Source: an uncultured Alphaproteobacteria bacterium (GTDB lineage Bacteria > Pseudomonadota > Alphaproteobacteria > RF32 > CAG-239). From it: a DNA stretch of 64,000 bases. Shown one piece after another: positions 1-64,000 of this stretch (within the stretch, counting starts at the first letter, position 1; each line of letters opens with the position of its first letter). The stretch is taken from positions 951 to 64,950 of the forward strand of contig CAKQRQ010000010.1 of assembly GCA_934271465.1 (NCBI GenBank). Direction: 5' to 3'. The notes beneath the pieces are model-generated. The model made no database searches. It was not told where the DNA came from and worked only from the letters and a program-made list of their open reading frames with translations. A program made the translations under genes and the position numbers.

Positions 1-1820
1 AACGCGCTCTCATCAGCAATAAAATCACCCAAAGACGAATCATCTTCATCCCCGACTGGAGATTCCAAGGAAACCGGCTCTTTTGCAATTTTCATCACTT
101 TTCGAACCTTTTCCAAAGGCATCGACAAACGTTTGGCCAATTCCTCAGGCACCGGCTCGCGCCCCATCTCGACCAACATCTGACGCGATGTCCGAACCAG
201 TTTGTTGATTGTCTCAATCATATGAACCGGAATACGAATAGTGCGCGCCTGATCAGCAATCGAACGGGTAATAGCCTGTCTAATCCACCAGGTCGCATAA
301 GTCGAAAACTTGTATCCGCGGCGATATTCAAACTTATCAACCGCTTTCATCAAACCGATATTACCTTCCTGAATCAAATCCAAGAACTGCAAGCCGCGGT
401 TTGTATATTTTTTGGCAATGGAAATAACAAGTCTCAAGTTAGCCTCAATCATTTCCTTCTTAGCGCGCTCGGCTTCTCTTTCGCCTTTTTTAATCGTATC
501 GACCATGCGGCGGTATTCGGTAATCGGCAAACCGCATTCCTGTGCCATTTGCGCCACGCTGTCGCGCAATTCTGTAATTTCAACACCGTATTTGTTGACA
601 AATTCCTGCCAATGCTTATCTTTGATATGAGCAACTTCCTCAAGCCAATTCGGATCAAGCTCGGCTTTTTGATACATTTTCAAAAAGTCTTCCCGTTTGA
701 TTTTGCAGCTCATCGCATAACGCAGCAATTTTCCTTCAAAACCCATCAAACGTTTGTTGATTCCGTTGAGCTGCTCAACAAGCTGTTCAATTCTAACAGC
801 ATTCAAATGAATAGAGCTCATTAACTCAACCAAATCTTTTTTAACTTCCAGATATTTCTTCTCGACCGCCGGCGTGATAGACTTGCCCGCAATAATGGCC
901 GCAACGCGTTGATTTTGGATTTTTTTCAAATCATCATAATAACTCGAAATCTTGGTCAAAATCTCAAGAACAGGCTCTTTCAAAGCCTCTTCCATCGCCG
1001 CAATAGAAGCTGATGTCCGGCCGCTTGCCCCATCCAAATCATCTTCGCTGTCTTCAGCATGCTCCTCGCCGTCTTCAGACGCCTCATCAGAAGGTTCATC
1101 ATCTTCAGCCACCTCATCAACGGCATCTTCCAGCTCCATATCGTCGTCCAAATCCTCGTCGATATCGTCCAGATTTTCTTTTTCATCAAGCTCTTGAGCA
1201 ACTTTATCCAAATCTTCGCTGGCGCCGCTGTCCTCTTCCTCAAAAGCCATCGCCTCGGCGTCATTGCCATACATCATTTCCAAATCGACAATATCTCTGA
1301 GCTGCATAGTGCCGTTAACCAGCTCATCGCGCCACCCGGTAATAGCCTGAATGGTCATGGGACTTTCGCACAACCCGTCAATCATAACGGTCTTTCCGGC
1401 CTCAATACGCTTGGCAATAGCAATCTCGCCCTCGCGGGACAAAAGTTCAACCGAGCCCATCTCTTTCAAATACATCCTGACAGGATCGTCGCTGCGCCCG
1501 AGTTCTCTCTCATCAAAATTACCGCTGTCGTCCTCGTCTTCGGCATAGTCCTCATCCTCGGAAGATTCCCCGTCAAACCCGTCGGCATCTGCCTCCGAAA
1601 TAATACTAATCCCCATATCCGAGATTGAGGTCATAATATCTTCAATATGTTCCGACGATTCTCTCTCGGAAGGCAAAGCCTTATTAAGCTCTTCCATTGT
1701 GATGAATCCGCGGGATTTTCCACGGTCAATCAAACGTTTAACAGCACTTCCCAAAGAATCAATTAACGGCGCGTCGGAAGACGCACCATCATACAAATCC
1801 GAATTTTCTATATCAGACAT
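1..1820 (-). CDS. rpoD: RNA polymerase sigma-70 factor RpoD, 3' end runs off the window
   Basis: Minus-strand translation from ATG (cat at 1818-1820) gives [25 protein letters not shown]...; an acidic region 1.1 follows, then the [20 protein letters not shown] and MLVEMGREP sigma-70 region 2/3 motifs. The ORF track shows only spurious plus-strand ORFs here. Confidence 0.9.
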
Positions 1821-1948
1821 AAATTTTCCTAAAAATCGATTTTAAGTTAAGCTTAAACTTAATTCACGTTTTTAATAATTTTTCACCCTTTTGTCAAGCA
1901 TTAATGTTCCGATTCGCATCAAAAAAACCGCCGTGTGACTCGAATGCC

Positions 1949-3763
1949 TCAAATTTCCTCATTTTCACGCAAGAGAGCGTCTCTTTCCTTTTTGAGCCCC
2001 TCAAAGCGCTTAAAGTCTTCATCGGTAAAGTTGCCGCTTTCCAAAACACGTTTGCTTTCCCTTATATCGCTTTCCAGCTGCCTGAGTTGAACCTCAATAA
2101 TCCGCTCGTCCAAATCTTTACGCATCTTGATAATATCGGGACACTGTTTTTTCAAGATACGGCTGTCAACAAGCTTGCGCCACGCCGTCCCGCCCGAAAG
2201 TTCATCAAGTTTTTGGGACAAAGCAGCTTCTTCCGCCAAATCAGGCTCATCTCTGACAACAGCCAAAATATTTTCATACAACCCGCGCAAGACCTCGTCT
2301 TTAACCGAAAAATCAAGCAGCCGTTCTTCATATTCTTCCACAAGGCGCGGATAGCAGACAAAAGCCGATATAATATATTTGGCAACCAAATCGTCCAAAT
2401 CCGTCTTGACCGTCCGCACAAAAGACTGCGGCCGGCTTTTGGGCGCAAAAGAACGATGATAAGGCCTGTTTTCCAAGGTTTCAGAAACACCTTTTCCGAC
2501 AAACTCCGTATAAATTTTGGATTTCATCTCCCGAACATAATAAGCCCTGACGGTTTCATCGGCAATTTTAGCAACTTCTTCTTTGATCTCCTTTTCAACC
2601 AACGCCTTTTGCTCGGGTGTTTCGACGTTTTTACCCTCAAGCGTCTTTTTCCAGAGCAAATCTTTCAAAGGCAGAGTCGCCGTCACGGTTTTGATAAAAG
2701 CCTCGCTTCCTCTGGCCTTCAAAAATTCATCGGGATCCTGCTTGTCAGGCAAAAAAGCATATTGAAGCGAATACCCCGGTTTCAAAATAGGCAAAACCCT
2801 GTCAACCGACCGAACAGCCGCCTTTACACCGGCGCCGTCTCCATCAAAACAGCAAATCGGCTCCGGCACAACTTTCCAAGCCTCTTGGATTTGATTTTCA
2901 GTCAAGGCCGTCCCTAAAGGAGCCACCGCATAGCCGATGCCGTATTTATCCATAGCAATCACATCCATATACCCCTCGCAGATAATCAGCCTTTTGGCAT
3001 CATAGCCTTTTTCTCTGGCATAATTGAGGTTATAGAGCACGCGGCGCTTATTAAAAACGGGTGTTTCGGGCGAATTCAGGTATTTGGGCTGGCTTTTATC
3101 CATCACGCGGCCACCAAAAGCAATAACTTTGCCGCGTTTATCCATAATCGGAATCATCACGCGGTTGCGAAAAAAGTCATGCGGCGCACGGTTATCCTCT
3201 GGAATAGTTAACAATCCGAGCTCCGCCATTTCCTTGTCGCTGACACCGTGCGAAGCAAGCTGCGCCTTCAGACCGTTGTTCCCCGGCGCAAAGCCCAAAC
3301 GAAACTTTTGAATAATCGTATCATCAAACCCGCGGGCATACAAATAATCCAACCCCTCGCGCCCTGCCGGAAGCCGCAAAATCTTTTCAAAAAACCGCGC
3401 AGCCATTTCCATAATATCATAGGCGGTTGCTCTTTTCTCGACCTGCTCTTTGCTCTCGGGGTTCAGTTTCGGAAGTTCCATCCCGACCTTATGAGCCAGT
3501 TTTTCAACCGCCTCAATAAAGGTCAGCCCATTGGCCTCCATCTCAAATTTGATAATATCTCCGTGCGCTCCGCACCCGAAACAATGGTAAAACCCTTTGG
3601 CCTCATTTACCGTAAAAGACGGTGTTTTTTCGTTATGAAACGGACAGCACGCCTGATATTCCCGTCCTTTGCGGACAAGTTTGATTTTTGAGGAAATCAC
3701 ATCGACAATCGATATTTTCGCCCTCAATTCATCGCAAAATCTTTGTAAATTCGTTGACGCCAT
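1949..3763 (-). CDS. dnaG: DNA primase DnaG
   Basis: 604-aa ORF with a CCPFHNEKTPSF...CFGCGAHGD zinc-ribbon and a Toprim segment (EGYMDVIAM); sits in the canonical dnaG-rpoD arrangement. Confidence 0.9.
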   Translation of the reverse strand: MASTNLQRFCDELRAKISIVDVISSKIKLVRKGREYQACCPFHNEKTPSFTVNEAKGFYHCFGCGAHGDIIKFEMEANGLTFIEAVEKLAHKVGMELPKLNPESKEQVEKRATAYDIMEMAARFFEKILRLPAGREGLDYLYARGFDDTIIQKFRLGFAPGNNGLKAQLASHGVSDKEMAELGLLTIPEDNRAPHDFFRNRVMIPIMDKRGKVIAFGGRVMDKSQPKYLNSPETPVFNKRRVLYNLNYAREKGYDAKRLIICEGYMDVIAMDKYGIGYAVAPLGTALTENQIQEAWKVVPEPICCFDGDGAGVKAAVRSVDRVLPILKPGYSLQYAFLPDKQDPDEFLKARGSEAFIKTVTATLPLKDLLWKKTLEGKNVETPEQKALVEKEIKEEVAKIADETVRAYYVREMKSKIYTEFVGKGVSETLENRPYHRSFAPKSRPQSFVRTVKTDLDDLVAKYIISAFVCYPRLVEEYEERLLDFSVKDEVLRGLYENILAVVRDEPDLAEEAALSQKLDELSGGTAWRKLVDSRILKKQCPDIIKMRKDLDERIIEVQLRQLESDIRESKRVLESGNFTDEDFKRFEGLKKERDALLRENEEI

Positions 3764-3884
3764 AACACCCAGCCAAATTATATTTTGTGTTACTTTATCA
3801 AGATGAGTTTTTCTGTCAAGGGGTGTTGATTTTTTTTATAAAATGTTTATGCTGAATAAAAATTTTATAAAAAAGGAGATAACC

Positions 3885-4337
3885 ATGTTAAGAGAAGAAT
3901 TACAAAACGGTTTAAAAACAGCCATGCTTGCCAAAGATACCCTGACAACAAACGCCATCCGTATGATTATTGCCGGACAAAAAGAAAAAGATGTTGAAGC
4001 CCGCGGCAAAGGACAGGAAAAAGCCACCGACACTGAACTTTTGTCTATGATGCAGGGAATGATTAAGCAACGCAACGATTCGATTAAAATGTTTATGGAC
4101 GGACACCGCCCCGAACTGGCCGAAAAAGAAAAAGCCGAAATAGCCGTTATTGAGCGCTTTTTACCCAAACAAATGAGCCCTGAAGAAATGGAAGCAGCCA
4201 TCAAAGCCCTTATCGCTGAAACAAATGCATCTTCAATGAAAGATATGGGAAAAATTATGGGCGCACTCAAAACCAAATATGCCGGACAAATGGACATGGG
4301 CAAAGCCAACGGCCTTATCAAAACATTGCTAAGCTAA
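3885..4337 (+). CDS. GatB/YqeY domain protein
   Basis: RBS aaggag precedes ATG at 3885; MLREELQNGLKTAMLAKD...ERFLPKQMSPEEMEAAIKALI is typical of the YqeY/GatB C-terminal domain family. Its stop overlaps the convergent trxB stop by 4 nt. Confidence 0.75.
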   Translation: MLREELQNGLKTAMLAKDTLTTNAIRMIIAGQKEKDVEARGKGQEKATDTELLSMMQGMIKQRNDSIKMFMDGHRPELAEKEKAEIAVIERFLPKQMSPEEMEAAIKALIAETNASSMKDMGKIMGALKTKYAGQMDMGKANGLIKTLLS

Positions 4338-5278
4338 TCTTGCCTTTTATTCAAAAACCGCTCGGCTTCGAGAGCCCCTATGGCTCCAGAGCCGGCGGCA
4401 ATAATTGCCTGCCTGTAATGAGGATTTTGAACATCGCCTGAAGCAAAAATTCCGGGGATACTTGTTTTACAAGTTCCCATAGTTGTTTTAATATAGCCGT
4501 CTTTGTCCAACTCCAAGTGGTTTTTGAAAACATCTGTATTGGGCTTGTGCCCTATGGCAACAAACACACCGGATACATCCAAAATTTCTTTCTTATCCGT
4601 CCGAACATTCTTAAGCCTGAGCCCTGTTACCCCTTTAGGATTATCCTGTCCCAAGACTTCCTCGACCACACAATTATACTTAATATTGATTTTGTGGTTT
4701 TGCGCCAACTGGTCAAATAAGGCTTTGTCTGCCCGCATTTGCTCGCGTCTGTGGACAATCGTTACCGAGCGAACAAAATTCGTCAAATAAATAGCTTCCT
4801 CAGCGGCCGAATTTCCGCCCCCGACAACAGCAACATGCTTATTTTTATAGAAAAAGCCGTCACAGGTAGCGCAAACAGACACCCCAAATCCTCTAAACTT
4901 ATCCTCTCCGGCAACATTCAGCCATTTAGCCGACGCCCCTGTCGCAATAAGAACAGCATCGGCATAAAAGGCATTATGGTTTTCTGAAGAACACTCAAAC
5001 GGACGATGGGCAAAGTCAACCTCAACAATAATATCATTGACCATTGTCACGCCGAGATTCAAAACTTGCTGCCGCATGGTTTCCATTAAATCTGAGCCTC
5101 TGACAGACCCGACAAACCCCGGAAAATTAGAAACATCTTCGCTCAAGGTCAATTGTCCGCCGACCTCAAAACCTGAAACCAATACCGGCGACAGTCCGGC
5201 GCGAGCAGCATAAATCCCTGCCGTATAACCGGCCGGACCGGAACCGATAATCAGAAGTTTTGTTTTATATTCAGCCAT
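4334..5278 (-). CDS. trxB: thioredoxin-disulfide reductase
   Basis: LLIIGSGPAGYTAGIYAARA FAD motif, CATCDGFF redox-active CxxC, and GGGNSAAEEA NADPH motif. Confidence 0.9.
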   Translation of the reverse strand: MAEYKTKLLIIGSGPAGYTAGIYAARAGLSPVLVSGFEVGGQLTLSEDVSNFPGFVGSVRGSDLMETMRQQVLNLGVTMVNDIIVEVDFAHRPFECSSENHNAFYADAVLIATGASAKWLNVAGEDKFRGFGVSVCATCDGFFYKNKHVAVVGGGNSAAEEAIYLTNFVRSVTIVHRREQMRADKALFDQLAQNHKINIKYNCVVEEVLGQDNPKGVTGLRLKNVRTDKKEILDVSGVFVAIGHKPNTDVFKNHLELDKDGYIKTTMGTCKTSIPGIFASGDVQNPHYRQAIIAAGSGAIGALEAERFLNKRQD

Positions 5279-5284
5279 GAGCGC

Positions 5285-5503
5285 TTATTCGTGACAGGAA
5301 CATTCCGATCCGCACGTGCAAACGCTTGCATCGTGATAATAGCCGCCTTTACCATCTTCTTTGATGCAGCCGCAGTTATGCTTGGGTGTGCATCCGCACG
5401 GGCAGTCAACGTTATTGGGGTAGGTGCAGCCGCATTTGTTGTCATCATCGCAATCACAGCAATTGACATCGGGCACATCATCTCTGGTTCTGTATTTTTG
5501 CAT
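5285..5503 (-). CDS. small cysteine-rich (metallothionein-like) protein
   Basis: Start taken at the internal ATG (5501-5503) preceded by an aggaga RBS. The 72-aa product has about 17 Cys in CxC/CC/CxxC arrangements (NCCDCDDDNKCGCTYPNNVDCPCGCTPKHNCGCIKEDGKGGYYHDASVCTCGSECSCHE). Confidence 0.55.
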   Translation of the reverse strand: MQKYRTRDDVPDVNCCDCDDDNKCGCTYPNNVDCPCGCTPKHNCGCIKEDGKGGYYHDASVCTCGSECSCHE

Positions 5504-5581
5504 GGGTTTCTCCTGATATAATAAAAAAGCTGTCGATACAAACTTTCGACAGCTTTTAATATAAGACAATTTATTTTAAAT

Positions 5582-6055
5582 TTAAATATATTTAATATCA
5601 ATAATTTCAAAAGATTTTTGTCCCGACGGTGCCTTAAATTCGGCAACATCGCCTATTTCTTTGCCAATAAGGGCTTTGGCCAGCGGAGATGACAAAGAAA
5701 TCTTGTTTTTGACAATATCTGCCTCATAATCACCGACAATCTGATAAGACCTCTCTGTGTCATCATCTTCATCAGCAACCAAAACCGTTGCGCCAAAACG
5801 AACAACATCGCTTTTGATTGTGGGAACATCAATAACCTGCGCACGGCTCAACACAGCTTCCAAGTCCTGAATACGTCCTTCAATAAAGCTTTGTTTTTCT
5901 TTGGCCGCGGAATATTCGGCATTTTCAGAAAGGTCGCCTTGAGCGCGTGCTTCCGAAATAGCCGCAATGATATTCGGGCGTTCAACGCCTTTCAAATTTT
6001 TTAATTCGGCTTCCAACGCAATATAGCCGACTTTCGTCAGAGGTATTTTTTCCAT
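5582..6055 (-). CDS. greA: transcription elongation factor GreA
   Basis: MEKIPLTKVGYIALEAELKNLK...SENAEYSAAKEKQSFIEGRIQDLE matches the GreA N-terminal coiled coil and C-terminal FKBP-like domain; start chosen at the internal Met. Confidence 0.85.
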   Translation of the reverse strand: MEKIPLTKVGYIALEAELKNLKGVERPNIIAAISEARAQGDLSENAEYSAAKEKQSFIEGRIQDLEAVLSRAQVIDVPTIKSDVVRFGATVLVADEDDDTERSYQIVGDYEADIVKNKISLSSPLAKALIGKEIGDVAEFKAPSGQKSFEIIDIKYI

Positions 6056-6275
6056 TTTATCCACCTGTTTTTTGATTATTAGAAAAAAAGAACTGCGAGG
6101 GAGCAAAACTCCTTCACAGGCCGTTTGTCTTGTTATTGCTTTTACATATAGCACTCTTGGAAAAATAAATCAAGGACTTTTTCTTTTTGGGAAAAAAATA
6201 TTCTTTTTATATACATTCAAAAATTTTGTGCTAATCTCTAAAACGGTTTTAGAAATTTTTGGAGACTTATAAAAG

Positions 6276-6734
6276 ATGAAAAAAATTTATCTCTTGTCTG
6301 CCGTTGCGGCAGGCGTTTTGGCTTTGAGCGCCAATGCTCAGGCCTATGATTCAACAGGCTGCGGCCTTGGCTCTATGGCTTGGCGCGGCCAGTCCGGTAT
6401 TGTTCCGCAGGTTTTGGCTGCCACAACAAACGGATTCTTCGGCACACAAACTTTCGGTATTTCAACCGGAACTTCCGGCTGTGACCCGAACGGACGCGTT
6501 AGCGGCGGCACAGGCAAAATGCTCTTGGCGTTCCTTGAGAACAACATGGAGCAGTTTGCTTTGGACGCAGCTGCCGGACAGGGCGAAACTCTTGTAACCG
6601 TTGCCGGTATCCTGAATGTTGATGAAGCCTCTTTGGCTGGCAAACTCCAGAGCAATTTTGGCGTTTTGTTCGCCAGCAACGATGTTGACGCCGTTGATTT
6701 GACTTTGTCTGTTATGCAGATTGCCAAAGCTTAG
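6276..6734 (+). CDS. secreted hypothetical protein (signal peptide; possibly DUF3015-like)
   Basis: N-terminal MKKIYLLSAVAAGVLALSANA signal peptide; Gly/Thr/Ala-rich 130-aa mature part; family assignment is from memory only. Confidence 0.4.
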   Translation: MKKIYLLSAVAAGVLALSANAQAYDSTGCGLGSMAWRGQSGIVPQVLAATTNGFFGTQTFGISTGTSGCDPNGRVSGGTGKMLLAFLENNMEQFALDAAAGQGETLVTVAGILNVDEASLAGKLQSNFGVLFASNDVDAVDLTLSVMQIAKA

Positions 6735-6812
6735 GTCTTTAATCTGAAAGACAACGCATCCGGAGGTTTTTGTTTATACAGAGCCTTCGGATGTTGTTTT
6801 TTTAAGGCTTGT

Positions 6813-8606
6813 TTGATGAGATATTTAGCATTTTTTATATTGTTTTTGTATTCGGCAGAAGTTTTTGCCGCTGATTTCGCTTCATCGCCGCAGTGGCGCG
6901 CGGTGATGCATTACCATCGGGGCAAAAGTTCTATTGATTCGCCAAATTTCTTTTTGAGCCCTGCGGGTAAAACAAATCTGTCCGCTGAACTGGAAGCAAC
7001 AAAGGCTTTATTTGAAGGAGACGACGATATAACAAAATGTCAATTTCCGTCGCGCTACCTGCTTCTCAAAAAACAAGGACTGGTGCACAAACCTTTTCCG
7101 AAATGTGACGAATATGAGCAATTCAAAACTGACTTGCAGCCTGCCGGCGTGACGCTTTTGTTCACAGACGCTTATATGAACAATCCGTCATCTATGTTCG
7201 GGCATACGCTGTTTCGGATTGATACCAAACGCAAAGGAACGCAGCTTTTGGCACATGGAGCGAACTATGGCGCTTTTACCGGAGAGAATCCGGGAATGCT
7301 TTATGCTGTTTTGGGGCTGACGGGCGGTTATTTCGGCGGGTTTACGGTCAAGCCGTATTATGACATCATCAATACCTACAACAACATTGAGAATCGGGAC
7401 ATTTGGGAACTGAATTTGGATTTTTCGGACGATGAACTGGACTTTTTTGTTGCGCATTTGTGGGAAATCGGACAAACTCAATCACGTTATTATTTCTTTA
7501 CGCGCAATTGCTCTTATATGCTGATGGAGATGCTGGACGCTGTGCGTCCGTCTTTAAATCTGGCGGCGCAATTTCCGGTTCAGGCTATCCCGTTAGACAC
7601 CTTTAAAGCGGCTTATCGTTCGGAAGGACTTGTGAAGGGGCTGAATTATCGCCCGTCCAGACAAAACAAAATCAGACATCGGCACAAATTAATGTCTCAA
7701 AACCAGCGAGATGTATACGGCCGGATTATTAAAACAAAAAAGTTTGATTTGCCCGATGAGATGCCCGAGGCGCAAAAGGCTGATGTTTTAGAAACGGCTT
7801 ATCAATATGTTCAGTATCAATATGTCGCCAAAGAACTGGAACTTGGCGATTACCGCAAGCAAAGTTTCGACGCTCTGAGAGCGCGAAGTATTTTGAAAGA
7901 CAAAGGAAGCATTGAAGATTTGAGAGAAGGCCGTTCGCCGCTTGAGGCGCATGACTCAATGAGGCTTGTTGTCGGCGGCGGTATTCGAAACGGCGAAAGT
8001 TTTGAAGAAATTTCGTATCGACCGGCTTATCAATCTTTGACAGATGGCGATTACGGACTTCCCAAAGGGGCTGAGATTAATTTTTTGGAAACAAAATGGC
8101 GGCAGTATAATAACCGTCATAAATTTGTGCTTCAAAATTTGGATTTGCTGACTATTCGTTCAATTTCGCCGATTGACGAGATGTTTGCGCCGTTTTCATT
8201 TCAGATTAAGGCAAATGTCGAGCGGTGGAAAAATCCAAAGACAAGCAATGAAAATCATGTCGGCTTTTTTGAAATCGGCACGGGCGGAAGCTATGCTTTC
8301 AGTGATTGGCTTTGGGGATTTGCACTTGTGAACACACAAGCTGCGTATGGCGGAGCCCTCCCTCATGATTCTTGGATGGCCATGAGCCTCAACAGCGGCC
8401 TTTTATTTGATTTTGATCGCCTTAAAATGTTAGCCGAAGTTAAGCCTCAGGCTGCAACACAAAAACTCGGATTTCAAACAACCTATAAACTTGAAGCCAA
8501 TTATGTTTTGATGACCAATTTGGCTTTAAGCGCGCAATTTTTGTATGAAGACAAAAACGGGAAAGATGAGAAAGAATCAATACTTTCCCTGCGTAGTTAC
8601 TTTTAA
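6813..8606 (+). CDS. secreted hypothetical protein, DUF4105-like (Lnb N-terminal periplasmic-domain-like)
   Basis: Signal peptide MMRYLAFFILFLYSAEVFA; MFGHTLFRID and ...YYFFTRNCSYML motifs resemble DUF4105; family assignment is tentative. Confidence 0.4.
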   Translation: MMRYLAFFILFLYSAEVFAADFASSPQWRAVMHYHRGKSSIDSPNFFLSPAGKTNLSAELEATKALFEGDDDITKCQFPSRYLLLKKQGLVHKPFPKCDEYEQFKTDLQPAGVTLLFTDAYMNNPSSMFGHTLFRIDTKRKGTQLLAHGANYGAFTGENPGMLYAVLGLTGGYFGGFTVKPYYDIINTYNNIENRDIWELNLDFSDDELDFFVAHLWEIGQTQSRYYFFTRNCSYMLMEMLDAVRPSLNLAAQFPVQAIPLDTFKAAYRSEGLVKGLNYRPSRQNKIRHRHKLMSQNQRDVYGRIIKTKKFDLPDEMPEAQKADVLETAYQYVQYQYVAKELELGDYRKQSFDALRARSILKDKGSIEDLREGRSPLEAHDSMRLVVGGGIRNGESFEEISYRPAYQSLTDGDYGLPKGAEINFLETKWRQYNNRHKFVLQNLDLLTIRSISPIDEMFAPFSFQIKANVERWKNPKTSNENHVGFFEIGTGGSYAFSDWLWGFALVNTQAAYGGALPHDSWMAMSLNSGLLFDFDRLKMLAEVKPQAATQKLGFQTTYKLEANYVLMTNLALSAQFLYEDKNGKDEKESILSLRSYF

Positions 8607-8810
8607 AATAATAGAGCGTTTAAACGCTCCAGTCATTTCCAAGAGATTTCAAAAAATACACTTTTTAAGCGAACTGTCAACACATTGAAAAATAACGAAA
8701 AATTAAAATTATTGCTTTTTTAATAATTGGCTGATATACTTAAACCAATAGAGCGTTTAAACGTTGGTTTAAACGCTAGAGTCGGAGCGTCAACCACGGG
8801 GTTTTGTCTT

Positions 8811-10181
8811 ATGAAACAGCTTATTTTTATCCTTTTTACTTTTTGTGTTATTTCAAACACTTACGCATCTGACGAGTGTTTACATCGTCCAAGCTGTGAA
8901 GAATCAGGCTATACGCAGACTCGAAAAAAGTGCGCTTGTTTCAATAAAGACGTGCTCCCGTGTCCGTTTAATATTAATGATGATAACACAGTTTTCTGCG
9001 GAGATTTAGACTGCACGGATAAATGTAAAGATTTGCTTCCATTTTATGACGGACAAAGCAATACAAAAAAGATTATTGAACAGGCCGGCGAAAAAGGATT
9101 AGCTGCTTATGCGACAAATCTATTTTATGTTGGCAACAAGACAGGAGATTTCGGCCAAGGCAAATGGTATCTACCCTCTATCGGCGAATGGATGGATTTT
9201 ATCGGAACGGATATGTCTCAGGTTACACAACTTCTCTGGAGCAGCGGAAGTATCGGCGATAAAATGACACAGATTGAAGCCTCCCTTAAAACTTTAGCAA
9301 CCAAAGGAGCAGATGCTGAAATTTTAAGAGGAACGACATGGAAAGCTTATACAACATCATCACTATATGATAATGGTAAAAGTTGGATAATAGATTTGGC
9401 ACTTAAGTCAAGAAAAGTTGGCTATTTTCACCAACCAAGCGGCGGTGGGGGAAAAGTCCGTGCTGCTTTAATGATACGAAATTGTTTTAATCCGACAATC
9501 GGCGGAATTCCACCTAAAATCGGCGATGTAATGTATCAAGACAAAACCTATGGCGCTGTATCTGAGTATGACGGCAGCAAAACACCCGTCGGGGTTGTTG
9601 TCTCTGTTTCCGAAACCGGCCGCGATGTCATTATTCTGAATCTGAAAGATTTGACCTTCAATTCACAAACAGCGGTAAATAACTTTAATCCAGATAATCC
9701 CTACGGCGAAACGATTAACGTAATAGCTTGGGGGGTGCAAACTGTGGCATTAACATTCGGCACGGATGATTTTGTGACCGATTTGCAATCTTCCTGTAAC
9801 TGTAATTGCATGTTTTATGGAGAAGAAACAAACTGCCCCAAGGTTGACCATTGTGCGAAATATGATGGAAGTTGCTCCTGTTCAGAATGTGAAGAGGGAT
9901 ATTTGCTAGCGTATCAAGATGAAAAAATAGTCTGTTTCAAATATGACGGATGTTTCGGATGTCTGGTAGATGCCGGCGAAACCTATTACCGATATCAGGA
10001 TTATAAAACATTTAAAGAATGTTATGCGGTTTGCGGACCGCATTGCGAGCTGATGTCTTGCGGCGGCGTAACAGAATGTTATACTTGTGAAGGGGCTACC
10101 CAAAAAAAATGGATGGACTATGATAATTGCAGCATAGATTGTGAGAATTGCATCAAAACAAACGCTTGCTATTTTGAATAG
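8811..10181 (+). CDS. secreted Cys-rich modular protein with central DUF1566-like (GKWYLPSIGEW) domain
   Basis: Start chosen at MKQLIFILFTFCVISNTYA (signal peptide) rather than the ORF-track ATG at 8727. Has N-terminal Cys-rich repeats, a central domain, and a C-terminal Cys-rich NCPKVDHCAKYDGSCSCSEC module; paralog of 40073-42037. Confidence 0.7.
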   Translation: MKQLIFILFTFCVISNTYASDECLHRPSCEESGYTQTRKKCACFNKDVLPCPFNINDDNTVFCGDLDCTDKCKDLLPFYDGQSNTKKIIEQAGEKGLAAYATNLFYVGNKTGDFGQGKWYLPSIGEWMDFIGTDMSQVTQLLWSSGSIGDKMTQIEASLKTLATKGADAEILRGTTWKAYTTSSLYDNGKSWIIDLALKSRKVGYFHQPSGGGGKVRAALMIRNCFNPTIGGIPPKIGDVMYQDKTYGAVSEYDGSKTPVGVVVSVSETGRDVIILNLKDLTFNSQTAVNNFNPDNPYGETINVIAWGVQTVALTFGTDDFVTDLQSSCNCNCMFYGEETNCPKVDHCAKYDGSCSCSECEEGYLLAYQDEKIVCFKYDGCFGCLVDAGETYYRYQDYKTFKECYAVCGPHCELMSCGGVTECYTCEGATQKKWMDYDNCSIDCENCIKTNACYFE

Positions 10182-10230
10182 TTCTCATTAAACTTGCCTA
10201 GACTAATGTAAAAACAGCCCAAAATAAAAA

Positions 10231-10355
10231 AAGTCTGATATTTAAGGCGGATAGAAAAAAAGTCGGCTCAAAACACAAAAAAAGGCGAAGAATAGTTAAG
10301 CCTACATGACCGAGCCGGTTCTTTGATAGTTCTGTATTAGTTGCCAGCTAGACGC
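10231..10355. repeat. intergenic repeat element copy A (second copy at 63121-63289)
   Basis: aagtctgatattt..gcggatagaaa..agtcggc..acacaaaaaaagg...gcctacatgaccgagccggttctt.gat.gttctgtattagttgccagctagacgc is shared near-identically with 63121-63289; followed by degenerate tandem aaaaaggcggatag units to about 10560. Confidence 0.8.
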
Positions 10356-10597
10356 GTTTTGAAAAAGGCGGATAGTGGAATTTATAGAGTGATTTGAAGG
10401 GCGGAAAAAATTTTAGCGTAGATAAACCTACGTGAATTTTTTCCGTCCCGCACAAATTGCTCACTTCTCTAAAAAGGCGGAGAATAGTGCAGATAAAGTG
10501 ATTTTGAGGGGTGGCGAAAGCGGAGTTTACATAACAGTAAATGAGCATTTCGCCATGCCACGTTAAAATCGCTCTAGATGCGCTGTTATACGCCTTT

Positions 10598-11842
10598 TCA
10601 TTCGTAACGCAACGCATTAATCGGATTCAACAAAGACGCCTTGTAAGCGGGATAAAATCCGAAAAAGAGCCCGACAAATCCGGCAAATGAAAAAGGTAAA
10701 AGGACATAAATAAAGGACACTTTAGCCGGAAGCGAACTGAAAATCCCAACAAGGTAAGAACCTATGAGCCCGCAAAGAACACCAACAAGCCCGCCGATAA
10801 GAGAAAGAACCAGCGCCTCGGCCAAAAATTGCCTGCGAATATCCCAAGCCTTTGCCCCGATAGCCATGCGAATGCCGATTTCCCGCGTGCGTTCGGTCAC
10901 CGACACAAGCATAATATTCATGATGCCTATTCCGCCGACCAAAAGAGAAATAGATGCAATTGCTCCGAGCAAAATCGTCATAACCTTAGTCGAACTTTCC
11001 ATCATTTCCATCATCTGCGTCAGGTTCATAATCACAAAATCGTCATCTTTGTTAGCGCCCAGATTATGCCTTTGCCGCAAAAGCTGTTTGATTTCATCTT
11101 GCGCGGTATAGGTGCTGCGCGAATCAACCGCCTGCAGCATAATCATTTTAACCTGATCCAGAAACTTAATACCCATCAGTTTCTTTTGCGCCGTTGTAAT
11201 CGGAATATACACGGCATCGTCCTGATCCATACCCATACCGGACTGCCCGCGCGACACCAAAACCCCAATCACCTGAAACGGCACGCCCTTAATACGGATA
11301 GTCTTCCCTAACGAATCCACATCACCGAACAGCTCGTTAACAACCGTCTGCCCGAGAATAGCGACTTTAGACGCGTTTTTGACGTCTGTCTCCGAAAACA
11401 TCCGCCCATAAGAGAGCTTCCATTCTTTAATTTCAAACATCCGACTGTCGGTGCCGGTAATGCCGGTCGACCAGTTGGCATTGCCGTAAACAATTTGAGC
11501 CGTCTCATCCAAAACAGGCGCCGCAAGCCTGATGGCGGAAATTTTATCCTGAATAGCATCGCCGTCGCTTTTTTTCATCGTCGGCTGCGACCCATGTCCG
11601 CCGCGTGCGCCGGAAGACGTCGCCACGCCCGAACGAACGATAATCAGATTGGAGCCCATGGTTTTCATCTCGTTTTGAATAGAAATCTGCGCCCCGTTGC
11701 CCACCGACAACATCACAATAACCGCCGCCACGCCGATAATAATACCCAGCGAAGTCAAAATAGAACGCATTTTATTGGCTTTGATAGCGCGCAGAGCAAT
11801 CAAAAAAATCGTTTTGAGGTCAATCATGGTCATTCCTCTCAT
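10598..11842 (-). CDS. ABC transporter permease, MacB/FtsX family
   Basis: N-terminal TM segment, large periplasmic domain, C-terminal FtsX-like 3-TM bundle ([40 protein letters not shown]). Confidence 0.85.
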
Positions 11843-12509
11843 CCGAATGAATTTCGCCGTCTACAATTTTGATAATCCGCTTGGCATAACGGGCAATGTC
11901 TTCTTCGTGCGTCACCAAAATAATCGTGCGCCCGCCCTTATTGAGTTCCGTAAACAGGTTCATAATCTCAATGCTCATTTTGGTATCAAGGTTTCCGGTC
12001 GGCTCATCGGCAAAAATAATAGGCGCCTCGTTGACAATGGCGCGCGCAATAGCCACACGCTGCTGCTGTCCGCCCGAAAGCTGGTTAGGCTGGTGGTCCA
12101 TACGTTCTTTAAGGCCGACTTTTTCCAAAGCTTTTTGCGCCCTTTCCCGACGCTCCGCCGCGCCAACGCCGGAATAAACCATCGGCAATTCCACATTCTC
12201 AAGCGCCGTTGTGCGGGAAAGTAAATTAAACCCTTGAAAGACAAAGCCGATTTTTTGATTCCGAATTTGCGCCAGCTCATCTGAACTCAACCCGTCGACT
12301 CTTTTGCCGTCCAATAAATAACTGCCCGATGTCGGCTTGTCCAAGCAGCCCAAAATATTCATCAGGGTCGACTTGCCCGAACCAGACGGCCCCATAATGG
12401 CCACAAATTCCCCCAACCCGATATGAAGCGTTATGCCTTTAAGAATCTGAAGCTGCGTCTCACCCAAAGGATAGCTTTTTGTAATATTGTTAAGCTCTAT
12501 CAAACTCAT
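11820..12509 (-). CDS. ABC transporter ATP-binding protein (MacB-type ATPase)
   Basis: Walker [10 protein letters not shown], signature [14 protein letters not shown], Walker [13 protein letters not shown]; overlaps the downstream permease start. Confidence 0.9.
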
Positions 12510-13669
12510 CAGCGCGGCATCCTCATGCGCATCTGTTCTTTAGCCAATTCGGCGTTTTTATCTTCCAAAATAACCTCGTCACCGGCTTTAATCTCTCGGG
12601 AGGAAATTTCGGTTTTATCATCATCAGAAACCCCCGTTGTCACATTAATACGCACGGGCTTTTTATCCTTGAGAATCCAAACACCCTTGTCCTTATAGCG
12701 TTTAACCTCGCCTTTCTCGTCTGTGGTATAAAAGCGCAAGGCCTTATTGGGAACCAACAGAACATTTTGCTTTTGCGCGGTGATAATGTCGACATTCGCC
12801 GTCATACCGGGCTTGAGTTTCAAATCTTTGTTGTCAATCCCGATAATAACCTGATAAGTCACAACATTTGAGGTCGTAATCGGATTATTGCGCACCTGCG
12901 TGACAACACCTTCAAAAATCTCATCAGGAAAACTGTCTACCGAAAATTCAACCTTCTGCCCTTCTTTGACCTTGGCAATATCCGCCTCGACAACAGACGC
13001 CTCAATCTGCATTTTGGTCAAGTCTTCCGCCACATTGAACAGAGTCGGCGTATTAAAGCTGGCCGCAACGGTTTGCCCAACCTCAACCTCGCGCGAAATC
13101 ACAACGCCGTCCACCGATGAGGTGATGCGGGTATATTCCAAATCAATCTGCGCCTGTTTCAAGGACGCTTCGGCCTGCTTGACCTGAGCGGTTTTCAAAG
13201 CCTTTTCGGCAACGGAATTATCATAATCCCGCTGCGCCGACTCGAGTTCTTTGTCGGCCGAATATTTGGACGTGTTTAACTTTTTGATTCTGTCGAGGTG
13301 CTTTTTATAATAAACAATATTGTTTTTGGTAACTTCCAACTCTGCCTTGGCAATATCGAGCGCTGCCTGCCTTTGCGACACAGTCGCTTCAAAAGTCTGC
13401 GGATCAATCAACGCCAGCAAATCGCCTTTTTTGACTTCGGAATTATAATCCACATAAATTTCGGAAATAATCCCCGAAACCTGCGTGCCGATATCAACCG
13501 TCGAAATCGGATTGATAATCCCCGAAGCTGTGATTTTTTGAACAATGTCTCCCTGCGCGATTCGTTCTGTCTGATACGAAGCGCCCTCTTTTTTGCACGA
13601 GCTTACCCCCAGACAGGACACAACGGCCAAAACAGCCAAACTGCAAGAAAACAAAAGCTTTTTGCTCAT
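12509..13669 (-). CDS. efflux periplasmic adaptor subunit (HlyD/MacA family)
   Basis: Start at internal Met with ggagga RBS; lipoprotein-like leader [25 protein letters not shown], coiled-coil hairpin and beta-barrel segments typical of membrane-fusion proteins. Forms an operon with the ATPase and permease. Confidence 0.8.
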
Positions 13670-13868
13670 TTCACACTCCTCCGCAATGATATTCATTATA
13701 TAATATCGGCAAATAATTAAAAAAAGTTTTAATTTTAATCTTGAAAAAGATGATTTTTTGTCTATACTGATAGTTACATATTCTTATTATAATATAATTT
13801 TAACCGTCGAAATCATCCCGCACCGAATATGCACGCGGCTCGAAACTAGACAAAAAACATTTTTGATT

Positions 13869-14141
13869 ATGGCAAACACCATTAATGCAAACCAAACGCA
13901 AGAGCAGAACGTCCTTGAAGAGATTCAGCAACTGCTGAATGAAAAGTATCCTGGCTTTATCGTCACCAACTGCAAGGCCGTCCAAAAAGAGTTCAAACCC
14001 AAAGGAGCTCTCCACGGAACGACATTCTTCACCAGCTGGTGCAAGAAAGGCGAGAACAAAGGACTGGCCGTTCTGAATGGAAAAAAAGTCAAACTCCTTT
14101 CCGAGGAAGACCTTGTCGGTTATGATGTTCATTCAATTTAA
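13869..14141 (+). CDS. hypothetical small protein
   Basis: ORF with internal start MANTINANQTQEQ...; no recognisable domain. Confidence 0.35.
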   Translation: MANTINANQTQEQNVLEEIQQLLNEKYPGFIVTNCKAVQKEFKPKGALHGTTFFTSWCKKGENKGLAVLNGKKVKLLSEEDLVGYDVHSI

Positions 14142-14147
14142 GAGCCT

Positions 14148-14873
14148 ATGAGAGTTCCAAAATTGAATACCGACCAAAACCGAACTCTCGGCGGCTGCAC
14201 AACGCTTGACGAGAAGTTAAGCCTGTTGGCAACCTGGAGGCGGACAAACGAGATTAACATCTACCAATACCGCTGGTTCACAAACAAGTGGATCAATCGG
14301 TATAAAAAAGAGATTTTATCTCCGACACCTGTCCAACATCAGGATATCGAGTTGACAAGGATGAACAACGAATTAAGGCAAAAAATTGCCTTTCGTGTTC
14401 TGCTCCCGGCACTGTACCTGGAGAGCCCGTCCAAAGCAAAATTCACAAAATGCTTGGAAAAAAGCTCTTCCTATAAAAAACAAAAGGATGAGCTTTTGGC
14501 TCTTGCTATGCGATGCCCGCACGAAAATCTTGCTGAGATAGCCGGAAAATACGTTGCATCGTATCGTGTTAAGCTATTGCCAATTGGGGCATCACATTCG
14601 CTTTGGCGCACCGTTTGGAACGATGAATATGTTCCGATGGATGCCATCAGAATCATGATGCCGCCAACAGAAGCAGAAGAGACAAGCGTCCTCAAAAACT
14701 GTTTCGGCAAAGTCTTTCTTTCTGAGCTTTACCCTTTGGTCAAGGTTCACAAAGAAAGAGAAGTCTTCCGTAGAGACGCCGCCCTCTCTCGTGAGGAAAC
14801 AGCCCTCGCGGAAAAAAGAATAAGAGCCTTTGACAAGCTCTTAGAGAAGATAGAAGGAGTAAGTCAGGAATAA
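14148..14873 (+). CDS. hypothetical protein
   Basis: 241-aa ORF, no recognisable motif; followed by a strong rho-independent terminator at about 14890-14925. Confidence 0.4.
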   Translation: MRVPKLNTDQNRTLGGCTTLDEKLSLLATWRRTNEINIYQYRWFTNKWINRYKKEILSPTPVQHQDIELTRMNNELRQKIAFRVLLPALYLESPSKAKFTKCLEKSSSYKKQKDELLALAMRCPHENLAEIAGKYVASYRVKLLPIGASHSLWRTVWNDEYVPMDAIRIMMPPTEAEETSVLKNCFGKVFLSELYPLVKVHKEREVFRRDAALSREETALAEKRIRAFDKLLEKIEGVSQE

Positions 14874-14889
14874 CGCTCCTTACCCCCCG

Positions 14890-14925
14890 AAAGCCTTTCA
14901 AAGCTTTCGGGGCTTTTTTTTGATA
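14890..14925 (+). terminator. rho-independent terminator
   Basis: ccccgaaagcctttcaaagctttcgggg followed by a T8 run. Confidence 0.75.
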
Positions 14926-15002
14926 AAAAGCCGTTGCCTTATTGATGATTTTGTGGCATACTGAACAGTCGAATCAGGTTATTTAATGAAAGAACAAATT
15001 CC

Positions 15003-16379
15003 ATGGAAGCCAAAGATATTTACAATTTATCTTTTTCCGAAATTGATGCCATTCAGCGCGATTTTGACGTCAAAAACATCACAACCATCGACGCCGCCTA
15101 CAAACAAGGCCGTATCAATGAAGAAGAACGCAGTTATATGCTTGAATTCTTTTGCGACAGCATGGGAGTCTACCGTGAAGTCTATCGTTCGATTTACGAA
15201 ACCTTCGGCCAACCTGAAGAAACCTGTTCTTTTGACCTCAAAACCGGACAAGTTGAAACCGACGCTCAGGGAAACAACATCAACTATGGTCTGAAAATTC
15301 TTACCCCCTCCACCTGCACCCGACTGGAATACCGCGACAAAAACCATAATCCGGTTTATATTATCATTCCTCAGATGAAATCTGCCGAACGCGCTGTTGA
15401 CAAAATTGAAAACGAATACAGCAAAGAAACTTTTACGGCCATGCGCGCCGCCCTAGACAAGATGTTTCAGGACGATGACCGCGAAGCTTTTGGTGAAAAG
15501 CTGCAAAATCTGCCTAAAAAGACCTCAAAGCTTCACGATATTTTGCGTCTGAGCTTTACCTGCAAATACCTCTCTGATGTCGAGCAGCTCAAACACCGCC
15601 TGTCGGAAAATAAAAGCGATTTTTATTTCATCAATTCCAAAGAAACGCGCGATCGTTTTGAAAAACCGCTCAAGGAAAACGAAAAGCAATATTATGACAT
15701 TAAAATGATTATCCATCAAAAAAACAAAGAGGAAAAAGTTTTTGATGTTGAAGCCCAGCTTAAAATAGACACGCTGTTCCAAGGAGATCTGCGCACTCAT
15801 GCCATCTATGAGCAAACACGCCAGCTTGAAACGGAAATAGACAAATTAGATACCGAAAGCCTTGAAGCCAGACAAAAAAAAGCGCAACTCAAGATTTTGA
15901 ACAACAGAATTAAACAAATCAACCAGCACAGTATTCATCAGTATAATATGACTGTTTTGGACAAGGCTTTTCGTATTGAAGACGACGGCTACCGCCCGTT
16001 GAGGGTCGCGCCGGATTTTGCAGACGGAACCTATCGGCGCTGCCGCAATTTCATCAACAGCGAATATTTGGTAGCCACTTTTGATAACTTCAACAGCAAA
16101 GAAGCTTTTTCAGCCGACAACAGCCTCAATAAGCTGTGTTTCTTAAAGCTTATCGGGAAACTTCCCTCTGATTTTGATGAATTTAAAGAAGGCGCTGACA
16201 AAACCATTAATGAAAAATTTGACAATCTCGAAAACATCGAAAGACGGCGTTTTGAAGGAATTAACGAAATCGCCAACAAATATCAGTCCGTCATCCAGCG
16301 CAAAATCAAAAACCGTCAGGCAAAAGAAGAAGGCCACATTGCCCTCATAACAGCCAAAAAGAGCGGCAAAAGCTATTAA
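15003..16379 (+). CDS. hypothetical protein (458 aa, coiled-coil rich, no signal peptide)
   Basis: Long ORF with charged or coiled-coil middle section; no recognisable catalytic motif. Confidence 0.5.
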   Translation: MEAKDIYNLSFSEIDAIQRDFDVKNITTIDAAYKQGRINEEERSYMLEFFCDSMGVYREVYRSIYETFGQPEETCSFDLKTGQVETDAQGNNINYGLKILTPSTCTRLEYRDKNHNPVYIIIPQMKSAERAVDKIENEYSKETFTAMRAALDKMFQDDDREAFGEKLQNLPKKTSKLHDILRLSFTCKYLSDVEQLKHRLSENKSDFYFINSKETRDRFEKPLKENEKQYYDIKMIIHQKNKEEKVFDVEAQLKIDTLFQGDLRTHAIYEQTRQLETEIDKLDTESLEARQKKAQLKILNNRIKQINQHSIHQYNMTVLDKAFRIEDDGYRPLRVAPDFADGTYRRCRNFINSEYLVATFDNFNSKEAFSADNSLNKLCFLKLIGKLPSDFDEFKEGADKTINEKFDNLENIERRRFEGINEIANKYQSVIQRKIKNRQAKEEGHIALITAKKSGKSY

Positions 16380-17284
16380 TGCGCCTGTTTTGAAAAGTGA
16401 TATCCGCGCAACAGCTCTTCTGTTGTCATGGCTTTTTTGCCCTGCCTTTGAATTTGCAAAATCTCTAAAGCCCCTTTGCCGCAGCCGATAAGAAGCCTTT
16501 TGCCGTCCTCAAAAATGTCACCGGATTTAAGCCCCACATCAGAAACGACTTTAGCTTTCAACAATTTAAAGCGTTCGCCGTTATGCTCAAAATAAGTTGC
16601 CGGATACGGATTAAAAGCTCTGATTTTACGCTCCAAAACAACGGCATCCTGCGTCCAGTCCAGCAAGCTTTCGCTCTTTTCGATTTTAGAGGCATAAGTT
16701 ACCAAATTTTCATCTTGAGGAACAGGAGTAATGCTGTCAAGCTTATCCAAAACCTCCACAATCAGTTTGGCGCCGAGTTCCGCCATTTTGTCATGCAAAA
16801 TCCCGACCGTCATCTCCGAATCAATGGCAATTTCGCCTTTCAGATACATTGCGCCGGCATCTAGGGCTTCAACCACCTGCATAATCGTAATGCCCGTTAC
16901 GGCATCGCCGGCCTCAATTGCCCGCTGCATCGGCGCAGCCCCGCGCCACCTCGGCAACAAAGACCCGTGCACATTCAGACACCCTTTCGGAAAAGCCTCT
17001 AACACCGCCTTCGGCAGCAAAAGTCCATAAGCAGCCACAACAGACACATCTGCATCTAAAGCCTTAAATTTTTGCTGTTCTTCTTCCGAACGCAGACTTT
17101 TGGGCGTCCTGACCTCTATACCGCGAGCTTCCGCCCACAGATGCACCGGAGATTTCTGAAGCTCTTTGCCGCGGCCGGCCTCTTTGGGCGCACGCGTATA
17201 AATGCAAACAATTTCATGGCTCTTAGACAAAGCCTCAAGCGTCGGCAAAGCAAATTCGGGCGTTCCCATAAAAACGATTTTCAT
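16376..17284 (-). CDS. fmt: methionyl-tRNA formyltransferase
   Basis: MKIVFMGTPEFALPTLEAL...HGSLLPRWRGAAPMQRAI formyltransferase motifs. Confidence 0.9.
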   Translation of the reverse strand: MKIVFMGTPEFALPTLEALSKSHEIVCIYTRAPKEAGRGKELQKSPVHLWAEARGIEVRTPKSLRSEEEQQKFKALDADVSVVAAYGLLLPKAVLEAFPKGCLNVHGSLLPRWRGAAPMQRAIEAGDAVTGITIMQVVEALDAGAMYLKGEIAIDSEMTVGILHDKMAELGAKLIVEVLDKLDSITPVPQDENLVTYASKIEKSESLLDWTQDAVVLERKIRAFNPYPATYFEHNGERFKLLKAKVVSDVGLKSGDIFEDGKRLLIGCGKGALEILQIQRQGKKAMTTEELLRGYHFSKQAH

Positions 17285-17302
17285 CTTAATCTCCTCTTTT
17301 CA

Positions 17303-18208
17303 TCAGGCTTTAAAATCAAGTCCCCAAACAGAATAACGGCCGGCGTCTTCCTGCCAATTTTCCCTGACCTTCACAAACAAAAACAAATGCACCCGACACT
17401 CCAAAAGCTTTTCAAGCTCTTGTCTGGCGGATTGGCCGATACGCTTAATCATCGCCCCGCCTTTGCCCAAAATAATGATTTTCTGATTATCCCGCTCAAC
17501 ATAAATCGTCATCTCGGCGCGCACGGAACCGTCTTCCCGCCGCTCCCAAAGCTCGGGTTCAACCGTCAGGGCATAAGGAATTTCCTGCTGCAAAAACAAA
17601 AATAATTTTTCACGGACGACCTCTGCCGCCAACAGTTTCAAAGGCATATCCGACATCTGTTCTTCAGGATAATACCAAGGACTCTCAGGCAGATTATCAG
17701 CCAGATATTTATAAAACTCATCCAGATTTTTGCCCGTTGCCGCCGACACAAAAAAAGTTTCCTTAAAGGGAAAAGCCTCGTTCAAAGAGCTGCTCAACGC
17801 CAAAAGAGCCTCTTTCTTAACCAAATCAATTTTGTTAATCAAAAGCACAGCCGACTTATTTTTCTTTTTCAAATCGGCAATAATCGCCCGCGTTTCGTCG
17901 TCAAATCCCTTTTTGGCATCTACCAGCAAAACCGTAATGTCGGCATCATCTGCCCCACTCCAGGCCGATGCCACCATAGCTCTGTCCAACCGGCGCTTGG
18001 GCTTAAAGATCCCCGGCGTATCCAAAAAAATAATTTGAGTATTGTCAAAAATGCCTATTCCTTTAACAAGCGTGCGCGTTGTCTGCACCTTAGGCGAGAC
18101 AATAGACACTTTCGATCCGACAAAATGGTTGGTAATGGTGGATTTTCCGGCATTCGGCGCGCCGATTAACGCAACAAATCCGCATCTTGTGGGCTTTTGA
18201 GAACTCAC
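17303..18208 (-). CDS. era: GTPase Era
   Basis: G1 GAPNAGKST, G3 DTPG, G4 NKID, and a C-terminal KH domain. Confidence 0.9.
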   Translation of the reverse strand: MSSQKPTRCGFVALIGAPNAGKSTITNHFVGSKVSIVSPKVQTTRTLVKGIGIFDNTQIIFLDTPGIFKPKRRLDRAMVASAWSGADDADITVLLVDAKKGFDDETRAIIADLKKKNKSAVLLINKIDLVKKEALLALSSSLNEAFPFKETFFVSAATGKNLDEFYKYLADNLPESPWYYPEEQMSDMPLKLLAAEVVREKLFLFLQQEIPYALTVEPELWERREDGSVRAEMTIYVERDNQKIIILGKGGAMIKRIGQSARQELEKLLECRVHLFLFVKVRENWQEDAGRYSVWGLDFKA

Positions 18209-18852
18209 TTAATCTTCTCCAACAAAGCCGAGGCCGCCGCAAATTCGGCCAATTTTTTGCTCTTTCCCGTCCCTTTGGCAGTTTTTTCCTGCCCCAAAGA
18301 AACTTCAACTTCAAAAACAGGCTCATGCTCCGACCCTGAACGCCCCACAACCGTATATTGAGGCATTCCGTATCCCAAATGATGAGAAATCTCCTGCAAT
18401 TTTGTCTTGCTGTCCTTAGGCGGCGCCACATTGTTATCAATCAAATCCCGCCAATGTGTGTCCACAAATTCAATGGCCGCATCAACACCGGCATCCATAT
18501 AAATTGCTCCGATAACCGCCTCGCACACATCGCAAAGGACATTTTCGTTATGGCGCAATTCCGGCAGAGCGACATTCATAAATTCATCAAGTTTCAGCGT
18601 CCGCCCGACCTCGGCGACTGTTTCTTTGCACACCAGTCCGACAAAACGCTGCGACAAATTACCCTCGGGCTCTTTCGGAAAGAGCTGATACAGCAATGAC
18701 GCTACCGCCACGCCCAAAACCCTGTCGCCCAAAAACTCAAGCCGCTCGTAATTGGCATCAACATTCGGATGGACGCTGCTGTGCGTAATGGCTTTATGCA
18801 AAAGCCCGACATCTTTAAAACGATATTTCAGAATATCCTGTAACGTTTCCAA
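18205..18852 (-). CDS. rnc: ribonuclease III
   Basis: RNase III signature ERLEFLGDRVLG and a C-terminal dsRBD. Confidence 0.9.
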   Translation of the reverse strand: METLQDILKYRFKDVGLLHKAITHSSVHPNVDANYERLEFLGDRVLGVAVASLLYQLFPKEPEGNLSQRFVGLVCKETVAEVGRTLKLDEFMNVALPELRHNENVLCDVCEAVIGAIYMDAGVDAAIEFVDTHWRDLIDNNVAPPKDSKTKLQEISHHLGYGMPQYTVVGRSGSEHEPVFEVEVSLGQEKTAKGTGKSKKLAEFAAASALLEKIK

Positions 18853-18862
18853 AAATTTTCCC

Positions 18863-19594
18863 CTAATTAATTTTATTAAACAGCCGCGACCATCTTATTT
18901 TTTTCGGCCATGTCCAAGGCTTATACCACGCCCCCGTGTCATTGTGGGAGAAAAACAAAAAGCGCGCCTTGCCGACAAGATTTTCCGACGGAACAAACCC
19001 GACATTGACACGGCTGTCATCTGAATGATCGCGGTTGTCGCCCATCATAAAATAGTTATCTTCCGGAATAATTACTTCCTCAAAGTCGTCATTCGGCTCA
19101 TGATCGGACACCTCCAAAATCAAGTGCTCTTTTCCTTCCGGCAAAACTTCAACATATTGGCGGTATCTTTCAGCACTGCCGTAATGATTGCGAATAACAA
19201 ACTCCTCTTCATTTTTGCGCTCAAGCATTTGCCCGTTAATAAACAAACGCCCTTTTTCAAGCTTAATTCTATCCCCAGGAAGACCGATAACTCTTTTGAT
19301 GTAATCTGTTGAATTATCCTGCGGATTCTTAAACACAACAACATCGCCTCTCTGCGGCACCGACGCAAAAATACGCCCGTCAAACAAAGGCAGACTAAAC
19401 GGAAAAGAATGTTTGGAATAGCCGTAGGTATATTTTGAAACAAACAAATAATCCCCGACATACAACGTCGAATACATCGACCCTGAGGGAATCTTAAACG
19501 GCTCAAACCAAAGACTGCGGATAACAAGCGCAATCAAAACGGCATAAATAATCGTTTTCAGCGTATCAACAAAACTTTCTTCTTTTTCCATCAA
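18863..19594 (-). CDS. lepB: signal peptidase I
   Basis: IPSGSMYSTL catalytic Ser box, KRVIGLPGDRI, and GDNRDHSDDSR box E. Confidence 0.9.
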   Translation of the reverse strand: MMEKEESFVDTLKTIIYAVLIALVIRSLWFEPFKIPSGSMYSTLYVGDYLFVSKYTYGYSKHSFPFSLPLFDGRIFASVPQRGDVVVFKNPQDNSTDYIKRVIGLPGDRIKLEKGRLFINGQMLERKNEEEFVIRNHYGSAERYRQYVEVLPEGKEHLILEVSDHEPNDDFEEVIIPEDNYFMMGDNRDHSDDSRVNVGFVPSENLVGKARFLFFSHNDTGAWYKPWTWPKKIRWSRLFNKIN

Positions 19595-19658
19595 AAGCCT
19601 CTACTGTTCAAAATTTCAAATTGGCGCTTATCATACAAACATTTTTGCAAATAAACAA

Positions 19659-20048
19659 CTATATTTTTTCAATAATAACAATCGCTTGAGCAAACGGTTT
19701 CTCATCACTCAGGCTGACCAAAACATTGGCTTTTTTGCCGCCGAGTTTGTCTTGCAAAATCCGCAAAGCCTCGCCTTTGAAAATAATCTCGGGCTTGCCC
19801 AATTTATCATGGCTCATCTCAATATCAGCAAACGAAACCCCTTGAACAAACCCTGTCCCCAAAGCCTTAACGGCCGCCTCTTTAACAGCCCAGATTTTAG
19901 CCAGTCTTGATTGGACATCGCCTCGTTCCATCAAATATTTTTTTTCATTCTCAGTGCAAACCCGATTAATAAAAGACGCCTCATTTTTTGCCAAAACCGC
20001 CGCAATCCGCTCAATACTGATAATATCCGTTCCCAATCCGATAATCAT
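19659..20048 (-). CDS. acpS: holo-ACP synthase
   Basis: MIIGLGTDIISIERI... and ...WAVKEAAVKALGTG, typical of AcpS; start chosen at the internal Met. Confidence 0.85.
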   Translation of the reverse strand: MIIGLGTDIISIERIAAVLAKNEASFINRVCTENEKKYLMERGDVQSRLAKIWAVKEAAVKALGTGFVQGVSFADIEMSHDKLGKPEIIFKGEALRILQDKLGGKKANVLVSLSDEKPFAQAIVIIEKI

Positions 20049-20061
20049 GCCGATCTTCCTT

Positions 20062-22209
20062 TTACTGAGTTGCCCTCGCCACATAAGACACTACTTTTGA
20101 AGCTTTCAATGAGGCAATAATATCCGTCAAATGCTTCAAATCTTTAACCTCAATATCAACAATTAGTTCAAAATAACCCATCGTGCGGTTGGTAATATTC
20201 AGGTTTGAAATATTGCCGCCGCTGCGCGCAATCATATTGGACAAATCACCCAAAGAACCTGGTTCATTGGCTAAAATCACTTTAATGCGTCCGACATGGA
20301 CGCCCTCCGTTGCCGCCTCGCCCCATGAAATATCCAGCCACCGCTCCGGCTCCGAAGCATATTTTTCCAAAGCCTTGCAATCAATAGAGTGAACGGCAAC
20401 GCCTTTGCCCGTTGTAACAATACCGACAATTCTGTCGCCTGGAATTGGATGGCAGCATCCGGCAAAATGAACAGCCATCCCCGGAATCAAGCCCTTAATT
20501 TCCAAAGGCTCGGGTTTGCGCTCTTTTTTAGGAGATTTGCCAAACCCCGGAACTTTAAACGACTTAACAACCTTGCCGAGTTTGGATTGTTTATAGCTTG
20601 GATAAACCGCCCGCATCACGTCAAACGCTGTCACAAGCCCCTCGCCCACTTTGGCATAAACATCTTCAACGGACTCCGCCTCAAAATTCGGCAACACGCC
20701 AATAATCCCCTTATCGCTGAATTCCAAATTTTCAGCTTTAAAGGTCCTCTCCAAAATCTGTTCGCCCAGCGTAATAAATTGCTCGCGCTTGTTGGAACGG
20801 ACATAACGTCTGATAGCCGCCTTAGCTTTCCCTGTCACGACAAACCTATCCCACTCGGGCGAGGGATGCTGCGCTTTTGAAGTCAAAATATCCACCTGAT
20901 CCCCGTTTTGCAAAATAGTTCTCAAAGGCTTAATTTCACCGTTAATTTTTGCGCCGACACAGGTATTGCCCACTTTGGAGTGAACCGCATAAGCAAAATC
21001 AACCGGCGTCGAGTTAACAGGCAGCCCGATTAAATCTCCTTTGGGTGTAAAGCAAAAAACCTGATCATTATACATCTCAAGCTTGGTATTTTCCAAAAAT
21101 TCCTCGGGATTGGACGCTTCCTCCAAAATCTCAAGCAATTCCTGAATCCATCTGAAATTTTTACCGACGACTTTTTCACCTTGTTTATAAGCCCAGTGAG
21201 CCGCCACACCTTTTTCATTGACTTCGTGCATTTCCTGTGTGCGGATTTGAATCTCAATGCGCGTATTTTCAGGACCGATAACCCCCGTATGCAAAGATTT
21301 GTATCCATTGGGTTTCGGAGTCGAGATATAATCCTTAAATCGGCGCGGCACCATGTGATATTTGCTGTGAATAATACCGAGTGCCTGATAACATGAGGCC
21401 ACATCATCAACAATAATTCTAAAGGCCATAATATCCGAAAGCTGTTCAAACGATGCATTTTTCTTCTGCATCTTACGCCAAATAGAATATGGCGATTTTT
21501 CCCGACCCGAAACACTAGCCTTCACGCCGCCATCTTTCATATCTTTTTCAAGCTGTTTGATAATCTTCGGCACCAGGTCGCTTCCTTGCTCTCTCAAAAA
21601 ATTCAAACGCGCCGTAATGGATTCATATGCCTCTTTATGCAATTCTTTAAAAGCAATCTCTTCCAATTCGGTTTTAATTTCCTGCATACCGATTCGTTCA
21701 GCCAGAGGTGCGTAAATATCCAAAGTCTCTCGGGCAATACGGGCGCGTTTTTCCGGTGGACAGAAATGAAGCGTGCGCATATTGTGCAGTCGGTCGGCCA
21801 ATTTAATCAACAGCACACGGATATCTTCGGACATCGCCAGCAAAAGCTTTCTGAAATTTTCGGCCTGTTTGGTGTCTTTTGACTTAAGCTCAATCATTGC
21901 CAATTTGGTCAACCCGTCCACAATCTGAGCGACCTGAGGCCCAAACAACTCCCTGATTTCTTCAACGGTTGCGTCCGTATCCTCAACCGTATCATGCAAA
22001 AGCCCTGCAATAATAGAGGTCGAATCAAGCTTAAATTTGGTCAAAATACCAGCAACCTCAACCGGATGCGAATAATACGGGTCGCCCGATGTCCTGAGCT
22101 GAGCGCCGTGCTTTTTCATCGCATAAACATAAGCCCTGTTCAGAGCGTCTTCATCAGCGTCCGGATCATACGATTTTACCAAATCAACAAGTTCATACTG
22201 TCTTAACAT
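20062..22209 (-). CDS. spoT: bifunctional (p)ppGpp synthetase/hydrolase SpoT/RelA family
   Basis: HD domain (HDTVEDT), synthetase domain, TGS and ACT C-terminal domains; 715 aa. Confidence 0.9.
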   Translation of the reverse strand: MLRQYELVDLVKSYDPDADEDALNRAYVYAMKKHGAQLRTSGDPYYSHPVEVAGILTKFKLDSTSIIAGLLHDTVEDTDATVEEIRELFGPQVAQIVDGLTKLAMIELKSKDTKQAENFRKLLLAMSEDIRVLLIKLADRLHNMRTLHFCPPEKRARIARETLDIYAPLAERIGMQEIKTELEEIAFKELHKEAYESITARLNFLREQGSDLVPKIIKQLEKDMKDGGVKASVSGREKSPYSIWRKMQKKNASFEQLSDIMAFRIIVDDVASCYQALGIIHSKYHMVPRRFKDYISTPKPNGYKSLHTGVIGPENTRIEIQIRTQEMHEVNEKGVAAHWAYKQGEKVVGKNFRWIQELLEILEEASNPEEFLENTKLEMYNDQVFCFTPKGDLIGLPVNSTPVDFAYAVHSKVGNTCVGAKINGEIKPLRTILQNGDQVDILTSKAQHPSPEWDRFVVTGKAKAAIRRYVRSNKREQFITLGEQILERTFKAENLEFSDKGIIGVLPNFEAESVEDVYAKVGEGLVTAFDVMRAVYPSYKQSKLGKVVKSFKVPGFGKSPKKERKPEPLEIKGLIPGMAVHFAGCCHPIPGDRIVGIVTTGKGVAVHSIDCKALEKYASEPERWLDISWGEAATEGVHVGRIKVILANEPGSLGDLSNMIARSGGNISNLNITNRTMGYFELIVDIEVKDLKHLTDIIASLKASKVVSYVARATQ

Positions 22210-22349
22210 TGTTTTCGCTTTGCATTGTCTAAAGTTTCAGTTATTTTAAGTTATACCCCTATATTGTTAAATTTCAGTTTAAAAAGATAAGAAAAAAGCG
22301 CCTTCCGAAACAAATTCGAAAAGCGCTTTTCAAAAGAATCTGGCAAATT

Positions 22350-22826
22350 CTATTCGTCAAAGTCCTCGTTGGCATCAAATCCGTCATCGCCCAAAGCCTC
22401 ATCATCAAGGGCATCATCTGTATCATCCAACGCGTCATCATCGCTGTCCATATCAAGCGCCTCGTCATCTGCGCCGTGAATCTGCATGGAATCCTCAATT
22501 TCACCCTGCGGCAAGACACCCGAAAATTGTTCATCCAAATCGGACAATTCTCTTTCGGCGGCCATAATCTCAAGCTCTTCTTCTTCAGGTTCAGCAACTT
22601 CAACATATTTCTGCAAGCCCATAACCAACGAACGTTGCAATTCTTCGATACTGACAGTTTCCTCGGCAATTTCGCGCAAAGCTACAACCGAATTTTTATC
22701 ATTATCGCGATCAACCGTCAGCGGAGCGCCGGCTTCAATATCTTTCGCCCTTTGAGCCGCAACCATCAACAATTCATAACGATTCGGAATTTTATCAATA
22801 CAATCTTCAACCGTAACACGAGCCAT
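22350..22826 (-). CDS. rpoZ: RNA polymerase omega subunit with long acidic C-terminal tail
   Basis: [30 protein letters not shown] is the RpoZ core; the tail is about 60 aa of D/E-rich repeats ([19 protein letters not shown]). Confidence 0.85.
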
Positions 22827-22939
22827 CTCATTTTCCTTTGTAAAAAGACGTTAATTTATCGATTCGCAACAGGTATAACCCATTTTTATTTTCAAATGCA
22901 AGAAAAAAATTATTTTTTCATTACAAAACAATATGTTAA

Positions 22940-24193
22940 TCAAAAATTATGCACCGGAACGCCAAACAGATTAAAATCATGTCTAAAGAGCATATCATCA
23001 AATTCTTCCCGATTCTTTCGATAAGCCATCACATCACTCAAGGGCGCCTCATAGGCCTTAATAATCCCCTGCATAAGCGAAAAACGAATAATGCTGGTCA
23101 AAGGGCTCACGCCCAATAACTGCCCGTCATAAAGCCCCCTTTTAAACCCTCTCAAACTTGCCACGACATCAGACCTGATATTAGCCAGCCGATACGCCTT
23201 AATGGATTTGTCACAAGTATAAGCCCATTCATTCAATGTAAAGCCGGATTTTCCGACAATCATGGCCAACTCGCGCTCTTTCCCGACAAGCCTTGTTTTT
23301 TGAACCAATCGAGCACAAGGATTAACCAAATCAGCCAACCCTGTCGGAACAAACCTGCCCCGTTCATCCTGTTTTTCATACAAAGACAGCATTGTTCCGA
23401 CTCTGGCCAATAAAAAAGCATTATTGTCATTATTAGCCCAATCTTCAACCGCATCTACCGTCGAAATAAAAGCTTTAATATCAGCGGCTGTCAAAATCGT
23501 ATCTTTATCAGGATACAACGTCCTCAAATCCGTTTTATCAAACTTTGCCTCGGCCTTATACCCCGGCATATATTTCTCCGGCGCAACCAGTTTTTTCAAC
23601 ACCGCATAAAACTGCGGATCATATTTGACCTTGGGATGATAAGGCGTCATTTGGGGCATTTCTATTTTTTCCCGATACCCCGGCCAAGCTTCCGGCATCA
23701 ACAAAAAATAATAAGACGGCGATAAAAATTCCAAATTTTCCACATCTTTAAGCTGCGACGCAATTCGGGTCGGAAACTTATTTTTAGTCTCCTTAATCCC
23801 CGGCAAATTCAAAACCTTATCCGACATATTCGGCACTTCCCAAAGCGCCGGCCCGACATATTGATAATATTTTTTTGGCAGCATCGCCAAAAACTCAAGA
23901 TACAAATCCTCACTGACGCCTTTCATCCGTTTTTCCTGTGTTCCATAAGCCGCAAGGGTTGTATAAAATTCCTGATCAAAATCATCCAGCAAATCATAAA
24001 AGCTGCCGTATTTTTTATTATAGTCATCTTCCTTTAGCAGAAGAACTTCCAATTCCGCCAAGGTTGGAAGCTTATCTTTTTCCAAATCAATATCAAAATA
24101 TCCCGCAAAATCAGACACGCCTGCACGCACCGCAGAGCAAAGCAGTATAACAAATATCACTATCGGTAGGATCATTTTACCTTTCAAAAGCAC
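22940..24193 (-). CDS. secreted hypothetical protein
   Basis: Signal peptide MILPIVIFVILLCSAVRA; 417 aa, no recognised domain. Confidence 0.5.
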   Translation of the reverse strand: MLLKGKMILPIVIFVILLCSAVRAGVSDFAGYFDIDLEKDKLPTLAELEVLLLKEDDYNKKYGSFYDLLDDFDQEFYTTLAAYGTQEKRMKGVSEDLYLEFLAMLPKKYYQYVGPALWEVPNMSDKVLNLPGIKETKNKFPTRIASQLKDVENLEFLSPSYYFLLMPEAWPGYREKIEMPQMTPYHPKVKYDPQFYAVLKKLVAPEKYMPGYKAEAKFDKTDLRTLYPDKDTILTAADIKAFISTVDAVEDWANNDNNAFLLARVGTMLSLYEKQDERGRFVPTGLADLVNPCARLVQKTRLVGKERELAMIVGKSGFTLNEWAYTCDKSIKAYRLANIRSDVVASLRGFKRGLYDGQLLGVSPLTSIIRFSLMQGIIKAYEAPLSDVMAYRKNREEFDDMLFRHDFNLFGVPVHNF

Positions 24194-24313
24194 CTCCGTT
24201 TTCTTTTGAGGATAAAAGAAGATACTTTAAAAATATTTAAAAGAGGCTGGACTCTCGCAAAATATTCTCGTATGATATTTCATAATAGTTTATTACAGAT
24301 AAGGAGATTCAAA

Positions 24314-24877
24314 ATGGCTTGGACTGATGAAATGGTCGAAGAGCTTAAAAAGCTTTGGGCAGAAGGCGTCACAACGGGAGAAATCGGCCGTCGGCTCAAT
24401 ATTTCAAAAAACTCTATTGTCGGGAAAGTTCACCGCCTAGGGCTTTCGGGTCGTCCGTCCCCCATCAAGAAAAAAGGAGATGAACCGGAAAAAGCCCCTA
24501 AAGCCAAATCTTCCGTAAAAGAAAAAGAGCCCAAAAAAGCCTCACCGGCCAAAACCTCTCAGGAAAAACCTAAAGAAGTCCAGCCCAAACTGGCTCCAAA
24601 AACCGAGCCCAAAGTTGAAAAGGCCCCTGCTCAGGTCAAGGCAACGCATCTTGAAGAAGACGATATCAAACTAGCCAAAAGCATCAACCCGGAAACAGAA
24701 AGTGCTGCCGGCAAAAAACATATTTCTTTGACAGAACTTGATAACCACACCTGCCGCTGGCCGATTGGCGATCCCAAAGACGAAAACTTTCACTTCTGCG
24801 GCCGCAAAATTCGTTTAGGTCAAACCTATTGCGAAGAACACGCCGCAATTGCCTATGTCAAACCTGGGAAAAAATAA
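24314..24877 (+). CDS. gcrA: cell-cycle regulator GcrA
   Basis: MAWTDEMVEELKKLWAEGVTTGEIGRRL..VGKVHRLGLSGR N-terminal domain, Lys/Pro-rich linker, and C-terminal CRWPIGDP..FHFCG..YCEEHAAIAY; an alphaproteobacterial hallmark. Confidence 0.85.
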   Translation: MAWTDEMVEELKKLWAEGVTTGEIGRRLNISKNSIVGKVHRLGLSGRPSPIKKKGDEPEKAPKAKSSVKEKEPKKASPAKTSQEKPKEVQPKLAPKTEPKVEKAPAQVKATHLEEDDIKLAKSINPETESAAGKKHISLTELDNHTCRWPIGDPKDENFHFCGRKIRLGQTYCEEHAAIAYVKPGKK

Positions 24878-24947
24878 AATTGAGGCCGTTTTAAAAGCCA
24901 AAAGGCGGGAAGCTCAAAGCTTTCCGCCTTTTTTAATGCAACCGAAG

Positions 24948-25301
24948 TTAATCCCAGCAAATGGTCTTTTCTCCGGCTATTTCTCTAAGAATTCCCTTCC
25001 TCTCGCCGGATGTTACCTCTGTCCCGATTGGAACTCGAACATACTCAGGAATTGGATCTGGACAGATGTAGAGGAGTCTGGTTTCGACTTCCAATACAAA
25101 AACAAACCTGTCCCTGTTCTGAAGCATTGCTTTCAAAATCCAAATCGGACCGGAAGGAATGCCTTTCAGATTCGCCTTGCCCTTGATAGACACAAGTTCC
25201 GCACGTTGTTGGAATGAGGCTCCTTCCCATTTCTTATTTGAAGCCTTAGCTTTTTCCTGAATGGCTTGAGCAACCTGGCTCTGTTTTTCTTGGATTCTCA
25301 T
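24948..25301 (-). CDS. hypothetical protein
   Basis: 117-aa ORF, no recognised domain. Confidence 0.35.
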   Translation of the reverse strand: MRIQEKQSQVAQAIQEKAKASNKKWEGASFQQRAELVSIKGKANLKGIPSGPIWILKAMLQNRDRFVFVLEVETRLLYICPDPIPEYVRVPIGTEVTSGERKGILREIAGEKTICWD

Positions 25302-25460
25302 AAGAAAAAAATTTAAAAATTAAACATAAAAATAAACTAAAGATACCTTTTTATATCTCAATTTTAGACAAAAGTAAACAAAAAAATGCACTCTCTTTAA
25401 TTTTGATAATCAAAGATTATATCCTCAACAGATTAACTCTCAAACAAAGGATACTATCTC

Positions 25461-26672
25461 ATGAAAAAACAAGTTTTATCAGTCTGTTGTGCCCTCTTAG
25501 CACTGAACGTTGCCTCATCGGCCAAAGCCGAACAACGTGCCAGCGCTGAGGAACAGGTTCATCGTTCGGAAATTTACCGCCATTTTGACTTCACGGACTT
25601 AGGAAAAGACTACACGGCTTTCAAAGACTACCTCCAAAACACTTACGGCTTTGATTACTCGCTGACCGCTTCCTTTACCGGACAATACGGCGCCCCGAGC
25701 GGCCACAACACAGCGCTTCAAACCATTTTATATCCGGCCTTTACATGGAATATGTTCAATAACGACTACGGAAACGCCGTTCTGAACTTTGCCTACAACA
25801 TTGTGCGCTACACCGGCGCCAACTCCGAAACCATCGACAACAATATCGGCGTTGCCACCGCCATCAATGATTATGATGAATTGACAAACGAATTTCCCGA
25901 ACTCTATGTGTCTTACCAACTCCCCGGAAAATACGATTGGCTGACCATCGGCCTTGGTCAATATCCGTTCTACAATTTTGACGGAACGACCTATGACGCC
26001 AACCAGCAGGAAAACTTTATCAACTGGACATTTTCTCAAAACGCCTCCTCAACTTATCCCACTGCGGGGCTCGGATCTTATGTCCAGATAACCCCGTCAA
26101 AAACATGGAGCTTTGCCGCAGGTTTCCAAGACGCAACAAACGTTGACGGCAATCGAATTTCAACCTCGAATCTTGATGAAAAACACTTTGCCACCTTTGG
26201 CTATGTCGCCTATACACCTTACCTTGCCAATCTGGGCGCCGGACAATATTCGTTTATGTATTACAACCAGCCATGGGTCGAAGCCCAACCGCAAACAACA
26301 AACGGCTGGTCGTTTAATGCCAACCAAAACTTAGGCGACAAATGGGCTATTTTCGGACGCGTCAACGGAGTCTCCGGCGAACAGGCCGAAATCGACACCT
26401 CTTATCTGCTGGGCGTGGTTATGAATAACCCGTTTGAACGCAACTCGTTAGATCAAATCGGATTCGCTGCCGCACTCAACCATATCAATGAAGATGCCGT
26501 CGGATCGCCCACCTCGCACAATTACGAAAAAGTTTTGGAATCTTACATCACATTCGGCGTTTCAAAATGGATGGCAATTACCCCTGATGTTCAAGTCTAT
26601 TTTGATCCGGCTCTTAATCCAAAATCAGACACAGCCTTTGCATTTTCTTTGAGGGCGACGCTGTTCTTCTGA
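25461..26672 (+). CDS. outer-membrane beta-barrel porin (OprB/carbohydrate-porin-like)
   Basis: Signal peptide, alternating aromatic beta-strand pattern, and a C-terminal ...LRATLFF ending in Phe. Confidence 0.6.
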   Translation: MKKQVLSVCCALLALNVASSAKAEQRASAEEQVHRSEIYRHFDFTDLGKDYTAFKDYLQNTYGFDYSLTASFTGQYGAPSGHNTALQTILYPAFTWNMFNNDYGNAVLNFAYNIVRYTGANSETIDNNIGVATAINDYDELTNEFPELYVSYQLPGKYDWLTIGLGQYPFYNFDGTTYDANQQENFINWTFSQNASSTYPTAGLGSYVQITPSKTWSFAAGFQDATNVDGNRISTSNLDEKHFATFGYVAYTPYLANLGAGQYSFMYYNQPWVEAQPQTTNGWSFNANQNLGDKWAIFGRVNGVSGEQAEIDTSYLLGVVMNNPFERNSLDQIGFAAALNHINEDAVGSPTSHNYEKVLESYITFGVSKWMAITPDVQVYFDPALNPKSDTAFAFSLRATLFF

Positions 26673-26779
26673 AAAAAAGCAAAAAAACTGTATAAAACTG
26701 GTCAATTTTTAAAAGTTTAGCTTTACAAAAAAACGTTTGACGCGCTAAATTAGGGCTGACAAAAAACGAAACAAATCTG

Positions 26780-27313
26780 ATGGCTAAACTGATGAAAAAA
26801 TTGACCTTTTTTATAACAGCGTTCTTATTAAGCGCCTGTCAAACCACACCCCCTGAAGAACTCCCCGCAACTCTGCCTGAAGAAGTTCCCTCTCCCGTTT
26901 ATACGGGAACTCCTGTTGTTGGGGGAATTGAGCCGGCTTATATTATACCCTTCAAAATGCCTTTTCATGCTCGAATGGACACCGGCGCGGAAACCTCATC
27001 GCTTGATGCCAAAAACATCCGCCCGTTTGAACGTGATGGCGAAAAATGGGTCTCTTTTGATATCATCAACCGCAAAAACGGCGAAAAACACCATTACCAA
27101 AAACCGGTTAAACGCAAAACAAATATCGTGCGCACCGGCGAAAAAGAACGCCGTTATGTTGTCCACATGGACATCAAATTTGGCAAAGAAATCATCAACG
27201 CTGAGTTTACACTCAACGACCGCGATAAATTCGACTATCAGGTTTTAATCGGCCGCAACATCATCAACGGCCGCTTTATCATTGACCCGAGTTTAGAAAA
27301 CACCATGCACTAA
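26780..27313 (+). CDS. retropepsin-like aspartic peptidase (DUF785/'ATP-dependent zinc protease' family)
   Basis: Lipoprotein-like leader; ARMDTGAETSS Asp-Thr-Gly active-site motif; LIGRNIINGRFIIDP C-terminus. Confidence 0.7.
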   Translation: MAKLMKKLTFFITAFLLSACQTTPPEELPATLPEEVPSPVYTGTPVVGGIEPAYIIPFKMPFHARMDTGAETSSLDAKNIRPFERDGEKWVSFDIINRKNGEKHHYQKPVKRKTNIVRTGEKERRYVVHMDIKFGKEIINAEFTLNDRDKFDYQVLIGRNIINGRFIIDPSLENTMH

Positions 27314-27327
27314 AGGCCTGAACTAAA

Positions 27328-28848
27328 ATGAAAAACTTTTTTTCCGTCCGTTTGATTCTGACATTTTTCCTTATTCTGTCTCTGGCTTTTGCCGGATACA
27401 GCATTTTTTACAAAATCAAATATTGGGGATTCAGCATCTCTCCTCATCAAAACGCCAATGTTTGGGCTATTGAGGCTCACATCGGATTTACCGCCGACGG
27501 ATCCCCGATAAAAGTCAGCCTTGGCATTCCTCCTAAAAACAAAGGTTTCAAAATTTTGGAAGAAAACATCATTGCCAACGGATACAGGACTCAAAAACTG
27601 GCAGATAAGATTGTCTTCAGAGCGCGCAATATGATTGGCGAGCAGGATTTATATTACAAAATTATGGTTTTTGACAATACCATCGGCAAAGATAAACTTT
27701 GGGATAAAGCCCCTTCAAAACCCGAAAAGCCCCTATTGGATGAAAAACGTCTGGCTCAGGCCGAACAGATTTTGTCCTTATCGCAAAGACAAGCCGGAGC
27801 AGATAAAATCGCCAAGCTGATTACTTTTTTCAACCAAGAACCTCTTGATCCGGCGCTCAAATCTTATCTGCCTGTGCAATACAGCCCCAAAACAAAACTG
27901 GAAATGATGCAGGAACTTTTGGCGATTCGCGGCATCTCCACCCGAACGGCGCGCGGTCTAAAACTTGAAGAAGGTCAAAAAGTAACGCCTGATTTAATGA
28001 TGGAAGCCTATGTTGACGGCGCATGGCGGATTTATGACCCCGTCACGGCCGAACAAGGACTTCCGGAAAATTTCCTGCTCTTCCAACGCGGCGGAGATTC
28101 TTTGCTGGATGTTGAAGGCGGAACAGACTCTTTTGTTAAATTCTCTTTGCAAAAATCAATTACCTCGACCATGAATTTAGCCAGCCGCCGTGCCAAGTTG
28201 AGCACTAAAGCCGGCTGGTTCGACTATACGATTTACAATCTGCCTCTGGCTCAACAAAACACGCTCAAATGGCTCTCCATCTTTCCAATTGGCATTTTGA
28301 TTGTGGTTTTGATGCGAAACGTCATCGGCGTTCAAACTATGGGCACCTTTACCCCCATGCTGATTTCCATGGCTTTGGTCAAGACGGGTTTTGTCATAGG
28401 ATTAATCTGTTTTATCGCAATTATTATGCTTGGACTGTGTATCCGATTCGTCATGTCAAAATTCAACCTGCTGCTGGTTCCGAGAATCTCGGCTGTGGTC
28501 ATCTTTGTCATTTTGATTATTCATGCCATGACATTCTTAGGCTACAATTTTAACATCAAAGTTGCTCAAGCCTCGGTCTTTTTCCCGATTATCATTACCG
28601 CTTGGATTATTGAGCGCGCCTCCATCACATGGGAAGAAGACGGCCCATGGAACGCCGGAAAAGAGCTGTTTAACAGTCTGCTGGTCGGTATTATCGTTTA
28701 CTTTATCATCAGCAACGAATATATCCGCCATGTAATGTTTGTTTTCAACGAGCTTAATCTGGTCATTTTGTTCATTGTGATGCTTTTGGGCACTTACACG
28801 GGCTACCGTCTGACCGAACTCAAACGTTTTGCCCCGTTGGTCAAATAG
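27328..28848 (+). CDS. inactive-transglutaminase-like domain fused to 7TM membrane domain (UUP1 family)
   Basis: N-terminal TM segment, about 280-aa periplasmic domain, and C-terminal 7 predicted TM helices; conserved partner of the flanking peptidase and ATP-grasp genes. Confidence 0.6.
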   Translation: MKNFFSVRLILTFFLILSLAFAGYSIFYKIKYWGFSISPHQNANVWAIEAHIGFTADGSPIKVSLGIPPKNKGFKILEENIIANGYRTQKLADKIVFRARNMIGEQDLYYKIMVFDNTIGKDKLWDKAPSKPEKPLLDEKRLAQAEQILSLSQRQAGADKIAKLITFFNQEPLDPALKSYLPVQYSPKTKLEMMQELLAIRGISTRTARGLKLEEGQKVTPDLMMEAYVDGAWRIYDPVTAEQGLPENFLLFQRGGDSLLDVEGGTDSFVKFSLQKSITSTMNLASRRAKLSTKAGWFDYTIYNLPLAQQNTLKWLSIFPIGILIVVLMRNVIGVQTMGTFTPMLISMALVKTGFVIGLICFIAIIMLGLCIRFVMSKFNLLLVPRISAVVIFVILIIHAMTFLGYNFNIKVAQASVFFPIIITAWIIERASITWEEDGPWNAGKELFNSLLVGIIVYFIISNEYIRHVMFVFNELNLVILFIVMLLGTYTGYRLTELKRFAPLVK

Positions 28849-28857
28849 GGAGCCGCA

Positions 28858-29805
28858 ATGTTTAACCTGTTCAAAAACTTTGCTTCGCCGAAAAAATTAA
28901 GAGAAAAAGGCATTTTAGGAATGAATGCGCGCAATTACGATGTAATCTCGCATTACAATTCCCGCCGCCTTTACCCGTTGGTCGATGACAAAGTCCAGAC
29001 CAAAACGTTAGCCCTGAAAAACGGCGTTAAGACTCCTAACCTAATTGGTGTAATCGAACATCAATTTCAGGTCAAAAACATTTTGGAAATGGTCAAAGGC
29101 CGCACGGAATTTGTGGTTAAACCCTCGCACGGTTCGGGCGGAAAAGGCGTTCTGGTTATCAAAGGTTTTACCGAGGACAGCTTTACAATTCCCTCAGGCA
29201 GACAAATTTCTTATAATGACTTGTATCAACATATTTCAAATATCTTGAGCGGACTTTATTCTTTGGGCGGACAATATGACACGGCGCTTGTGGAAGAAGT
29301 CGTCCATTTTTCAGACATTTTCAAAGATTACAGCTATCAGGGCGTGCCTGATGTTCGTGTGATTGTCTACAAAGGTTTTCCGATTATGGCCATGACCCGC
29401 CTCTCCACGGCCGAATCCGGCGGACGAGCCAATCTACACCAAGGCGCGGTCGGCGTCGGGTTAGACATCAAAACAGGCAAAACAAAAAAAGCCGTTCAGC
29501 ACAACCGTCCGATTTTATATCACCCCGACACAAAAGCCGATTTGCGCAAAATTGAAGTTCCTTTGTGGAAAGAACACCTGTTGATTGCCGCCAAAGCCTA
29601 TGAAATGACCGGCTTGGGGTATTTTGGCGCGGATATCGTCCTTGATGCGCAAAAAGGCCCGATGATGCTTGAGCTCAACGCCCGCCCCGGTCTGGCCATT
29701 CAAATTGCCAATGGTCTCGGACTCAAAAAAGCTATCAAAAAAGTCGATAAATCTTTTCCTGAAGGTTTGTCGCCGGAAGAACGCGTTGAGTTTATTTTGG
29801 GCTGA
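28858..29805 (+). CDS. alpha-L-glutamate ligase-like ATP-grasp protein (RimK-related)
   Basis: ATP-grasp fold motifs (KPSHGSGGKGV, ...ELNARPGL). Confidence 0.7.
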   Translation: MFNLFKNFASPKKLREKGILGMNARNYDVISHYNSRRLYPLVDDKVQTKTLALKNGVKTPNLIGVIEHQFQVKNILEMVKGRTEFVVKPSHGSGGKGVLVIKGFTEDSFTIPSGRQISYNDLYQHISNILSGLYSLGGQYDTALVEEVVHFSDIFKDYSYQGVPDVRVIVYKGFPIMAMTRLSTAESGGRANLHQGAVGVGLDIKTGKTKKAVQHNRPILYHPDTKADLRKIEVPLWKEHLLIAAKAYEMTGLGYFGADIVLDAQKGPMMLELNARPGLAIQIANGLGLKKAIKKVDKSFPEGLSPEERVEFILG

Positions 29806-29873
29806 AATTTTGCATTTTGCGTTTTGAATACCTATATAAATAACAGAAAAAGTTATCCTAAGGAGAAAAAACA

Positions 29874-30485
29874 ATGTCAGAAACAAAACAACTCAAAAAC
29901 AATGAAGCTAAAAAGCTGAGTGACAAAAAAACAAAAGGCCTGCCCAAAGAAGAAACAAAAAAGCTTGAGCAAAGCAAAACGCGCGCCAAAAAGATTAAAC
30001 ACTCCTACAAAGTCAAAGACGCCGAAAACGCTATTTTATTAAAACTCAAAGACGGCGATGTCATTATTGAAATGTATCCCGACGCTGCTCCGAACCACGT
30101 TGCCCGTATCAAAGAGCTTGTCCGCAGCGGCTTTTACAACGGTCTCAAATTTCACCGCGTTATTGACGGATTTATGGCGCAGACCGGCTGCCCCTATGGC
30201 ACAGGTACAGGCGGTTCAGGCAAAAAATTAAAAGCTGAATTTAACCGCAACCCTCACAAACGCGGCACGGTTTCCATGGCGCGTTCCATGATGCCGGATT
30301 CCGCAGACAGCCAATTCTTCATCTGTTTTGCCGATTGCCCTTGGCTTGACGGGCAATATACCGTCTGGGGCGAAGTCACATCCGGCATGGAATATGTCGA
30401 TATGATTAAAAAAGGAAGCGGCGCTAACGGCGAAGTTTCAAAACCCGATGAAATTATTTCAATGACGGTTGTCGCTGATATCTAA
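29874..30485 (+). CDS. cyclophilin-type peptidyl-prolyl cis-trans isomerase with Lys-rich N-terminal extension
   Basis: Strong RBS aaggag; FHRVIDGFMAQTG...GTVSMAR...SQFFI cyclophilin motifs, preceded by about 50 aa of K/E-rich sequence. Confidence 0.85.
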   Translation: MSETKQLKNNEAKKLSDKKTKGLPKEETKKLEQSKTRAKKIKHSYKVKDAENAILLKLKDGDVIIEMYPDAAPNHVARIKELVRSGFYNGLKFHRVIDGFMAQTGCPYGTGTGGSGKKLKAEFNRNPHKRGTVSMARSMMPDSADSQFFICFADCPWLDGQYTVWGEVTSGMEYVDMIKKGSGANGEVSKPDEIISMTVVADI

Positions 30486-30524
30486 AAAAATTTTAAGGCT
30501 CTCTTTTCACGGAGAGCCTTTATT

Positions 30525-30851
30525 TTAATCCTCATCTTTATCCTCTGTCTCATCTTCTTCCGCCGAAGAGAACAAAATCCGCCACAAAGGCTTGCGGTAA
30601 ATCCATAAATTAAACACGCCGAGCACCACCGAAATCATCCCGAACAGATACAAAAAATAATACCAATTCAGCTGGTCGGCATTCATCATCACGTCTTGCT
30701 GCCCTGCTCTGATAAAAGCAATGGCAACCGAGGTCACGGAAAAAGAAATCACAAAAGCAATCGCCCAAATTTTTTCTCTGGTGCGTTCATTTAAGAAAAA
30801 TGCCGTAATCAAATAAAACAGCAAAAAGGCAAAAAACAAATATAATTCCAT
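30525..30851 (-). CDS. hypothetical small membrane protein with acidic C-terminus
   Basis: Three predicted TM helices; C-terminal EEDETEDKDED. Confidence 0.4.
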   Translation of the reverse strand: MELYLFFAFLLFYLITAFFLNERTREKIWAIAFVISFSVTSVAIAFIRAGQQDVMMNADQLNWYYFLYLFGMISVVLGVFNLWIYRKPLWRILFSSAEEDETEDKDED

Positions 30852-30973
30852 GGCCGCTCCGTTTCCTATTCAATAAATATGATATGCTTTCAAATATAAG
30901 CCGCTCCTCTTTAAAAACAAGACATCCGGCTTCTAAAAAAACATAAGCGTTTTTTCAAAAACCGGACATCTTA

Positions 30974-31354
30974 TTAAGCAACATCGGCACACGCAAAGAT
31001 CAAAAGACCTCCGTATGCAGATGCAATTGTCTGCCAGACAAGCGGATTCCATCCGAATATGCCCCAAATCCATTGGAAAAGCATATTAAAAAAGCAGAAT
31101 CCGGCAACAAGAGCATAAGTCCTGGGACCGTTCTCCTGCACCAATCCGGCCAATAACACAAAATAACCAAAACCCCACCAGCCACTCTTGACTGCGCAAA
31201 AAACGCCGAACGCCAAGAAGAGTAAAGCCAGCAGGTTATTGCCTATCTTGCGTCCTTTTCTAAAAAATGATACCAATACGGCGAAAAGGAGAATTCCGTA
31301 AGGCAGTATATTTATATCCATAATTATAATTTTTAGAATTATAGTATACCACAA
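30974..31354 (-). CDS. hypothetical membrane protein
   Basis: Hydrophobic, W/G-rich TM segments. Confidence 0.35.
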   Translation of the reverse strand: MWYTIILKIIIMDINILPYGILLFAVLVSFFRKGRKIGNNLLALLFLAFGVFCAVKSGWWGFGYFVLLAGLVQENGPRTYALVAGFCFFNMLFQWIWGIFGWNPLVWQTIASAYGGLLIFACADVA

Positions 31355-31386
31355 AATCAGAACTGATGCAAGCCTTGCTATCTGAG

Positions 31387-33141
31387 CTAAAATAAATCGG
31401 CCGTATTTTCAAGAACCGGCCATTTTCCCTCGGCCAATTGTTCCAAAGTCTTGTTAGGTTTATCAAAGCGCATATTATAAATCCAATAATTCGCCATCAC
31501 GCGCTCAATATAAACCCGCGTCTCCGCCGATGGAATAACCTCAATAAACAACAACGGATCTTTGCCGTAGCGCGCAAATTTCTGCCACTTAACCAAATTC
31601 CCCGGCCCGCCGTTATAGGCTGTCAAAAGATAAAACAAATTGCCCTCAATAAAAGGCTTTTCCAACAAATAACTGACATATTTTTGCCCCAGCTCTAAAT
31701 TATAATCCAAATCTAATAACTTATTTTTTTGGCGCTTGACAGTCTTGTCTCCGCTGATGTGATAAGCCGTATTGGGCATCAATTGCATCAACCCGCGCGC
31801 GCCCACGCGGCTTGTCGCATTATCCCTGAAAGCCGACTCCTGACGGATAAGCGCCAAAACAAGCGCCTTGTCAACTTTCCATTCGGTTTGCGACGACCAC
31901 GCCGGCAGCGGATACATTTCTTTTTCATACCGCCCGCTCAGTTGAGCAATATTTTTGTGCTTGCCGATATTAATCGCCAACGAATGAAGCCCCTGTTGAT
32001 TGGCCAGCAAAATAACAGCTTCTTTCTCGGTATCGCTGAAAGAATCATACCCCGTCCAAAGCTCTTTTTCGGCCAAATCAGGCTGCTTAGCCTTCAACAA
32101 AACCAACGCCCGCGCAATAGCCGGCTCCTGAGCCAGCTCATCAATATAATCCGTTTTTTCAAAATCGGTCATATAATTATCCGCCGAAAAGGCAAAGTCC
32201 GGCATTTCGCCAAGCTGATACGCGGCCAAAATACCATAAAAAGTATATTGATGCCGCGCCGCAAGCTTAAGCATCTCTTGCGCTTTGAGGTGATTGCCCG
32301 TTTTTTCATAAGCCCGCGCCGACCAATAAGCACCGGCCGACTTCAGCCACATATCCGAATTTTGCGAACTGCCCAAACGTGCAAAATAACTGGCCGCGGA
32401 TTTGTATCTTTTAAGCCGCCACGAGGCCAATCCCGCCACCCAGGTTGCCGTTCCGGAATTATGCCTTTGCGAGGCAAGCTTGCCCCATTCCAAAGCCTTT
32501 GAATCATAGTTATCGACCAGATATTTCATCGCCAGTCTGGCCGCCAGATTATCCCAATAAACCTTTGGCGCCAATTTCTGAAAGCGTTTATTTTCCAAAA
32601 CGCCTCTGGCCGCAAGGGTCTTTCCCTTCCGCAAATGCGTTCTGAAACTCTTGGCCTGTTTAACCAAAAAATTTCTATCCGATGTCCCGAGTCTCCCAAG
32701 ATACGCCAATGGAATCTTTTGAATATCTGTTTCATCGTTTCCTGAACCAGCCGTCGGAAGTTGCAAATCTTTTGCCCCTTTTCTTTCGGCCAATTTGTAA
32801 ATACGCATAGCCTGCGGATGGTCGCCATACAATTCCAACCAATCTTTTAATTCCGACACAGAGCTTTTGTAGTTATTATGCAAATACTTTTGCGCCAACA
32901 CATGTCCCATCAAAATCGGATTAGACACCTGTCCGGCACGCTTATCTGCGGTCGCAAAATCTCCGGCTTCCAAAGCCTTAAAAATATGTTTGTATTTTTT
33001 TATATCGCCGGACGACACATCCAGCGTCGCCAATATTTTATCATAAATTTCAGGCGTCAGAATATTAACCTCTGCCCGAACATCAAAGGCAAAAGCACCA
33101 AAGAAAATGCCTGAAGCTAAAACAATTTTTAAGAAATGCAT
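31387..33141 (-). CDS. soluble lytic murein transglycosylase (Slt family)
   Basis: C-terminal SLT domain (ESAFRDNATSRVGARGLMQLMPNTA) with a superhelical N-terminal domain; start at the signal-peptide Met MHFLKIVLASG. Confidence 0.8.
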   Translation of the reverse strand: MHFLKIVLASGIFFGAFAFDVRAEVNILTPEIYDKILATLDVSSGDIKKYKHIFKALEAGDFATADKRAGQVSNPILMGHVLAQKYLHNNYKSSVSELKDWLELYGDHPQAMRIYKLAERKGAKDLQLPTAGSGNDETDIQKIPLAYLGRLGTSDRNFLVKQAKSFRTHLRKGKTLAARGVLENKRFQKLAPKVYWDNLAARLAMKYLVDNYDSKALEWGKLASQRHNSGTATWVAGLASWRLKRYKSAASYFARLGSSQNSDMWLKSAGAYWSARAYEKTGNHLKAQEMLKLAARHQYTFYGILAAYQLGEMPDFAFSADNYMTDFEKTDYIDELAQEPAIARALVLLKAKQPDLAEKELWTGYDSFSDTEKEAVILLANQQGLHSLAINIGKHKNIAQLSGRYEKEMYPLPAWSSQTEWKVDKALVLALIRQESAFRDNATSRVGARGLMQLMPNTAYHISGDKTVKRQKNKLLDLDYNLELGQKYVSYLLEKPFIEGNLFYLLTAYNGGPGNLVKWQKFARYGKDPLLFIEVIPSAETRVYIERVMANYWIYNMRFDKPNKTLEQLAEGKWPVLENTADLF

Positions 33142-33149
33142 TTCTGTTT

Positions 33150-33923
33150 TTACTTCATCAGCCAAACAAGCCTGTTGGCACATTCCGAAGAAGTCATTCC
33201 TTTAACGCGGCAGCGGTTAACAATAATGTTTGGCGCCTTTTCCATATTATAACACCCCTCTCCCATTAAAGCATAGTTATAATAAGTCTGCGTATTCGGC
33301 GAAACATTTGAAAAAGACAAGGTCGTCGTCAACCCCGGCCAAACAAGTTTAATATCCAACTGATTGATTTTTCTATCTAAATTTGACAAGATATTAAACC
33401 GAACATCACATCCTGCCATTTTAGACATACGGGATCTGATTTTAAAATTATCATAAAATAAAAAGATTTTATCAGATTTTTTCATCCGGCCTTCATCGTC
33501 AACTTCAACAAAAGCCTGACCGCCTCTCTTAGATCCGTCTTTTGTCGGTGTATCCAAGCGGTATAATTCATCTTCAGGAATAAAAATATCTTCATCTTCC
33601 TCGGGAGCAGCCTCAACATCAGGTATTTTCTGTTCGGACGGATTCAAAGCCTGCGAAATCAAATTCAAAGGGCTGTCTTCATTATCTGTCGTAGAAGCCT
33701 CTTGTTGAGTTGTTGCAAAAGCCTTTGTAATCTGGTCTATCGTCTCATTTTCAGATACTTCTTTTCCAGTATCTGATGCTGCTTCAAACTGCGGCATCGG
33801 CTCGGCTGAAACAACAGGCGCTTCCGGAACACGCGGCATTTCCTCAGCCTGAAACATTTGAGCAAAAGCCGTTCCCGACCAAAGCAAAACAGCCGTCATT
33901 TCTATCAGTCTGTGTTTCAACAC
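33150..33923 (-). CDS. secreted hypothetical protein (paralog of 33943-34674)
   Basis: Signal peptide; C-terminal half shares the IFLFYDNF..AGCDVRFN..IKLVW pattern with the neighbouring ORF (VLFKIHDV..YCSAGATFFN..LTLKW). Confidence 0.45.
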   Translation of the reverse strand: MLKHRLIEMTAVLLWSGTAFAQMFQAEEMPRVPEAPVVSAEPMPQFEAASDTGKEVSENETIDQITKAFATTQQEASTTDNEDSPLNLISQALNPSEQKIPDVEAAPEEDEDIFIPEDELYRLDTPTKDGSKRGGQAFVEVDDEGRMKKSDKIFLFYDNFKIRSRMSKMAGCDVRFNILSNLDRKINQLDIKLVWPGLTTTLSFSNVSPNTQTYYNYALMGEGCYNMEKAPNIIVNRCRVKGMTSSECANRLVWLMK

Positions 33924-33942
33924 CGCTTTTTCCTTTGCTTAA

Positions 33943-34674
33943 TTAATTTTCCTTAGTTTCTGGCGACGTTGCAGCAATATCTTTGATAGCCGCAAGCGTT
34001 TCTTCATAAGTCTTTTTAATTTTATCCTGAGCCGCATCTAATTCGGCATCTTCCATAGAAACTAACTCATCCTGAGAAACTTCTTTAAATTCAGTATAGT
34101 AATCAGCCATCTTCGGCGAAATATAACGAAACATATTTTCGCATCCGCGGCGGGATGTTTTTTCGCCTGAAGCGACCGTGCCGCAATTATCAATCGAAAT
34201 GTCCATATCATTCAGCAGCAAAAAGCATCTGTCTGTATCAACTTTTGTTTTAAGCGAAACCTGCTGATTAACTTTCAAAGGAGGAAGCTTAATAGGCAGA
34301 AAAATTTCTTTTTTAGTAAAATCCGATGTCGAATAACGTGCTTTTTGAGCATTTGAATTTGTGCGTTTCTGCTCTCTTTGAGCGCGTTCTTCCTGATCAA
34401 TCGTCTCGCCGATAACATCATCTGTCCATTTCAAAGTCAACGAAGCATTGGCAATATCAGTTTTTGTCCGGTTAAAAAACGTCGCACCGGCGCTGCAATA
34501 CAAAACCTTACCGTTTGCATCTTTTTCGGGAACAACATCATGAATCTTAAACAAAACGACTTCATTAATGCCTTCTCCGTTAGTCGATGCCGCACAAGCC
34601 GCCCCGATACTGCCAAACCCGACAAGAGCCGTCACACCCAAAACCTGCATCAAAACTTTTGCTGTTTTTTTCAT
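33943..34674 (-). CDS. secreted hypothetical protein (paralog of 33150-33923)
   Basis: Signal peptide MKKTAKVLMQVLGVTALVGFGSIGAACA; shares motifs with the neighbour. Confidence 0.45.
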   Translation of the reverse strand: MKKTAKVLMQVLGVTALVGFGSIGAACAASTNGEGINEVVLFKIHDVVPEKDANGKVLYCSAGATFFNRTKTDIANASLTLKWTDDVIGETIDQEERAQREQKRTNSNAQKARYSTSDFTKKEIFLPIKLPPLKVNQQVSLKTKVDTDRCFLLLNDMDISIDNCGTVASGEKTSRRGCENMFRYISPKMADYYTEFKEVSQDELVSMEDAELDAAQDKIKKTYEETLAAIKDIAATSPETKEN

Positions 34675-34772
34675 TTTTGTTCCCTTTTCCTGATGAAAAC
34701 GATTTCTTTTGACAGAATTATAATCAGACTTTTACTAAAATTCCATTAAATATTAAAATAATTTGCGACTTG

Positions 34773-35552
34773 TTAATTATTTTGCGCCAGTTCTTTTTTC
34801 AAGCGCAAAAAATCAGACCAAGCTTTGGCTTTTTGAGCCGGCGTGCGCAGCAAATAAGCCGGATGATACCCCGCAAGCATTTTAATCTGCTTACCGGCCG
34901 CCGTTTCATAAACCATCCACTTTCCCCTGAGTCTTGAAATCGGATCGGAATTTCCCAAAAGCGTATTGACGGCAACAGCCCCCAGCGCAAAAATATAATC
35001 AGGATTAACAAGTTCGATTTGCTTTTTAACAAAAGGCAGACAAACAGCAATCTCGGCATCAGACGGCGTGCGGTTTCCGGGCGGCCGCCACGGCAAAATA
35101 TTGCAAATATAGCAAAGCGTCCGATTAAGGCCGATTGCGGCAAGCATTTTATCCAACAGCTGCCCGCACCTACCGACAAAAGCCCGCCCGATACGGTCTT
35201 CATCAGCCCCCGGCGCCTCGCCGATAAACATAATTTTTGCTTGAGGATTTCCATCGCCGATAACCGTATGCGCCGCCGTATTTTTGAGCGCACATCCGTC
35301 AAAATTCTCAACGACCTGCCGCAATTCTTCCATCGTGGTTATTTTTTGACAAGCTTCATCGGCATTTTTGACAGCTGCCGCCGCCGCAACAGCCATAGGC
35401 GACGTGGCCGGTCTGAACACGGTTGTATCTTCATGGACAATCGGCTTTTTAGCCTCAACTGTCAAACATAACGGCACATCGCCGCAAGTTTCATCAACTC
35501 CGGCCGCCAAATAAAATTCAAGAACTGTTTTCAAATCGGCATTTTCTGTCAT
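34773..35552 (-). CDS. uracil-DNA glycosylase, family 4
   Basis: GEAPGADEDRIGRAFVGRCGQLLDKML...YICNILPWRPPGNRTP motifs of family-4 UDG. Confidence 0.85.
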   Translation of the reverse strand: MTENADLKTVLEFYLAAGVDETCGDVPLCLTVEAKKPIVHEDTTVFRPATSPMAVAAAAAVKNADEACQKITTMEELRQVVENFDGCALKNTAAHTVIGDGNPQAKIMFIGEAPGADEDRIGRAFVGRCGQLLDKMLAAIGLNRTLCYICNILPWRPPGNRTPSDAEIAVCLPFVKKQIELVNPDYIFALGAVAVNTLLGNSDPISRLRGKWMVYETAAGKQIKMLAGYHPAYLLRTPAQKAKAWSDFLRLKKELAQNN

Positions 35553-35701
35553 AATAACGATAAGTTAGAATAAATCTGCCCAAGGCGCAAGAATAAACAT
35601 TTATTTGCACAAATTTAATCATATATTTATAAAGCTGTTGTAAGCTTTAAAAAAATTATGCAATAATAACGTTGGTTCAGGAGGCTTTTGGGAAATTAAC
35701 C

Positions 35702-37501
35702 ATGATTAAATTGTCTTTTATATTCACTTTAATGGCATCTGCGGCATTTTTTACGTCATGCTCGCCCCTCCTGCAATCCCAAACGACTCTATCTGTTTCG
35801 CAAAGCACCCCTGCTCAAACAGCAGAATTTAATACTTATGGCGCCTATCTGGCGGGGCGCATGGCTCACATCCGCAAAGATTTTGACCGCGCAGCCGACT
35901 ACTACAAAATTGCCTATGAAAAAGAGCCGAACAATCCCGAGCTGATGACAAGGCTTTATCTGCTTCTGTCATCCAAAGGCCGGATTGATGAGGCTGCCGA
36001 CTACGCTCAAAAAGCACTTGATGCCAAAGCCGAAAACAGCTTTGCACGCATGTTGATTGCCTCCAAACAGCTGCATGACGGTCAATATGCCGCCTCTATC
36101 AAAAGTCTGAACAAAATTGATGACCAAATTTATAAACGGCTGATTGCCCCCCTGATAAACACATGGAACTACGCCGGACTTGGAAATCAGGACAAAGCTT
36201 TTGAAGAGCTTCGCAAACTGTCCAAAGAAGACGGCCTCGGACAGGTAACCCGCCAGCATCGCGCCATGCTGTTTGACTTTTTCGGCAAAAATCGGGAAGC
36301 CGCCGAAATTTATCAGCAAATTCTGAATGATAAAAATTCGGAAATCTCCGTTCGTCTGCTTGAAATAATCAGCAATTTTTACATCCGCACGGGACAAAAA
36401 GAAATTGCCGTCGCCATGATGCAGTCAACGATTAATAATTCATCGCTCGATTCGCTCTTAAGCGCCCTGCGCAAAAAAGTAAACGATGCCAATCCTAAGA
36501 CAACGCCGCCGGTCTTATCCTCTGCGCAAATCGGCGCTTCCGAAGCGCTTTTCACAATTGCCTCTACGTTTCGTTATGACGAGGCGATTGATGTCGCGCA
36601 CATGTATACGGCTCTGGCTATTTACATGAACCCTGAATATAACACGGCAAAAGTCCTGATGGCCGATATTTTTGAGATGCGCGAAATGTATGATGATGCC
36701 AACACCATTTACGACAGCGTATCACAAAACGATATTGCCTACTATGCAGCTCAATTCAAGAAAGCGCGCAATCTGGTCAAAAAAGGCGCCTATAAACAGG
36801 CCGAAATTCTGCTCAAGACACTAGAAGAAGACTATAATGACATGCAGATTGACTTAGAGCTTGGCGATATTTTGCGCCTGACCAACCGTTTCAGCGAGGC
36901 TGTCGAATATTATGACAAAGCCATTTCAAAAACCAAAAACAAAGGCAACTTATGGATTCTATATTATGCCAAAGGAGTCGCATTGGACAGCGACAACCGC
37001 TATGAGGAAGCGCAGGCGGCTCTTTTAAAAGCCTATCAGATAAAAAAACATTATCTGGTTTCAAATCATCTGGGTTACAGCTGGATACGTCAAAAAAAGA
37101 ACGTCAACGAGGCTTTCAAAATGATTATTGACGCCTATAACCAAGCGCCTTTTGACCCAAGCATTAATGACAGTCTGGGTTTTGCACTGTATAACCTCGG
37201 CTATTATGCGATGGCAATTCCCTACCTTGAAAGGGCTGCCGAACTTTACCCGTCATCGGCCGTTATCAGCTCGCATCTGGGAGATGCCTATTGGTTTGCA
37301 CACCGCAAAAATGAAGCTCGTTTTCAATGGAAGCATGCCCTTTCACTCAAAGACGACAGCGGCGAACTGGACATCAAAAAGACAAAAGCCAAAGTCAAAA
37401 ACGGCATCGCAGAAGAACCGGCTTTGACCTATGACAAAGAACAAGCCGAAAAAGACCTGAAAACAATCAAAAAATTTCCGGAAGCAAGCAAAGAGATATA
37501 A
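35702..37501 (+). CDS. tetratricopeptide-repeat lipoprotein
   Basis: Signal/lipobox FFTSC; multiple TPR-like A/Y/L repeats throughout. Confidence 0.65.
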   Translation: MIKLSFIFTLMASAAFFTSCSPLLQSQTTLSVSQSTPAQTAEFNTYGAYLAGRMAHIRKDFDRAADYYKIAYEKEPNNPELMTRLYLLLSSKGRIDEAADYAQKALDAKAENSFARMLIASKQLHDGQYAASIKSLNKIDDQIYKRLIAPLINTWNYAGLGNQDKAFEELRKLSKEDGLGQVTRQHRAMLFDFFGKNREAAEIYQQILNDKNSEISVRLLEIISNFYIRTGQKEIAVAMMQSTINNSSLDSLLSALRKKVNDANPKTTPPVLSSAQIGASEALFTIASTFRYDEAIDVAHMYTALAIYMNPEYNTAKVLMADIFEMREMYDDANTIYDSVSQNDIAYYAAQFKKARNLVKKGAYKQAEILLKTLEEDYNDMQIDLELGDILRLTNRFSEAVEYYDKAISKTKNKGNLWILYYAKGVALDSDNRYEEAQAALLKAYQIKKHYLVSNHLGYSWIRQKKNVNEAFKMIIDAYNQAPFDPSINDSLGFALYNLGYYAMAIPYLERAAELYPSSAVISSHLGDAYWFAHRKNEARFQWKHALSLKDDSGELDIKKTKAKVKNGIAEEPALTYDKEQAEKDLKTIKKFPEASKEI

Positions 37502-37623
37502 CAATTTCCGCAAAAGGGCTTTCTCGCGCTGCCCTTTCCCTGCCGCATCAATTAAAAAACAACTGGAAGCCGCCGGCGCAACAGTCATAATTAAATAGTC
37601 GGCGATGCCACAAATCTAAAAAA

Positions 37624-37660
37624 TCGGCTAATTAGGGAATGCACTCCCAAATTAGCCGAA
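37624..37660 (-). terminator. rho-independent terminator downstream of clpX
   Basis: cggctaattagggaatgcactcccaaattagccg hairpin with T-rich flank on the minus strand. Confidence 0.55.
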
Positions 37661-37693
37661 AACTTTGAGATTTTCAAGTCCAAAATAAACAAT

Positions 37694-38935
37694 CTATCCG
37701 GCTTTTTTGACCTTGTGATGAATAAATTTTGGCGCTTTGCCGTCATTAATGACTTTGTCGTCAATGACAATCTCACTCAAATCATGCTCATCGGGCACAT
37801 CATACATCAACTCCAAAAGCGCCTCTTCCATAATGGCGCGCAGTCCGCGGGCGCCTGTTTTGCGCTCAATCGCTTTTTTGGCAATAGCTTTGAGCGCCGC
37901 ATCCGTAAAGGTCAGCTTGACGTTTTCCATCTCAAACATGGTTTTATACTGTTTGACAAGGGCGTTTTTGGGTTCGGTCAATACCTTAACCAAAGCCTTT
38001 TCATCCAAATCTTCCAAAGTGGCGATAATCGGCAGACGGCCGACAAACTCCGGAATCATGCCGTATTTGAGCAAATCTTCCGGCTGAACATCTTTGATAA
38101 TCTCGCCGATGTTTTTATCTTCCTTGGGAGCAACTTTGGCGCCAAAACCGATTGATGTTTCTTTGCCGCGGCGGCCGACGATTTTTTCAAGTCCGGCAAA
38201 AGCTCCGCCGCAAATGAATAAAATATTTGTTGTGTCGACATGCAAAAATTCTTGCTGCGGATGTTTGCGCCCGCCCTGCGGAGGCACATTGGCAACTGTT
38301 CCTTCAATAATTTTCAGCAGCGCCTGCTGAACGCCTTCGCCCGATACATCGCGCGTGATAGAGGCGCTGTCAGACTTGCGGGTAATCTTGTCAATCTCGT
38401 CGATATAAACAATGCCGCGTTGAGCTTTTTCGATATCATAATTGGCATTTTGAACCAGTTTTAGGATAATGTTTTCGACATCTTCGCCCACATAGCCGGC
38501 CTCGGTCAGGGTTGTGGCGTCAGCAATCGCAAACGGCACATCCAAAATCTTAGCCAGCGTCTGCGCCAACAAGGTTTTGCCGCTGCCGGTCGAGCCGATT
38601 AAAATGACATTGGACTTGGCAATCTCAACATCAGAATTTTTTTGAGAATTCAAACGTTTATAATGATTATAAACCGCCACTGAAAGGACCTTTTTCGCCA
38701 AATCCTGCCCGATAACATATTGATCCAAAAACTCTTTAATTTTGGAGGGCGTGGGCAGCTTGTCAAACATCACTTTGCCGTCGGCCTGTTCCATTTCTTT
38801 CATTTCGTCTGCGACAATATTGATGCAGACCTCAATACATTCGTTGCAGATATAAACTCCGCGGCCGGCCACGAGTTTTTTGACCTCATCCTGACTTTTG
38901 CCGCAAAAGGAGCAATGCAATTTTTCTTCAGCCAT
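37694..38935 (-). CDS. clpX: ATP-dependent Clp protease ATP-binding subunit ClpX
   Basis: N-terminal zinc-binding CSFCGK...CNEC, Walker A GSTGSGKT, sensor motifs. Confidence 0.95.
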
Positions 38936-38946
38936 TTTTCTTATCC

Positions 38947-39555
38947 TTATTTATTAAGTTCGCCGCGTGAGGTAACCACATGGTCAATCAGCCCGAATTT
39001 TTTGGCCTCTTCCGGCGTCATAAAGTTGTCGCGTTCCATAGCCGCCTCAATGATATTGAGCTTTTTGCCGGTATGGTGGGCATAAATCTGATTCAGGCGT
39101 TTTTTCATATCCAAAATCTCTTTGGCGTGGATTTCAATGTCCGTCGCCTGACCTCTGAACCCGCCGGAAGGCTGATGAATCATAATCCGCGCATTAGGAA
39201 GAGCAAAGCGCTTGCCTTTGGCGCCGCCGGCCAACAACAAAGACCCCATGGAGCAGGCCTGCCCGATACATAGAGTGTTCACATCGCAAGAAATATATTG
39301 CATTGTGTCATACATAGCCATGCCGGACGTGACAACGCCGCCGGGGGAGTTTATATAAAGGAAAATGTCCTTTTTGGGATCTTCCGCTTCCAAAAACAGC
39401 AGCTGCGCACAAACCAAAGACGAGACTTCGTCATTGACTTCGCCTGTCAAAAAGATAATGCGTTCTTTTAAAAGTCTCGAAAAAATATCATACGACCGCT
39501 CGCCGCGCGAGGTCTGCTCAATCACCATCGGAATAAGACTGTCTCTGATTTCCAT
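38947..39555 (-). CDS. clpP: ATP-dependent Clp protease proteolytic subunit ClpP
   Basis: Catalytic triad context [10 protein letters not shown] and HQP; start chosen at the internal Met. Confidence 0.95.
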
Positions 39556-39633
39556 AATTTGCCTTCCTTTTTTATAAACAAAAGTCACTTATCTAATGTA
39601 TCGCATATCATAATATATTCAACAAATGATTAA

Positions 39634-40017
39634 GAAAAGGCTTTTTTTAAGAAAAATGTTATTATTCAAAGTAGTCTTAATCTTATAAAATATTCAAAAT
39701 TTTATGCAGGATACGTTCCGACATTAACAGATACTGAAATTTTCAAATTAGACTGGAAAATCAACTTATTTGACGAAAGAGAAGAAGAAAATATAATAGT
39801 TAGTGATCAAGTTAGTGATCAAGTTAATAAAATTCTTGTGTTTTGTTCATCACCTCATTCATTAATTGAAATCATGGCTCAAACAAAATATACAAGCAAA
39901 GTGCATTTTAGAAACAAAATTTTGAAGCCTCTGATTGAGAAAGGTTTAATCAAACCGACAGCACCTGACAAACCCAATAGCCCCAAACAAAAATACCTTA
40001 CAGTAGGTAAAGAATAA
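39634..40017 (+). pseudogene. 5'-truncated remnant of a Fic-family protein gene (C-terminal about 125 codons, no start codon)
   Basis: Open frame with no ATG until codon about 80; translation ends ...ILVFCSSPHSLIEIMAQTKYTSKVHFRNKILKPLIEKGLIKPTAPDKPNSPKQKYLTVGKE. This resembles the conserved C-terminal wHTH tail of Fic-family proteins as I recall it (...PDKPxSxxQKY.LT). Contains a tandem 12-bp duplication gttagtgatcaa x2. Confidence 0.45.
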
Positions 40018-40072
40018 ACAATCTGTTATATTAATATCTCCGTGAAAGTTTTCACTTCCACGGAGATTTTTG

Positions 40073-42037
40073 TTATTGCGCAATACAGCTCAGCCCATCA
40101 TCCGAAAGCTCATATTCAACACCATAGGTGGAACTGCTACACCACCTACAAGAGCAATCATCTTGATAAGATCCGCAATGTTCTATTATGGGGCAATCCG
40201 AACTATTTGAATAGTCAATAACACAACGAATATGTTTTTGTGCACTCTTCTTATTTAATTGAAAGCTTGCCGTCCCTCTCTGAATAGCGACAAAGTAGGT
40301 AGATGAGTTTTCTGTTGAAGTTGCAAGATCTCCTATATGAAAATCATTACCACCCAAAACAGTTTTTGATCCAAACTTTAATGCCGAAGCATCAAAAAGA
40401 CAGACCATGGGATGTCCTTGTCCAATCATCGATAGAACTTCTGCGGCCGCTGGCAAATACCACTTACCTTTATCGGAATCTGTGACGCCATATTTGCTGC
40501 AATATACGGCTGCCGAATTTTCTTCAGCTCCGGCTGCAATGATACAATCTGTATTGGCCTGACCGTCTGTTCTGCTGTTACATCCGGTCTCCGTATTCGC
40601 CAAATTTTCACTCCAAGGAAGAGTAACCTCATCTAAAGATAGAGCTAACAGACGACCTGTATTGACATTGCTAGCCCTAAAAATTATACCTATCGGCGTT
40701 CTGTCTGACGGGAAATTGTCAGGATCATAACAGTTGAAATCATCATAAAGCACCATTCCAGGAACACATTCATCAGCAGAATAAACACATTTATTATCCT
40801 TCAACGTAAATCCTCTGGCGCAAACAGCGCATTCTGTTTCAGAAGCACATTGTTTACAATAATCTACGTCGCACATATCAGCATAGGTATGGCAATAGTT
40901 TTCCCTACAGCTTCCTTCAAATAAATATCCATCAAAAGACCTATCGCAAGCTGTACATTTACAACCAACCCATTCACTATCGTATTCAGAACAATTAGAA
41001 TCCGCTTTATAACATATCTCTCGACACTCATTAGTTTCACTATCAAACAGATATTTTCTAAACCCATTCTTACTGGAACAATCCTCACAAGCACAGGTAT
41101 CTGCATTAAAGGCCTTACCCTCAGCCGCACAAGTCGCCGCAGTCAAAGAACACGAGCAATCATAATAACATTGTGTGACGCTCGCCTCTCCGGCATAACC
41201 CGATCCGATATAAAAGTCGTTGCTACTGCAAGAATAATTTTCCGGTTCCGCATCAAGATAATCAGAATTAACTTCCTGACAATTTCTATAGCACGTGACA
41301 CACTGGCCATTATACAAGCATTTATCCGCACCTTCACAACAATCCGCATCATAACAAGTTGTCTTCTCGGCATTACTTGGAGCTACTCCAATCCAATATT
41401 GTGGATCAACCGGACAATCGTTTGCGGTAGATTGAAGATTTTTTGCCGGACTTTGCGCTGCTCCGGCCGCGGCACAGCTTGGATAATAAGGCGTGCAAAC
41501 ACCATTATCATCAACTTCCGTCGCTTTGCAGCATTTTGAATTATAACAAATTTTCTTTTGGAGAGAAGCATTTCCGTCAATATAAATGACAACTGTTTCG
41601 CAACCCGTATCTTCATCTGAATATCCCGCACTATGGCAATCTTTATAAGGCTTCCGGCAATTCCCGTCAATCTTATAATACCCATCCGGACAGCAATGAA
41701 TATAACAAGTTGTTTCTTCCCCTTTGACATAGATTTTAACCGTGCCGCAGCCTTGAGAAGTCGTATAATAACCGGCATCTTCACAGCTGTCATAATTTGG
41801 ATAACACAACTCGTTGACTTCTATCTTTCCATCAGGGCAGCTGCCGCTTGCCCCGCCGCAAAAAAGCTTGGTTGTATCAAACGGGCATCTGACGATTTGT
41901 TTGCCGTCACATTCCTCAAGGGTATTGACATACCCCATCTCATCACAGGTGGGCTCCACCGACGGACAGTCTTGTGAAGAGGCCGGATTGGCAAGCAATA
42001 TAGCCATAAGTCCGAGAAGAAGATATTTCTTTTCCAT
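40073..42037 (-). CDS. secreted, extremely Cys-rich modular protein with DUF1566-like (GKWYLP) domain
   Basis: Signal peptide MEKKYLLLGLMAILLANPASS; dozens of Cys in repeated CxxxGY...GC modules; DUF1566-like core CSKYGVTDSDKGKWYLPAAAEV; C-terminal DCPIIEHCGSYQDDCSCRWC module homologous to the 8811-10181 C-terminus. Confidence 0.7.
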   Translation of the reverse strand: MEKKYLLLGLMAILLANPASSQDCPSVEPTCDEMGYVNTLEECDGKQIVRCPFDTTKLFCGGASGSCPDGKIEVNELCYPNYDSCEDAGYYTTSQGCGTVKIYVKGEETTCYIHCCPDGYYKIDGNCRKPYKDCHSAGYSDEDTGCETVVIYIDGNASLQKKICYNSKCCKATEVDDNGVCTPYYPSCAAAGAAQSPAKNLQSTANDCPVDPQYWIGVAPSNAEKTTCYDADCCEGADKCLYNGQCVTCYRNCQEVNSDYLDAEPENYSCSSNDFYIGSGYAGEASVTQCYYDCSCSLTAATCAAEGKAFNADTCACEDCSSKNGFRKYLFDSETNECREICYKADSNCSEYDSEWVGCKCTACDRSFDGYLFEGSCRENYCHTYADMCDVDYCKQCASETECAVCARGFTLKDNKCVYSADECVPGMVLYDDFNCYDPDNFPSDRTPIGIIFRASNVNTGRLLALSLDEVTLPWSENLANTETGCNSRTDGQANTDCIIAAGAEENSAAVYCSKYGVTDSDKGKWYLPAAAEVLSMIGQGHPMVCLFDASALKFGSKTVLGGNDFHIGDLATSTENSSTYFVAIQRGTASFQLNKKSAQKHIRCVIDYSNSSDCPIIEHCGSYQDDCSCRWCSSSTYGVEYELSDDGLSCIAQ

Positions 42038-42198
42038 GGGTCAAATCCTCCAAACACAAACGCAGCCGCCGTTTCCAAAAACAGCCACCTATACATATAT
42101 TTTAGTTTAACATCAAATAATTAAAAAAACAATAACTTTTATTTTGATTAAAAAAAGCTCCGATTCCTCGGAGCTTTTCAAATAAGCAGGCTTTTGCC

Positions 42199-43554
42199 TT
42201 AAGCTGACTTTTTAGAAGCTTTCTTAGCCGGCTTTTTGGCATCGTCAAAGCGATACAATTCCTCAACCGAAACCTTTTTATCGTTCAATTTGGCCAATGA
42301 AACAATATGGTCAATGATTTTTTCTTCAAAAATCGGCGCCTTCAAAGCCTCAACAGCCTGTTTATTCTTCAGATAATAATCTAAAACAGCCTGTTCCTGC
42401 CCCGGATATCTCTTAGCCTCGTTCATAATAGCGGCGTTGATATCTTCCGGCTTAATCGAAACTTTGGCATTCTGTCCGACCTCAGACAACAACAAGCCCA
42501 ATTTAACGCGGCGGATAGCAATATCTTTGTATTCTTTAAGCAAATCAGCCTCTTTTTTGCTCTTTTCTTCTTCATCAAGTTGGTTATATTTCTTAGCCTG
42601 TTCATATTGGTTGACAATAGCTTTGTATTCCGCATCAACCAAAGACTCCGGAACTTCAAAAGAATATTCCTTATCCAAAACATCCAACAACTGGCGTTTC
42701 AATTTCATGCGGGAGGCATTTTCATAGTCGGATTTAATACGCTTTTCCAAAGTCTCCCTCAATTTAGCAAGGCTCTCCGCGCCCAAAGACTTGGCCAACT
42801 CGTCATTAATCTCAACCTCTTTAGGCTCGCGGACTTCTTTAACCGTTACGGCAAAGACAGCGTCCTTGTCCGCCAAATCTTTGGCATGGTAATTGGCAGG
42901 AAATTTAACCTTAACATCTACCTTTTTACCGGCTTCAACCCCGATAAGCTGATCTTCAAATCCGGGGATAAACGAACCTGAGCCCAGCTCCAAAGGATAA
43001 TTATCGCCCTTGCCGCCCTTAAATTCGACACCGCCGACCGACCCGACAAAGTCAATCATAACTGTATCACCCTTAGCGGCCTTTTTGCCGTCGACTTTAA
43101 CAGTCTCTTTGCGGGCCTGAGCCAAATATTTGACAGCCTTGTCAACTTCCTCGGCCGGAACATCGGCAACAAATTTATCCAAAGAAATCTTCGAAAAATC
43201 ACCGAGCTTAATTTCAGGCAAAACCTCAACATCCATCTCAAATTCAAGATCTTTGCCCTCGCCGAAAGCCGTAATTTTAACGGCAGGCTGAGTTGCCGGA
43301 CGAAGTTTCTTCTCGTCCAAAACCTTGTTTGAGCCGTTGCGGACGGAATCATCCAAAGCCTCGCCCATCACTTCTTTTTCAAATTTTTTCTTAATCATGG
43401 CCAAAGGCGCTTTGCCGGCTCTGAATCCTTGAATTTTGGCAGTCTTGGCAATCTGAGCCAATTTCGCGTCAACCTCTTTGGCAAATTCTTCCTTGGGCAT
43501 AACGACTTTATAAGATTTTTTGAGCCCTTTGGCTTTTAATTCGGTAACTTTCAT
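42199..43554 (-). CDS. tig: trigger factor
   Basis: 451-aa ORF with N-terminal ribosome-binding domain, FKBP-like middle and C-terminal arms. Confidence 0.9.
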   Translation of the reverse strand: MKVTELKAKGLKKSYKVVMPKEEFAKEVDAKLAQIAKTAKIQGFRAGKAPLAMIKKKFEKEVMGEALDDSVRNGSNKVLDEKKLRPATQPAVKITAFGEGKDLEFEMDVEVLPEIKLGDFSKISLDKFVADVPAEEVDKAVKYLAQARKETVKVDGKKAAKGDTVMIDFVGSVGGVEFKGGKGDNYPLELGSGSFIPGFEDQLIGVEAGKKVDVKVKFPANYHAKDLADKDAVFAVTVKEVREPKEVEINDELAKSLGAESLAKLRETLEKRIKSDYENASRMKLKRQLLDVLDKEYSFEVPESLVDAEYKAIVNQYEQAKKYNQLDEEEKSKKEADLLKEYKDIAIRRVKLGLLLSEVGQNAKVSIKPEDINAAIMNEAKRYPGQEQAVLDYYLKNKQAVEALKAPIFEEKIIDHIVSLAKLNDKKVSVEELYRFDDAKKPAKKASKKSA

Positions 43555-43601
43555 TTAACTTCTCTCTTTTCAATATTATAAGACCACTTTTGGCTTGAAA
43601 G

Positions 43602-43686
43602 TGGTGCGGGCGAAGGGACTTGAACCCCCACTCCTTACGGAACCAGATCCTAAGTCTGGCGCGTCTGCCAGTTCCGCCACGCCCGC
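43602..43686 (-). tRNA. tRNA-Leu (anticodon UAG)
   Basis: Reverse complement GCGGGCGTGGCGGAACTGGCAGACGCGCCAGACTTAGGATCTGG...GGGGGTTCAAGTCCCTTCGCCCGCACCA folds with a 7-bp acceptor stem, long variable arm, anticodon loop CTTAGGA, and terminal CCA. Confidence 0.85.
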
Positions 43687-43844
43687 TTTGGGTTGCAAAA
43701 CAGCCGTTTAATTGCCCAAATACTACCTTAATATTTTTTTAAATCAAGCATAAATTCACAATGCAAACAAAATTATTGTAATATGTTTCAATCTTTTATA
43801 AGATAGGCATAAATCAAATTTTATTTATGAGGTCGAGACATTAA

Positions 43845-45086
43845 ATGTTTTCACGTTATTTTACAAAAAGTTTGCTTTGCGCAACGGCTCTGAGCCTGCT
43901 TTCGGCGTGCGCCGTTGTCGATAAAAAAGACACTCCTGAGGAGTCCAACTGGTTTGTCCGTCTGTTTGAAAAAGACGGCCAAACCGACGCCGACCGCGCC
44001 ACTTTGGCTTATTCAAACGGTCTGTTTCAAAAGACTCTCGAATATTCGACCGAAGCCCTCAAGGCCAACCCGCGCAACCAGCAGGCTCTTTTGGTCGGCG
44101 CTTTGGCGGCGGAAAAGCTCGGCCGTTATAACAAAGCTCGCCAATATTACGAGGATTTGATCATTATCAACGGAACCGAGACCTCTATTTTGGGCTCTTC
44201 CGACGGCCAACCGCAAAAAATTTCGGAGATTGCCAAAAACAACTTGCGCGCCATTACCATTGCGCAGAGCAACTTGACCATTGAAAACCGCGACGGCACC
44301 AAGCATTTTGCCATTGCCGAAGACGCCGGCGCCCTTCAGAGCAAAGCGACTATCGCCCAAGCCCTGAGCAAAAAGGACATTCCGGCTGTTCGGTCTCAGC
44401 CCGTCGGGATTGATGACATTTTCTCCCCCGAGGAGCAAAATATCGTATCCAGATTCCTTATCTTAAAAGAACTGGCTGAAAAAGATTTTATTACCAAAGA
44501 CGAATTTTTATCCCGCCGCTCGGCCAACATCGGCGGATTGCTTCCGTTGACGCGCCAAGCGCCGGGGATTGGCATTGATCAGCCCGTTCCCTCGCCCGAT
44601 TTGATTATTGAGCGTCTGGAAATCTTAAAAGAAGGCGTTGAAAACCGCGCCATTACGCCGCGGGAATTTTCGGCCGAACGCGATGTGATTATCGAGGCTT
44701 TGATGTCGCCGGCTCCGCGCCAGCGGCTTAAAAACAAAGCCCCGTCCAAAAATATCTTAGATGCGGCCAAAGACCTCCGCAGATTGGAAGTTTTGTCCAA
44801 TCTTAACCTGATTACGGATTCTGAACACACCGCCGAAAAGAAAGCTGTTGAAAAATATTTGGGCATCGGCCGCGCACCGGCCAAACCTGCCGCAAAACCT
44901 GTTGCAAAGATTCAGCCCAAACCGGCGGAAAAAGAATGCAATCCGACGGAAAAAGTCAAACCAGAGGTTAAAGAAACTGTTGCCGCTGCTCCTGCAAAAA
45001 CAACAGTAACCATGACAGAAACTGTTTCTCCGGCGCCGGTTCAGCCTGTTCAGGCAGCCGCGCCAGACGTCACAAGCCCGTTCTAA
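43845..45086 (+). CDS. lipoprotein with TPR-like region and three SHOCT-like repeats
   Basis: Lipobox LLSAC; repeated motifs DFITKDEFLSRRSANIG, RAITPREFSAERDVIIE and LITDSEHTAEKKAVEKYLG; Pro/Ala/Lys-rich tail. Confidence 0.5.
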   Translation: MFSRYFTKSLLCATALSLLSACAVVDKKDTPEESNWFVRLFEKDGQTDADRATLAYSNGLFQKTLEYSTEALKANPRNQQALLVGALAAEKLGRYNKARQYYEDLIIINGTETSILGSSDGQPQKISEIAKNNLRAITIAQSNLTIENRDGTKHFAIAEDAGALQSKATIAQALSKKDIPAVRSQPVGIDDIFSPEEQNIVSRFLILKELAEKDFITKDEFLSRRSANIGGLLPLTRQAPGIGIDQPVPSPDLIIERLEILKEGVENRAITPREFSAERDVIIEALMSPAPRQRLKNKAPSKNILDAAKDLRRLEVLSNLNLITDSEHTAEKKAVEKYLGIGRAPAKPAAKPVAKIQPKPAEKECNPTEKVKPEVKETVAAAPAKTTVTMTETVSPAPVQPVQAAAPDVTSPF

Positions 45087-45117
45087 TCAGACACCAACGT
45101 TCAAAAAAAAGCGGTTT
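45087..45117. terminator. bidirectional rho-independent terminator
   Basis: aaaaaaaagcggtttctaaaccgcttttttt between convergent genes. Confidence 0.7.
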
Positions 45118-46131
45118 CTAAACCGCTTTTTTTGTATCTTGATTGGCAATTTCCTGCATTCTGAAAAGCTTAAGCCGCTCAATCTGCTGTTTCTTAACAT
45201 ATTTGAGATATCCCTCATAGCCGAACAGCACAAAGGCCGACAAAATCAACGGCAGTAGGTAATAGATAATGCGGTAAGCCAACAGCGCGCCAAACAGCAT
45301 CGCCCGATTATGGTCGCCGGGGATAATATACATAAACAGCCCCTCAAACACGCCCAATCCGCCGGGAACCTGACTGAACACGCCCAAAACCTGCGCAATG
45401 ATAAACACGCCCATAAAGGTCGAAAACGGAATATCGACAAAGGCAATCAGCGAGAAATAGAGCACCAGCGAGGCCATCAAAATATCCGCACCCCCGATAA
45501 TGACCTGAGCCAAAGCCATGGGCGGCCGCGGCATATCAAGCTCAACGCCTTTGATAATCAAAGGTTTGCGATACCAGATGCTCAAAGCAAAATACCCCAA
45601 AAGGCCGACTGCCGAAATCAGCGTGACTACCTCGGTTGTCAGTTTTGACACGGAACCGTCGCCAAAAGCGTGATTCGGCGTGATAAAATAGCCGATGATA
45701 ATCAGCAAAAAGCACGCGACCAAATAAGTAAAGCCCGAAAACGTAACCATGCGGACAATCTCGGTGCCTCTGAAACGCCATCTGGTATAGAGGCGATAGC
45801 GGATTGTGCCGCCGGAAACAATGGCATGACCGGCGTTGTTGCTGACCGAAAAGCCGATAAATCCGGCAAAAATCCATTTCCACGGCGCAAGCTTCCGCCC
45901 GATGTAGCGCAAGGCCAAATAATCATACGAGGACAACGCGACATAGCCCAAAAACGACGCCGCGCACGCCATCAACAGATTGTGCGGCGGGATAGACATC
46001 AAAGCATTTTTGATGTCCTCAAGGCTGTATTTTGAAAGCTGGCGATAGAGCATATACGCCGCCACGCCAAAGAAAAACAGCCCCGCCCAAGAGAGAGCCT
46101 TTTTGAGAATCTTTTTTGTCTGAACCGCCAT
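45118..46131 (-). CDS. UPF0104 / lysylphosphatidylglycerol-synthase-TM-like (flippase-like) membrane protein
   Basis: About 8 TM helices, start at MAVQTKKILKK; last gene of the minus-strand glycan operon. Confidence 0.55.
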   Translation of the reverse strand: MAVQTKKILKKALSWAGLFFFGVAAYMLYRQLSKYSLEDIKNALMSIPPHNLLMACAASFLGYVALSSYDYLALRYIGRKLAPWKWIFAGFIGFSVSNNAGHAIVSGGTIRYRLYTRWRFRGTEIVRMVTFSGFTYLVACFLLIIIGYFITPNHAFGDGSVSKLTTEVVTLISAVGLLGYFALSIWYRKPLIIKGVELDMPRPPMALAQVIIGGADILMASLVLYFSLIAFVDIPFSTFMGVFIIAQVLGVFSQVPGGLGVFEGLFMYIIPGDHNRAMLFGALLAYRIIYYLLPLILSAFVLFGYEGYLKYVKKQQIERLKLFRMQEIANQDTKKAV

Positions 46132-46256
46132 TTGATGCCTCTGTAAAAATAAATAAACCCAACTGTGACAAGTTATAATTTGAATATACATAACCGTCAA
46201 TATTTAAAATATAATTACCTTGGCAAAAATTTTTGGAAAGAAAAGAGTGTGGTAAA

Positions 46257-47204
46257 CTAAATTTTCTGCAAAAGTAATTTCTTATAATATTTAGGCAAAA
46301 AAACAAAACCATAACTTTTTGCCAAAAATTTACGCACCTTATAAAAAGGAATAGTTTTCAGAAGTTTTGCAATTTTTTCTATCCGACTTACAAGTTCTGG
46401 ATGACGATAAATACTCCCAGAATAAGTCATCGTGCAAATACCGTTATAGCGTTTTTTGTATTCATAATCACCGCCCAATAAATAAGCTTTTTTCTTATGA
46501 TTATTAATCCAGCTCTCAATAATATTATGATAAAGAACCATTCCGATAGAGTATTTAGAATACTCAAGGTCATAGGCAAAATTTTCAAAATAGACATTTT
46601 CTTTATTTGTCTCTGAATCAAAACCGATAGCTATAATTTTACTGCCAGTTTTCAATAAATATGCATTAGAAACGCCAAAATCTTTTAAATACAAATTAGG
46701 ATCATATGAAAAATCGTGAGATATTTTTTTCCAAGATAAATACAAATCAACAATATCTTGAGAAATCATTTCTTTCTCTATTTTTTCAAAACAAATATTT
46801 CCAACCTCTGTCAACAACTTTTTGGCATAATATCTGGCATGTTGTCTTTCTTTTCCCGAAAGTTGAGCATCAAATTCCTCAATAGTTTGAGGCAAATCAA
46901 TATGCCAATGCGGCGCCGCTTTAATAGTTGAAAAAGGAGTATAAGTATGCAAAATAGAAATTTCTAAAATATTAGAATTCGAAGAAAACACATAATTCGC
47001 AAACTCTAGCAAATTTTCTTTTCCTATATTTCTCAAATACAATCCAGCCAGACAAACATTGCCCTGCAAATGAATCGGAATCAATATTCCACTATCTAAC
47101 TCAACTAAATTATAATCTGTTCCAAATAGTAAATCAAATCTGTTATGTATAACATCAGGATCTATATTAAACAGCTTTGCTTTTAACAATTTCGCCATCA
47201 TCAA
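46257..47204 (-). CDS. putative FemAB/CelD-like (GNAT-fold) acyltransferase
   Basis: 315-aa AT-rich ORF; weak resemblance to Acetyltransf_6/FemAB family; C-terminal IPFYKVRKFLAK motif. Confidence 0.35.
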   Translation of the reverse strand: MMMAKLLKAKLFNIDPDVIHNRFDLLFGTDYNLVELDSGILIPIHLQGNVCLAGLYLRNIGKENLLEFANYVFSSNSNILEISILHTYTPFSTIKAAPHWHIDLPQTIEEFDAQLSGKERQHARYYAKKLLTEVGNICFEKIEKEMISQDIVDLYLSWKKISHDFSYDPNLYLKDFGVSNAYLLKTGSKIIAIGFDSETNKENVYFENFAYDLEYSKYSIGMVLYHNIIESWINNHKKKAYLLGGDYEYKKRYNGICTMTYSGSIYRHPELVSRIEKIAKLLKTIPFYKVRKFLAKSYGFVFLPKYYKKLLLQKI

Positions 47205-47229
47205 TCTCTAAATAATTAAATTTACAGTT

Positions 47230-48186
47230 CTAATATTTTAAAAATAGCTTAAATTTTTTTCTGATTTTCTTTATCGGAAAAAGACAAACAACAGGCCTTA
47301 AAATCAACTTAATAAACGACATAAATAGCAATTTATATTTAATCTTGTTCAAATCAATACATAAACTCTGCAATGCGCACAATAACTCTCTTTGCACTTT
47401 AAATACTTCCTCATCACTAATATCATAATTTTTAACAAGATTATTCAAATCCGCTTCACAAAATTCATAATTCGATAAATCTAAAGGTTCCTTTTGTTTA
47501 TTAAATACAGAATAGTAATCATAAAATTTATAGCGGCTAGTTGTTTCTTCTGAAATCCTAACCCACTGATTGGGAATACGTAAAGCATCACACGCTATTA
47601 GCGGATGCATCGCCGTAGAAATAACGGCTTTACACTCACACATATCATGCAAAAATTTGTCAACAGAAAGCGTAGCATCTAAAATTTTGGAATTTGGTAT
47701 ACGCCCCGTAATTTTGGAAAAAACTTTGCTATCTCTATCTGCATAATGAGGCACTATTCCTAATTCATATTTCTTTTCAATCTTATCAGAATCAATAAGG
47801 TAACTAACTAACAAACCACCATCACCTAAAACAGCTCCAGTCGAATGGCCTAACATTTTAGATATACGAGCCTCCGTTAATTTACCACGAAGAGCATAAC
47901 ACTTTACATTACGCCTTAATTTTTCTGGTAAAATAATATTAGGATTATGAAAAAATTTTCCCTCCTCAAAGCCTATACCCGTAGAAAATAACCAAATAGG
48001 GTTTTCTTTAAATATATGGTCTTTAGTATCCATTAAGAGCATATCGCCTAAAGAACCTATTCCCATAATCATCGCAAAATCCACAGGAGCAAATCTAATT
48101 TTAATTTTTGCTAATTTAGAAAAAATAATAGGATTCAAAGCATCTCCAAAATTAGGTATATCACAGTAAAAAAAAGGAATTTTCAT
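47230..48186 (-). CDS. polysaccharide pyruvyl transferase family protein
   Basis: N-terminal FFYCDIPNFGDALNPIIF is typical of PS_pyruv_trans (CsaB/WcaK-like); C-terminal FPIKKIRKKFK motif. Confidence 0.6.
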   Translation of the reverse strand: MKIPFFYCDIPNFGDALNPIIFSKLAKIKIRFAPVDFAMIMGIGSLGDMLLMDTKDHIFKENPIWLFSTGIGFEEGKFFHNPNIILPEKLRRNVKCYALRGKLTEARISKMLGHSTGAVLGDGGLLVSYLIDSDKIEKKYELGIVPHYADRDSKVFSKITGRIPNSKILDATLSVDKFLHDMCECKAVISTAMHPLIACDALRIPNQWVRISEETTSRYKFYDYYSVFNKQKEPLDLSNYEFCEADLNNLVKNYDISDEEVFKVQRELLCALQSLCIDLNKIKYKLLFMSFIKLILRPVVCLFPIKKIRKKFKLFLKY

Positions 48187-48224
48187 TATATTTTCTCCAA
48201 ATTTTATAAAAAAATAATTTGCTG

Positions 48225-48812
48225 TTATTTCAAATAATTTTTAAAAATATCCTCTCTAACCCACTCTCTTGGCAATTCATTCACTTGAGGATAACTCATA
48301 CAAGCCTCATCCAAATTGTCATAATTTAACTTATCTCTCCACCCAACTATTTTAGCAGGATTGCCTGCTACTATAGCATACTTGGGAATACTTTTAGTTA
48401 CAACACTACCTGCACCAACAATTACACCATCATCTATTTTTACTCCACCTAATATGATACATCTAACACCTATCCATACGTTTCGGCCAATTTCGACATG
48501 TCTCAATAAACCTATATGATCATAGGGAATGCGCGTAGAACTCTTATAATTATGACAGGTAGTGAGAATTAAAGAATCTTCTCCTAACTTCGAATATTCA
48601 CCTATTGAAATCCCCCCCTCAGCATACAATTTACATCCCCTTCCTATATACACATTACCACCAAGTTCAATGTTTTCAATAAACCGACATTCTGCTGTTG
48701 GTTCAATAACATTTTCCTTGTAAATTTTTGGCAAATGTTCTTTTTTGTATTCAATTTGTAGTTTTTTACGAATTTTCTTTAATGGTATTAAATTTATCAT
48801 CCATTTTTTCAT
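48225..48812 (-). CDS. hexapeptide-repeat (LbH) O-acetyltransferase
   Basis: Left-handed beta-helix repeats (NVYIGRGCKL, IGRNVWIGVRCIILGGVKIDDGVIVGAGSVV); N-terminal LIPLKKIRKKL motif. Confidence 0.75.
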   Translation of the reverse strand: MKKWMINLIPLKKIRKKLQIEYKKEHLPKIYKENVIEPTAECRFIENIELGGNVYIGRGCKLYAEGGISIGEYSKLGEDSLILTTCHNYKSSTRIPYDHIGLLRHVEIGRNVWIGVRCIILGGVKIDDGVIVGAGSVVTKSIPKYAIVAGNPAKIVGWRDKLNYDNLDEACMSYPQVNELPREWVREDIFKNYLK

Positions 48813-49555
48813 AATTTGCCTTTCAAATACCTTGTGATAGGAATGAGTCTAAATGCCTCAGCATAATTTACATTATTCGCCATACACCCCCTATAAATAT
48901 TCAATCCCAATATGCGTGGAATTAAATTATATTTTACCCATTGCGATTTATACAACTTTAGAGCTTGTTTTTTTACAGAGACAACCTGTGAGATATCTTC
49001 ATAATAATTTGGAGATTTAAGAGGAGACCAAACTTCATAAAAGCCTATAATTGTATCTTTATTATAGCCTTTTCTACGTATAATTTCTTTAGCAAGAACA
49101 TTTGTTATGTATTTATGTTCTATATGTTCATCATAAGGATTAGGCAAAAAAATATAATCATACCTTAATATATCTAACACAGCACAATAATCTTGAAACA
49201 TTTCGTTAATTTGATCAATAAAGGGAGGCTTTCCAAAAGTTTTAAATATCCACCTATTTTGAACCCCCAACATATCCATAACTTTGTTAAATTCCACAAT
49301 CCTAATATCAGCCCGTTCTTCAGCTTGAATATCTCCATAAGCAACCCCTGAGCTTGAAACACAACAAACATCAAAATTTTTAGTATATTTAATAAGCATT
49401 CCTCCCATCCCTAGCATTTCATCATCTGGATGAGGAGCAATCAAAAGACATCGTGTATCACTTTCTATGCTTAAATCAATGTGACGAAAATAATATTTTC
49501 GTAGTTTATGCCTTAATTTCTTATTAGGAATAAAATTTATTAACCACTTCCACAC
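48809..49555 (-). CDS. PIG-L/LmbE family N-acetylglucosaminyl deacetylase
   Basis: LLIAPHPDDEMLGMGG motif; N-terminal FIPNKKLRHKL motif. Confidence 0.75.
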   Translation of the reverse strand: MWKWLINFIPNKKLRHKLRKYYFRHIDLSIESDTRCLLIAPHPDDEMLGMGGMLIKYTKNFDVCCVSSSGVAYGDIQAEERADIRIVEFNKVMDMLGVQNRWIFKTFGKPPFIDQINEMFQDYCAVLDILRYDYIFLPNPYDEHIEHKYITNVLAKEIIRRKGYNKDTIIGFYEVWSPLKSPNYYEDISQVVSVKKQALKLYKSQWVKYNLIPRILGLNIYRGCMANNVNYAEAFRLIPITRYLKGKL

Positions 49556-49567
49556 AATACAAACCCC

Positions 49568-50527
49568 TCATCTTTTCACATTATATAAAGACTTGCGCAT
49601 TCTTTTTAATTTTTTGCGAAAAGTTTTTATCGGCATTAATTTTAAACAGAGCCACAAAAAAAACGACTTAAGATAAACAATGTTTGTCGGAAAAAAATAA
49701 TCTTTGTTATAAAAAGGTGAAGTTTCAATATATGAAAAATATTCTTTTGATATTTCAGTATATGCTCTATTCCATATTTTAGGATTCCTTCCAGCATAGT
49801 GAATAATTTTAGGATTAGCCTTTGCTTCCTGAAGCTCTGCATCAGAATACACATGTGAAAGCCAAGGATACTCAGGAGCTAAATTTATAGGGTAATCAAA
49901 TATATTCTCCAAAACACAATAATTAAAAGGTATTTCCAAAATCTTATCAACAGACAAATTCAAAACATCTAAGTCAAACATTTTTAATTCTGAGTTAAAA
50001 TCCTTTATAGTCTGAAAAAAACGCGAAAGCATATTTTTATTTCGCCATTGTTTAGCATTTATAAGCATAAAACCAGACATATAAATATACGGTTTGGAAT
50101 TTGACTTGAAATGCGTATGAACACCATTCTTTTCATCCTGCCGTTCAGCTACAACCCCTGCCCAATCATAATCAGATAAATCCATATTATATATCTCTGT
50201 CAAATCTCCACGAAATAAAACATCAACATCTGACCAAATTATTTTATCATATTCTTTAACAACATCCGCAATAAGCAATCTATAATAAACAGATATTGGC
50301 CAATTCTCTGAGATTGGTGCATTAGAAAAAAAATCACATACTTTAATCCATCTAATATATGGACATACGCACCCCATTTTGGAAATTGTCTTTTCACTCA
50401 AATTTCCATATAATACAATTATGTCATATTCTGTATCAAAGTTCCTATGTTTTAATAAAGATGAAATAGCAATACTTGCGGGAAGAGCATACCTATCATC
50501 AAAAGCAAAAACTATGGGTATTTTCAT
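49568..50527 (-). CDS. glycosyltransferase family 8
   Basis: IVFAFDDRYALPASIAISSLL, YYRLLIADV..., DVDVL (DxD); C-terminal MPIKTFRKKLK motif. Confidence 0.75.
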   Translation of the reverse strand: MKIPIVFAFDDRYALPASIAISSLLKHRNFDTEYDIIVLYGNLSEKTISKMGCVCPYIRWIKVCDFFSNAPISENWPISVYYRLLIADVVKEYDKIIWSDVDVLFRGDLTEIYNMDLSDYDWAGVVAERQDEKNGVHTHFKSNSKPYIYMSGFMLINAKQWRNKNMLSRFFQTIKDFNSELKMFDLDVLNLSVDKILEIPFNYCVLENIFDYPINLAPEYPWLSHVYSDAELQEAKANPKIIHYAGRNPKIWNRAYTEISKEYFSYIETSPFYNKDYFFPTNIVYLKSFFLWLCLKLMPIKTFRKKLKRMRKSLYNVKR

Positions 50528-51672
50528 TGTGAAAGAATCTCCTTAAAATTATTTAAACTTTCCATTTTCAACCGTTCAAACAATTGCATAAGAAATATTT
50601 GTTTTTTCTTATATCCTTGCTGATCAATTGTGATAGCTTCTTGCATACCTTTAGTTAAATCTTTTGAAATTATTGCATTTTCATTATCAAAACCATAAAA
50701 TGGTGCAAAATGTGGATGTATGACAGGAATCTTTCCAAATGCATATATAAGTTGAGCCGAACCAGTAACTCCGGTAGTAATGTAACGATTATGTTCAAAA
50801 TTTTCAGGATTTAACAACGGCAAATAAAAATCAGCTTCTTCCATATATCTAAACATCTCTGAAAAATTCAAACGTCCCGTTATTTCAATATATGAACGAA
50901 TTTCTTCTGGTAAATTTTCCAATTTACCTTTGCCAACGACAACAACCTTAAAATTTTGCTTTAACGCAACTAATTCTTTAATCGCCGAAATCAATTTCTG
51001 ATGATCTTTACGTTCTTGTTGTATTCCTCCAACACATATAAATACGGTCTTTTTTCCTTTTTGTGTTATATTAATACTTCCAAACAAAAGCGGAGAAGCA
51101 AACACTGTTTGAGGGAAATGTCCCAAAGTTATGAGATGTTTTTGTTTGCAGAAAGAACGTTCATTAAAACGGTTTATATCATTTAAATCATGTTCTACAA
51201 TAAACAATGAATGGTGCTTTCTCAACTGTGGATAATAATTTAATACGGACATATACATACCATTAACGCAATAAAAATAAGCAGCTGAGCTCATTAGAAT
51301 AATATGTTTATATTCATAAAATTTTCTAGATGCCAAAAAAAACTTCATCAATGAAAAATCGGACATAAAAACAAAAACATTTGAAATATCTAAACGACAA
51401 AATGGATTTTCTTTTACTATTATCGGATTTACAAGTATATCAACATTATATCCAATATCTTGAAAATATTTCAAATAACCGCCTATAACCTCCCCATGAG
51501 TATTATTTACTTCAACAAGTAATACACTATTTTTCCTCGTTTTCATCTTTAAAAATTTATACAAATTGCAAAAATCCTGTATATTTAAATGCATTAAATA
51601 ATTACGAAAATAGCGACGTTTATTTCTATTAAAAATAAGGAACGTTAACAACCTCGCAATAAACTTTTTCAT
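50524..51672 (-). CDS. glycosyltransferase family 1 (GT4-like)
   Basis: C-terminal GT-B nucleotide-binding motif (ICVGGIQQERK...EADFYLPL...TGVTGSAQLI). Confidence 0.65.
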   Translation of the reverse strand: MKKFIARLLTFLIFNRNKRRYFRNYLMHLNIQDFCNLYKFLKMKTRKNSVLLVEVNNTHGEVIGGYLKYFQDIGYNVDILVNPIIVKENPFCRLDISNVFVFMSDFSLMKFFLASRKFYEYKHIILMSSAAYFYCVNGMYMSVLNYYPQLRKHHSLFIVEHDLNDINRFNERSFCKQKHLITLGHFPQTVFASPLLFGSINITQKGKKTVFICVGGIQQERKDHQKLISAIKELVALKQNFKVVVVGKGKLENLPEEIRSYIEITGRLNFSEMFRYMEEADFYLPLLNPENFEHNRYITTGVTGSAQLIYAFGKIPVIHPHFAPFYGFDNENAIISKDLTKGMQEAITIDQQGYKKKQIFLMQLFERLKMESLNNFKEILSQ

Positions 51673-53024
51673 GCCTTCCCCCACTGTTCTAATATCCAAG
51701 AAGATGAATTCATTTTACTGCTTCCGCCAACTCCAAAAGCTAAATCCACATGGCATTCCTCACATACCGGATGTTCCGGTATATTATCTTTTCCCCTATC
51801 TCCACCATTTGCAAAGACCAAATGTATATTAGGATATTTAACTTTAGCTTTTCTTATTCCGTCACTTGCTGAGCCATCAGAATCATCAAATTCAATAACA
51901 TCCACAACGCCTTTAAGGTTTTCTAAAATCGATTTCCGTGTCTGTATTGAATAAAAATTTTTTCCTTTTTTTCGTTTTAACCATTCATCAGAATTAACTA
52001 AAACTATCACCCCATCTGAAGCGGACGAAGCGGCCTTTATCATTTCTATATGTCCCTCGTGAATAGGATCGAAGCCACCTGACACAATGTAATAAGTTAA
52101 CTTTGAATTGTTTTTTAATAAAAACAACTTTTTCAAAAAGTTAAGAATCGTTTGTTTAAAAATTCTTCTAGAACGTTTTCTAATTAGTCTGTCTGACAAT
52201 GATGTCTGTTGCAAAAGCCCCTTAACCTTCAAAAAATCTTTTGGATCCATTTTTTTGATATTCAAAAAATTTATTATACAAAAATCACTTAAAGCTCTTT
52301 TATCTTCCTCTAAACAAGCTTTTTTTCTCGCAAAATCCATAATCATTCTGAAAATAGAAATACTGTCCTGTATACGCTTAATTTCTTTTGCGGGATCTCG
52401 TGTTGTGCTATTCGGATTACAAACATAATTATATCCAGAACCATCTATAACTGAAAACTTATCAGAATAAAACAAAGCATTAATAACAAATAAATTATCT
52501 TCCCAATAAAGCCCTTCAGGAAAAATAATTTGATTATTTTTAATAAGGTCAATTTTATATATTTTATCCCAAACACCACCATGAGGCAAAACTTTAACTT
52601 TATCTGAAAATTTTGTTAAAATTTTATGCCCAAAGTGAGTCTGTTTAACACTCTTTCTCTCAACATATTTTGTATTTGTCATAACAATATCGGCATTTAC
52701 ATATTGAGCTTCAGTAAACAAATCCATCAAAAATTCAGCATCATAAAAGTCATCAGAATCTAAAAAACAAACATATTGACCAGAAACTAGCTTAAGTGCT
52801 CTATTACGAGCAGCAGCCTGACCTTGATTCTCCTGTGTCACAACCTTTATTCGAGAATCTTTTGCAGCATATCGATTCAAAATTTCAACACTGCCATCTG
52901 TCGACCCGTCATTAACAACAATCGCTTCCCAGTCTTGAAATGTCTGAGCCAAAACAGAATCCAGACATTTTGCAACATACTTTTCGCAATTATAACAAGG
53001 GATAATTACCGAAATCTTAGGCAT
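51669..53024 (-). CDS. family-2 glycosyltransferase fused to C-terminal cytidylyltransferase-like (HIGH-motif nucleotidyltransferase) domain
   Basis: N-terminal ISVIIPCYNCEKYVAKCLDSVLAQTF...FLDSDD GT2 motifs; C-terminal YYIVSGGFDPIHEGHIEMI nucleotidyltransferase motif. Confidence 0.75.
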   Translation of the reverse strand: MPKISVIIPCYNCEKYVAKCLDSVLAQTFQDWEAIVVNDGSTDGSVEILNRYAAKDSRIKVVTQENQGQAAARNRALKLVSGQYVCFLDSDDFYDAEFLMDLFTEAQYVNADIVMTNTKYVERKSVKQTHFGHKILTKFSDKVKVLPHGGVWDKIYKIDLIKNNQIIFPEGLYWEDNLFVINALFYSDKFSVIDGSGYNYVCNPNSTTRDPAKEIKRIQDSISIFRMIMDFARKKACLEEDKRALSDFCIINFLNIKKMDPKDFLKVKGLLQQTSLSDRLIRKRSRRIFKQTILNFLKKLFLLKNNSKLTYYIVSGGFDPIHEGHIEMIKAASSASDGVIVLVNSDEWLKRKKGKNFYSIQTRKSILENLKGVVDVIEFDDSDGSASDGIRKAKVKYPNIHLVFANGGDRGKDNIPEHPVCEECHVDLAFGVGGSSKMNSSSWILEQWGKA

Positions 53025-53889
53025 GATTCTGTCCCCCGTTCTTCAACTTAATTGTCATTTTGCTTGTCAACAGCGGGATTTTTTCAAACAAATAGACCTT
53101 TGTTCGGTTGCCCTGACGAGTAATCGTCAAAAACGGAATTATCCCAAACAGGTTTATCCTCGTTGTCCGCTTGGCTTTCAGCAAAAATTCTTCATACAGC
53201 GCCGGATTAGCCGCTCTCACAAATGCCCAAACCGCAAAGCCTGCATTCTTCATCTTTTCCGCCTGATGATGCGTCGTGTTGTTCTCATGATCCCGATAAT
53301 GAAACAACACTTCCGGCAAATTATGAAACTTCGTTACGCCTATCAGCCTGCTCCACAACGCATAATCTTCCGCCGGACTATACTCTTCCTCATACCTGAC
53401 ATTGTTCTTTGTTAGAACAGATTTCCGTATCATCGCCGCCGAATGTGATATTGCGCACACGCTCATCAGCGCCAGTTTAATCTCATGGTCATTTTCCAAA
53501 CATTCAGAATATGTTCCTCGTATCATATTCTTGATTTTGCAACTAACCACGCCGACTTCCGGATGTGCGTCCAGATACGCAACTTCTTTTTCCAAACGCT
53601 CCGGCAATGAGATATCGTCATGATCAAACACAGCCAAATACTCGCCCTTGGCCATATCTATCAATTTGTTTCGGCTCGGCGTTATTCCGAGATTATGCTC
53701 ATTTTTACTATATTTGATACGCGCATCATGATAAGACTTAACTATCTCCTCCCGATTATCTTCAGGACAATCGTCTAATATCAAAAACTCAAAGTCGCTA
53801 AAAGTCTGCGCCAAGATACTTTCTATCGCCTCGCGCAGATATGATTCCTTGGTTCTATACACCGGCATTAATACGGATACTTTAGGCAC
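53017..53889 (-). CDS. family-2 glycosyltransferase
   Basis: VSVLMPVYRTKESYLREAIESILAQTF...VFDHDD motifs. Likely GTG start at 53887-53889 with ggaggg RBS (the ORF-track ATG at 53958 overlaps the upstream gene). Confidence 0.75.
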   Translation of the reverse strand: MPKVSVLMPVYRTKESYLREAIESILAQTFSDFEFLILDDCPEDNREEIVKSYHDARIKYSKNEHNLGITPSRNKLIDMAKGEYLAVFDHDDISLPERLEKEVAYLDAHPEVGVVSCKIKNMIRGTYSECLENDHEIKLALMSVCAISHSAAMIRKSVLTKNNVRYEEEYSPAEDYALWSRLIGVTKFHNLPEVLFHYRDHENNTTHHQAEKMKNAGFAVWAFVRAANPALYEEFLLKAKRTTRINLFGIIPFLTITRQGNRTKVYLFEKIPLLTSKMTIKLKNGGQNHA

Positions 53890-54466
53890 GGACGCCCTCC
53901 TGAGTAATACTCTGATTTTTCTTGATATAGGCAAGGAGCGAGGTGTAGCCGCAGCCAAGTTCGGCCGCCAGCTGGCGTTTGCTCATGCCGGTTGACAGAC
54001 GCTGCTTAATCAGCTTGTCCTTATCCGCCAAAGATGCCATTTGATTATCGCCCTTAAACGGTCGACCGCGCTTTTTGCCTGATTTCAGCAAATTTTCTTG
54101 AATATTCTTGTTTTTGACTGACAAAACGGACTTATAAAGTTGCAAACAAATTTGAGCTGTCGTGTCAAAAGCCTGCGGCATCATGGTGTCAATTTGTAGA
54201 TTATTGCCGACGATATAAATTCGCACACCGCGCTGCGCCAACCGGCTGACCGACTGAATAACTTCTTCAAAACCGTTACCCAAAGCCCTCACATCTTCAA
54301 TCATAAAGACATCACCGGAATGCAGGCGCGATAAATTGGCCTCACTTAAAGCTTGAGCTTTGATAAACCGCTGAATGGTAAAATTGCAGGTGTGAGCATA
54401 CTCAAACAACAAACACTCTTGCTGCTTGCCCGATAGTCCCGTTTTATTTATAAATGCCGCTATCAT
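53882..54466 (-). CDS. small serine-recombinase (resolvase/invertase)-like protein, non-canonical active site
   Basis: 194 aa. Resolvase-like N-terminal domain (..GLSGKQQ.. aligned to RVSTxxQ; RLHSGDVFMIEDVRALGNG aligned to GDTLVVWKLDRLGRS; RLAQRGVRIYIV) and C-terminal HTH (MSKRQLAAELGCGYTSLLAYIKK). Two conserved catalytic Arg appear substituted. Confidence 0.55.
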   Translation of the reverse strand: MIAAFINKTGLSGKQQECLLFEYAHTCNFTIQRFIKAQALSEANLSRLHSGDVFMIEDVRALGNGFEEVIQSVSRLAQRGVRIYIVGNNLQIDTMMPQAFDTTAQICLQLYKSVLSVKNKNIQENLLKSGKKRGRPFKGDNQMASLADKDKLIKQRLSTGMSKRQLAAELGCGYTSLLAYIKKNQSITQEGVRA

Positions 54467-54513
54467 TCAGCCCAAACCTTTATCTTATAACACTTTACCA
54501 GCGGCGATTCGAT

Positions 54514-54658
54514 TCTTCATAAACCACCGTCTAGAATATATATCAGACCTTTTACACTATTAAAAAGAACAATGCAACCCAAAAGTTGGGTTTTCCTGTA
54601 TTTTTGCCATTTTACAAATTGTTGATTTTGTTTGTTCGCAAACGGTGGTTTATGAAGA
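54514..54658. promoter_or_regulatory. candidate invertible DNA segment flanked by 17-bp perfect inverted repeats
   Basis: tcttcataaaccaccgt (54514-54530) and its exact reverse complement acggtggtttatgaaga (54642-54658) flank 111 bp carrying TTGCAT-N17-TAAAAG-like promoter elements; it lies immediately upstream of the recombinase-like gene heading the glycan operon. Confidence 0.45.
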
Positions 54659-54733
54659 TTTGATGCAAACACGGCTGCTCGGCCGTTTTTTTGTAAAAAA
54701 AATCCGCCAAAGAAACACTCTTCCGGCGGAAAA

Positions 54734-54807
54734 TGGAGCAGGTAACGGGAATCGAACCCGCATATTAAGCTTGGGAAGCTCACATTCTACCATTGAATTA
54801 TACCTGC
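54734..54807 (-). tRNA. tRNA-Gly (anticodon CCC)
   Basis: Reverse complement GCAGGTATAATTCAATGGTAGAATGTGAGCTTCCCAAGCTTAATATGCGGGTTCGATTCCCGTTACCTGCTCCA; cloverleaf with anticodon loop TTCCCAA and terminal CCA. Confidence 0.85.
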
Positions 54808-54864
54808 AAGCTGTTGCCGAATTATTTACTCCAAATAAATTCACTTGGCAACAAAATATTTAAG

Positions 54865-56439
54865 TTATTCCTTCACTTTGGCAAATTTGACCTTAGGAAA
54901 GTCCTCCTGCGCCTTGTTCAAATGCCAAGCATTGCGCGCCAAAAAGACCAAAGCTCCGTCATTATCTTCGGCCAAATTCAAACGGTTGGCATCTGTAAAT
55001 TTCTTCATCTCCAGTTTATCTTCCGAGGACACCCACCGCGCGGTAAAATACTGAGTCGGTTCAAACATGACCGGCAGATTAAACTCATTTTTAATCCTGT
55101 CCGCCATAACCTCAAACTGCAAAACGCCTACAACGCCCACAATCCATTCCGCGCCGACCACCGGCTTAAACACGCTCGCGCCGCCCTCTTCGGCAATCTG
55201 TTTCAGCGCGTCGCCCAAATGCTTGGATTTCAAAGGATCCAGCGCCCGTGCCGATTTCAAAAGTTCCGGCGCAAAAGCCGGTATCCCTGTAAAGTTAATC
55301 TTTTCGCCCTCGGTCAAACTATCTCCGATTCTAAGTTGCCCGTGGTTGGGGATTCCGATAATATCCCCTGCAAACGCATCTTCCGCAAGCTCCCGCTCTT
55401 GAGCCAAAAACATAACCGGCGTCGGCACCTTAAGTCCCTTGCCCGTGCGCACCTGCGTCAAAGTCATTCCCCGTTTAAAATGCCCCGAACAAATCCGCAT
55501 AAAGGCAATCCTGTCACGATGTTTCGGATCCATATTTGCCTGAATCTTAAACACAAACCCCGTCACCTTGCCCTCATCGGGATTAACCATTCGTTCCACC
55601 GCCGGATGAGGTCTCGGAGTCGGCGCAAATCGGTGTAATCCTTCCAAAACCTCCCTCACGCCAAAATTATTGATGGCGCTTCCAAAAAAGACAGGAGTCA
55701 CAGTTCCGGCCAAATAGGCCTCCAAGTCAAACTTAGGGCACAATTCCTCAATCATCATCACATCTTCACGCAGTTTGGCCACCTGATGCGCCGGCAACAA
55801 CTCGTCCAACTTTGGATCATCCAACCCTGAACATGTCTCAATCACGCTGTTAACGGTTGACTTATCGCCGGTTTTGCTCATCAAAATCATGCGGTTGTTC
55901 AAAATATCATAACACCCTTTAAAGTCTTTACCTGATCCAACCGGCCAACTTGCCGGTGTCACATCCAAAGCCAACGTGCGTTCAATCTCGTCCAACAACG
56001 CAAACGGATCCTGCCCCTCTCGGTCAAGTTTGTTGATAAAGGTAATAATCGGCACATCTCTCAGCCGGCAAACCTCAAACAGTTTCTTGGTCTGAGCCTC
56101 AATACCTTTGGCCGAGTCCAAGACCATCACGGCCGAATCAACCGCCGTCAGCACACGATACGTATCTTCCGAAAAGTCCTCATGCCCCGGTGTATCCAAC
56201 AGGTTAAAAGTAATTCCGTCATAGTCAAAAGTCATCACGGACGAAGCCACCGAAATTCCGCGCTCCTGCTCCACTTTCATCCAGTCCGACCGCGCACGGC
56301 GGTTTTCGCCGCGGGCTTTAACGGCGCCAGCCTGCTGAATAGCCCCCCCGAACAACAGCAATTTTTCGGTCAAAGTTGTCTTACCGGCGTCAGGGTGGGA
56401 AATAATCGCAAAAGTTTTGCGCGGATTAACTTGTGTCAT
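54865..56439 (-). CDS. prfC: peptide chain release factor 3
   Basis: AIISHPDAGKTTLTEKLL GTPase G1, DTPGHEDF, NKLD; 524 aa. Confidence 0.9.
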   Translation of the reverse strand: MTQVNPRKTFAIISHPDAGKTTLTEKLLLFGGAIQQAGAVKARGENRRARSDWMKVEQERGISVASSVMTFDYDGITFNLLDTPGHEDFSEDTYRVLTAVDSAVMVLDSAKGIEAQTKKLFEVCRLRDVPIITFINKLDREGQDPFALLDEIERTLALDVTPASWPVGSGKDFKGCYDILNNRMILMSKTGDKSTVNSVIETCSGLDDPKLDELLPAHQVAKLREDVMMIEELCPKFDLEAYLAGTVTPVFFGSAINNFGVREVLEGLHRFAPTPRPHPAVERMVNPDEGKVTGFVFKIQANMDPKHRDRIAFMRICSGHFKRGMTLTQVRTGKGLKVPTPVMFLAQERELAEDAFAGDIIGIPNHGQLRIGDSLTEGEKINFTGIPAFAPELLKSARALDPLKSKHLGDALKQIAEEGGASVFKPVVGAEWIVGVVGVLQFEVMADRIKNEFNLPVMFEPTQYFTARWVSSEDKLEMKKFTDANRLNLAEDNDGALVFLARNAWHLNKAQEDFPKVKFAKVKE

Positions 56440-56554
56440 GATACAAACTCCTCTTAACCTGCGCTTTTACCCGAAAACAAAGCCCCTGTCAAGAGGCAAC
56501 AAAAAGCCCTCTCCTTTTATCAAAAGAGAGGGCTCATGAGCTCAAAATCAGACT

Positions 56555-57382
56555 TTATTTACCGATTTCGTTTCCTTTGGTGTCATATTTGACAACCTTG
56601 GCCTTGTCCTGCAAATTCTTAATTAAATCGCCCATAGATTTTTGCGCCAGCATAGCTTTAAGCTGGGGCTCAATCTGTTTCATAGGCTGCGGTTTGGCGG
56701 TGCGGATGTCCTCAACCAAAATGACGTGATACCCGAACTGTGTCTTGACCGGAGTCTTTGTATATTGGCCTTTTTTCAGCTTAAAAGCCGCATCGGCAAA
56801 TTCAGGCACCATCATATCTTTTGTGAAATACCCCAAATCAGCTGGTTCTTTGGAATATTCCTTAGCCAATTTCTCAAAATTGCCGTCTTTCTGGAATTTA
56901 GCAATAACTTCTTTAGCCTTGGCCTCGGAATTAACCAAAATATGTTTGGCCTTAATTTCCTGTTCGCCATGGAAAGTCTTTTTGTAATCTTCATACAACT
57001 TTTTGACAGCCGCGTCATTGACCTGAGCTCTGACCTGTTTGTCCAGATAAATCTTGCGAGCCAATTCCTCTTTCAGGCTTTTGAGCTGATTCTTATACTC
57101 GGGCGTTTCCTCAACCTTAGCTGCCTCAGCCGCCTGATAAACAATCTCGCCGTCAACAAAAATATCCAAAGTTTTCTCATAAAACTCATCAAACGAAGCC
57201 TTTTCCTTAACAGCCGGATTAGCTTCATAAGCAGTTTTGATGTCGGCAACCGTAATTTTTTTGCCGTTGACGACAGCCGCAACGCCGTCTTTTCCGGCAG
57301 CCAAAGACGTTCCCGACTGCAGCAAAGCCAAGCCGAAAGCCGCCAACAGCAAATATTTTTTGTTCATATCCTTTTCCTCCAC
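56555..57382 (-). CDS. parvulin-type peptidyl-prolyl isomerase (SurA/PpiC-like), periplasmic
   Basis: Signal peptide; C-terminal parvulin domain (AKHILV...FGYHVILVEDIR). Confidence 0.75.
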   Translation of the reverse strand: MEEKDMNKKYLLLAAFGLALLQSGTSLAAGKDGVAAVVNGKKITVADIKTAYEANPAVKEKASFDEFYEKTLDIFVDGEIVYQAAEAAKVEETPEYKNQLKSLKEELARKIYLDKQVRAQVNDAAVKKLYEDYKKTFHGEQEIKAKHILVNSEAKAKEVIAKFQKDGNFEKLAKEYSKEPADLGYFTKDMMVPEFADAAFKLKKGQYTKTPVKTQFGYHVILVEDIRTAKPQPMKQIEPQLKAMLAQKSMGDLIKNLQDKAKVVKYDTKGNEIGK

Positions 57383-57542
57383 ATAAAAAAAACTTCATCT
57401 TCTGAAGTTATATAATAAAAAGTCGAAAAATTCCAAGATATTTTTTTTGCTGGTTTATAACTCCGTCAGTCTCTTGACTCTGCACATTTAAAACACTAAA
57501 TGTAGACTATTGCATAATTTATAATAACTAAGGATAAGAAGA

Positions 57543-60272
57543 ATGATAGGTAGCCTTGCCCGCAAAATTTTCGGTTCAGCCAATGACCGCTATATCAAAA
57601 AACAATACAAAGTTGTCGAAAGAATCAACGCCCTTGAACCGGAAATCTCTGCCCTGACGGACGAACAGCTCCGCGCCAAAACAGACGAATTTAAAAACAG
57701 AATCAAACAAGGCGAAACCCTAGACGAGCTTTTGCCCGAAGCTTTTGCCGTTGTCCGCGAAGCCGCCAAGCGCACTCTCGGCCAACGTCATTATGATGTT
57801 CAGCTCATCGGCGGTATCGTTTTGCACCACGGCCAAATCGCCGAGATGAAAACCGGCGAAGGCAAAACCCTTGTCGCCACATTGGCTGCTTACCTTAATG
57901 CATTAGACGGCAAAGGCGTGCACATTGTCACGGTCAACGACTATCTGGCCAAGCGCGATGCCGAATGGATGGGGCAGGTTTACCGCTTTTTGGGCTTAAC
58001 CGTTGATTATATCGTCCATGAAAAAGACGACGATCAGCGCCGTGCGGCTTACAACGCCGATATTTTATACGGCACAAACAACGAGCTCGGCTTTGACTAC
58101 CTGCGCGACAATATGAAATTCCGTTTGTCGGATATGGTTCAGCGTCCTTTCAATTATGCCATTGTGGACGAAGTTGACTCCATTTTGATTGATGAGGCGC
58201 GCACCCCGTTGATTATCTCGGGCGCAGCCGAAGACAGTTCCGAAAAATATATTTTGGTTAACAGTATTATTCCAAAATTGTCCGAAGATGACTATGAAAA
58301 AGACGAAAAAGCTCGTCAGGTCACCCTAACCGAAAAAGGCATGACCCATGTTGAAGAGCTCCTCAAACAAGTCGGGCTAATCACAGACGGCGGTTTATAT
58401 GACTTGGGCAACGTCAGTCTGGTTCATCACGTCAATCAGGCTTTGCGGGCACACAAAATGCACACCAAAGACGTCGACTATATTGTCAAAGACGGCAAAG
58501 TAATGATTATTGACGAATTTACAGGGCGCATGATGGAAGGCCGCCGCTATTCCGACGGGCTGCATCAGGCGATTGAGGCCAAGGAAGGCGTTCAAATCCA
58601 GTCCGAGAACCAAACACTTGCGTCGATTACTTTCCAAAACTATTTCCGCCTATATCCAAAACTGGCAGGCATGACCGGCACTGCCATGACGGAAGAAGCC
58701 GAATTTAACGACATTTACAACCTGACCTGTGTCGAAATTCCGACAAACCGCCCTGTTGCGCGTCAGGATTTGCATGACGAGATTTACCGCACCGAAAGAG
58801 AAAAGTTTGACGCAATTATCAAAACAATTATCGAGTGCCACGAAAAAGGCCAGCCGGTTTTGGTCGGCACAGCCTCAATCGAAAAATCGGAACTTGTTGC
58901 GGACTTGCTTTCCAAGAAAACTGACCTCAAATTTGAAGTTCTGAACGCCCGCCATCACGAACGCGAGGCTTATATTGTCGCCCAAGCCGGTGTATCGGGC
59001 GCCATTACCATTGCCACCAACATGGCTGGCCGAGGCACGGACATTCAGCTTGGCGGTAACGTCGACATGCGCCTCAAAACCGCGCTCAAAGGCGACGAAA
59101 CACCCGAGCAAATAGAGGCTCTACGCCAACAGATTAAAGCCGAGGTTGAAGCTGATAAAGAAAAAGTCAAAGCCGCCGGCGGGTTGTATATCTTGGGCAC
59201 GGAACGCCACGAAAGCCGCCGTATCGACAACCAATTGCGCGGCCGTTCCGGACGTCAGGGCGACCCTGGGACATCAAAATTTTTCCTGTCCCTTGAAGAC
59301 GACCTGATGCGCATTTTCGGATCCGAACGCATGAGCATTATGTTGCAGCGTCTGGGACTTCCCGAAGGCGAACCGCTTGTTCATCCATGGATAAGCAAAG
59401 CACTTGAAAAAGCGCAGCAAAAGGTCGAAGAGCGCAACTTTGACATTCGTAAAAATCTGCTCAAATACGACAACGTGATGAATGAGCAACGCAAAGTTAT
59501 TTACGAACAGCGCAAAGAATTGATGGAAACGGACGACGTCTCCGAAACCGTGACAGACATGTGCCATGACCAGATTCGCAACGTCATTTACAAAGACATT
59601 GTTTACGGCTCTTCGCCCAAAGAATGGAACGCCGAGGCGATCAAAAACGATTTGGCGCGCTTGACAGGGCTGATTATGCCGATTGAAGAATGGATTAACG
59701 CTGACGAGACAGACGCCGAGACCTTTGTCGAAAAAGTAACCGACGCCGTCGACGCCGCCCAAAAGGCCAAAAACGCCAACGTGCCGAAAGACATTTTGAA
59801 ACTGGTTCGCAAATCAATTCTGTTGCAGGAGCTTGATACTTTATGGAAAGACCATATTGCCACCTTGGAATATATGCGCCACACGATTGTGCTTAGGGCT
59901 TATGGGCAGAAAGATCCCTTAAACGAATATAAAAAAGAGGCTTTCAATCTCTTTTCGGATATGCTCAACCAGCTGGGCGAAAAAGTTGCGTTCATTATGC
60001 TGCGCACGGTTATTCAACAAAATTCGGCCTCTGATTTGGAAGAAAAGAACTCTCGTCCGGCTGAAATGAAAGAAGTTCACGAAAGTCCGGTTAACCTGCT
60101 CTCGGGCAAAGCCGAACAAACACCCGAAGAGCCCGAAAAACAAACGCCGTTTATCTATGGAGCGCAAAAAATAGATCCAAAAGACCCAAAGACATGGGGC
60201 AAAGTCGCCCGAAACGATCCCTGTCCGTGTGGAAGCGGCAAAAAATATAAACATTGCCACGGACAATTTTAG
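57543..60272 (+). CDS. secA: preprotein translocase ATPase SecA
   Basis: 909 aa with DEAD-like motor motifs ([32 protein letters not shown]) and a C-terminal zinc finger [14 protein letters not shown]. Confidence 0.95.
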
Positions 60273-60335
60273 TCCTTTTCTAAAAAGCCCTGATGAAAAA
60301 TCAGGGCTTTTTATTTTTTCTTAGTAGAAGAATTT

Positions 60336-62357
60336 TCATCCAAACAAGGCAAGCACGCTCTGGGCGGAATTTGCAGCAAGGGAAAGAGCGTTGGTGGCGA
60401 GTTGCTGGCGGGTTTGGAGCGCCAAATAATTCGCAGATTCCTCGTTCATATCAGCCAAAACGAGATTATCAGCCCCTGTTTCCAAAACATCTGTCAAAGC
60501 CTCGGTAAAATTTTGACGTGTCTGAATAATACTGTAATTGTTGCCTAATTCTGATTGAAATGTGCGAATTTTGTTAACCGCCGCCAAGAGCTCTTGAATT
60601 GAGTTTGCGATATCTCCCTGCGTTGTCCATTCAGCTTTGGTCAGTCCTAACGCGGCGGAACTCATATCCTTTCCTTGGACTGTTAGTTTGTTGTTTCGGG
60701 TTTCGTTGAACACAACGTCCAATTTTTCATTTTTGAGTAAATTAACGCCTTGATATGATGAGTCATTAATTAATTTATCATACTGCTCAAAAGCTTTGTT
60801 ATATTGATCGATGAGCGAGTCAGCAATTTGTCTGGTCGACGTATCTGAAGAAAATGTATTTGTAACTTCAATCTCACCGCGGGTTTGAAGCAGTGAAGAG
60901 AATATATCGTTTTCAAGGTTTTGAATCCCCGTAATGTCTATATTTCTATTGCCCCAATATGTCACTTTAAACCTCCCGCCATACGGATTATCCGGATTAA
61001 AATTCCCCGTGCCGAAAAATGAGCTAAACGTCAAGTCCCTCAGGTTGATAATTGTCGCATCGCATCCGTCTCCCGAGACGGCCGCAATCACGCCGACGAC
61101 CTTTTTGCTGCCGTTGTAATCCGCCGCCAAACCCCACGTTTTATCTTCATACATGACGTCGCCCACTTTGGGCGCCGTTCCATCCGCGGACGGATTAAAA
61201 ATATTTTTTAAAAGCTGAGAACAACGCATGGCGCCCGTGAAATCCTTATAATAGCTTTCCAAGTCGCCATCACTTCCGTCGATCCTCCATGAAGTGCCTG
61301 AAGTCTCCTCAGACGAGGACCAATAAGGAAAGGAGCGGAGAGCTGCCGCATCAACACCTTTGGTAGCAAGCGCATTCAAGGCGTTATTGATAAGGAGCAT
61401 CTTATCGCCTATAGCACCGGTTAAGCTGCCTCTGCCCGTTATTTTGCTAGTGTCTGTGCCGTAAAATTCCATCCACTCGCCTATTGAAGGCAAATACCAT
61501 TTACCTTGGCCGAAGTCGCCGTTTTTGTCACCGACATAAAATTGGCTTGCTGCACTGGCTGCCAGTCCGGCTTCTCCGATTTGGTCGAGAATGGCTTTTG
61601 TATTTGCTTGTCCGTCGTAAATCTCCATTGCTGCAACATTGCCATTGGCAAGTCTTTGCGCCCCTGTGCCGCTAACCGTAATTCCAAAGGTATTATCTAA
61701 CGTCAATTTACCGCCGTTCAACACCCTGATACCGGCAACTTTTTCTCCTGAGGCGAAAATTTTCAAATTGCTAATGCTTGCACTGTTTCCGGTTCCATCT
61801 ATCTCTATGGCTGATTTACCGGATTCTGTAGCAGTGTAAGAGATTTTGTGCCCGTTGCCGTCTAAAGTCACATTCGCCGCTGTGATACGGAGCTCAGTTG
61901 TTAAGGTAATGTCGCCTGAAAGGACAACTTTTGCGCCTGCGGCAATAGCGGCTTGAAGCTCTGCCTCTGTGCCAACGGCCGTATAGCCCTCGGCGATATA
62001 ATCTTCTATCGATTTGCCCGCTGTCGTCCCTGAACCTGAGGCACTGCCGATTTGGCTCAAGGCCTCGTTTGCAACGGCCGAGGCTTGTTCGAGGAATGAG
62101 GCACCGCTTGTCAGGCCTTGCGTCGCCGCTTGGATTGTTTGTATCCCCTGTCCCATCGCGTCTAATAAGGCGTCTAAATCCGAGGCTCTGTTTGTGAGAG
62201 CTCTTGCTTGATAATAGCTTGAGGCATTATCAATTGCGGAATTGACTTTCTTTCCTGTCGAAAGCCTTTCCTGTGTCGTGTTCATTTGTTTGGAGATGTT
62301 TTTCAGGCTGTTTAAGTTGCTCCGCATTGACGCCGTCAGCGTGATACTCTTTACCAT
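60336..62357 (-). CDS. flagellin-family protein with large inserted central domain (beta-helix-like plus DUF1566-like module)
   Basis: N-terminus SITLTASMRSNLNSLKNISKQMNTTQERLSTGKKVNSAIDNASSYYQARALT... and C-terminus ...ANYLALQTRQQLATNALSLAANSAQSVLALFG match flagellin D0/D1 helices. The central about 400 aa includes repetitive beta-helix-like strands and FYVGDKNGDFGQGKWYLPSIGEWMEFYGTD, nearly identical to the 8811-10181 protein. Confidence 0.7.
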   Translation of the reverse strand: MVKSITLTASMRSNLNSLKNISKQMNTTQERLSTGKKVNSAIDNASSYYQARALTNRASDLDALLDAMGQGIQTIQAATQGLTSGASFLEQASAVANEALSQIGSASGSGTTAGKSIEDYIAEGYTAVGTEAELQAAIAAGAKVVLSGDITLTTELRITAANVTLDGNGHKISYTATESGKSAIEIDGTGNSASISNLKIFASGEKVAGIRVLNGGKLTLDNTFGITVSGTGAQRLANGNVAAMEIYDGQANTKAILDQIGEAGLAASAASQFYVGDKNGDFGQGKWYLPSIGEWMEFYGTDTSKITGRGSLTGAIGDKMLLINNALNALATKGVDAAALRSFPYWSSSEETSGTSWRIDGSDGDLESYYKDFTGAMRCSQLLKNIFNPSADGTAPKVGDVMYEDKTWGLAADYNGSKKVVGVIAAVSGDGCDATIINLRDLTFSSFFGTGNFNPDNPYGGRFKVTYWGNRNIDITGIQNLENDIFSSLLQTRGEIEVTNTFSSDTSTRQIADSLIDQYNKAFEQYDKLINDSSYQGVNLLKNEKLDVVFNETRNNKLTVQGKDMSSAALGLTKAEWTTQGDIANSIQELLAAVNKIRTFQSELGNNYSIIQTRQNFTEALTDVLETGADNLVLADMNEESANYLALQTRQQLATNALSLAANSAQSVLALFG

Positions 62358-63120
62358 ATCACACCTCCGATTTTACAAAAACCGTCATGTTCGGGCTTGA
62401 CCTCTCTTTTGTCATCCTCGTGCCCGAGCGCAAGCGAGGAATAGACACGGGGATCCAGGAAAATTTTGATTCCTTGTTCGACCTGGATATTCGGGTCAAG
62501 CCCGAATATGACAGAAAAGGAAATCGGCTCCGCCTCGGGCACGAGAATGACAGAAAATTCTTCTGTAAGCCTAGAAACTGTAAGGGGGAGGGTAAGACGA
62601 GGCGTGTGCTTGAACCACCCGCGGCGCACACCGCAAGTCCGTTCAATCCGTTGATGTTATTTCCTAAAATCACGCCTAGAACCTCGTTTTTACACCTCAA
62701 AAGGAGAGCAAAAGTTCTCCTTTTTACTCTCCTTTTAACCTATTATCTTTCCTCTCCGTTTCAATCTGTTTCGAAAACTTATGCAGAGATTTTTTAACCC
62801 CAAGCAAAAACAAACTGGGTTCGGGCTTAATTTACAACTTCTTAGTGTTGGCGTGCAAAGAGTTAAAGAATAATACGGGTGTAAAGCAGCGGTAGCGTTC
62901 AGTCGTTTGCCGCCAACACTTAGAAAGTAAATTCCAGCCCGATGACTTTTGGTTACTTTTGGTCACTCAAAAGTAACGTAAAACGATGCTCAAACTTTCA
63001 CCAAAAAATAATTTGGAAATTTAAATAAGGATTCTTTGTTTCACCTAGATTTCCGGGTCAAGCCCGAAAATGACCGATTCTTACTTTTCCGTCCCGAACA
63101 AATTGCTCTCCTTTTGAAAA

Positions 63121-63289
63121 AAGTCTGATATTTGGAGCGGATAGAAACAAAAGTCGGCACAATACACAAAAAAAGGTGGATAGCGTGCGCAAATAATAAG
63201 AACTGAGAAAACCGGCGACGGGAGTGTAGTTGAGCCTACATGACCGAGCCGGTTCTTCGATTGTTCTGTATTAGTTGCCAGCTAGACGC
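63121..63289. repeat. intergenic repeat element copy B (related to 10231-10355, with about 47-bp internal insertion)
   Basis: Direct sequence match to copy A at both ends; additional shared motif ttttccgtcccg(a/c)acaaattgctc at 63085-63110 and 10437-10465. Confidence 0.8.
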
Positions 63290-63294
63290 CTTTT

Positions 63295-63558
63295 TTACTT
63301 AGAAAGAGCACCCTTCAAATTCTCCAAGCTCTCTTTGGCATCATTAATGGCTTTTTCCTGCTCGGCCTTTTTAGCGGCTTTATCGGCTTCGACCTGAGCT
63401 TTTTTGGCCGCCGCTTCGCTCTTCTGAGCCTCTATTTTGGCTGTGGCGGCATCGGCTGTTTCTTTGACCTTATTAGCGGCCGATGTAACATCCCATTCGG
63501 CATGGGCAACGGTTGTAAAAGCCAAAACAGCAGCCATAACGGCAAAAAACTTTTTCAT
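63295..63558 (-). CDS. small secreted Ala/Lys/Glu-rich coiled-coil protein
   Basis: Signal peptide MKKFFAVMAAVLAFTTVAHA, then AAKKAQVEADKAAKKAEQEKA low-complexity helix. Confidence 0.45.
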   Translation of the reverse strand: MKKFFAVMAAVLAFTTVAHAEWDVTSAANKVKETADAATAKIEAQKSEAAAKKAQVEADKAAKKAEQEKAINDAKESLENLKGALSK

Positions 63559-63847
63559 AACAATTCTCCTTTATAAATTATAAATAAAATTGATGTTCAA
63601 ACAATCGTAAACAGTATAGATATTTTTTCAAAAAACAGGAAAAGATTTTTTGCACTTTTTACACAAATAAAAAATGCTCAATCCCTCGGTAAAAGATTCT
63701 TTTTTTGCTGGATTTTTTGAAACGGCAATGGTATAAAAACCGCAGTAAAAGATTCTCGTTTACTCTTTTTGCCGGTAGATCAGGCGCTAAACCGTCTTAT
63801 TTACAGGGCTTTTTTTATTTTGTTAACGTTAACTTCTTTAAGGATGA

Positions 63848-64000
<153 letters not shown>

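Follow-up and report, generated by a model that had tools for sequence, protein, structure and literature searches.

Our analysis of the window, a 64,000-nt stretch of contig CAKQRQ010000010.1 from an uncultured alphaproteobacterium, suggests to us that two of its Cys-rich reading frames, ORF A and ORF B (Table 1), rather probably encode exported ligand-binding proteins of the adhesin type, in which binding cassettes common to the flagellar filament are carried on disulfide-rich stalks. Both frames are present at the positions that an earlier note on this DNA had given, and the modular, Cys-rich family with signal peptides that it had proposed is borne out; the family to which the two ORFs belong is a large one. 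The same note held that the architecture fits no characterised family. This stands for the architecture of ORF A and ORF B, which is uncharacterised (the relatives with names are all annotated "hypothetical protein"), while the DUF1566 domain itself, the family now called Lcl_C (PF07603) in Pfam, already has one characterised member, Lcl.

Table 1. Positions in the window of ORF A, ORF B, the flagellin and their parts
Feature	Coordinates	Strand	Description
ORF A	8811..10181	+	456-aa precursor: signal peptide, Nmod, permuted Lcl_C-like D1, Cys-rich tail
ORF A signal peptide	8811..8867	+	aa 1-19, predicted cleavage after ...NTYA; read from sequence
ORF A Nmod	8871..9026	+	aa 21-72, C-x4-6-C-x2-LGY-x-C-x-CPF[DN]-x-[FY]C
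ORF A D1 core segment	9027..9476	+	aa 73-222, "DGQxNT ... FGQGKWYLPSIGEW ... WSSSE ... VR", Lcl_C/DUF1566-like
ORF A D1 beta segment	9477..9794	+	aa 223-328, "PKIGDVMYxDKTYG..DGSKTPVGVV..V.ILNLKDL..NFNPDNPY", after core
ORF A Cys-rich C-terminal tail	9795..10178	+	aa 329-456, 21 Cys, four CxxC
ORF B	40073..42037	-	654-aa precursor: signal peptide, Nmod, four Cys repeats, linker and furin/EGF-like Cys modules, D2, C-terminal Cys module
ORF B Nmod	41852..41974	-	aa 22-62
ORF B tandem Cys-rich repeats	41150..41851	-	aa 63-296, four units of ~50-64 aa
ORF B junction linker "SLTAATCAAEGKAFNADTCACEDC" and CxxC-rich modules	40778..41149	-	aa 297-420
ORF B D2	40202..40777	-	aa 421-612, Lcl_C/DUF1566-like, canonical order: beta segment, then GKWYLP core
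ORF B C-terminal Cys module	40076..40201	-	aa 613-654, homologous to ORF A aa 335-360
ORF B recombination tract	40033..41148	-	3' 1.1 kb of ORF B and 40 nt beyond stop
Flagellin	60336..62357	-	673 aa, D1 domain in hypervariable region
Flagellin D1 insert	60891..61628	-	aa 244-489, 49% identity to ORF A, Lcl_C E 0.0065
Flagellin beta-helix-like segment	61629..62045	-	aa 105-243, Pectate_lyase_5 E 2.4e-4 (sub-cutoff)

The ATG of ORF A at 8811 agrees with the N-termini of homologues and with the 456-aa NCBI call for the orthologue MDD7313069.1, and an orthologue with 96% identity, P0001, occupies the same locus in another sample. Other gene callers chose an alternative start, TTG 8727. Both proteins, for which signal peptides had been described, have a typical Sec-type leader, read by eye here too, with predicted cleavage of MKQLIFILFTFCVISNTYA before SDEC in ORF A and of MEKKYLLLGLMAILLANPASS before QDC in ORF B; the ORF A leader is kept in homologues. 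It is this leader peptide from which both proteins would be called secreted or extracellular. No lipobox, autotransporter or LPXTG motif is present in ORF A or ORF B, and we rejected lipoprotein anchoring because no lipobox precedes the first Cys and an A-x-A cleavage site lies 2-3 residues upstream. Neither gene is adjoined by a secretion system, an anchor motif or a Dsb gene, so the proteins could remain periplasmic; export past the periplasm is presumed in our reading.

ORF A and ORF B are confirmed by their alignments as paralogues, homologous beyond Cys-richness, as the earlier note had supposed. Cys accounts for 31 of 456 residues in ORF A (6.8%) and for 63 of 654 in ORF B (9.6%), the "many dozens" previously remarked on for the larger protein, versus 2 of 673 in the flagellin. 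BLASTP between the two ORFs aligned the GKWYLP core (E 1e-7), the C-terminal Cys module (E 5e-5), the N-terminal module (E 2e-4) and a "GDVMY...PVGVV" piece (E 0.007). With Cys positions held fixed, none of 2000 shuffles reached the observed local alignment score for any of these four modules (z of 12, 4.4, 10 and 9.2, respectively). The domain with the GKWYLP core had been placed centrally in both proteins; this is its position in ORF A, but in ORF B it is C-terminal, at aa 421-612.

The N-terminal module, Nmod, has five invariant Cys and matches no Pfam family; in 102 of the 262 relatives that we collected it stands right after the leader, at aa 20-30. An Nmod HMM run over 78 loci found two ORFs only, so not every family member has the module; in Cys-rich D1 proteins of the P0022 type the N-terminus is different, and a 43-column Nmod alignment used as a homologue-search query gathered just 3 candidates. 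Repeated CxxC and a C-x-C-x2-C...GY-x-L...C spacing mark the Cys modules. The ORF A tail contains the module CAKYDGSCSCSECEEGYLL...C, and the complete tail is common only to the P0001 cluster. Each tandem unit of ORF B has six Cys, with CC dipeptides at its bounds and C..AGY motifs inside. AF2 confidence lies below 50 both in these repeats and in the ORF A tail, where the models are too uncertain to read; the ORF A Nmod reaches a pLDDT of 72-92. EGF-like or furin-like repeats gave no Pfam match at E<=1 for either ORF. For the ORF B middle region (query pLDDT 67-84) the best Foldseek match, R-spondin Fu1-Fu2, is weak (E about 0.1, probability 0.4-0.6), and the weak top matches also include Pfs25 EGF domains. 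Cys spacing is similar in R-spondin Fu1-Fu2 and Pfs25, but neither sequence (no Pfam match) nor structure (Foldseek E>=0.1) matches significantly, and the proteins here are bacterial. Their Cys content suggests that ORF A and ORF B may be disulfide-knotted, although in a strictly anaerobic gut organism it is uncertain whether disulfides form. Nmod and the Cys-rich spacers would form disulfide- or metal-stabilised, protease-resistant stalks.

The domains that these stalks would carry (D1 in ORF A and in the flagellin, D2 in ORF B) are DUF1566-like, as had been proposed, by a transitive profile link. A direct Pfam scan gave no Lcl_C match for ORF A and sub-threshold ones for ORF B (13.9 bits, E 0.07) and the flagellin (17.2 bits, E 0.0065), the gathering cutoff being 34.9 bits. 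A D1 profile search returned 1278 relatives at E<=1e-3. Lcl_C is matched in 34 of 40 sampled D1-profile relatives (best E 1.8e-30), many direct homologues carry a precomputed PF07603.18 match, and a profile of the Lcl_C-type relatives searched against the PDB had 8q4e, the Lcl C-terminal domain, as its sole match (E 3.9e-5). Through these intermediates, the kinship of D1 and D2 with Lcl_C/DUF1566 is secure at the level of sequence, and a C-type-lectin-like fold is predicted for both. The AF2 model of ORF A has pLDDT >90 over roughly aa 30-335, and that of D2 has 75-94 over aa 420-540; Foldseek against the PDB found nothing significant for the ORF A or ORF B models. When the full-length alignment A1 was searched against PDB sequences, the flagellin ends dominated and the matches were Caulobacter flagellins.

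Alignment to canonical-order relatives shows that the segments of D1 have been exchanged in position. The beta segment precedes the core in Lcl, 4eps and ORF B D2, the last being colinear with canonical-order relatives, whereas ORF A aa 78-204 align with aa 197-338 of the relative P0163 (E 2e-15) and ORF A aa 224-310 with its aa 92-170 (E 2.5e-9). The flagellin insert has the same swap relative to P0163.

The occurrence of the domain inside the flagellin, which the earlier note had pointed out, is strongly confirmed: ORF A aa 76-329 and flagellin aa 244-489 are 49% identical (E 1e-69). The insert sits between Flagellin_N (12-103) and Flagellin_C (592-672), neither of which Pfam finds in ORF A or ORF B. 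Its neighbouring beta-helix-like segment is also common to secreted Nmod proteins, and flagellin aa 111-483, most of the hypervariable region, align with aa 79-538 of the Nmod protein P0037 (E 8e-77). Among GTDB representative genomes, 67 of 81 D1 ORFs are flagellins; the other 14 are Cys-rich, reaching 1807 aa in length with 4-5 D1 copies. One MAG has 11 flagellin paralogues, in which D1 is 70-82% identical, whereas the last 90 aa have a median identity of 90%. Flagellins with inserts in the hypervariable region, such as flagellinolysin, have been attributed to intragenic recombination (PMC5595980). The likeness lies in a foreign globular domain between Flagellin_N and Flagellin_C that is displayed on the filament, while the insert here is non-enzymatic, lectin-like and common to Sec-exported Cys-rich proteins. 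Among the papers that our search covered, none ties DUF1566 to a flagellin insert. Because D1 occurs in both settings, the filament and the stalk proteins would present the same binding module.

The 67 flagellins among the 81 D1 copies also suit a reading that we judge unlikely, namely that D1 serves chiefly as an outer structural part of the filament, self-associating into a lattice or sheath that stabilises the filament or tunes motility in mucus. Cys-rich proteins with D1 would then not be host or particle adhesins, but would attach to filaments or cross-link them via D1-D1 contacts, or be a side effect of domain duplication. Trimerisation is also mediated by the DUF1566 domain of Lcl (PMC11162425), and the strongest-conserved D1 motifs make up the predicted domain core, with no obvious binding pocket. 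However, canonical-order relatives with Nmod and without flagellin parts are numerous, and some relatives have 4-15 matched stretches of the D1 profile and resemble adhesins. Column entropy in D1 is highest at ORF A aa 186-218, after the WSSSE motif. This most variable part is the loop region through which C-type-lectin folds bind ligand, and a conserved self-contact should not vary there.

Where the source of a relative is named, it is an uncultured gut alphaproteobacterium, except for one short contig binned as Clostridia, and carriers recur in gut metagenomes of humans (Hadza, Nepali, Brazilian), ruminants, deer and mice. The family is a mosaic. The recombination tract of ORF B has 90.5% DNA identity to the paralogue L079, versus 97.9% (5') and 89% (3') for its flanks against L082, the tig-locus allele; in other strains, the source paralogue of the tract is found at kpsF-lptCAB-rpoN / deoA. 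By these identities ORF B is a chimera of two loci, with a 5' part from the tig-locus allele and a 3' 1.1 kb from a paralogue elsewhere, and provides a clear, datable case of cassette exchange among paralogous loci.

Variation here is a matter of paralogue divergence and recombination, not of mutagenic retrohoming. Among the targets of diversity-generating retroelements in human microbiomes, DUF1566, for which 4eps is the structural model, is the commonest variable ligand-binding domain, and in gut microbes it serves as a variable ligand-binding scaffold (PMC4159848), whereas this window holds neither a reverse transcriptase nor a template/variable repeat pair. As such a pair is absent, we rejected a diversity-generating retroelement in this window; it has three short direct-repeat families only, none of them in ORF A, ORF B or the flagellin. 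An intergenic repeat shared beside ORF A and the flagellin matches no Rfam family and is barely present in other loci. In 4eps, which is Bacteroides ovatus BACOVA_04982, both D1 sequence motifs are recognisable, but the N-terminal part differs from those of ORF A and ORF B and the segment order is canonical.

Mosaic genes arising by exchange among paralogues, many divergent flagellin paralogues in one MAG, and the same exposed domain on flagellin and on leader-bearing proteins would also fit a main role in antigenic variation or as an immune decoy. Shed D1 proteins would absorb anti-flagellar secretory IgA, shuffling would serve escape, and there would be no specific ligand. The high Cys content and CxxC motifs also recall the variant surface proteins of Giardia, a gut-lumen organism, which are Cys-rich with CxxC. 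We give this explanation a low probability. The window shows no invertible promoters, silent cassettes or other switching mechanism, and the superfamily is used for binding in Lcl, in diversity-generating retroelement targets and in phage proteins (PMC11162425, PMC4159848; phrog_4245). Decoy and adhesion roles are, moreover, compatible and not mutually exclusive.

The earlier note had listed adhesin, lectin, toxin and antimicrobial scaffold as possible roles; homology favours the first two, and the last two find no support. That ORF A and ORF B are toxins, bacteriocins or enzymes on a Cys-rich scaffold strikes us as very improbable. This proposal draws on the general likeness that toxins and antimicrobial peptides bear to small, secreted, Cys-rich proteins and on the CHAP or Phage_base_V matches carried by single relatives. 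Scans of both ORFs against Pfam, NCBIfam and PHROGs, however, gave sub-threshold or unknown-function matches only and no toxin, enzyme or defence family. The conserved residues form no catalytic constellation, no immunity or export genes adjoin either ORF, and the mature proteins, at 437-633 aa, are not peptide-sized. ORF B D2 matches the C-terminal part of a phage family (phrog_4245, E 3.4e-6). That ORF A and ORF B stem from a prophage or tail fibre was rejected, as their neighbours are housekeeping genes and there is no prophage context.

For a binding role, one close comparison is Lcl of Legionella pneumophila, a type-II-secreted, surface-associated, GAG-binding adhesin in which a C-type-lectin-like DUF1566 domain forms the binding head on an elongated stalk and is kept at the cell surface (PMC11162425). 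Lcl (8q4e) has the W-Y-L-P and YWSS...VR motifs in common with the proteins here, and its precursor also has a signal peptide. Its stalk, in contrast, is a collagen-like triple helix without Cys, where ORF A and ORF B have Cys-rich modules; its segment order is canonical where that of D1 is swapped; and the 8q4e chain has ~130 aa versus ~255 aa for D1. Lcl binds sulfated GAGs via a basic face of its trimer, whereas D1 and D2 are acidic (median pI of D1 domains, 4.8), and this acidity disfavours Lcl-like electrostatic GAG binding. EPN, QPD and WND motifs are absent from ORF A D1, ORF B D2 and the flagellin D1, Pfam Lectin_C matches neither ORF, and D1 has 1-2 Cys where classical C-type lectins have conserved intradomain disulfides. 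With D1 acidic and lacking EPN/QPD/WND, the mechanism of Lcl is not transferable, and nor is that of classical lectins. As ligand we consider a glycan or surface polymer probable, and a sulfated GAG bound electrostatically improbable.

We read ORF A and ORF B as putative exported binding proteins that belong to a lineage-specific, fast-recombining family in uncultured gut Alphaproteobacteria. Each would consist of a Sec leader, the five-Cys Nmod with a variable number of Cys-rich spacers, and then at least one Lcl_C/DUF1566-type, C-type-lectin-like domain acting as a ligand-binding head. The putative heads come in two topologies, canonical in ORF B D2 and swapped in D1 of ORF A and the flagellin, and D1, and in relatives the whole hypervariable-region cassette, is built into the surface-exposed region of flagellin. 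Specificity may be diversified by divergence of the loop region after "WSSSE" and by cassette exchange among paralogous loci at conserved linker sequences. More speculatively, and with considerable doubt, we envisage a system of exchangeable "binding-head" cassettes, in which the circularly permuted Lcl_C domain, at times with the beta-helix domain, recombines between the surface-exposed region of multiple flagellin paralogues and Sec-exported stalk proteins of a class not described before (with the five-Cys Nmod and furin/EGF-like repeats absent from Pfam). Together these would make one coordinated repertoire for adhesion or antigenicity that can be re-assorted rapidly, a counterpart in bacteria of the eukaryotic Cys-rich variant surface proteins.

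These findings point to ORF A and ORF B, with an Lcl_C-like domain also on flagellin, as an unstudied, rapidly shuffled adhesin system. If our reading holds, likely adhesins of these uncultured gut Alphaproteobacteria have been identified, and new disulfide-rich module families can be added in Nmod, the CC-bounded repeats and the junction linker. The natural segment-swapped version of the Lcl_C fold would, with these modules, be useful for domain databases and protein engineering. A lectin-like head would likewise be present in flagellin across the whole lineage, with at least 11 paralogues in one genome, and, if true, would matter for how flagella adhere, for recognition by TLR5 and IgA, and for the architecture of the filament.

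A and B, the two Cys-rich mosaic ORFs, are both intact and contain 31 and 63 Cys, respectively, the dozens foreseen for the larger one, as compared to 2 in the 673 aa of the window flagellin. The start of A (ATG at 8811) agrees with homologue N-termini and with NCBI's own 456-aa orthologue call. By eye, both proteins carry a putative signal peptide, basic and then hydrophobic, with a small-x-small site 2-3 residues ahead of the first mature Cys. The earlier note had proposed paralogues with both Cys modules and a GKWYLP domain in common. BLASTP recovers the GKWYLP core (E 1e-7) and the Cys modules at the C terminus (E 5e-5) and the N terminus (E 2e-4), and it also aligns a fourth stretch, 'GDVMY...PVGVV' (E 0.007). 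As a control, non-Cys residues were permuted in one member of each pair while Cys positions stayed fixed (2000 shuffles per module); the real score was reached by 0/2000 shuffles in each of the four modules (z = 4.4 to 12). The similarity therefore does not stem from Cys content, and the alignment is significant beyond Cys-richness.

Features of the window discussed in the text
Feature	Position	Strand	Description
ORF A	8811-10181	plus	intact ORF, 456 aa
ORF B	40073-42037	minus	intact ORF, 654 aa
B segment resembling the other locus	40033-41148		3'-terminal 1.1 kb of B and the next 40 nt past the stop
tig-clpP-clpX cluster	37694-43554		usually contiguous; B sits within it
Flagellin	60336-62357		third GKWYLP copy; Flagellin_N aa 12-103, Flagellin_C aa 592-672
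Second module of flagellin hypervariable region	61629-62045 (aa 105-243)		beta-helix-like 'Pectate_lyase_5 putative adhesive domain', E 2.4e-4, sub-threshold
Cys-rich small ORF	5288-5503	minus	72 aa from its Met; 15 Cys; motifs CCDC, CGC, CPCGC, CGC
Small ORF upstream of flagellin region	63295-63558	minus	87 aa; clear signal peptide (MKKFFAVMAAVLAFTTVAHA)
Non-coding element, copy 1	10227-10360		just 3' of A
Non-coding element, copy 2	63117-63294		~0.8 kb upstream of flagellin start
Palindrome AGAGCGTTTAAACGCTC(T), copy 1	8613-8630		intergenic, upstream of A
Palindrome AGAGCGTTTAAACGCTC(T), copy 2	8752-8777		intergenic, upstream of A
Low-GC island	46000-53000		GC 0.30 vs about 0.44 elsewhere

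Direct Pfam scans place Lcl_C (PF07603, formerly DUF1566) below threshold in B and the flagellin and give no Lcl_C match in A; an NCBIfam scan of A and B gave no match. The intermediates are more telling. PF07603 matches are precomputed in many of A's 92 homologues, and a profile of 28 diverse segments of D1, the domain at A aa 73-328 and in the flagellin insert, retrieved 1278 proteins at E<=1e-3 (236 at E<=1e-10) from 1.8 billion cluster representatives. Among 40 more distant relatives, 34 match Lcl_C (best E 1.8e-30), and their profile finds a single PDB match, the Legionella Lcl C-terminal domain (8q4e, E 3.9e-5). Through these intermediates, the DUF1566-like assignment stands despite the sub-threshold direct scores. 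In Lcl, this domain forms a C-type-lectin-like, trimeric head on a collagen-like stalk; the protein is exported by a type II system, is retained at the cell surface, and has sulfated glycosaminoglycans as ligands (PMC11162425). In human microbiomes, DUF1566 is also the domain that targets of diversity-generating retroelements carry most often, and Bacteroides ovatus BACOVA_04982 (4eps) serves as its structural model (PMC4159848).

In canonical relatives (e.g., P0163 and P0158), a beta segment, 'IGDVxYxDG...K.PVGVV...GKVI.LKDL', lies ahead of the core, 'YDGK.NT ... G.G.WYLPS.GEL ... YWSS ... VR'. Lcl, 4eps, and D2, the counterpart domain in B, have this same order, and B aligns colinearly with canonical proteins, whereas in A and the flagellin the core comes first and the beta segment second. 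A 78-204 matches P0163 197-338 (E 2e-15) and A 224-310 matches P0163 92-170 (E 2.5e-9), and the flagellin insert gives the same swapped alignment. The reversed order makes D1 an Lcl_C unit that has undergone circular permutation or a subdomain swap.

The proposal that the same domain occurs inside the flagellin is borne out by 49% identity between flagellin aa 244-489 and A aa 76-329 (E 1e-69). Domain insertion into the flagellin hypervariable region is a known principle (PMC5595980). The beta-helix-like module beside D1, for which Pectate_lyase_5 matches are precomputed in several homologous flagellins, recurs in secreted proteins bearing the five-Cys N-terminal module Nmod (e.g., P0037 and P0032). 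P0037 aligns with most of the hypervariable region, the beta-helix-like part and D1 together (E 8e-77). Whole cassettes are therefore common to flagellins and stalk proteins, the leader-bearing Cys-rich carriers of D1/D2 heads. A rough neighbour-joining tree, in which the window flagellin D1 adjoins stalk-protein D1s apart from the main 40-member flagellin clade, hints that exchange may have happened more than once. Of 81 D1-bearing ORFs in GTDB representative genomes, 67 encode flagellins and the remaining 14 encode Cys-rich proteins, the longest of 1807 aa. One MAG, BRZ_CT bin33, has an unusually large repertoire of at least 11 D1-insert flagellin paralogues, with strain mixing possible in the bin (L025, L028, L030, L036, L038, L044, L045, L048, L050, L055, and L070); their inserts are 70-82% identical, against 90% (median) over the last 90 aa. 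Near the flagellin, the 87-aa ORF has a mature part rich in Lys/Ala/Glu that is probably helical. The low-GC island encodes GT2, GT2 with a cytidylyltransferase domain, GT4, and GT8 glycosyltransferases, is flanked by an LPG-synthase-like gene and prfC-ppiC-secA-flagellin, and was probably gained horizontally.

B is itself a mosaic. Over aa 1-295 it shares 84-89% identity with the N-termini of P0095 and P0096, and over aa 292-654 it shares 89-90% with the C-termini of P0093 and P0094; the remaining halves of all four are unrelated to B. P0095 occupies B's position just downstream of tig; P0093 lies with P0098 between kpsF-lptC-lptA-lptB-rpoN and deoA-deoC. At the DNA level, tig and the first 750 nt of B match the tig-locus allele at 97.9% identity, the 3' segment matches the other locus at 90.5%, and the downstream flank returns to the tig-locus allele (89%). 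We conclude that recombination between paralogous loci made B a chimera, with its 5' junction inside the conserved linker 'SLTAATCAAEGKAFN'. The tig-position allele of another strain (P0095, locus L082) has 891 aa and a different 3' half.

The A orthologue sits at the same locus, between an Lnb_N/DUF7840 protein and macB of a MacAB-type efflux cluster; P0002, with 81% identity over 80% of A's length, adjoins bipA, a different place. The palindromes upstream of A are terminator-like in appearance, the second lying within a 5' extension given to A by some gene callers. The two non-coding copies have two blocks in common (90-94% identity) and match no Rfam family, and a 38-nt piece recurs 3' of a flagellin in locus L065 (11398-11435); the element may have a regulatory function, encode a small RNA, or be left over from recombination.

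Relatives from named sources belong to uncultured Alphaproteobacteria MAGs (some labelled Azospirillaceae, Rhodospirillales, 'proteobacterium', or 'bacterium') from human, roe deer, rumen, and mouse gut samples; a 1.7-kb contig binned as Clostridia is probably a binning error. Nmod, with five invariant Cys (C-x4-6-C-x2-LGY-x-C-x-CPF[DN]-x-[FY]C), directly follows the leader in 102/262 collected proteins. Other modules are six-Cys repeats with CC dipeptides at their borders (four in B), a 'C..Y...C.C..C..GY.L....C' module (64 copies in 32/110 proteins), the junction linker 'L.A..CA...K.FN...C.CE.C', and the D1 or D2 heads, present once or several times, with up to 15 D1 profile stretches in some proteins. 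The Cys modules of A and B match no Pfam family, and the middle of B shows only weak similarity to the furin-like repeats of R-spondin and the EGF repeats of Pfs25 (E about 0.1). With every named member annotated 'hypothetical protein', the suggestion that no characterised family has this architecture holds. The superfamily is already known; in the literature searched and in Pfam, we found no description of a permuted Lcl_C unit, of its use as a lineage-wide flagellin outer domain, of its occurrence in both flagellin and Sec-exported Cys-rich stalk proteins, or of Nmod and the repeat modules. Separately, the 72-aa ORF, between a thioredoxin-reductase-like gene and greA, has neither a signal peptide nor a Pfam match and may be a metallothionein-like protein or no real gene.

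Lcl binds glycosaminoglycans electrostatically, whereas D1 domains are acidic (median pI 4.8), and classical Ca2+-dependent sugar binding relies on EPN/QPD/WND motifs, which D1 domains lack, so that neither mode can be assumed. The flanks of A and B contain no secretion or Dsb genes. Of the rival readings, a mainly structural function of D1 in the filament, or self-association there, seems unlikely to us, as does antigenic variation or a decoy function for the family; that A and B are toxins or enzymes has no support and is very improbable. Rather, what is known of the superfamily (Lcl as an adhesin, other members as variable receptor-binding proteins, and a phage family matched by B's D2), the leader peptides and giant multi-head relatives, and the concentration of D1 variability after the WSSSE motif (A aa 186-218) point to A and B as exported, stalk-mounted binding proteins, which would be disulfide-bonded, would pass beyond the periplasm, and would act in adhesion, with the head also displayed on the flagellar filament.

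Follow-up and report, generated by a model that had tools for sequence, protein, structure and literature searches.

The window, by which we mean the whole stretch of 64,000 nucleotides analyzed here, comes from an uncultured alphaproteobacterium. Its GC content is 43%, and proteins in it are exact matches to proteins of metagenome-assembled genomes (MAGs) from human gut samples, Hadza among them. Within these 64 kb one family of repeats is found at two loci only, as two intact copies (10471-10599 and 63170-63295) accompanied by fragments, with four subfamilies in all (B, M1, u2 and u3). At the first locus (A) the array stands between the gene of a secreted protein and a convergent permease gene:

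8811-10181, + strand: W484, the gene of a secreted DUF1566-like protein rich in Cys; it lies upstream of array A in the same orientation, and its presence is strain-variable.
10226-10267, + strand: 5' arm fragment of the M1 subfamily, then a 9-nt spacer; the first half of what the preliminary description of this DNA had called copy A.
10277-10360, + strand: hairpin of the B subfamily that is short of 43 nt in the 5' arm; it makes up the rest of copy A and is 94% identical to 63227-63294.
10362-10470, + strand: hairpin of the u2 subfamily without about 25 nt of its 3' base, recognized by its fold and by a covariance-model match.
10471-10599, + strand: complete hairpin of the u3 subfamily; at its 3' base it runs into the stop codon of the convergent permease.
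10598-11842, − strand: MacB/FtsX-type ABC permease gene, its stop codon abutting u3 (Pfam MacB_PCD and FtsX; annotated in L011-L020).

At the second locus (B) the array lies in the upstream region of a flagellin gene:

60336-62357, − strand: flagellin with a DUF1566-like central insert; array B is inside its 940-bp upstream region.
62797-63109: 313-bp block of other small palindromic repeats, strain-variable, beside array B.
63085-63116, + strand: 3' arm fragment of u2, matching 10439-10462.
63117-63158, + strand: M1 5' arm fragment, then a 9-nt spacer, as at 10226-10267.
63168-63296, + strand: complete hairpin of the B subfamily (covariance-model match 63170-63295), abutting the stop codon of an 87-aa gene.
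63295-63558, − strand: the 87-aa hypothetical gene, its stop codon abutting the B hairpin.

Comparison of the window with itself provides a first view of how the two arrays are related. The preliminary description had reported a repeat of about 125 bp common to both loci, and this is borne out: 10227-10360 matches 63117-63294 at 89-94% identity (10227-10261 with 63117-63151 at 89%; 10255-10285 with 63146-63176 at 90%; 10293-10360 with 63227-63294 at 94% across 68 nt). The second shared motif that it listed, TTTTCCGTCCCG(C/A)ACAAATTGCTC, is also real and is the u2 3' arm; at 10439-10462 and 63085-63108 all 24 of 24 nucleotides align with one mismatch, and the identity is 84% across 37 nt. The block of about 125 bp as it was delimited there is, however, not a real unit, as folding gives instead a long imperfect hairpin. 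The insert of about 47 bp ascribed to the second copy does exist as an extra stretch, of 43 nt, but it is not an insertion. Since these 43 nt are the 5' arm of an intact hairpin, it is copy A that carries a deletion, and the form of copy B, with the arm, is the ancestral state. Likewise, the tandem units of about 110 bp at locus A are correctly placed, with AAAAGGCGGATAG-like starts at 10242, 10363 and 10472 (and 63171 at locus B; the AAAAGGCGGATAG pattern at ≤2 mismatches gives 9 matches vs 2.6 expected), but they are successive members of one hairpin family and not degenerate copies of copy A.

The unit of this family is an imperfect hairpin of about 125 nt, with a stem of about 55 bp and with conserved ends, 5'-AAAGGCGGATAG ... 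CTAGACGCCTTT-3'. Read in the + orientation of the window, its 5' half consists of (A/G)(A/G)AAAGGCG, GA, UAGC, GCA, GA and UAGAGUGAUUU, followed by a variable inner stem and by a conserved apical stem-loop (AG-YGUAS-loop-SUACRU-GA). After the apex, the 3' half runs from a variable part through AAAUUGCUCUA, GA, UGC, GCUA and GA to CGCCUUU(Y)(Y). Two 2x2 internal loops are conserved tandem G·A mismatches (GAUAG opposite CUAGA), the two sides of the foot are GGCG-GATAG (5') and CTAGA-CGCC (3') in all copies, and the base (AAAAAGGCG/CGCCUUUUU) is terminator-like. The inner stem is wholly different between copies and yet complementary (AAGGGGAAAAAGU, AAGCCCGAAAGU, GCGGUCAAAAUUC). In an alignment of 10 copies, 94% of the cells are paired and double changes are seen in 19 of the 38 pairs, which none of 500 shuffles reached; slid controls paired at 35-49% only. 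When the alignment comprises 16 copies of the four subfamilies, 28 of the 38 pairs are compensatory, and the G·U pair that closes the apical stem is kept in all 16.

The two strands of the unit do not fold equally well. All nine full units first examined are better by 5-20 kcal/mol in the + orientation, which has 2-6 G·U pairs vs 0-2 on the other, and the z-scores of folded units run from −5 to −11. The intact B hairpin reaches −67.5 kcal/mol on the + strand (z −7.7) vs −49.9 on the − strand, and the u3 hairpin −62.8 (z −11.2) vs −43.6. The u2 copy retains an intact inner hairpin (10387-10462; −37.9 kcal/mol, z −5.2, vs −28.1), while for the truncated B copy at 10277-10360 shuffled sequences fold just as well (z 0.1). 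With DNA energy parameters the + strand still folds better than the − strand. This asymmetry shows that a single strand is under selection, be it as RNA or as single-stranded DNA. The GC skew of the window's + strand is −0.14, which would put the well-folding strand on the leading-strand template; among relatives, 8-kb loci are mixed in this value.

A covariance model (R1) was built from 10 full copies. It scores the intact B hairpin, which is 100% conserved in 10 contigs, at 94.7 bits, u3 at 91.3 bits and the u2 copy (10362-10470) at 42.6 bits over model positions 27-100. With filters off, R1 finds no further family member in the window. Its weak matches are at 24899-24933 (which reads AAAAGGCGG..CCGCCTTTT), at 45105-45132 and at 60282-60312 (in the interval between the convergent genes of SecA and flagellin). 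They are short hairpins that correspond to the base of the model alone, and we read them as ordinary terminators. Rfam gave nothing at gathering score in the window except two tRNAs away from both loci, and chance-level matches only (E above 1) at the two regions themselves; ARAGORN found nothing at either locus, and a scan for the sigma-70 consensus, uninformative as it proved, picked out no promoter-like site upstream of the hairpins.

The repeats had been thought species-specific, but they are dispersed more widely: copies are present in uncultured Alphaproteobacteria MAGs of the rabbit gut, with more in close relatives of the source organism. The rabbit-gut copies were found with a DNA pattern built from the conserved ends, which gave five full copies on five contigs of one MAG and one in a second. 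R1 finds a second tandem copy in L026, which brings the first MAG to at least six full copies on five contigs; in all, the rabbit-gut MAGs have at least seven on six contigs. A homologous stretch of 1.9 kb in L023 has just 71% nucleotide identity to the window, which means that the family reaches into distant relatives. Further copies occur at L034, L036 and L038, and a metagenome scan adds a copy at L029 and a duplicate of locus B, and nothing else. Complete u2 copies are present at locus A in other strains (L015/L016) and also in L029, L036 and L038. Copies at unrelated loci, within and between genomes, are 90-97% identical. The source genome has two loci in about 90 kb, and copy number looks modest. 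An exact 21-mer of the B core had no match in species-representative genomes, which would mean either that the source stretch is masked in them or that the B subfamily has no second exact copy. Plasmids, phages and E. coli genomes, when searched, gave no match. Two further matches to the end pattern were rejected as chance: L025 (Tiamatella) has no hairpin and scores 14.7 bits (E about 1), and L030, a viral contig, has no covariance-model match.

The preliminary description had also called the repeat composite, and so it proved: a block made of an M1 5' arm and then a B hairpin is present at window A, at window B and in L034/L036, and the array M1 arm-B-u2 is common to window A and L036. M1 is the fourth subfamily, with full copies (AAAAAGTCTGATATTTG ... 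CAAAGAGCAGACTTTTT) at L038 2560-2686 and 12017-12143; the fragment at 10226-10267 aligns with their 5' arms and with window 63117-63158. The u2 3' arm stands before M1 in L038 in its full version, near 12150-12200. In L034 the M1 3' end CAGACTTTTT comes after the B hairpin, and B is therefore nested inside an M1 copy.

Turnover of these arrays is rapid. At locus A, L015 and L016 lack u3, and in them the permease stop codon is directly followed by a complete u2; the presence or absence of u3 differs between strains with identical ATPase. The 313-bp block at 62797-63109 is in the window, L003 and L004, and is missing from L001, L002 and L005-L010. Window 62805-63158 has a counterpart of 88.6% identity at another locus of a near-relative, L038 12103-12470. 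Over PFOR and the gene of 87 aa, this relative is 95-96% identical to the window's species. Locus B has B and an M1 arm in the window, and a full M1 and a full u2 in L038, where two Lcl_C-like genes stand in place of the window's flagellin and SecA. Many metagenome contigs stop inside or just past the arrays. No transposase, RAYT, target-site duplication or clean empty site was seen at the loci examined; no duplicated flank was found at 12 junction pairs, the hairpin termini being inverted repeats; and no Y1_Tnp occurs among the annotated neighbors of about 30 loci.

The hairpins keep their most regular position relative to the stop codons of convergent housekeeping genes, and not relative to DUF1566-like genes. 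At 10 of 12 independent loci an opposite-strand ORF ends close by, with the hairpin's 3' end at −24 to +11 nt relative to its stop codon (offset −1 for u3 and 0 for the intact B hairpin in the window), and in L022, L023 and L024 the opposing ORF uses as its stop codon the TAG within the element's CTAG. The opposing genes are mostly housekeeping genes (MacB-type permease, GluRS, cytidylate kinase, QueH, CarD, a class II tRNA synthetase, HlyIII). On its other side, the 5' neighbor of the hairpin is co-oriented in eight cases and divergent in three; at locus B, no upstream co-oriented gene or predicted promoter was found. In the window's lineage the hairpin base is followed by 4-6 T, while in rabbit-gut copies the base is followed by UUU only (GCCUUUCC), so that intrinsic termination cannot be the universal role. 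A simple terminator scan misses the hairpins because their stems exceed its limits. The rabbit-gut copies have, in addition, a conserved segment of about 35 nt that precedes the hairpin.

An association with DUF1566-like genes, as had been proposed, is nevertheless present. Homologs of W484 carry PF07603 (the Lcl_C/DUF1566 domain), and the flagellin of locus B matches Flagellin_N, Flagellin_C and the NCBIfam flagellin models, with a weak Lcl_C match. Among loci found with the DNA pattern, without reference to the gene, a DUF1566-like paralog stands beside the hairpin in L022 (two in tandem), L023 and L026, which makes five of nine counting both window loci. A rough calculation, with some 5% of genes taken to belong to the family, puts the chance expectation at about 10% (binomial p about 0.001), and chance is therefore an unlikely source of the association. 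Seen from the gene side, hairpins lie within 1 kb at two of six sampled paralog loci. The hairpin is downstream of, and co-oriented with, DUF1566-like genes at window A, L022, L023 and L038. A transfer of the domain from one locus to the other, with the repeats as marks of a mobile or recombinogenic cassette, had been suggested as possible. Of this there is no sign: W484 and the central part of the flagellin are just 49% identical over 257 aa, and their shared domains are old paralogs; no repeat stands on the far side of W484; and in L012/L013, where W484 is absent, the whole array is kept.

The region upstream of W484 has a feature of its own. A segment of about 120 bp is flanked there by inverted repeats that contain AGAGCGTTTAAACGCT (8608-8631 and 8748-8780), and at paralogous loci the same segment occurs at 76-90% identity, inverted relative to the gene. 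It holds a promoter-like site, TTGACA-N16/17-TATTTT, which in the window faces away from W484. If this segment were an invertible promoter, its off state would fire towards the neighboring gene. The direction of such putative off-state firing is that of the stable hairpins at loci of the divergent type (L034, L026 and window B). The inverted-repeat motif of this putative switch, TAGAGCGTTTAAAC, does not occur in the hairpins at ≤3 mismatches. A putative relation of TAGAGCGTTTAAAC to the u3 mid-stem CTAGAGCGATTTTAACG would need an indel and is not recovered at ≤3 mismatches.

Comparison with known systems places the family among repeats of a familiar kind. REPINs have conserved ends with a less conserved spacer, a hairpin kept by compensatory changes, clusters and singlet remnants (PMC3116915), and the recognition of REP sequences by RAYT is strand-specific and dependent on conserved irregularities of the stem (PMC3116915, PMC8266576). 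The present family likewise has inverted conserved ends, a variable compensatory spacer, tandem extragenic clusters and one-armed remnants. It differs in its foot, which is GATAG/CTAGA with no conserved GTAG (GTAG is confined to the apical stem in the window's lineage, and the rabbit-gut lineage has GTAC there). It has no short REP palindromes on both sides, its apical stem-loop is conserved, its copy number is apparently low beside the tens to hundreds per genome of REPINs, and no RAYT gene (in the REPIN system a cognate, single-copy Y1 HUH transposase) was seen among the annotated neighbors.

The ERIC sequences of enterobacteria are intergenic, are co-transcribed with their neighbors and have orientation-dependent effects on mRNA (PMC2229807). 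As imperfect palindromes of 127 bp, ERIC/IRU resemble the units of about 125 nt described here, which are also intergenic and fold as a hairpin over their whole length. The host lineage differs, and 63110-63300 compared by blastn with all complete E. coli genomes (5,426) gave no match, so there is no ERIC similarity. To our knowledge, neither a rule of abutting stop codons nor four subfamilies with a variable inner stem is a feature of ERIC. Neither REPIN nor ERIC membership holds, given the lack of a GTAG foot and of similarity in E. coli and with no RAYT seen.

Two other classes share part of the architecture. The MITEs Correia/NEMIS, RUP and RPE are small non-coding long stem-loops with stop codons in several frames, and they can fuse to the ends of genes (PMC2229807). 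Our family, too, is a small non-coding repeat that folds as a long stem-loop, but no TA or other target duplication is visible, no related IS is seen, and the whole unit is palindromic and not its termini alone. With bidirectional intrinsic terminators it shares an A-tract, a GC-rich base and a T-tract between convergent genes, and the base of the unit is also that of the short terminator-like hairpins in the same window (such as 24899-24933 and 60282-60312). The stem of about 55 bp compares with 5-15 in intrinsic terminators, however, and the conserved loops and apex, the dispersal as a sequence family and the missing U-tract of the rabbit-gut lineage are further differences. The repeat family is previously undescribed; the kind of bacterial repeat it represents is already known.

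On balance, we favor the reading that both loci are arrays of whole and broken REPIN/ERIC-like repeats of about 125 nt that act as transcript-end hairpins, and we hold it with moderate confidence. The copies would have spread and been reshuffled at the level of DNA, either by an enzyme specific for single strands or through recombination between them. What keeps them is probably that the hairpin on the transcribed + strand ends or insulates transcription that heads into the convergent, mostly housekeeping, gene. One source of this transcription could be the strong, possibly invertible promoters of neighboring DUF1566-like genes; we propose that the + strand bias, the tandem arrays and the association with DUF1566 arise because the hairpins insulate transcription from such promoters. 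The suggestion in the preliminary description that the repeats are regulatory or RNA elements forms part of this reading.

A dedicated RNA function is the first alternative to weigh. The hairpins would then be genes, or cis-acting parts, of structured + strand RNAs (a small RNA that binds a protein, for example, or a 3'-UTR element of the DUF1566-like genes), and the copies would be paralogous RNA genes and not the result of selfish spread. Strong covariation and an invariant G·U pair speak for such a function, and the tandem G·A loops and apical stem-loop are conserved across the four subfamilies and between distant genomes. The conserved segment of about 35 nt in front of the rabbit-gut hairpins, and the downstream, co-oriented placement relative to DUF1566-like genes at window A, L022, L023 and L038, point in the same direction. 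But the hairpins match no Rfam family and have no promoter-like site upstream, half of the loci are without a DUF1566-like neighbor, and the same strand asymmetry is obtained with DNA parameters. Moreover, truncated, nested and swapped copies are found in strains that are 95-100% identical in the flanking genes, unlike what is seen with conserved RNA genes. We regard this explanation as unlikely.

More speculatively, the hairpin may be the substrate of an unrecognized strand-specific enzyme that places copies in fixed orientation near stop codons and drives the gain, loss and exchange of phase-variable surface-protein genes. The enzyme could be a protein of the HUH/RAYT type with no need for GTAG, or else a recombinase tied to the putative promoter switch found next to DUF1566-like genes. 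We think this reading distinctly unlikely; if true, the repeats would belong to a REPIN-like system of a new class, intrinsically tied to a family of surface-protein genes.

Even less probable, in our judgment, is that the repeats are recombination sites or boundaries of mobile cassettes that carry or exchange DUF1566-like genes, either akin to integron attC sites or serving a recombinase that possibly flips the promoter segment. The likeness to attC is one of structure over sequence, with basal boxes, a variable central stem, strand asymmetry and gene neighbors that are variably present. Five of the nine gene-blind loci adjoin DUF1566-like paralogs, W484 is strain-variable with one boundary at the 5' edge of the M1 arm, and synteny breaks at array B in a relative of 95% identity. 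The attC boxes themselves (R'' RYYYAAC and R' GTTRRRY) are absent in either orientation, though: the hairpin ends read GGATAGC/GCTAGAC on the + strand and GTCTAGC/GCTATCC on the − strand, with no GTT triplet. No integrase is present in the annotated neighborhoods, there is no cassette array, and many copies are scattered between housekeeping genes only. Nor do the gene data fit, with domains only 49% identical, no repeat beyond W484, an intact array in strains that have no such gene, and no TAGAGCGTTTAAAC in the hairpins at ≤3 mismatches. A simple local duplication or chance similarity of no wider meaning, to which the presence of just two loci in the 64-kb window and the failure to find the exact B-core 21-mer elsewhere might point, is refuted to near certainty: several genomes have family members at unrelated loci, and the structure of these members is conserved and shows covariation.

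If the reading of the arrays as REPIN/ERIC-like transcript-end hairpins is right, a little-studied, uncultured gut lineage owns a family of structured intergenic repeats. These matter for the assembly of MAGs and for strain typing, as they mark assembly breakpoints, strain-variable genes and breaks of synteny. Their fixed orientation, G·A loops and invariant G·U pair make them a clean case in which insulation at the RNA level can be set against recognition of single-stranded DNA by a mobilizing enzyme, and the link to possibly phase-variable DUF1566-like surface genes offers a testable reason for the persistence of the repeats.

Comparison of the window with contig L038 from a near-relative places a break in gene order at array B, the hairpin copies at about 63085-63296 between the flagellin gene (60336-62357, minus strand) and an 87-aa gene (63295-63558, minus strand). 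While the PFOR and 87-aa genes are 95-96% identical between the two, L038 (3044-8385) carries two Lcl_C-like (DUF1566-like) genes followed by PGK and GAPDH instead of the flagellin-SecA neighbourhood of the window, and the synteny ends exactly at the repeat array. The strain-variable 313-bp block that adjoins the array (62797-63109) contains a hairpin of ~90 nt (62839-62925) with 28-nt arms that are 75% complementary, and a small near-perfect palindrome, TTGGTTACTTTTGGTCACTCAAAAGTAAC, lies close to it.

A second palindromic repeat family, unrelated to the ~125-nt hairpin, has the form GTCAT..GGATCCAGG..CCTGGAT..ATGAC and encloses a TTCGGGCTTGACCCGAA hairpin. Its copies are located directly 5' of the start codons of flagellin and DUF1566-like paralogs, and their presence is strain-dependent. 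Upstream of the DUF1566-like paralogs of the rabbit-gut MAG (L022 and L026) we also noted a conserved module of ~150 nt, in which two GGTACCTTTAAAT(T)GCA direct repeats surround a CTTGACA site and a short terminator follows; its GCAATTTAAAGG core is similar to the mid-stem of the ~125-nt hairpin.

Copies of the second palindromic family and of the ~150-nt module
Window 62384-62560, palindromic family
Window 63023-63077, palindromic family
L022 5018-5105, palindromic family
L022 6340-6437, palindromic family
L026 5440-5505, palindromic family
L021 ~3900-3990, palindromic family
L022 5105-5270, ~150-nt module
L022 6490-6640, ~150-nt module
L026 5650-5800, ~150-nt module

Elsewhere in the window, a third, weak DUF1566-like domain homolog (40364-40567, inside the minus-strand ORF 40073-42037) shows 35% identity over 72 aa to W484, the secreted Cys-rich DUF1566-like gene product. 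No hairpin repeat is found beside this ORF, only a short terminator (40033-40070). An inverted repeat at 54509-54663 (22-nt arms, 91% complementary, 111 nt between them), directly downstream of tRNA-Gly(CCC) (54734-54807), has no sequence relation to the ~125-nt hairpin family.

The W484 gene itself (8811-10181, plus strand) is preceded by a segment of ~120 bp with inverted repeats bearing the palindrome AGAGCGTTTAAACGCT on both sides (8608-8780 with the repeats). Gene and segment are missing from some strains: in L012/L013 (9277-9311), ~35 nt stand in place of window 8640-10238, the entire W484 with its upstream segment. On one side this gap borders on the M1 arm, a 5' arm fragment from the M1 subfamily of the hairpin, at its 5' edge (TCTGATATTT); on the other side it borders on the doubled inverted repeat. 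The same segment recurs with 76-90% identity at paralogous loci in L033, L034, L036, L037 (two copies) and L038, in all of them oriented relative to the gene opposite to the W484 locus, a difference seen between different paralogous loci. Inside the segment is a TTGACA-N16/17-TATTTT site, which in the window points away from W484. Window 8608-8780, upstream of W484, is a putative invertible promoter. In L038, the inverted-repeat-flanked segment (5649-6110) is located between divergent Lcl_C-like paralogs of 932 aa (minus strand) and 794 aa (plus strand), and could toggle between the two.

Follow-up and report, generated by a model that had tools for sequence, protein, structure and literature searches.

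Assignment of a gene triad from an uncultured gut or rumen alphaproteobacterium to the rloABC osmotic stress tolerance system

The window analysed here, a 64 kb stretch of genomic DNA, contains three tightly packed plus-strand open reading frames, which occupy the positions where a sequence-only reading of this DNA had placed them:

26780..27313, plus strand: rloA, 177 aa; aspartic peptidase, retropepsin-like, and predicted lipoprotein; probable true start at 26792
27328..28848, plus strand: rloB, 506 aa; protein of the inner membrane with a TM helix at the N-terminus, a catalytically dead, transglutaminase-like domain in the periplasm and a 7TM bundle at the C-terminus
28858..29805, plus strand: rloC, 315 aa; cytoplasmic RimK-related ATP-grasp ligase (alpha-L-glutamate ligase-like)

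The genes are separated by spacers of 14 nt (rloA-rloB) and 9 nt (rloB-rloC). The sequence-only reading had placed the products in three families, and the HMM searches that it proposed, run for all three proteins, were each positive: RloA matched PF05618, RloB matched PF14400 and PF14402, and RloC matched TIGR02291, with E-values far beyond chance. It is close to certain that the triad is an rloABC operon, encoding the retropepsin-like osmotic stress tolerance system, and that its host is an uncultured gut or rumen alphaproteobacterium. The system has already been named and partly characterised in Pseudomonas (Lormand et al., 2025; PMC12239564), and the copy described here is a further member.

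The triad had also been called conserved, and this claim holds. Of the metagenome loci in which rloA, rloB and rloC could all be detected, 67 of 67 had them in the order A-B-C on one strand. About 80 clade species genomes show this arrangement too, and so do Aeromonas and Legionella, the gammaproteobacterial comparators, which were the only two matches from a plasmid collection. That the order persists at very distant loci is an argument for regarding the genes as a single functional unit. This gene neighbourhood was reportedly first described by Iyer et al. in 2009 through comparative genomics. An Rfam scan of the window returned only two tRNAs, both far from the operon, and no RNA element within or close to the operon.

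RloA matched PF05618 with an E-value of 1.2e-33 (116 bits, cut-off 27). The NCBIfam models RloA3, RimB, RloA2 and RloA were matched at 5e-30 to 2e-18 (8e-21 for RimB), all below their narrow cut-offs; the equivalog models RloA, RloA2 and RloA3, which are centred on Pseudomonas, scored 104, 72 and 67 bits, their cut-offs being 210-280. Relatives in the PDB are 9g58 (E 1e-14), 9g59 (4e-12) and 2pma. The active site DTGA corresponds to residues 67-70, and D67, T68, G69 and A70 are each conserved in at least 95% of the clade, as are R65, R125 and R148. Through the PDB homologues, these three arginines align with three residues of the P. aeruginosa enzyme that coordinate poly-Glu, K46, R114 and R137; Aeromonas and Legionella have R or K at the equivalent positions and conserve the catalytic D67 too. 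These conserved residues suggest that RloA here would act as a dimer cleaving runs of at least eight Glu.

A lipobox, LLSAC, with Cys20 follows the hydrophobic N-terminus and is kept in 80 of 80 RloA orthologues, which implies export; the protein is probably a lipoprotein tethered to a membrane. Since the orthologues begin with MKK, the true start of rloA is probably the ATG at 26792 (M5). A linker of about 25 aa is present, which is Pro-rich in the window copy. A pair of Cys residues has been reported to form a disulfide and to be conserved in periplasmic RloA orthologues (PMC12239564). The window protein has Cys20 as its sole Cys, 78 of 80 clade orthologues have no Cys downstream of the DTG, and the pair was present in 6 of 35 distant sequences examined, so that it is not universal. 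Anchoring of RloA varies among loci, the forms being a lipoprotein, a signal peptide with the Cys pair, and a long N-terminal extension. The idea that the lipoprotein form is a novelty of this clade was rejected, with lipobox forms found also at three distant loci (L129, L145 and L156).

For RloB, both halves of the expected architecture were recovered, PF14400 at 1e-24 (88 bits) and PF14402 at 2.3e-80 (270 bits). The NCBIfam model NF052267 aligned over the full length at 1.3e-84, scoring 285 bits, against a cut-off of 900 that is an exception level set for the P. aeruginosa protein. The topology comprises a TM helix at residues 9-27, a soluble periplasmic domain of 289 residues (28-316) and the C-terminal helical bundle. 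Residues 28-316 contain no Cys, and no invariant Cys was found in this domain across 68 homologues. In a Foldseek search with an AF2 model (mean pLDDT 76), a putative cysteine protease of transglutaminase-like type, 3isr (E 1e-8), was the best PDB match. Nothing in the PDB matched the TM bundle, which hence has no structural relative pointing to transport. Strictly conserved motifs of the TM and loop regions are TMGTFTPM, NLLLVPRIS, FPIII.AW, IERASI.WEEDG and LGTYTGYRL.ELKRF. In Shewanella, disruption of a gene annotated as an inactive-transglutaminase-7TM protein led to over-production of membrane vesicles (PMC12096838).

RloC matched TIGR02291 at 1.2e-125 over model positions 1-308 of 317, with 418.8 bits against a curated trusted cut-off of 314.2. 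Its best Pfam match was PF14397 (ATPgrasp_ST, 6.7e-87), and PF08443 was matched at 6.5e-14. The proteins encoded immediately after rloB in Aeromonas and Legionella are 55% and 48% identical to RloC. Among 83 RloC sequences, K88, the G92-G97 loop, E146, the segment N192-L-H-Q-G196, D259, E272 and N274 are invariant. Every ATP- or Mg-binding residue of the ATP-grasp fold that was examined is kept, and the Mg-site segment aligns with that of E. coli RimK. The N-terminus of RloC is conserved as well, over 40 residues. The RimK models themselves were matched below their cut-offs (TIGR00768, 57 bits against 143; PRK10446, 26 against 331), and the alignment covers the central and C-terminal parts of RimK, from about residue 95. 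The RimK-type N-terminal domain is thus absent, and the acceptor may for that reason differ from that of RimK. Taken together, the homology suggests that RloC would be a glutamate ligase related to RimK.

The operon is flanked by two further genes and by several putative regulatory sites:

25461..26672, plus strand: gene for an OprB/AaxA-like porin (PF04966, 5e-15; NCBIfam AaxA, 3e-86, below cut-off); clade-specific neighbour
26722..26751, plus strand: putative promoter-like site of rloABC, TTTACA, 18 nt spacer, TAAATT, with an A/T-rich stretch in front
29810..29838, plus strand: putative promoter-like motif of the cyclophilin gene, TTGCAT, 17 nt spacer, TATATA; conserved
29874..30485, plus strand: ppi, gene for a cyclophilin PPIase (PF00160, 1.9e-44, residues 57-199); clade-specific neighbour
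30495..30520, bidirectional: terminator-like hairpin downstream of the cyclophilin gene, a 10-pair stem followed by a T-run

The site at 26722..26751 scored 9/12 in a consensus scan and may act as the rloABC promoter. The motif CTTTACA, with TAAAT or TAATT about 17 nt on, precedes rloA in almost every one of some 60 relatives inspected, irrespective of whether the porin gene is the next gene upstream. In the spacer between rloC and ppi, TACCTATATAA was kept at nearly all of about 40 loci inspected and TTGCAT in the closer relatives; patterns of the TACCTATATAA type are rare, with 2 matches in the window against 0.12 expected. The cyclophilin gene has a ribosome-binding site, AAGGAG, 7 nt upstream of its ATG, and the hairpin behind it has a folding energy of -16.1 kcal/mol (z-score -4.75). 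Between rloC and ppi, the scan detected no terminator-like site.

The sequence-only reading had pointed to the porin and to a cyclophilin with an unusual extension, and both descriptions proved accurate. The extension is N-terminal and lysine-rich, is built of 8-residue repeats, and measures about 55 aa here and 50-79 aa in relatives, in which TRAKKIKHSY is invariant. The suggestion of an envelope role fared well for the triad and poorly for the cyclophilin, which has no signal peptide and is therefore cytoplasmic. The adjacency itself is kept inside the gut clade. The porin gene lay upstream of rloA in 70 of 77 clade species genomes and at none of 24 distant loci; for the cyclophilin gene, in the downstream position and the same orientation, the figures were 79 of 79 and 0 of 22. 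The outer flanking genes were kept in only 15-21 of 62-63 clade genomes. Neither neighbour stands beside rloABC in Aeromonas or Legionella, three loci of the wider clade have neither, and in some genomes rloC and ppi are separated by insertions of unrelated genes (Nudix, flavodoxin-like, HD-domain). The porin and cyclophilin are clade-specific neighbours of rloABC. They were not counted among the parts of the system, since they are absent from all evaluable distant loci, stand behind promoter-like motifs of their own and are sometimes separated from the triad by insertions.

The functional background comes from Pseudomonas aeruginosa, in which rloABC (PA14_41690, PA14_41710 and PA14_41730) governs tolerance of low-salt stress (Lormand et al., mBio 2025; PMC12239564). 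RloA is there a secreted retropepsin-like dimer that cuts runs of at least eight Glu in vitro. Loss of all RloA paralogues in a triple protease mutant is lethal in hypo-osmotic medium, and deletion of rloB or rloC rescues the mutant; rimB showed no genetic interaction with the rloA genes (PMC12239564). A literature search for later biochemistry of RloB or RloC returned nothing beyond this 2025 paper. The earlier statement that no function is known thus fails for the operon as a whole, for which hypo-osmotic tolerance and poly-Glu cleavage are published (PMC12239564), and stands for the chemistry of RloB and RloC alone.

A three-step mechanism, in which RloC makes Glu chains, RloB carries or presents them and RloA cuts them in the envelope, is held with moderate confidence. 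Cytoplasmic RloC would use ATP to make alpha-linked glutamate chains, free or on some acceptor. E. coli RimK is able to make free poly-alpha-glutamate. RloB, in the inner membrane, may be an exporter or a binding scaffold that carries what RloC makes or presents it on the periplasmic side. Membrane-tethered dimeric RloA would then cut runs of at least eight Glu, an activity shown in vitro for the Pseudomonas enzyme and presumed for the copy here, and this cutting would prevent the build-up of a harmful polyanion in the envelope. Such a model agrees with the Pseudomonas genetics, in which loss of the proteases is lethal at low salt and loss of rloB or rloC rescues. The overall role of Rlo would be to tune the envelope, with effects on osmotic tolerance, cell shape and vesicle release.

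In favour of this mechanism are the positive family searches, the A-B-C order, the conserved residues of RloA and RloC, the lipobox, the Cys-free RloB fold, the published biochemistry and epistasis, the Shewanella vesicles and the ability of RimK noted above. Against it stand the name of the best Pfam match of RloC, ATPgrasp_ST, which refers to a sugar-transfer association, the missing RimK N-terminal domain, and an RloB TM bundle with no transport-indicating structural relative. The NCBIfam Rlo models were matched only below species-narrow cut-offs, the functional data all come from Gammaproteobacteria, at 33-55% identity to these proteins, and the mBio authors found no physiological substrate (PMC12239564).

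The same operon could also serve a different chemistry. Instead of making free polymer, RloC might polyglutamylate a particular envelope protein, or else a peptidoglycan- or lipid-linked component, with RloB presenting the target and RloA trimming the tails, as RimK and RimB do on S6. This option, named by the Pseudomonas authors, draws on the finding that polyglutamylated RpsF is cut in vitro by RloA and by RimB with equal efficiency, and on cell-shape and beta-lactam phenotypes that point to the cell wall (PMC12239564). The invariant acidic loop IERASI.WEEDG of RloB also speaks for it. It is nevertheless rather unlikely, because periplasmic proteins are not known to be polyglutamylated, the target of a cytoplasmic ligase would have to be modified ahead of its export, and nothing in the window identifies an acceptor. 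A sugar or signalling product is far less credible, and its likelihood is judged to be very small. Here RloC would amidate a surface polysaccharide, as the Pfam name 'sugar-transfer associated' of its top match PF14397 hints, or would make a peptide signal, as the sequence-only reading proposed. The more specific TIGR02291 match and the homology to RimK point instead to glutamate ligation, and the partner protease is specific for poly-Glu. The ORF list and profile search showed no glycosyltransferases in or adjoining the operon, and no precursor-peptide gene was seen; neither the published work (PMC12239564) nor the present analysis supports a peptide signal.

A further alternative extends the system to five genes in the gut clade, with the porin and the lysine-tailed cyclophilin working together with RloABC. 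Membrane-tethered RloA would cut exported poly-alpha-glutamate to pieces of about four residues, which would leave through the adjacent, dedicated OprB/AaxA-like porin, and the lysine-rich octapeptide tail of the cyclophilin, variable in repeat number, would bind the nascent polyanion or RloC. If this were true, the two neighbouring genes would be a clue to what RloB and RloC produce physiologically. The near-constant adjacency within the clade, compared with the poorly kept outer flanks, is what such a module would predict, as are the conservation of the basic tail across the clade and the scan that found no terminator-like site ahead of ppi. Simple inheritance within the clade may account for the gene order, and the module is improbable in view of the 0 of 22-24 distant loci with the neighbours, their absence in Aeromonas and Legionella and at the three wider-clade loci, the inserted genes, and the separate conserved promoter-like motifs of the porin and cyclophilin genes.

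The preferred reading remains that of glutamate chains made by RloC, carried or presented by RloB and cut by RloA. Studies of the Rlo system have so far been confined to Pseudomonas; its occurrence is extended here to widespread uncultured gut and rumen Alphaproteobacteria, in which all critical residues are conserved. The variation in RloA anchoring and the clade-specific neighbours offer comparative leads to the product of RloC and the role of RloB. The current understanding of Rlo is unchanged by this copy, which is of modest interest.

Compared with rloABC of P. aeruginosa, the operon has the same gene order, tight spacing and the same domain architecture in all three proteins. Both share the DTGA motif, the poly-Glu-coordinating Arg/Lys residues, an exported RloA, a Cys-free RloB domain and an ATP-grasp RloC. 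They differ in host, a gut alphaproteobacterium as opposed to a gammaproteobacterium, and identity to Aeromonas and Legionella, which stand in for gammaproteobacterial rloABC, is about 33% for RloA, 30-35% for RloB and 48-55% for RloC. Unlike the P. aeruginosa form, RloA here has a lipobox and the linker of about 25 aa and does not have the reported Cys pair, and within the gut clade the porin and cyclophilin genes are kept alongside. The 64 kb window, which is the part of the genome covered, holds no second PF05618-like or ATP-grasp gene (rimB, rimK or an RloA paralogue), unlike the P. aeruginosa setting.

The RimK/RimB system (rimABK), which polyglutamylates ribosomal protein S6, likewise brings together a glutamate ligase of the ATP-grasp type and a poly-Glu-trimming, retropepsin-like peptidase. 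It differs from Rlo in that RpsF is the substrate of RimB and RimK, which are both located in the cytoplasm, and in that it has no RloB-like membrane protein; the pattern of an export signal at the N-terminus sets RloA apart from cytoplasmic RimB. A more remote parallel is the poly-gamma-glutamate system of Bacillus (PgsBCA or CapBCA with PgdS or CapD), in which a cytoplasm-facing ATP-dependent glutamate ligase, membrane components for externalisation and an extracytoplasmic hydrolase are combined in an analogous way. Its proteins belong to unrelated families (Mur-ligase-type PgsB; DL-endopeptidase or GGT-type hydrolases), its linkage is gamma and not alpha, and its host is Gram-positive, and the likeness to Rlo is drawn only as an analogy, not as membership.

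Three open reading frames lie on the plus strand exactly where a sequence-only reading had placed them, and profile searches, set beforehand as the test of family placement, were positive for PF05618, PF14400/PF14402 and TIGR02291.

Genes of the triad
26780-27313, plus strand: rloA, 177 aa, retropepsin-like peptidase; PF05618 at 1.2e-33
27328-28848, plus strand: rloB, 506 aa, inactive-transglutaminase-7TM protein; PF14402 at 2.3e-80, PF14400 at 1e-24
28858-29805, plus strand: rloC, 315 aa, RimK-related ATP-grasp protein; TIGR02291 at 1.2e-125, also PF14397 and PF08443

RloC scored 418.8 bits against a curated TIGR02291 cut-off of 314.2 bits, and the NCBIfam matches of the first two proteins were RloA, RloA2, RloA3, RimB and RloB. 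The spacers measure 14 nt (rloA-rloB) and 9 nt (rloB-rloC), and antisense ORFs within the region are short. Since RloA orthologues begin with MKK in an N-terminal comparison, translation of rloA probably starts at the ATG at 26792. The locus adds a member from an unstudied lineage to rloABC, a system named only recently.

The rloABC operon was defined in Pseudomonas aeruginosa by Lormand et al. (mBio 2025; PMC12239564). The Pseudomonas RloA protein, a retropepsin-like aspartic peptidase that is secreted and dimeric, cuts runs of at least eight glutamates in vitro, and mutation of K46, R114 or R137 abolishes both poly-Glu cleavage and complementation (PMC12239564). P. aeruginosa without all three RloA paralogues dies in hypo-osmotic medium, and the same triple deletion harms biofilm formation, beta-lactam resistance and cell shape; these defects are rescued when rloB (encoding the 7TM-fused inactive transglutaminase) or rloC (ATP-grasp) is deleted (PMC12239564). 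In Shewanella vesiculosa, disruption of a gene annotated as inactive-transglutaminase-7TM led to over-production of membrane vesicles (PMC12096838). A literature search found no later work settling the physiological substrate or the RloB and RloC activities. The sequence-only reading, right about the families, had also stated that no function was known; this is partly outdated, because an activity for RloA and deletion phenotypes have been reported (PMC12239564), and it still applies to what RloB and RloC do chemically.

By sequence, the closest solved structures to the window RloA are 9g58, 9g59 and Legionella 2pma. The first two, deposited as 'putative ATP-dependent zinc protease domain-containing protein', probably correspond to the pair of RloA crystal structures in Lormand et al. 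(PMC12239564). The active site D67-T-G-A70 is present, and R65, R125 and R148, each at least 95% conserved among 80 RloA orthologues, align through the structure homologues with Pseudomonas K46, R114 and R137; Aeromonas and Legionella RloA carry R or K in these columns. An export signal is recognisable in the N-terminus as a lipobox, LLSAC (Cys20), kept in 80/80 orthologues; a linker of about 25 residues, Pro-rich in the window copy, comes next. The residue following the lipobox Cys is never Asp in the RloA sequences inspected. In E. coli, the residue after the lipoprotein Cys decides the target membrane, with non-Asp residues directing the protein to the outer membrane, so outer-membrane anchoring of RloA is suggested. 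The N-terminus differs widely among lineages at distant metagenome loci (L127-L168): some RloA have a plain signal peptide and two Cys after DTG, those of L129, L145 and L156 also have a lipobox, and others have long extensions without obvious signal, as in Aeromonas (262 aa).

RloB has a TM helix near its N-terminus (residues 9-27), a cysteine-free periplasmic domain of 289 residues and a C-terminal helical bundle. In an AlphaFold2 model built with 68 homologues (mean pLDDT 76), the periplasmic part matches 3isr, a transglutaminase-like putative cysteine protease, at E 1e-8; a structure search with the same model gave no PDB match for the TM bundle. Long invariant motifs run through the membrane part, including TMGTFTPM, NLLLVPRIS, FPIII.AW, IERASI.WEEDG and LGTYTGYRL.ELKRF, and conservation this extensive suggests that the part has an active role in the membrane and is not just an anchor. 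In RloC, none of the nucleotide- and Mg-binding residues examined varies across 83 sequences, and the Mg-binding ones line up with the Mg site in E. coli RimK. The match begins only at about RimK residue 95; where RimK has its N-terminal domain, RloC has a short stretch of about 40 conserved residues.

Every one of the nearest relatives is a metagenome-assembled genome from uncultured Alphaproteobacteria of the CAG:495 and Candidatus Scatocola type, with the guts of humans, ruminants and birds as sources. RloB is 99% identical on human gut metagenome contigs (L088), and all five genes (porin, rloABC and the cyclophilin gene ppi) are 99-100% identical on one metagenome co-assembly contig (L108). 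GcrA, SpoT and RpoZ near the triad fit an alphaproteobacterial origin. Aeromonas caviae and Legionella adelaidensis share the one-strand order A-B-C with the clade species genomes and with 67/67 metagenome loci in which the whole triad was detected. Clustering at 50% identity (E at most 1e-30) sorts RloB-like proteins into about 380 clusters, so the family is moderately large.

The OprB/AaxA-like porin gene upstream of rloA and ppi downstream of rloC had been read as a clue to role. Their adjacency is well kept within the clade and is not found at distant loci.

Conservation of neighbouring genes
Clade species genomes (n=80): ppi downstream on the same strand within 4 kb, 79/79; within 300 bp, 72
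Clade species genomes (n=80): porin upstream within 4 kb, 70/77
Outer flanking genes in the same genomes (control): kept in 15-21 of 62-63
Metagenome loci with RloB at least 49% identical: ppi downstream, 18/21; porin upstream, 21/28
Metagenome loci with RloB 32-39% identical: ppi downstream, 0/22; porin upstream, 0/24

Both genes are absent from the Aeromonas caviae and Legionella adelaidensis rloABC loci and missing from three wider-clade loci, and Nudix, flavodoxin-like and HD-domain genes intervene between rloC and ppi in some genomes. Conserved motifs precede two of the genes, and a strong hairpin lies 3' of ppi.

Conserved upstream motifs
26722-26751: TTTACA-N18-TAAATT, upstream of rloA
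29810-29838: TTGCAT-N17-TATATA, upstream of ppi

From these motifs and the hairpin, porin, rloABC and ppi look like three separate transcription units. In view of the motifs, the intervening genes and the absences, porin and cyclophilin were not counted as system parts; they are clade-specific and possibly functional neighbours. A further conserved motif (CTTGTATAAAAnTGG; window 26680-26720), some 30 nt 5' of the -35-like element of rloA and kept at the same position only in closer relatives (L006-L016, L025-L028), may be where a regulator binds.

The cyclophilin lacks a signal peptide. The extension it carries (about 55 residues; window 29874-30041, residues 1-56) consists of lysine-rich 8-residue repeats, roughly TKxLxxxE, whose copy number varies among relatives (extensions of 50-79 aa), and is closed by an invariant TRAKKIKHSY directly before the cyclophilin core; a sequence search matched it to no solved structure. 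For the porin (window 25461-26672), the best curated match was the chlamydial AaxA model (3e-86, below cut-off), the general OprB Pfam family matching much more weakly (5e-15), and a sequence search likewise found no solved structure. Chlamydial AaxA is the outer-membrane porin of an arginine-agmatine exchange system.

Other features of the window were also recorded. Three conserved hypothetical proteins gave no Pfam or NCBIfam match:

22940-24193, minus strand: 417 aa; stays beside gcrA in close relatives
30525-30851, minus strand: 108 aa; looks like a small membrane protein
30974-31354, minus strand: 126 aa; looks like a small membrane protein

The GcrA ORF (24206-24877) has a listed TTG start; Pfam aligns with it only from residue 37 (MAWTDE...), and translation probably begins at the ATG at about 24314. 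A low-GC block (46200-54000, minus strand; about 30% GC vs about 44% elsewhere), flanked by tRNA-Leu (43602-43686) and tRNA-Gly (54734-54807), codes for glycosyltransferases (GT2, GT8, GT1), a hexapeptide acyltransferase, a PIG-L deacetylase, a pyruvyl transferase and a GNAT-like protein. The block resembles a variable locus for surface polysaccharide and may have been acquired horizontally.

As to mechanism, we take as established the three family identities, the intact catalytic residues, the RloA export signal, the periplasmic RloB domain and the invariant gene order, together with two findings on the Pseudomonas homologues: RloA cleaves poly-Glu, and rloB and rloC are epistatic to the protease mutants (PMC12239564). 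In the reading we propose, RloC would make alpha-linked glutamate chains, RloB would carry them to the periplasmic side, and RloA would cut them, preventing build-up of a non-diffusible polyanion. Such a scheme would account for protease loss being toxic only with RloB and RloC present, and for the worsening at low external osmolarity. The main rival, tail-type polyglutamylation of an envelope protein or cell-wall component, gives the three proteins the same roles. Polysaccharide amidation by RloC finds little support, as does the peptide signalling raised by the sequence-only reading.

The window copy of rloABC has some variant features: RloA is a predicted lipoprotein, the disulfide-forming Cys pair reported in periplasmic RloA orthologues (PMC12239564) is absent from it, and the neighbours are clade-specific. 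At L122, one of the three wider-clade loci without porin and cyclophilin, rloA is adjoined divergently by genes for a periplasmic BOF protein (YgiW-like) and for a two-component system made up of an OmpR-type response regulator with its sensor kinase.

BOF and OmpR-type two-component genes
L122 4149-5167 and 2805-4148, minus strand: beside rloA at 5420

This neighbourhood recalls reported links to two-component systems, CreBC for Pseudomonas RloA2 and VxrAB for Vibrio (PMC12239564).

Follow-up and report, generated by a model that had tools for sequence, protein, structure and literature searches.

The DNA analysed here is a 64,000-nt stretch from an uncultured Alphaproteobacteria bacterium (GCA_934271465.1 CAKQRQ010000010.1:951-64950), referred to throughout as the window. 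In it tig, clpP and clpX lie on the minus strand, and the 2.6-kb tig-clpP interval (39589-42198) contains a 654-aa ORF with 63 cysteines, an open frame with no start codon, a 12-bp tandem repeat and a hairpin. The features are as follows.

37694-38935, minus strand: clpX
38947..39588, minus strand: clpP, downstream flank of the insert (Pfam CLP_protease, E 5e-87)
39589..39657, minus strand: conserved clpP-upstream element (TTTTCTTAATCATTTGTTGAATATATTATGATATGCGA...), intact at the clpP side of the insert and alignable to the spacer between tig and clpP in nine relatives that lack the insert
39626..39657, plus strand: host-derived 5' end of a fused ORF, whose ATG at 39626 is the clpP-upstream element CTTAATCAT in reverse complement
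39634-40017, plus strand: start-less frame of 127 codons and a stop, opening directly after a TAA
39658..40017, plus strand: 5'-truncated remnant of an AlbA_2/HATPase_c_4/wHTH (COG2865-type) gene (Pfam, identity to P0017, GC 28.9%)
39798-39826, plus strand: 12-bp tandem repeat of 2.4 copies with 100% matches (TRF), encoding the linker VSDQVSDQV
40036-40067, unstranded, pairing extending to 40070: hairpin terminator between two convergent ORFs, conserved in the Cys-rich gene family
40073-42037, minus strand: Cys-rich gene, an intact ORF (654 aa, 63 Cys, 9.6%)
41148..41288, minus strand: mosaic junction inside the Cys-rich gene (blastn break points, protein-level map)
42038..42149, minus strand: promoter-like block and 5' UTR of the Cys-rich gene (ATTG..TTTTTTAAT..TGTTAAACTAAAAT and a GGAGGA Shine-Dalgarno)
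42150..42177, minus strand: tig intrinsic terminator, forming the tig-side edge of the insert (stem of the AAAAGCUCCGAG/CUCGGAGCUUUU type, then a U-run)
42199..43554, minus strand: tig (trigger factor), upstream flank of the insert (Pfam Trigger_N, FKBP_C, Trigger_C)

Tig is 80-87% identical to Tig from related gut alphaproteobacterial MAGs. Translation of clpP probably begins at an ATG at 39555 that has GGAAGG ahead of it; ClpP of the relatives is called at 202 aa. The original prediction that an accessory insertion splits the tig-clpP-clpX cluster is borne out by synteny, as nine related species (Tig 81-87% identical) have a tig-clpP junction with a spacer of only ~130-195 bp and no insert. 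These empty-site spacers keep both a terminator and the clpP-upstream element: an equivalent hairpin and T-run follow tig in the relatives (the fold in the window has -23 kcal/mol, z -4.3), and positions 39589..39657 are the top match in the window to the relatives' consensus (score 44), presumably representing the clpP promoter. The insert is a composite, species-specific segment that covers roughly 39658-42149 (~2.5 kb) and comprises two units. All 80 related loci (genome contigs found with Tig) lack the insert, and in none of them has either inserted gene a tig-adjacent homologue; the sole match, in L037, is to the Cys-rich protein, is weak and lies ~3.4 kb upstream of tig. All near-identical contigs, from metagenomes or MAGs, that were retrieved through P0002, P0003 and P0016 carry the insert. 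In more distant relatives of the clade the tig-clpP interval repeatedly holds other envelope-related cargo, in the form of glycosyltransferase, methyltransferase, GtrA and sulfatase-family cassettes.

The ORFs of 39589-42198 include no integrase or transposase, and no clear target-site duplication is present, the insert edges sharing only T-run/A-run low-complexity similarity. An 18-nt inverted repeat (39640-39657 / 42141-42158) was considered as a target-site duplication or terminal inverted repeat and rejected, as it consists of T-run and A-run sequence belonging to the ancestral terminator tail. A duplicated clpP promoter flanking the insert was likewise rejected: the tig-side block ranks second in the window among matches to the clpP-upstream consensus, but its score of 22 is far closer to the 19 of unrelated AT-rich spacers than to the 44 of the true copy. 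The tig-side block also precedes members of the family elsewhere, so that it reflects family or general promoter architecture rather than duplication. The deviation in GC looked for across the insert is strong in the remnant (GC 28.9%, z -2.5; GC3 21%; gene mean 43% and 45%) and hardly detectable in the Cys-rich gene (GC 42.3%, z -0.2; GC3 33.9%, z -1.0).

The 654-aa Cys-rich protein described earlier on the minus strand is encoded by a complete ORF, and its product can be divided into five parts.

Residues 1-22: signal peptide
Residues 23-60: conserved N-terminal motif C..C..GY..C..CPFD..FC
Residues ~61-420: Cys-rich stalk modules
Residues ~421-610: divergent DUF1566/Lcl_C head
Residues 611-654: Cys-rich tail

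In the full-length model the pLDDT is ~89 for the N-terminal motif, <50 for the stalk and >90 for the head; an AF2 model of the head has a pLDDT of 82.5. The label "DUF1566-like" given to this gene has weak direct Pfam support, the window protein scoring below the gathering cut-off of Lcl_C (PF07603; 13.9 bits vs 34.9, E 0.07), and is upheld indirectly by relatives, profile and fold. Homologues score higher (P0001, 22.6 bits) or carry a precomputed Lcl_C hit (P0011), and 32 of 50 distant head relatives found with phmmer reach Lcl_C, with a best E of 9e-11. A direct sequence search of the whole Cys-rich protein against the PDB found nothing, and NCBIfam gave no hits for it or for the remnant product. 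A profile built from the head relatives matches PDB 4eps (3.7e-6) and the C-terminal domain of Lcl (8q4e, 3e-4), and the head keeps the conserved W-[YF]-L-P and Y-C motifs. Foldseek with the head model returned the same two structures (4eps, 1.2e-5, TM 0.54 on the query; 8q4e, 3.5e-3, prob 0.99), followed by weak C-type lectin matches, and in BFVD it returned phage proteins of the DUF1566, tail-fibre and collagen-repeat kinds, with E from 1e-10 to 6e-5 (prob 1.0). The head is thus predicted to adopt the C-type-lectin-like fold of the Lcl C-terminal domain. The dN/dS of the gene (0.12-0.30) fits a functional gene; pairwise values over the head (0.21-0.29) give no gene-wide signal of positive selection.

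The promoter-like block is also found upstream of family members elsewhere (L087, L089 and positions 8660-8830 of the window) and would act as the promoter of the Cys-rich gene. At the other end, the hairpin previously placed at 40037-40072 is indeed present, at 40036-40067. It folds at -18.8 kcal/mol on the plus strand and -22.4 on the minus strand (z -5.0 and -7.4), no shuffled sequence being as stable; TTTTTG follows it on the plus strand, and its stem shows compensatory T>C and A>G changes in L081 and L088. The same hairpin stands after every family gene, including the paralogues at the other locus, and belongs to the Cys-rich gene unit. It is also the point where strain alleles diverge, the homology of L081 and L082 to the window ending at 40071. 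We consider this first unit to be self-contained, with a family-type promoter block, the Cys-rich gene and a family-type hairpin terminator.

The Cys-rich gene is a member of a lineage-specific resident multigene family. Paralogues are located at a kdsD-deoA locus, and the window itself contains a second family gene as well as a flagellin with related modules in its variable domain. At the tig-clpP slot at least four alleles of the gene occur, all with an intact ORF, between flanks that are 95-98% identical between strains; despite these flanks, the head in L081 and L083 shares only 32-33% identity with that of the window. Break points between alleles map to 41288, 41148 and 40071/40033. Upstream of 41288 the window allele has a 98% match to the L088/P0003 allele, while downstream of 41148 it is 97.5% identical to L092/P0002 and 90.5% to P0001, a paralogue at another locus. 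By these alignments, the window allele appears as a P0003-type N-terminal half, with two repeat modules deleted, joined to a P0001/P0002-type C-terminal half. Both halves are independently confirmed at the tig-clpP locus (L088 and L092); the 41148-41288 junction itself is seen only in the window assembly, so a chimeric assembly across paralogous repeats is possible at this one point.

On the plus strand, the 127-codon frame without a start codon exists as originally described, its first in-frame ATG, GTG or TTG being a GTG at 39838. Its assignment as a Fic-family remnant was correct as to the C-terminal domain and not as to the parent gene. Pfam detects Fic-like_C (PF21247) at residues 62-121 with E 1.1e-13 (51 bits vs a cut-off of 27), and the remnant matches the C-terminus of the solved Fic protein 4rgl (E 2.8e-5). 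This domain is, however, common to non-Fic families, and it is the only one Pfam finds; the Fido domain with HPFx[D/E]GNGR (PF02661) is absent. A Fic (Fido) enzyme as parent was rejected since true Fic proteins align to residues 56-126 only and the upstream residues align to HATPase_c_4 proteins. Residues 16-126 (from nt 39679) are 71% identical to P0017, including the end of HATPase_c_4: residues 16-35 align at high identity to P0017 102-121, which lie inside the PF13749 match of P0017 (67-121), so that only the tail of HATPase_c_4 is kept, the remnant itself having no Pfam hit to PF13749. What is left of the gene comprises the final ~20 residues of HATPase_c_4, a linker of xDQV repeats and a complete Fic-like_C winged helix. 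An AlbA_2 ORF lies just upstream of P0017, and SLFN AlbA_2 (PF04326) is present in the relatives P0025 and P0026. It is absent from the window, the gene being cut at about 39658-39679, which makes the remnant a fragment of a COG2865-type gene and not a member in its own right. By sequence comparison we take it to be the 3' third of a low-GC foreign gene, cut at its junction with the clpP-upstream element. The 12-bp duplication within it had been noted before as part of a decay scar. It is present, but that reading fails: xDQV repeats precede the wHTH in P0017, P0018, P0020, P0022, P0025, P0043 and PDB 4rgl, and the linker is native to the wHTH module in many family members. Its copy number varies (2 in the window, 3 in L092).

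In relatives this frame is part of a 130-aa ORF with an ATG start, in which the remnant is fused to 11 host-derived codons (P0016 sequence MIKKRLFFKKNVII...). The ATG is created by an A-to-C change in the clpP-upstream element that occurs only in insert-bearing strains. The T-run at 39642-39648 is T7 in the window and T8 in relatives, placing the ATG at 39626 out of frame in the window; the start is missing there because of a single-base homopolymer change. The 5' end is frameshifted in two genomes, the window and L092, the latter independently and outside the homopolymer, and the truncation point is identical in all strains. At the same time, the last 67 codons, encoding the wHTH, have a dN/dS of 0.03-0.07 at pS 0.17-0.42, compared with 0.014 for tig, 0.023 for clpX and no non-synonymous change in clpP. 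Purifying selection of this kind indicates expression of the wHTH, past or present, as a small protein, for which some role may be supposed. The frameshifted 5' ends sit awkwardly with a currently functional product, as does the fact that no Shine-Dalgarno or recognisable promoter is visible.

Taken jointly, these observations are in our view likely to describe a ~2.5-kb species-specific insert of two units, one a variable Cys-rich gene of the secreted-adhesin type, the other a truncated foreign gene whose wHTH is under selection. The first product would be exported by its Sec signal peptide and disulfide-bonded, giving a lollipop-like molecule with a small N-terminal Cys motif, a stalk of repeated modules and a C-terminal DUF1566/Lcl_C head. 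By analogy with the proteins discussed below it most likely works as a binding protein of the adhesin or lectin kind, either secreted or associated with the surface. Its variation may arise by homologous recombination between alleles and paralogues, the probable sites of exchange being the 5' region, the C-x-L-x-A-x-TCAA linker motif and the 3' hairpin, all of them conserved; recombination at these segments would result in different stalks and heads in strains with nearly identical flanks. The second unit is a cut-down AlbA_2/HATPase_c_4/wHTH gene, fused to host codons in relatives and disconnected from its start in the window.

This differs from the original prediction, which saw in the interval a horizontally acquired cassette that has since decayed. 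A functionless scar losing both of its genes would agree with a remnant that is 5'-truncated, low in GC, start-less in the window and separately frameshifted in L092, and with an interval no longer containing mobility genes. It cannot easily be reconciled with a Cys-rich gene that is intact in all of its at least four alleles, carries its own Shine-Dalgarno and promoter-like block, evolves under constraint and has paralogues in the same genome, nor with a remnant wHTH conserved almost as closely as tig and clpX, and we consider it improbable. The constraint on the wHTH raises the opposite idea, that the remnant has been exapted as a working small regulator of the adjacent Cys-rich gene or of clpP, the T7/T8 tract serving as a slippage-prone on/off switch and the whole insert as a regulated two-gene module. 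Strong purifying selection over the wHTH and the preceding ~40 codons (the latter by a manual alignment count), an ORF start within the clpP-upstream element made only in insert-bearing strains, the many stand-alone small PF21247-only proteins in databases and the location of the window frameshift in a homopolymer all agree with it. Yet the ORF has neither Shine-Dalgarno nor recognisable promoter, T7/T8 is a short tract for phase variation, the frameshift of L092 lies outside any homopolymer, an assembly error could account for a one-base difference in a homopolymer, a search for operator-like repeats found none, and Cys-rich paralogues at other loci have no such partner; regulation of this kind is conceivable, if doubtful.

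It may also be that the purifying selection is second-hand, with gene conversion from an intact, selected full-length paralogue elsewhere in the genome repeatedly overwriting a fragment that has no function of its own. The patchy divergence in and around the remnant (77% to 100% per 100 nt) fits short recombination tracts, and related metagenomes hold intact or split parents of the remnant architecture (P0017/L093). We give this little credence, as the 64-kb window contains no second remnant copy, the closest known relative is, at 71% protein identity, too distant as a donor, and the truncation point is the same across all strains. As for the Cys-rich protein, the best structural neighbours of its head are phage tail-fibre and DUF1566 proteins, and swappable heads on Cys-rich secreted proteins recall polymorphic toxins and bacteriocins, so one could see in it a receptor-binding protein derived from a phage or tailocin, or a toxin or bacteriocin that is secreted and carries a targeting head, and not a cell adhesin. 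Against this, neither locus has adjacent phage, tail, lysis, immunity or secretion-system genes, the protein has a Sec signal peptide, a search for a toxin domain detected none, and the display of related modules in the flagellin variable domain argues for a surface-binding role; such an origin is quite unlikely. Membership in a defence system was also rejected, as PADLOC returned noise only (E >1e-3) whether run on the Cys-rich protein, the remnant or the relatives of the remnant. We conclude that the tig-clpP insert is an ordinary kind of variable surface-protein locus and not a decaying scar.

A close parallel is Lcl of Legionella pneumophila, in which a stalk carries a DUF1566 head that binds GAGs (PMC11162425). 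Both proteins have a signal peptide, an elongated repetitive stalk whose length differs among strains, and a C-terminal DUF1566 head with a C-type-lectin-like fold. The Lcl stalk is, however, a collagen triple helix, whereas that of the Cys-rich protein consists of disulfide-rich modules, and Lcl-CTD is reported to have no disulfides (PMC11162425) while the head described here has cysteines and is followed by a Cys-rich tail. Trimerisation, GAG binding and T2SS export are features of Lcl that the Cys-rich protein may or may not share. Phage DUF1566 tail-fibre or receptor-binding proteins, including those of crAss-like phages, are the best structural matches to the head and similarly have repeats followed by a distal binding domain, with heads swapped between otherwise similar proteins. 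Identity to them is low (12-24%), and the Cys-rich gene differs in encoding a Sec signal peptide and in having housekeeping genes, and no phage genes, as neighbours. The top PDB match by both profile and fold is the Bacteroides ovatus fimbrial protein BACOVA_04982 (4eps), a gut-bacterial surface-appendage protein with a C-terminal lectin-like domain, which differs in its type V pilus-type N-terminal domains, its lack of a Cys-rich stalk and an identity of 14%.

The remnant is best compared with COG2865-type putative regulators, annotated as "ATP-dependent DNA helicase RecG" and built from SLFN AlbA_2, HATPase_c_4 and a Fic-like_C wHTH; in it, AlbA_2 and most of HATPase_c_4 are gone and 11 host-derived codons are fused on. 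With 4rgl and other Fic-domain proteins it shares the wHTH and linker, no Fido region being present or ever aligned. As a whole, the locus resembles variable surface-protein loci of the adhesin or pilin cassette type in having paralogues, conserved 5' and 3' ends, exchangeable internal modules, break points in conserved linker motifs, and very different alleles between near-identical flanks. It differs in that neither a silent-cassette array nor a recombinase or invertible promoter turned up, and in that the variation is seen between strains.

A further-reaching and rather unlikely interpretation supposes an undescribed system of module shuffling in uncultured gut alphaproteobacteria, with the tig-clpP slot as one of its expression sites. 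Several secreted proteins, and even the surface-exposed domain of the flagellin, would exchange parts from a common pool of DUF1566 heads of lectin-like type and of Cys-rich stalk modules, with the family-conserved promoter, linker and hairpin sequences as recombination anchors, while the captured and selected wHTH would act as a locus-specific regulator. If true, such shuffling would lead to strain-specific adhesive or antigenic repertoires. A literature search returned no paper tying DUF1566 to a flagellin insert and nothing specific on genomes of this gut alphaproteobacterial lineage.

The findings at the tig-clpP insert do not overturn current understanding. They show that a strongly conserved neighbourhood such as tig-clpP-clpX can still hold strain-variable surface genes, and they provide in the remnant a clean case of a truncated foreign fragment under purifying selection, which calls for caution before such fragments are declared dead. 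They also define an uncharacterised family with a signal peptide, a CPFD Cys motif, a Cys-rich stalk and a DUF1566 head, a reasonable candidate for a contribution to host or mucus adhesion and to strain-level niche differences in this uncultured gut lineage.

We conclude that the segment between tig and clpP in this uncultured gut alphaproteobacterium combines an adhesin-like gene unit with a truncated foreign gene. Tig shares 80-87% identity with its counterparts in numerous MAGs labelled 'Alphaproteobacteria bacterium', sampled from the guts of humans, ruminants and birds. The elements named in the original prediction (flanking genes, Cys-rich ORF, start-less frame, 12-bp repeat and hairpin) are all real. 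The genes and frames concerned are:

37694-38935, minus strand, clpX
38947-39588, minus strand, clpP, probable start at 39555
39634-40017, plus strand, 127-codon open frame ("remnant") between the 654-aa ORF and clpP
40073-42037, minus strand, 654-aa Cys-rich ORF
42199-43554, minus strand, tig
43602-43686, minus strand, tRNA-Leu
60336-62357, minus strand, flagellin of 673 aa (Flagellin_N, E 1e-11; Flagellin_C, E 4e-8)

The remnant opens directly after a TAA, and its first possible start codon is a GTG at 39838. TRF places the 12-bp repeat at 39798-39826, and the hairpin at 40036-40067 has a folding energy of -18.8 kcal/mol on the plus strand (z -5.0) and -22.4 on the minus strand (z -7.4).

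That the segment is an insertion, as originally proposed, was supported by synteny. Among 80 tig loci of species-representative genomes, onto which we mapped the window's genes, those of nine closest-group species (L002, L006, L007, L008, L012, L013, L014, L016 and L065) have a tig-clpP junction without the insert, with clpP ~130-195 bp after tig. The nine empty-site spacers align well, sharing the tig terminator hairpin, a T-run, a short A-run and a conserved element (TTTTCTTAATAATTTGTTGATTATATTATGATATG...) before clpP. In the window, the terminator survives next to tig (42150-42177) and the conserved element next to clpP (39589-39657; score 44, the best match in the window), which places the insert at ~39658-42149. 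No tig-adjacent homologue of either inserted gene was found in the 80 loci, the sole match being in L037, where a weak hit to the Cys-rich protein lies ~3.4 kb upstream of tig. All the near-identical contigs that we recovered, which come from metagenomes and one NCBI MAG (L081-L086, L088 and L092; 95-98% DNA identity), contain the insert. Taken with the empty sites in relatives, this makes it a species-level acquisition.

The remnant is foreign DNA, its GC content of 28.9% and GC3 of 21% deviating from the 43% and 45% of the window's genes, as the suggested base-composition check brought out. Its tail had been recognised correctly as Fic-like (Pfam Fic-like_C, E 1.1e-13; also the C-terminal end of 4rgl, a Fic protein of solved structure), but the parent gene was of another kind. 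The nearest homologues carry HATPase_c_4 and SLFN AlbA_2 domains: residues 16-126 of the frame are 71% identical to residues 102-213 of the homologue P0017, which has a HATPase_c_4 match at residues 67-121 and an AlbA_2 ORF directly upstream, whereas true Fic-domain proteins align to the frame only from residue 56. These matches make the parent a COG2865-type AlbA_2/HATPase_c_4/wHTH gene, cut at ~39658-39679. On L093 (2041-3421), a 3.5-kb metagenome contig, P0017, the closest relative of this parent, adjoins two type IV pilin-like (Bundlin/PilS) genes, and the parent is itself broken there into two ORFs, one AlbA_2 and one HATPase_c_4-wHTH.

Relatives have the frame as a 130-aa ORF (MIKKRLFFKKNVII..., P0016), its first 11 codons being host DNA read in the opposite direction. 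The ATG of this ORF corresponds to the reverse complement of CTTAATCAT within the clpP-upstream element; in empty-site species the position reads CTTAATAAT, so that no ATG exists. The window's frame lacks this start because of a single base, the T-run at 39642-39648 being T7 in the window vs T8 in five relatives; L092 has a separate 1-nt deletion near this position. The 12-bp repeat was rejected as a mark of decay: it encodes VSDQVSDQV, a native, length-variable linker, with xDQV tetrapeptide repeats preceding the wHTH also in P0017, P0018, P0020, P0022, P0025, P0043 and 4rgl, and with three copies in L092.

Across the last 67 codons, nine non-identical pairs among five strains differ by 7-17.5 synonymous vs 2-3.5 non-synonymous changes (dN/dS 0.03-0.07 at pS 0.17-0.42), compared with dN/dS of 0.014 for tig and 0.023 for clpX and no non-synonymous changes in clpP. 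This is not the look of a neutrally decaying fragment. It may be that the wHTH is expressed now or was until recently, or else that it has been converted from a selected paralogue; a search for a Shine-Dalgarno sequence or promoter for the frame found neither, and no such paralogue lies within the 64-kb window.

The Cys-rich product has 63 cysteines; a typical signal peptide is recognisable in its sequence, and there is no lipobox. A phmmer search with residues 400-654 against 1.84 billion representatives gave 175 relatives, and 32 of 50 of the smaller ones reached Lcl_C/DUF1566. Their minimal consensus (~250 aa) comprises a signal peptide, a C..C..GY..C..CPFD..FC motif and a head with G..NT, YC and W[YF]LP motifs, and a profile built from these relatives picks up PDB 4eps and the C-terminal domain of Legionella Lcl. 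Residues 400-654 were modelled with confidence by AF2 (pLDDT 82.5), and the model matches 4eps and Lcl-CTD, many C-type lectins weakly, and phage DUF1566, tail-fibre and collagen-repeat proteins strongly; in the full-length model, a confident N-terminal motif is followed by an unmodelled Cys-rich stalk and then the head. Lcl is a glycosaminoglycan-binding protein with a stalk and a DUF1566 head of C-type-lectin-like fold (PMC11162425). The Cys-rich protein has the same stalk-plus-DUF1566-head logic, and we therefore read it as a predicted secreted or surface 'stalk and head' binding protein.

The gene belongs to a family, with paralogues P0001 and P0006 between kdsD-lptC and deoA in related strains and a second member in the window at 8727-10181 (plus strand; real start probably near 8808). 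A promoter-like upstream block is common to all family genes, this member included, and the same hairpin, with compensatory stem changes in some alleles, directly follows the stop codon of each; the hairpin is therefore part of the Cys-rich gene unit. The product of 8727-10181 has a signal peptide, a CPFN motif, a Cys-rich tail and the same two modules as are found in the flagellin insert. The central variable region of the flagellin (~residues 245-470) contains a DUF1566-like module and a module GTAPKVGDVMYEDKTWG...INLRDLTFSS, both common to Cys-rich family paralogues, and five near-identical flagellins (P0249-P0254) turn up in public data with the head-domain profile. The flagellar filament may be adhesive or bear lectin modules. 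At the paralogous locus, a 139-150-aa ORF lies upstream of the Cys-rich gene (L089 9404-9823, L087 9357-9785), with no Pfam match and no counterpart at the tig-clpP slot.

At least four alleles occupy the tig-clpP slot:

allele 1, the window's, 654 aa
allele 2, P0003 in L088, 891 aa, N-half as in the window, C-half different with DUF1566 not detectable
allele 3, P0002 in L092, C-half as in the window, upstream part different
allele 4, P0013-type in L081 and L083, head only 32-33% identical

At the DNA level, the break points between them are sharp. The window and L088 share 98.2% identity as far down as 41288, and the window and L092 share 97.5% from 41148 on. For the paralogous locus (L089, L091), identity is 90.5% between 41148 and 40033, a stretch that includes the hairpin, and in L081 and L082 homology breaks off at 40071. 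In the protein, the switch sits in a recurrent C-x-L-x-A-x-TCAA linker, and two of three repeat modules of P0003 are gone from the window allele. With dN/dS of 0.12-0.30 along the gene, diversity therefore arises through module exchange and not point mutation.

Across the wider group, the tig-clpP junction is unstable. In the closer group, synteny breaks at the 3' end of tig in some species: tig is joined to the homologue of window 54868-60266 in L001 and L004, and directly to the TPR gene in L074, where clpPX is missing. In a clade with 64-71% Tig identity (among loci L021-L067), the tig-clpP gap is 3.2-6.9 kb, and the two cassette types scanned carry GT2 glycosyltransferases, methyltransferases, GtrA, a sulfatase-family enzyme and large polytopic membrane proteins in differing layouts. 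As read from MAG assemblies, which are open to misassembly, the interval appears to be a place where envelope-related accessory genes and rearrangements recur. Elsewhere in the window, a low-GC island (46257-53024, minus strand; 29-33% vs 43% GC) holds seven genes for enzymes that modify glycans (GNAT-like, polysaccharide pyruvyl transferase, hexapeptide acyltransferase, PIG-L deacetylase, GT8, GT1 and a GT2-cytidylyltransferase fusion); homology to L088, a 98%-identical strain contig, ends at its edge (46243), and it is probably a second strain-variable surface-polysaccharide region.

The 'Fic remnant' and the 'decayed scar' of the original prediction both call for correction. We read one part of the locus as a gene unit of a resident family, active, strain-variable and adhesin-like; the other is a truncated foreign AlbA_2/HATPase_c_4/wHTH gene whose wHTH remains under constraint. 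Variable surface-protein loci are a known kind of feature, built here on a DUF1566 stalk-and-head design.
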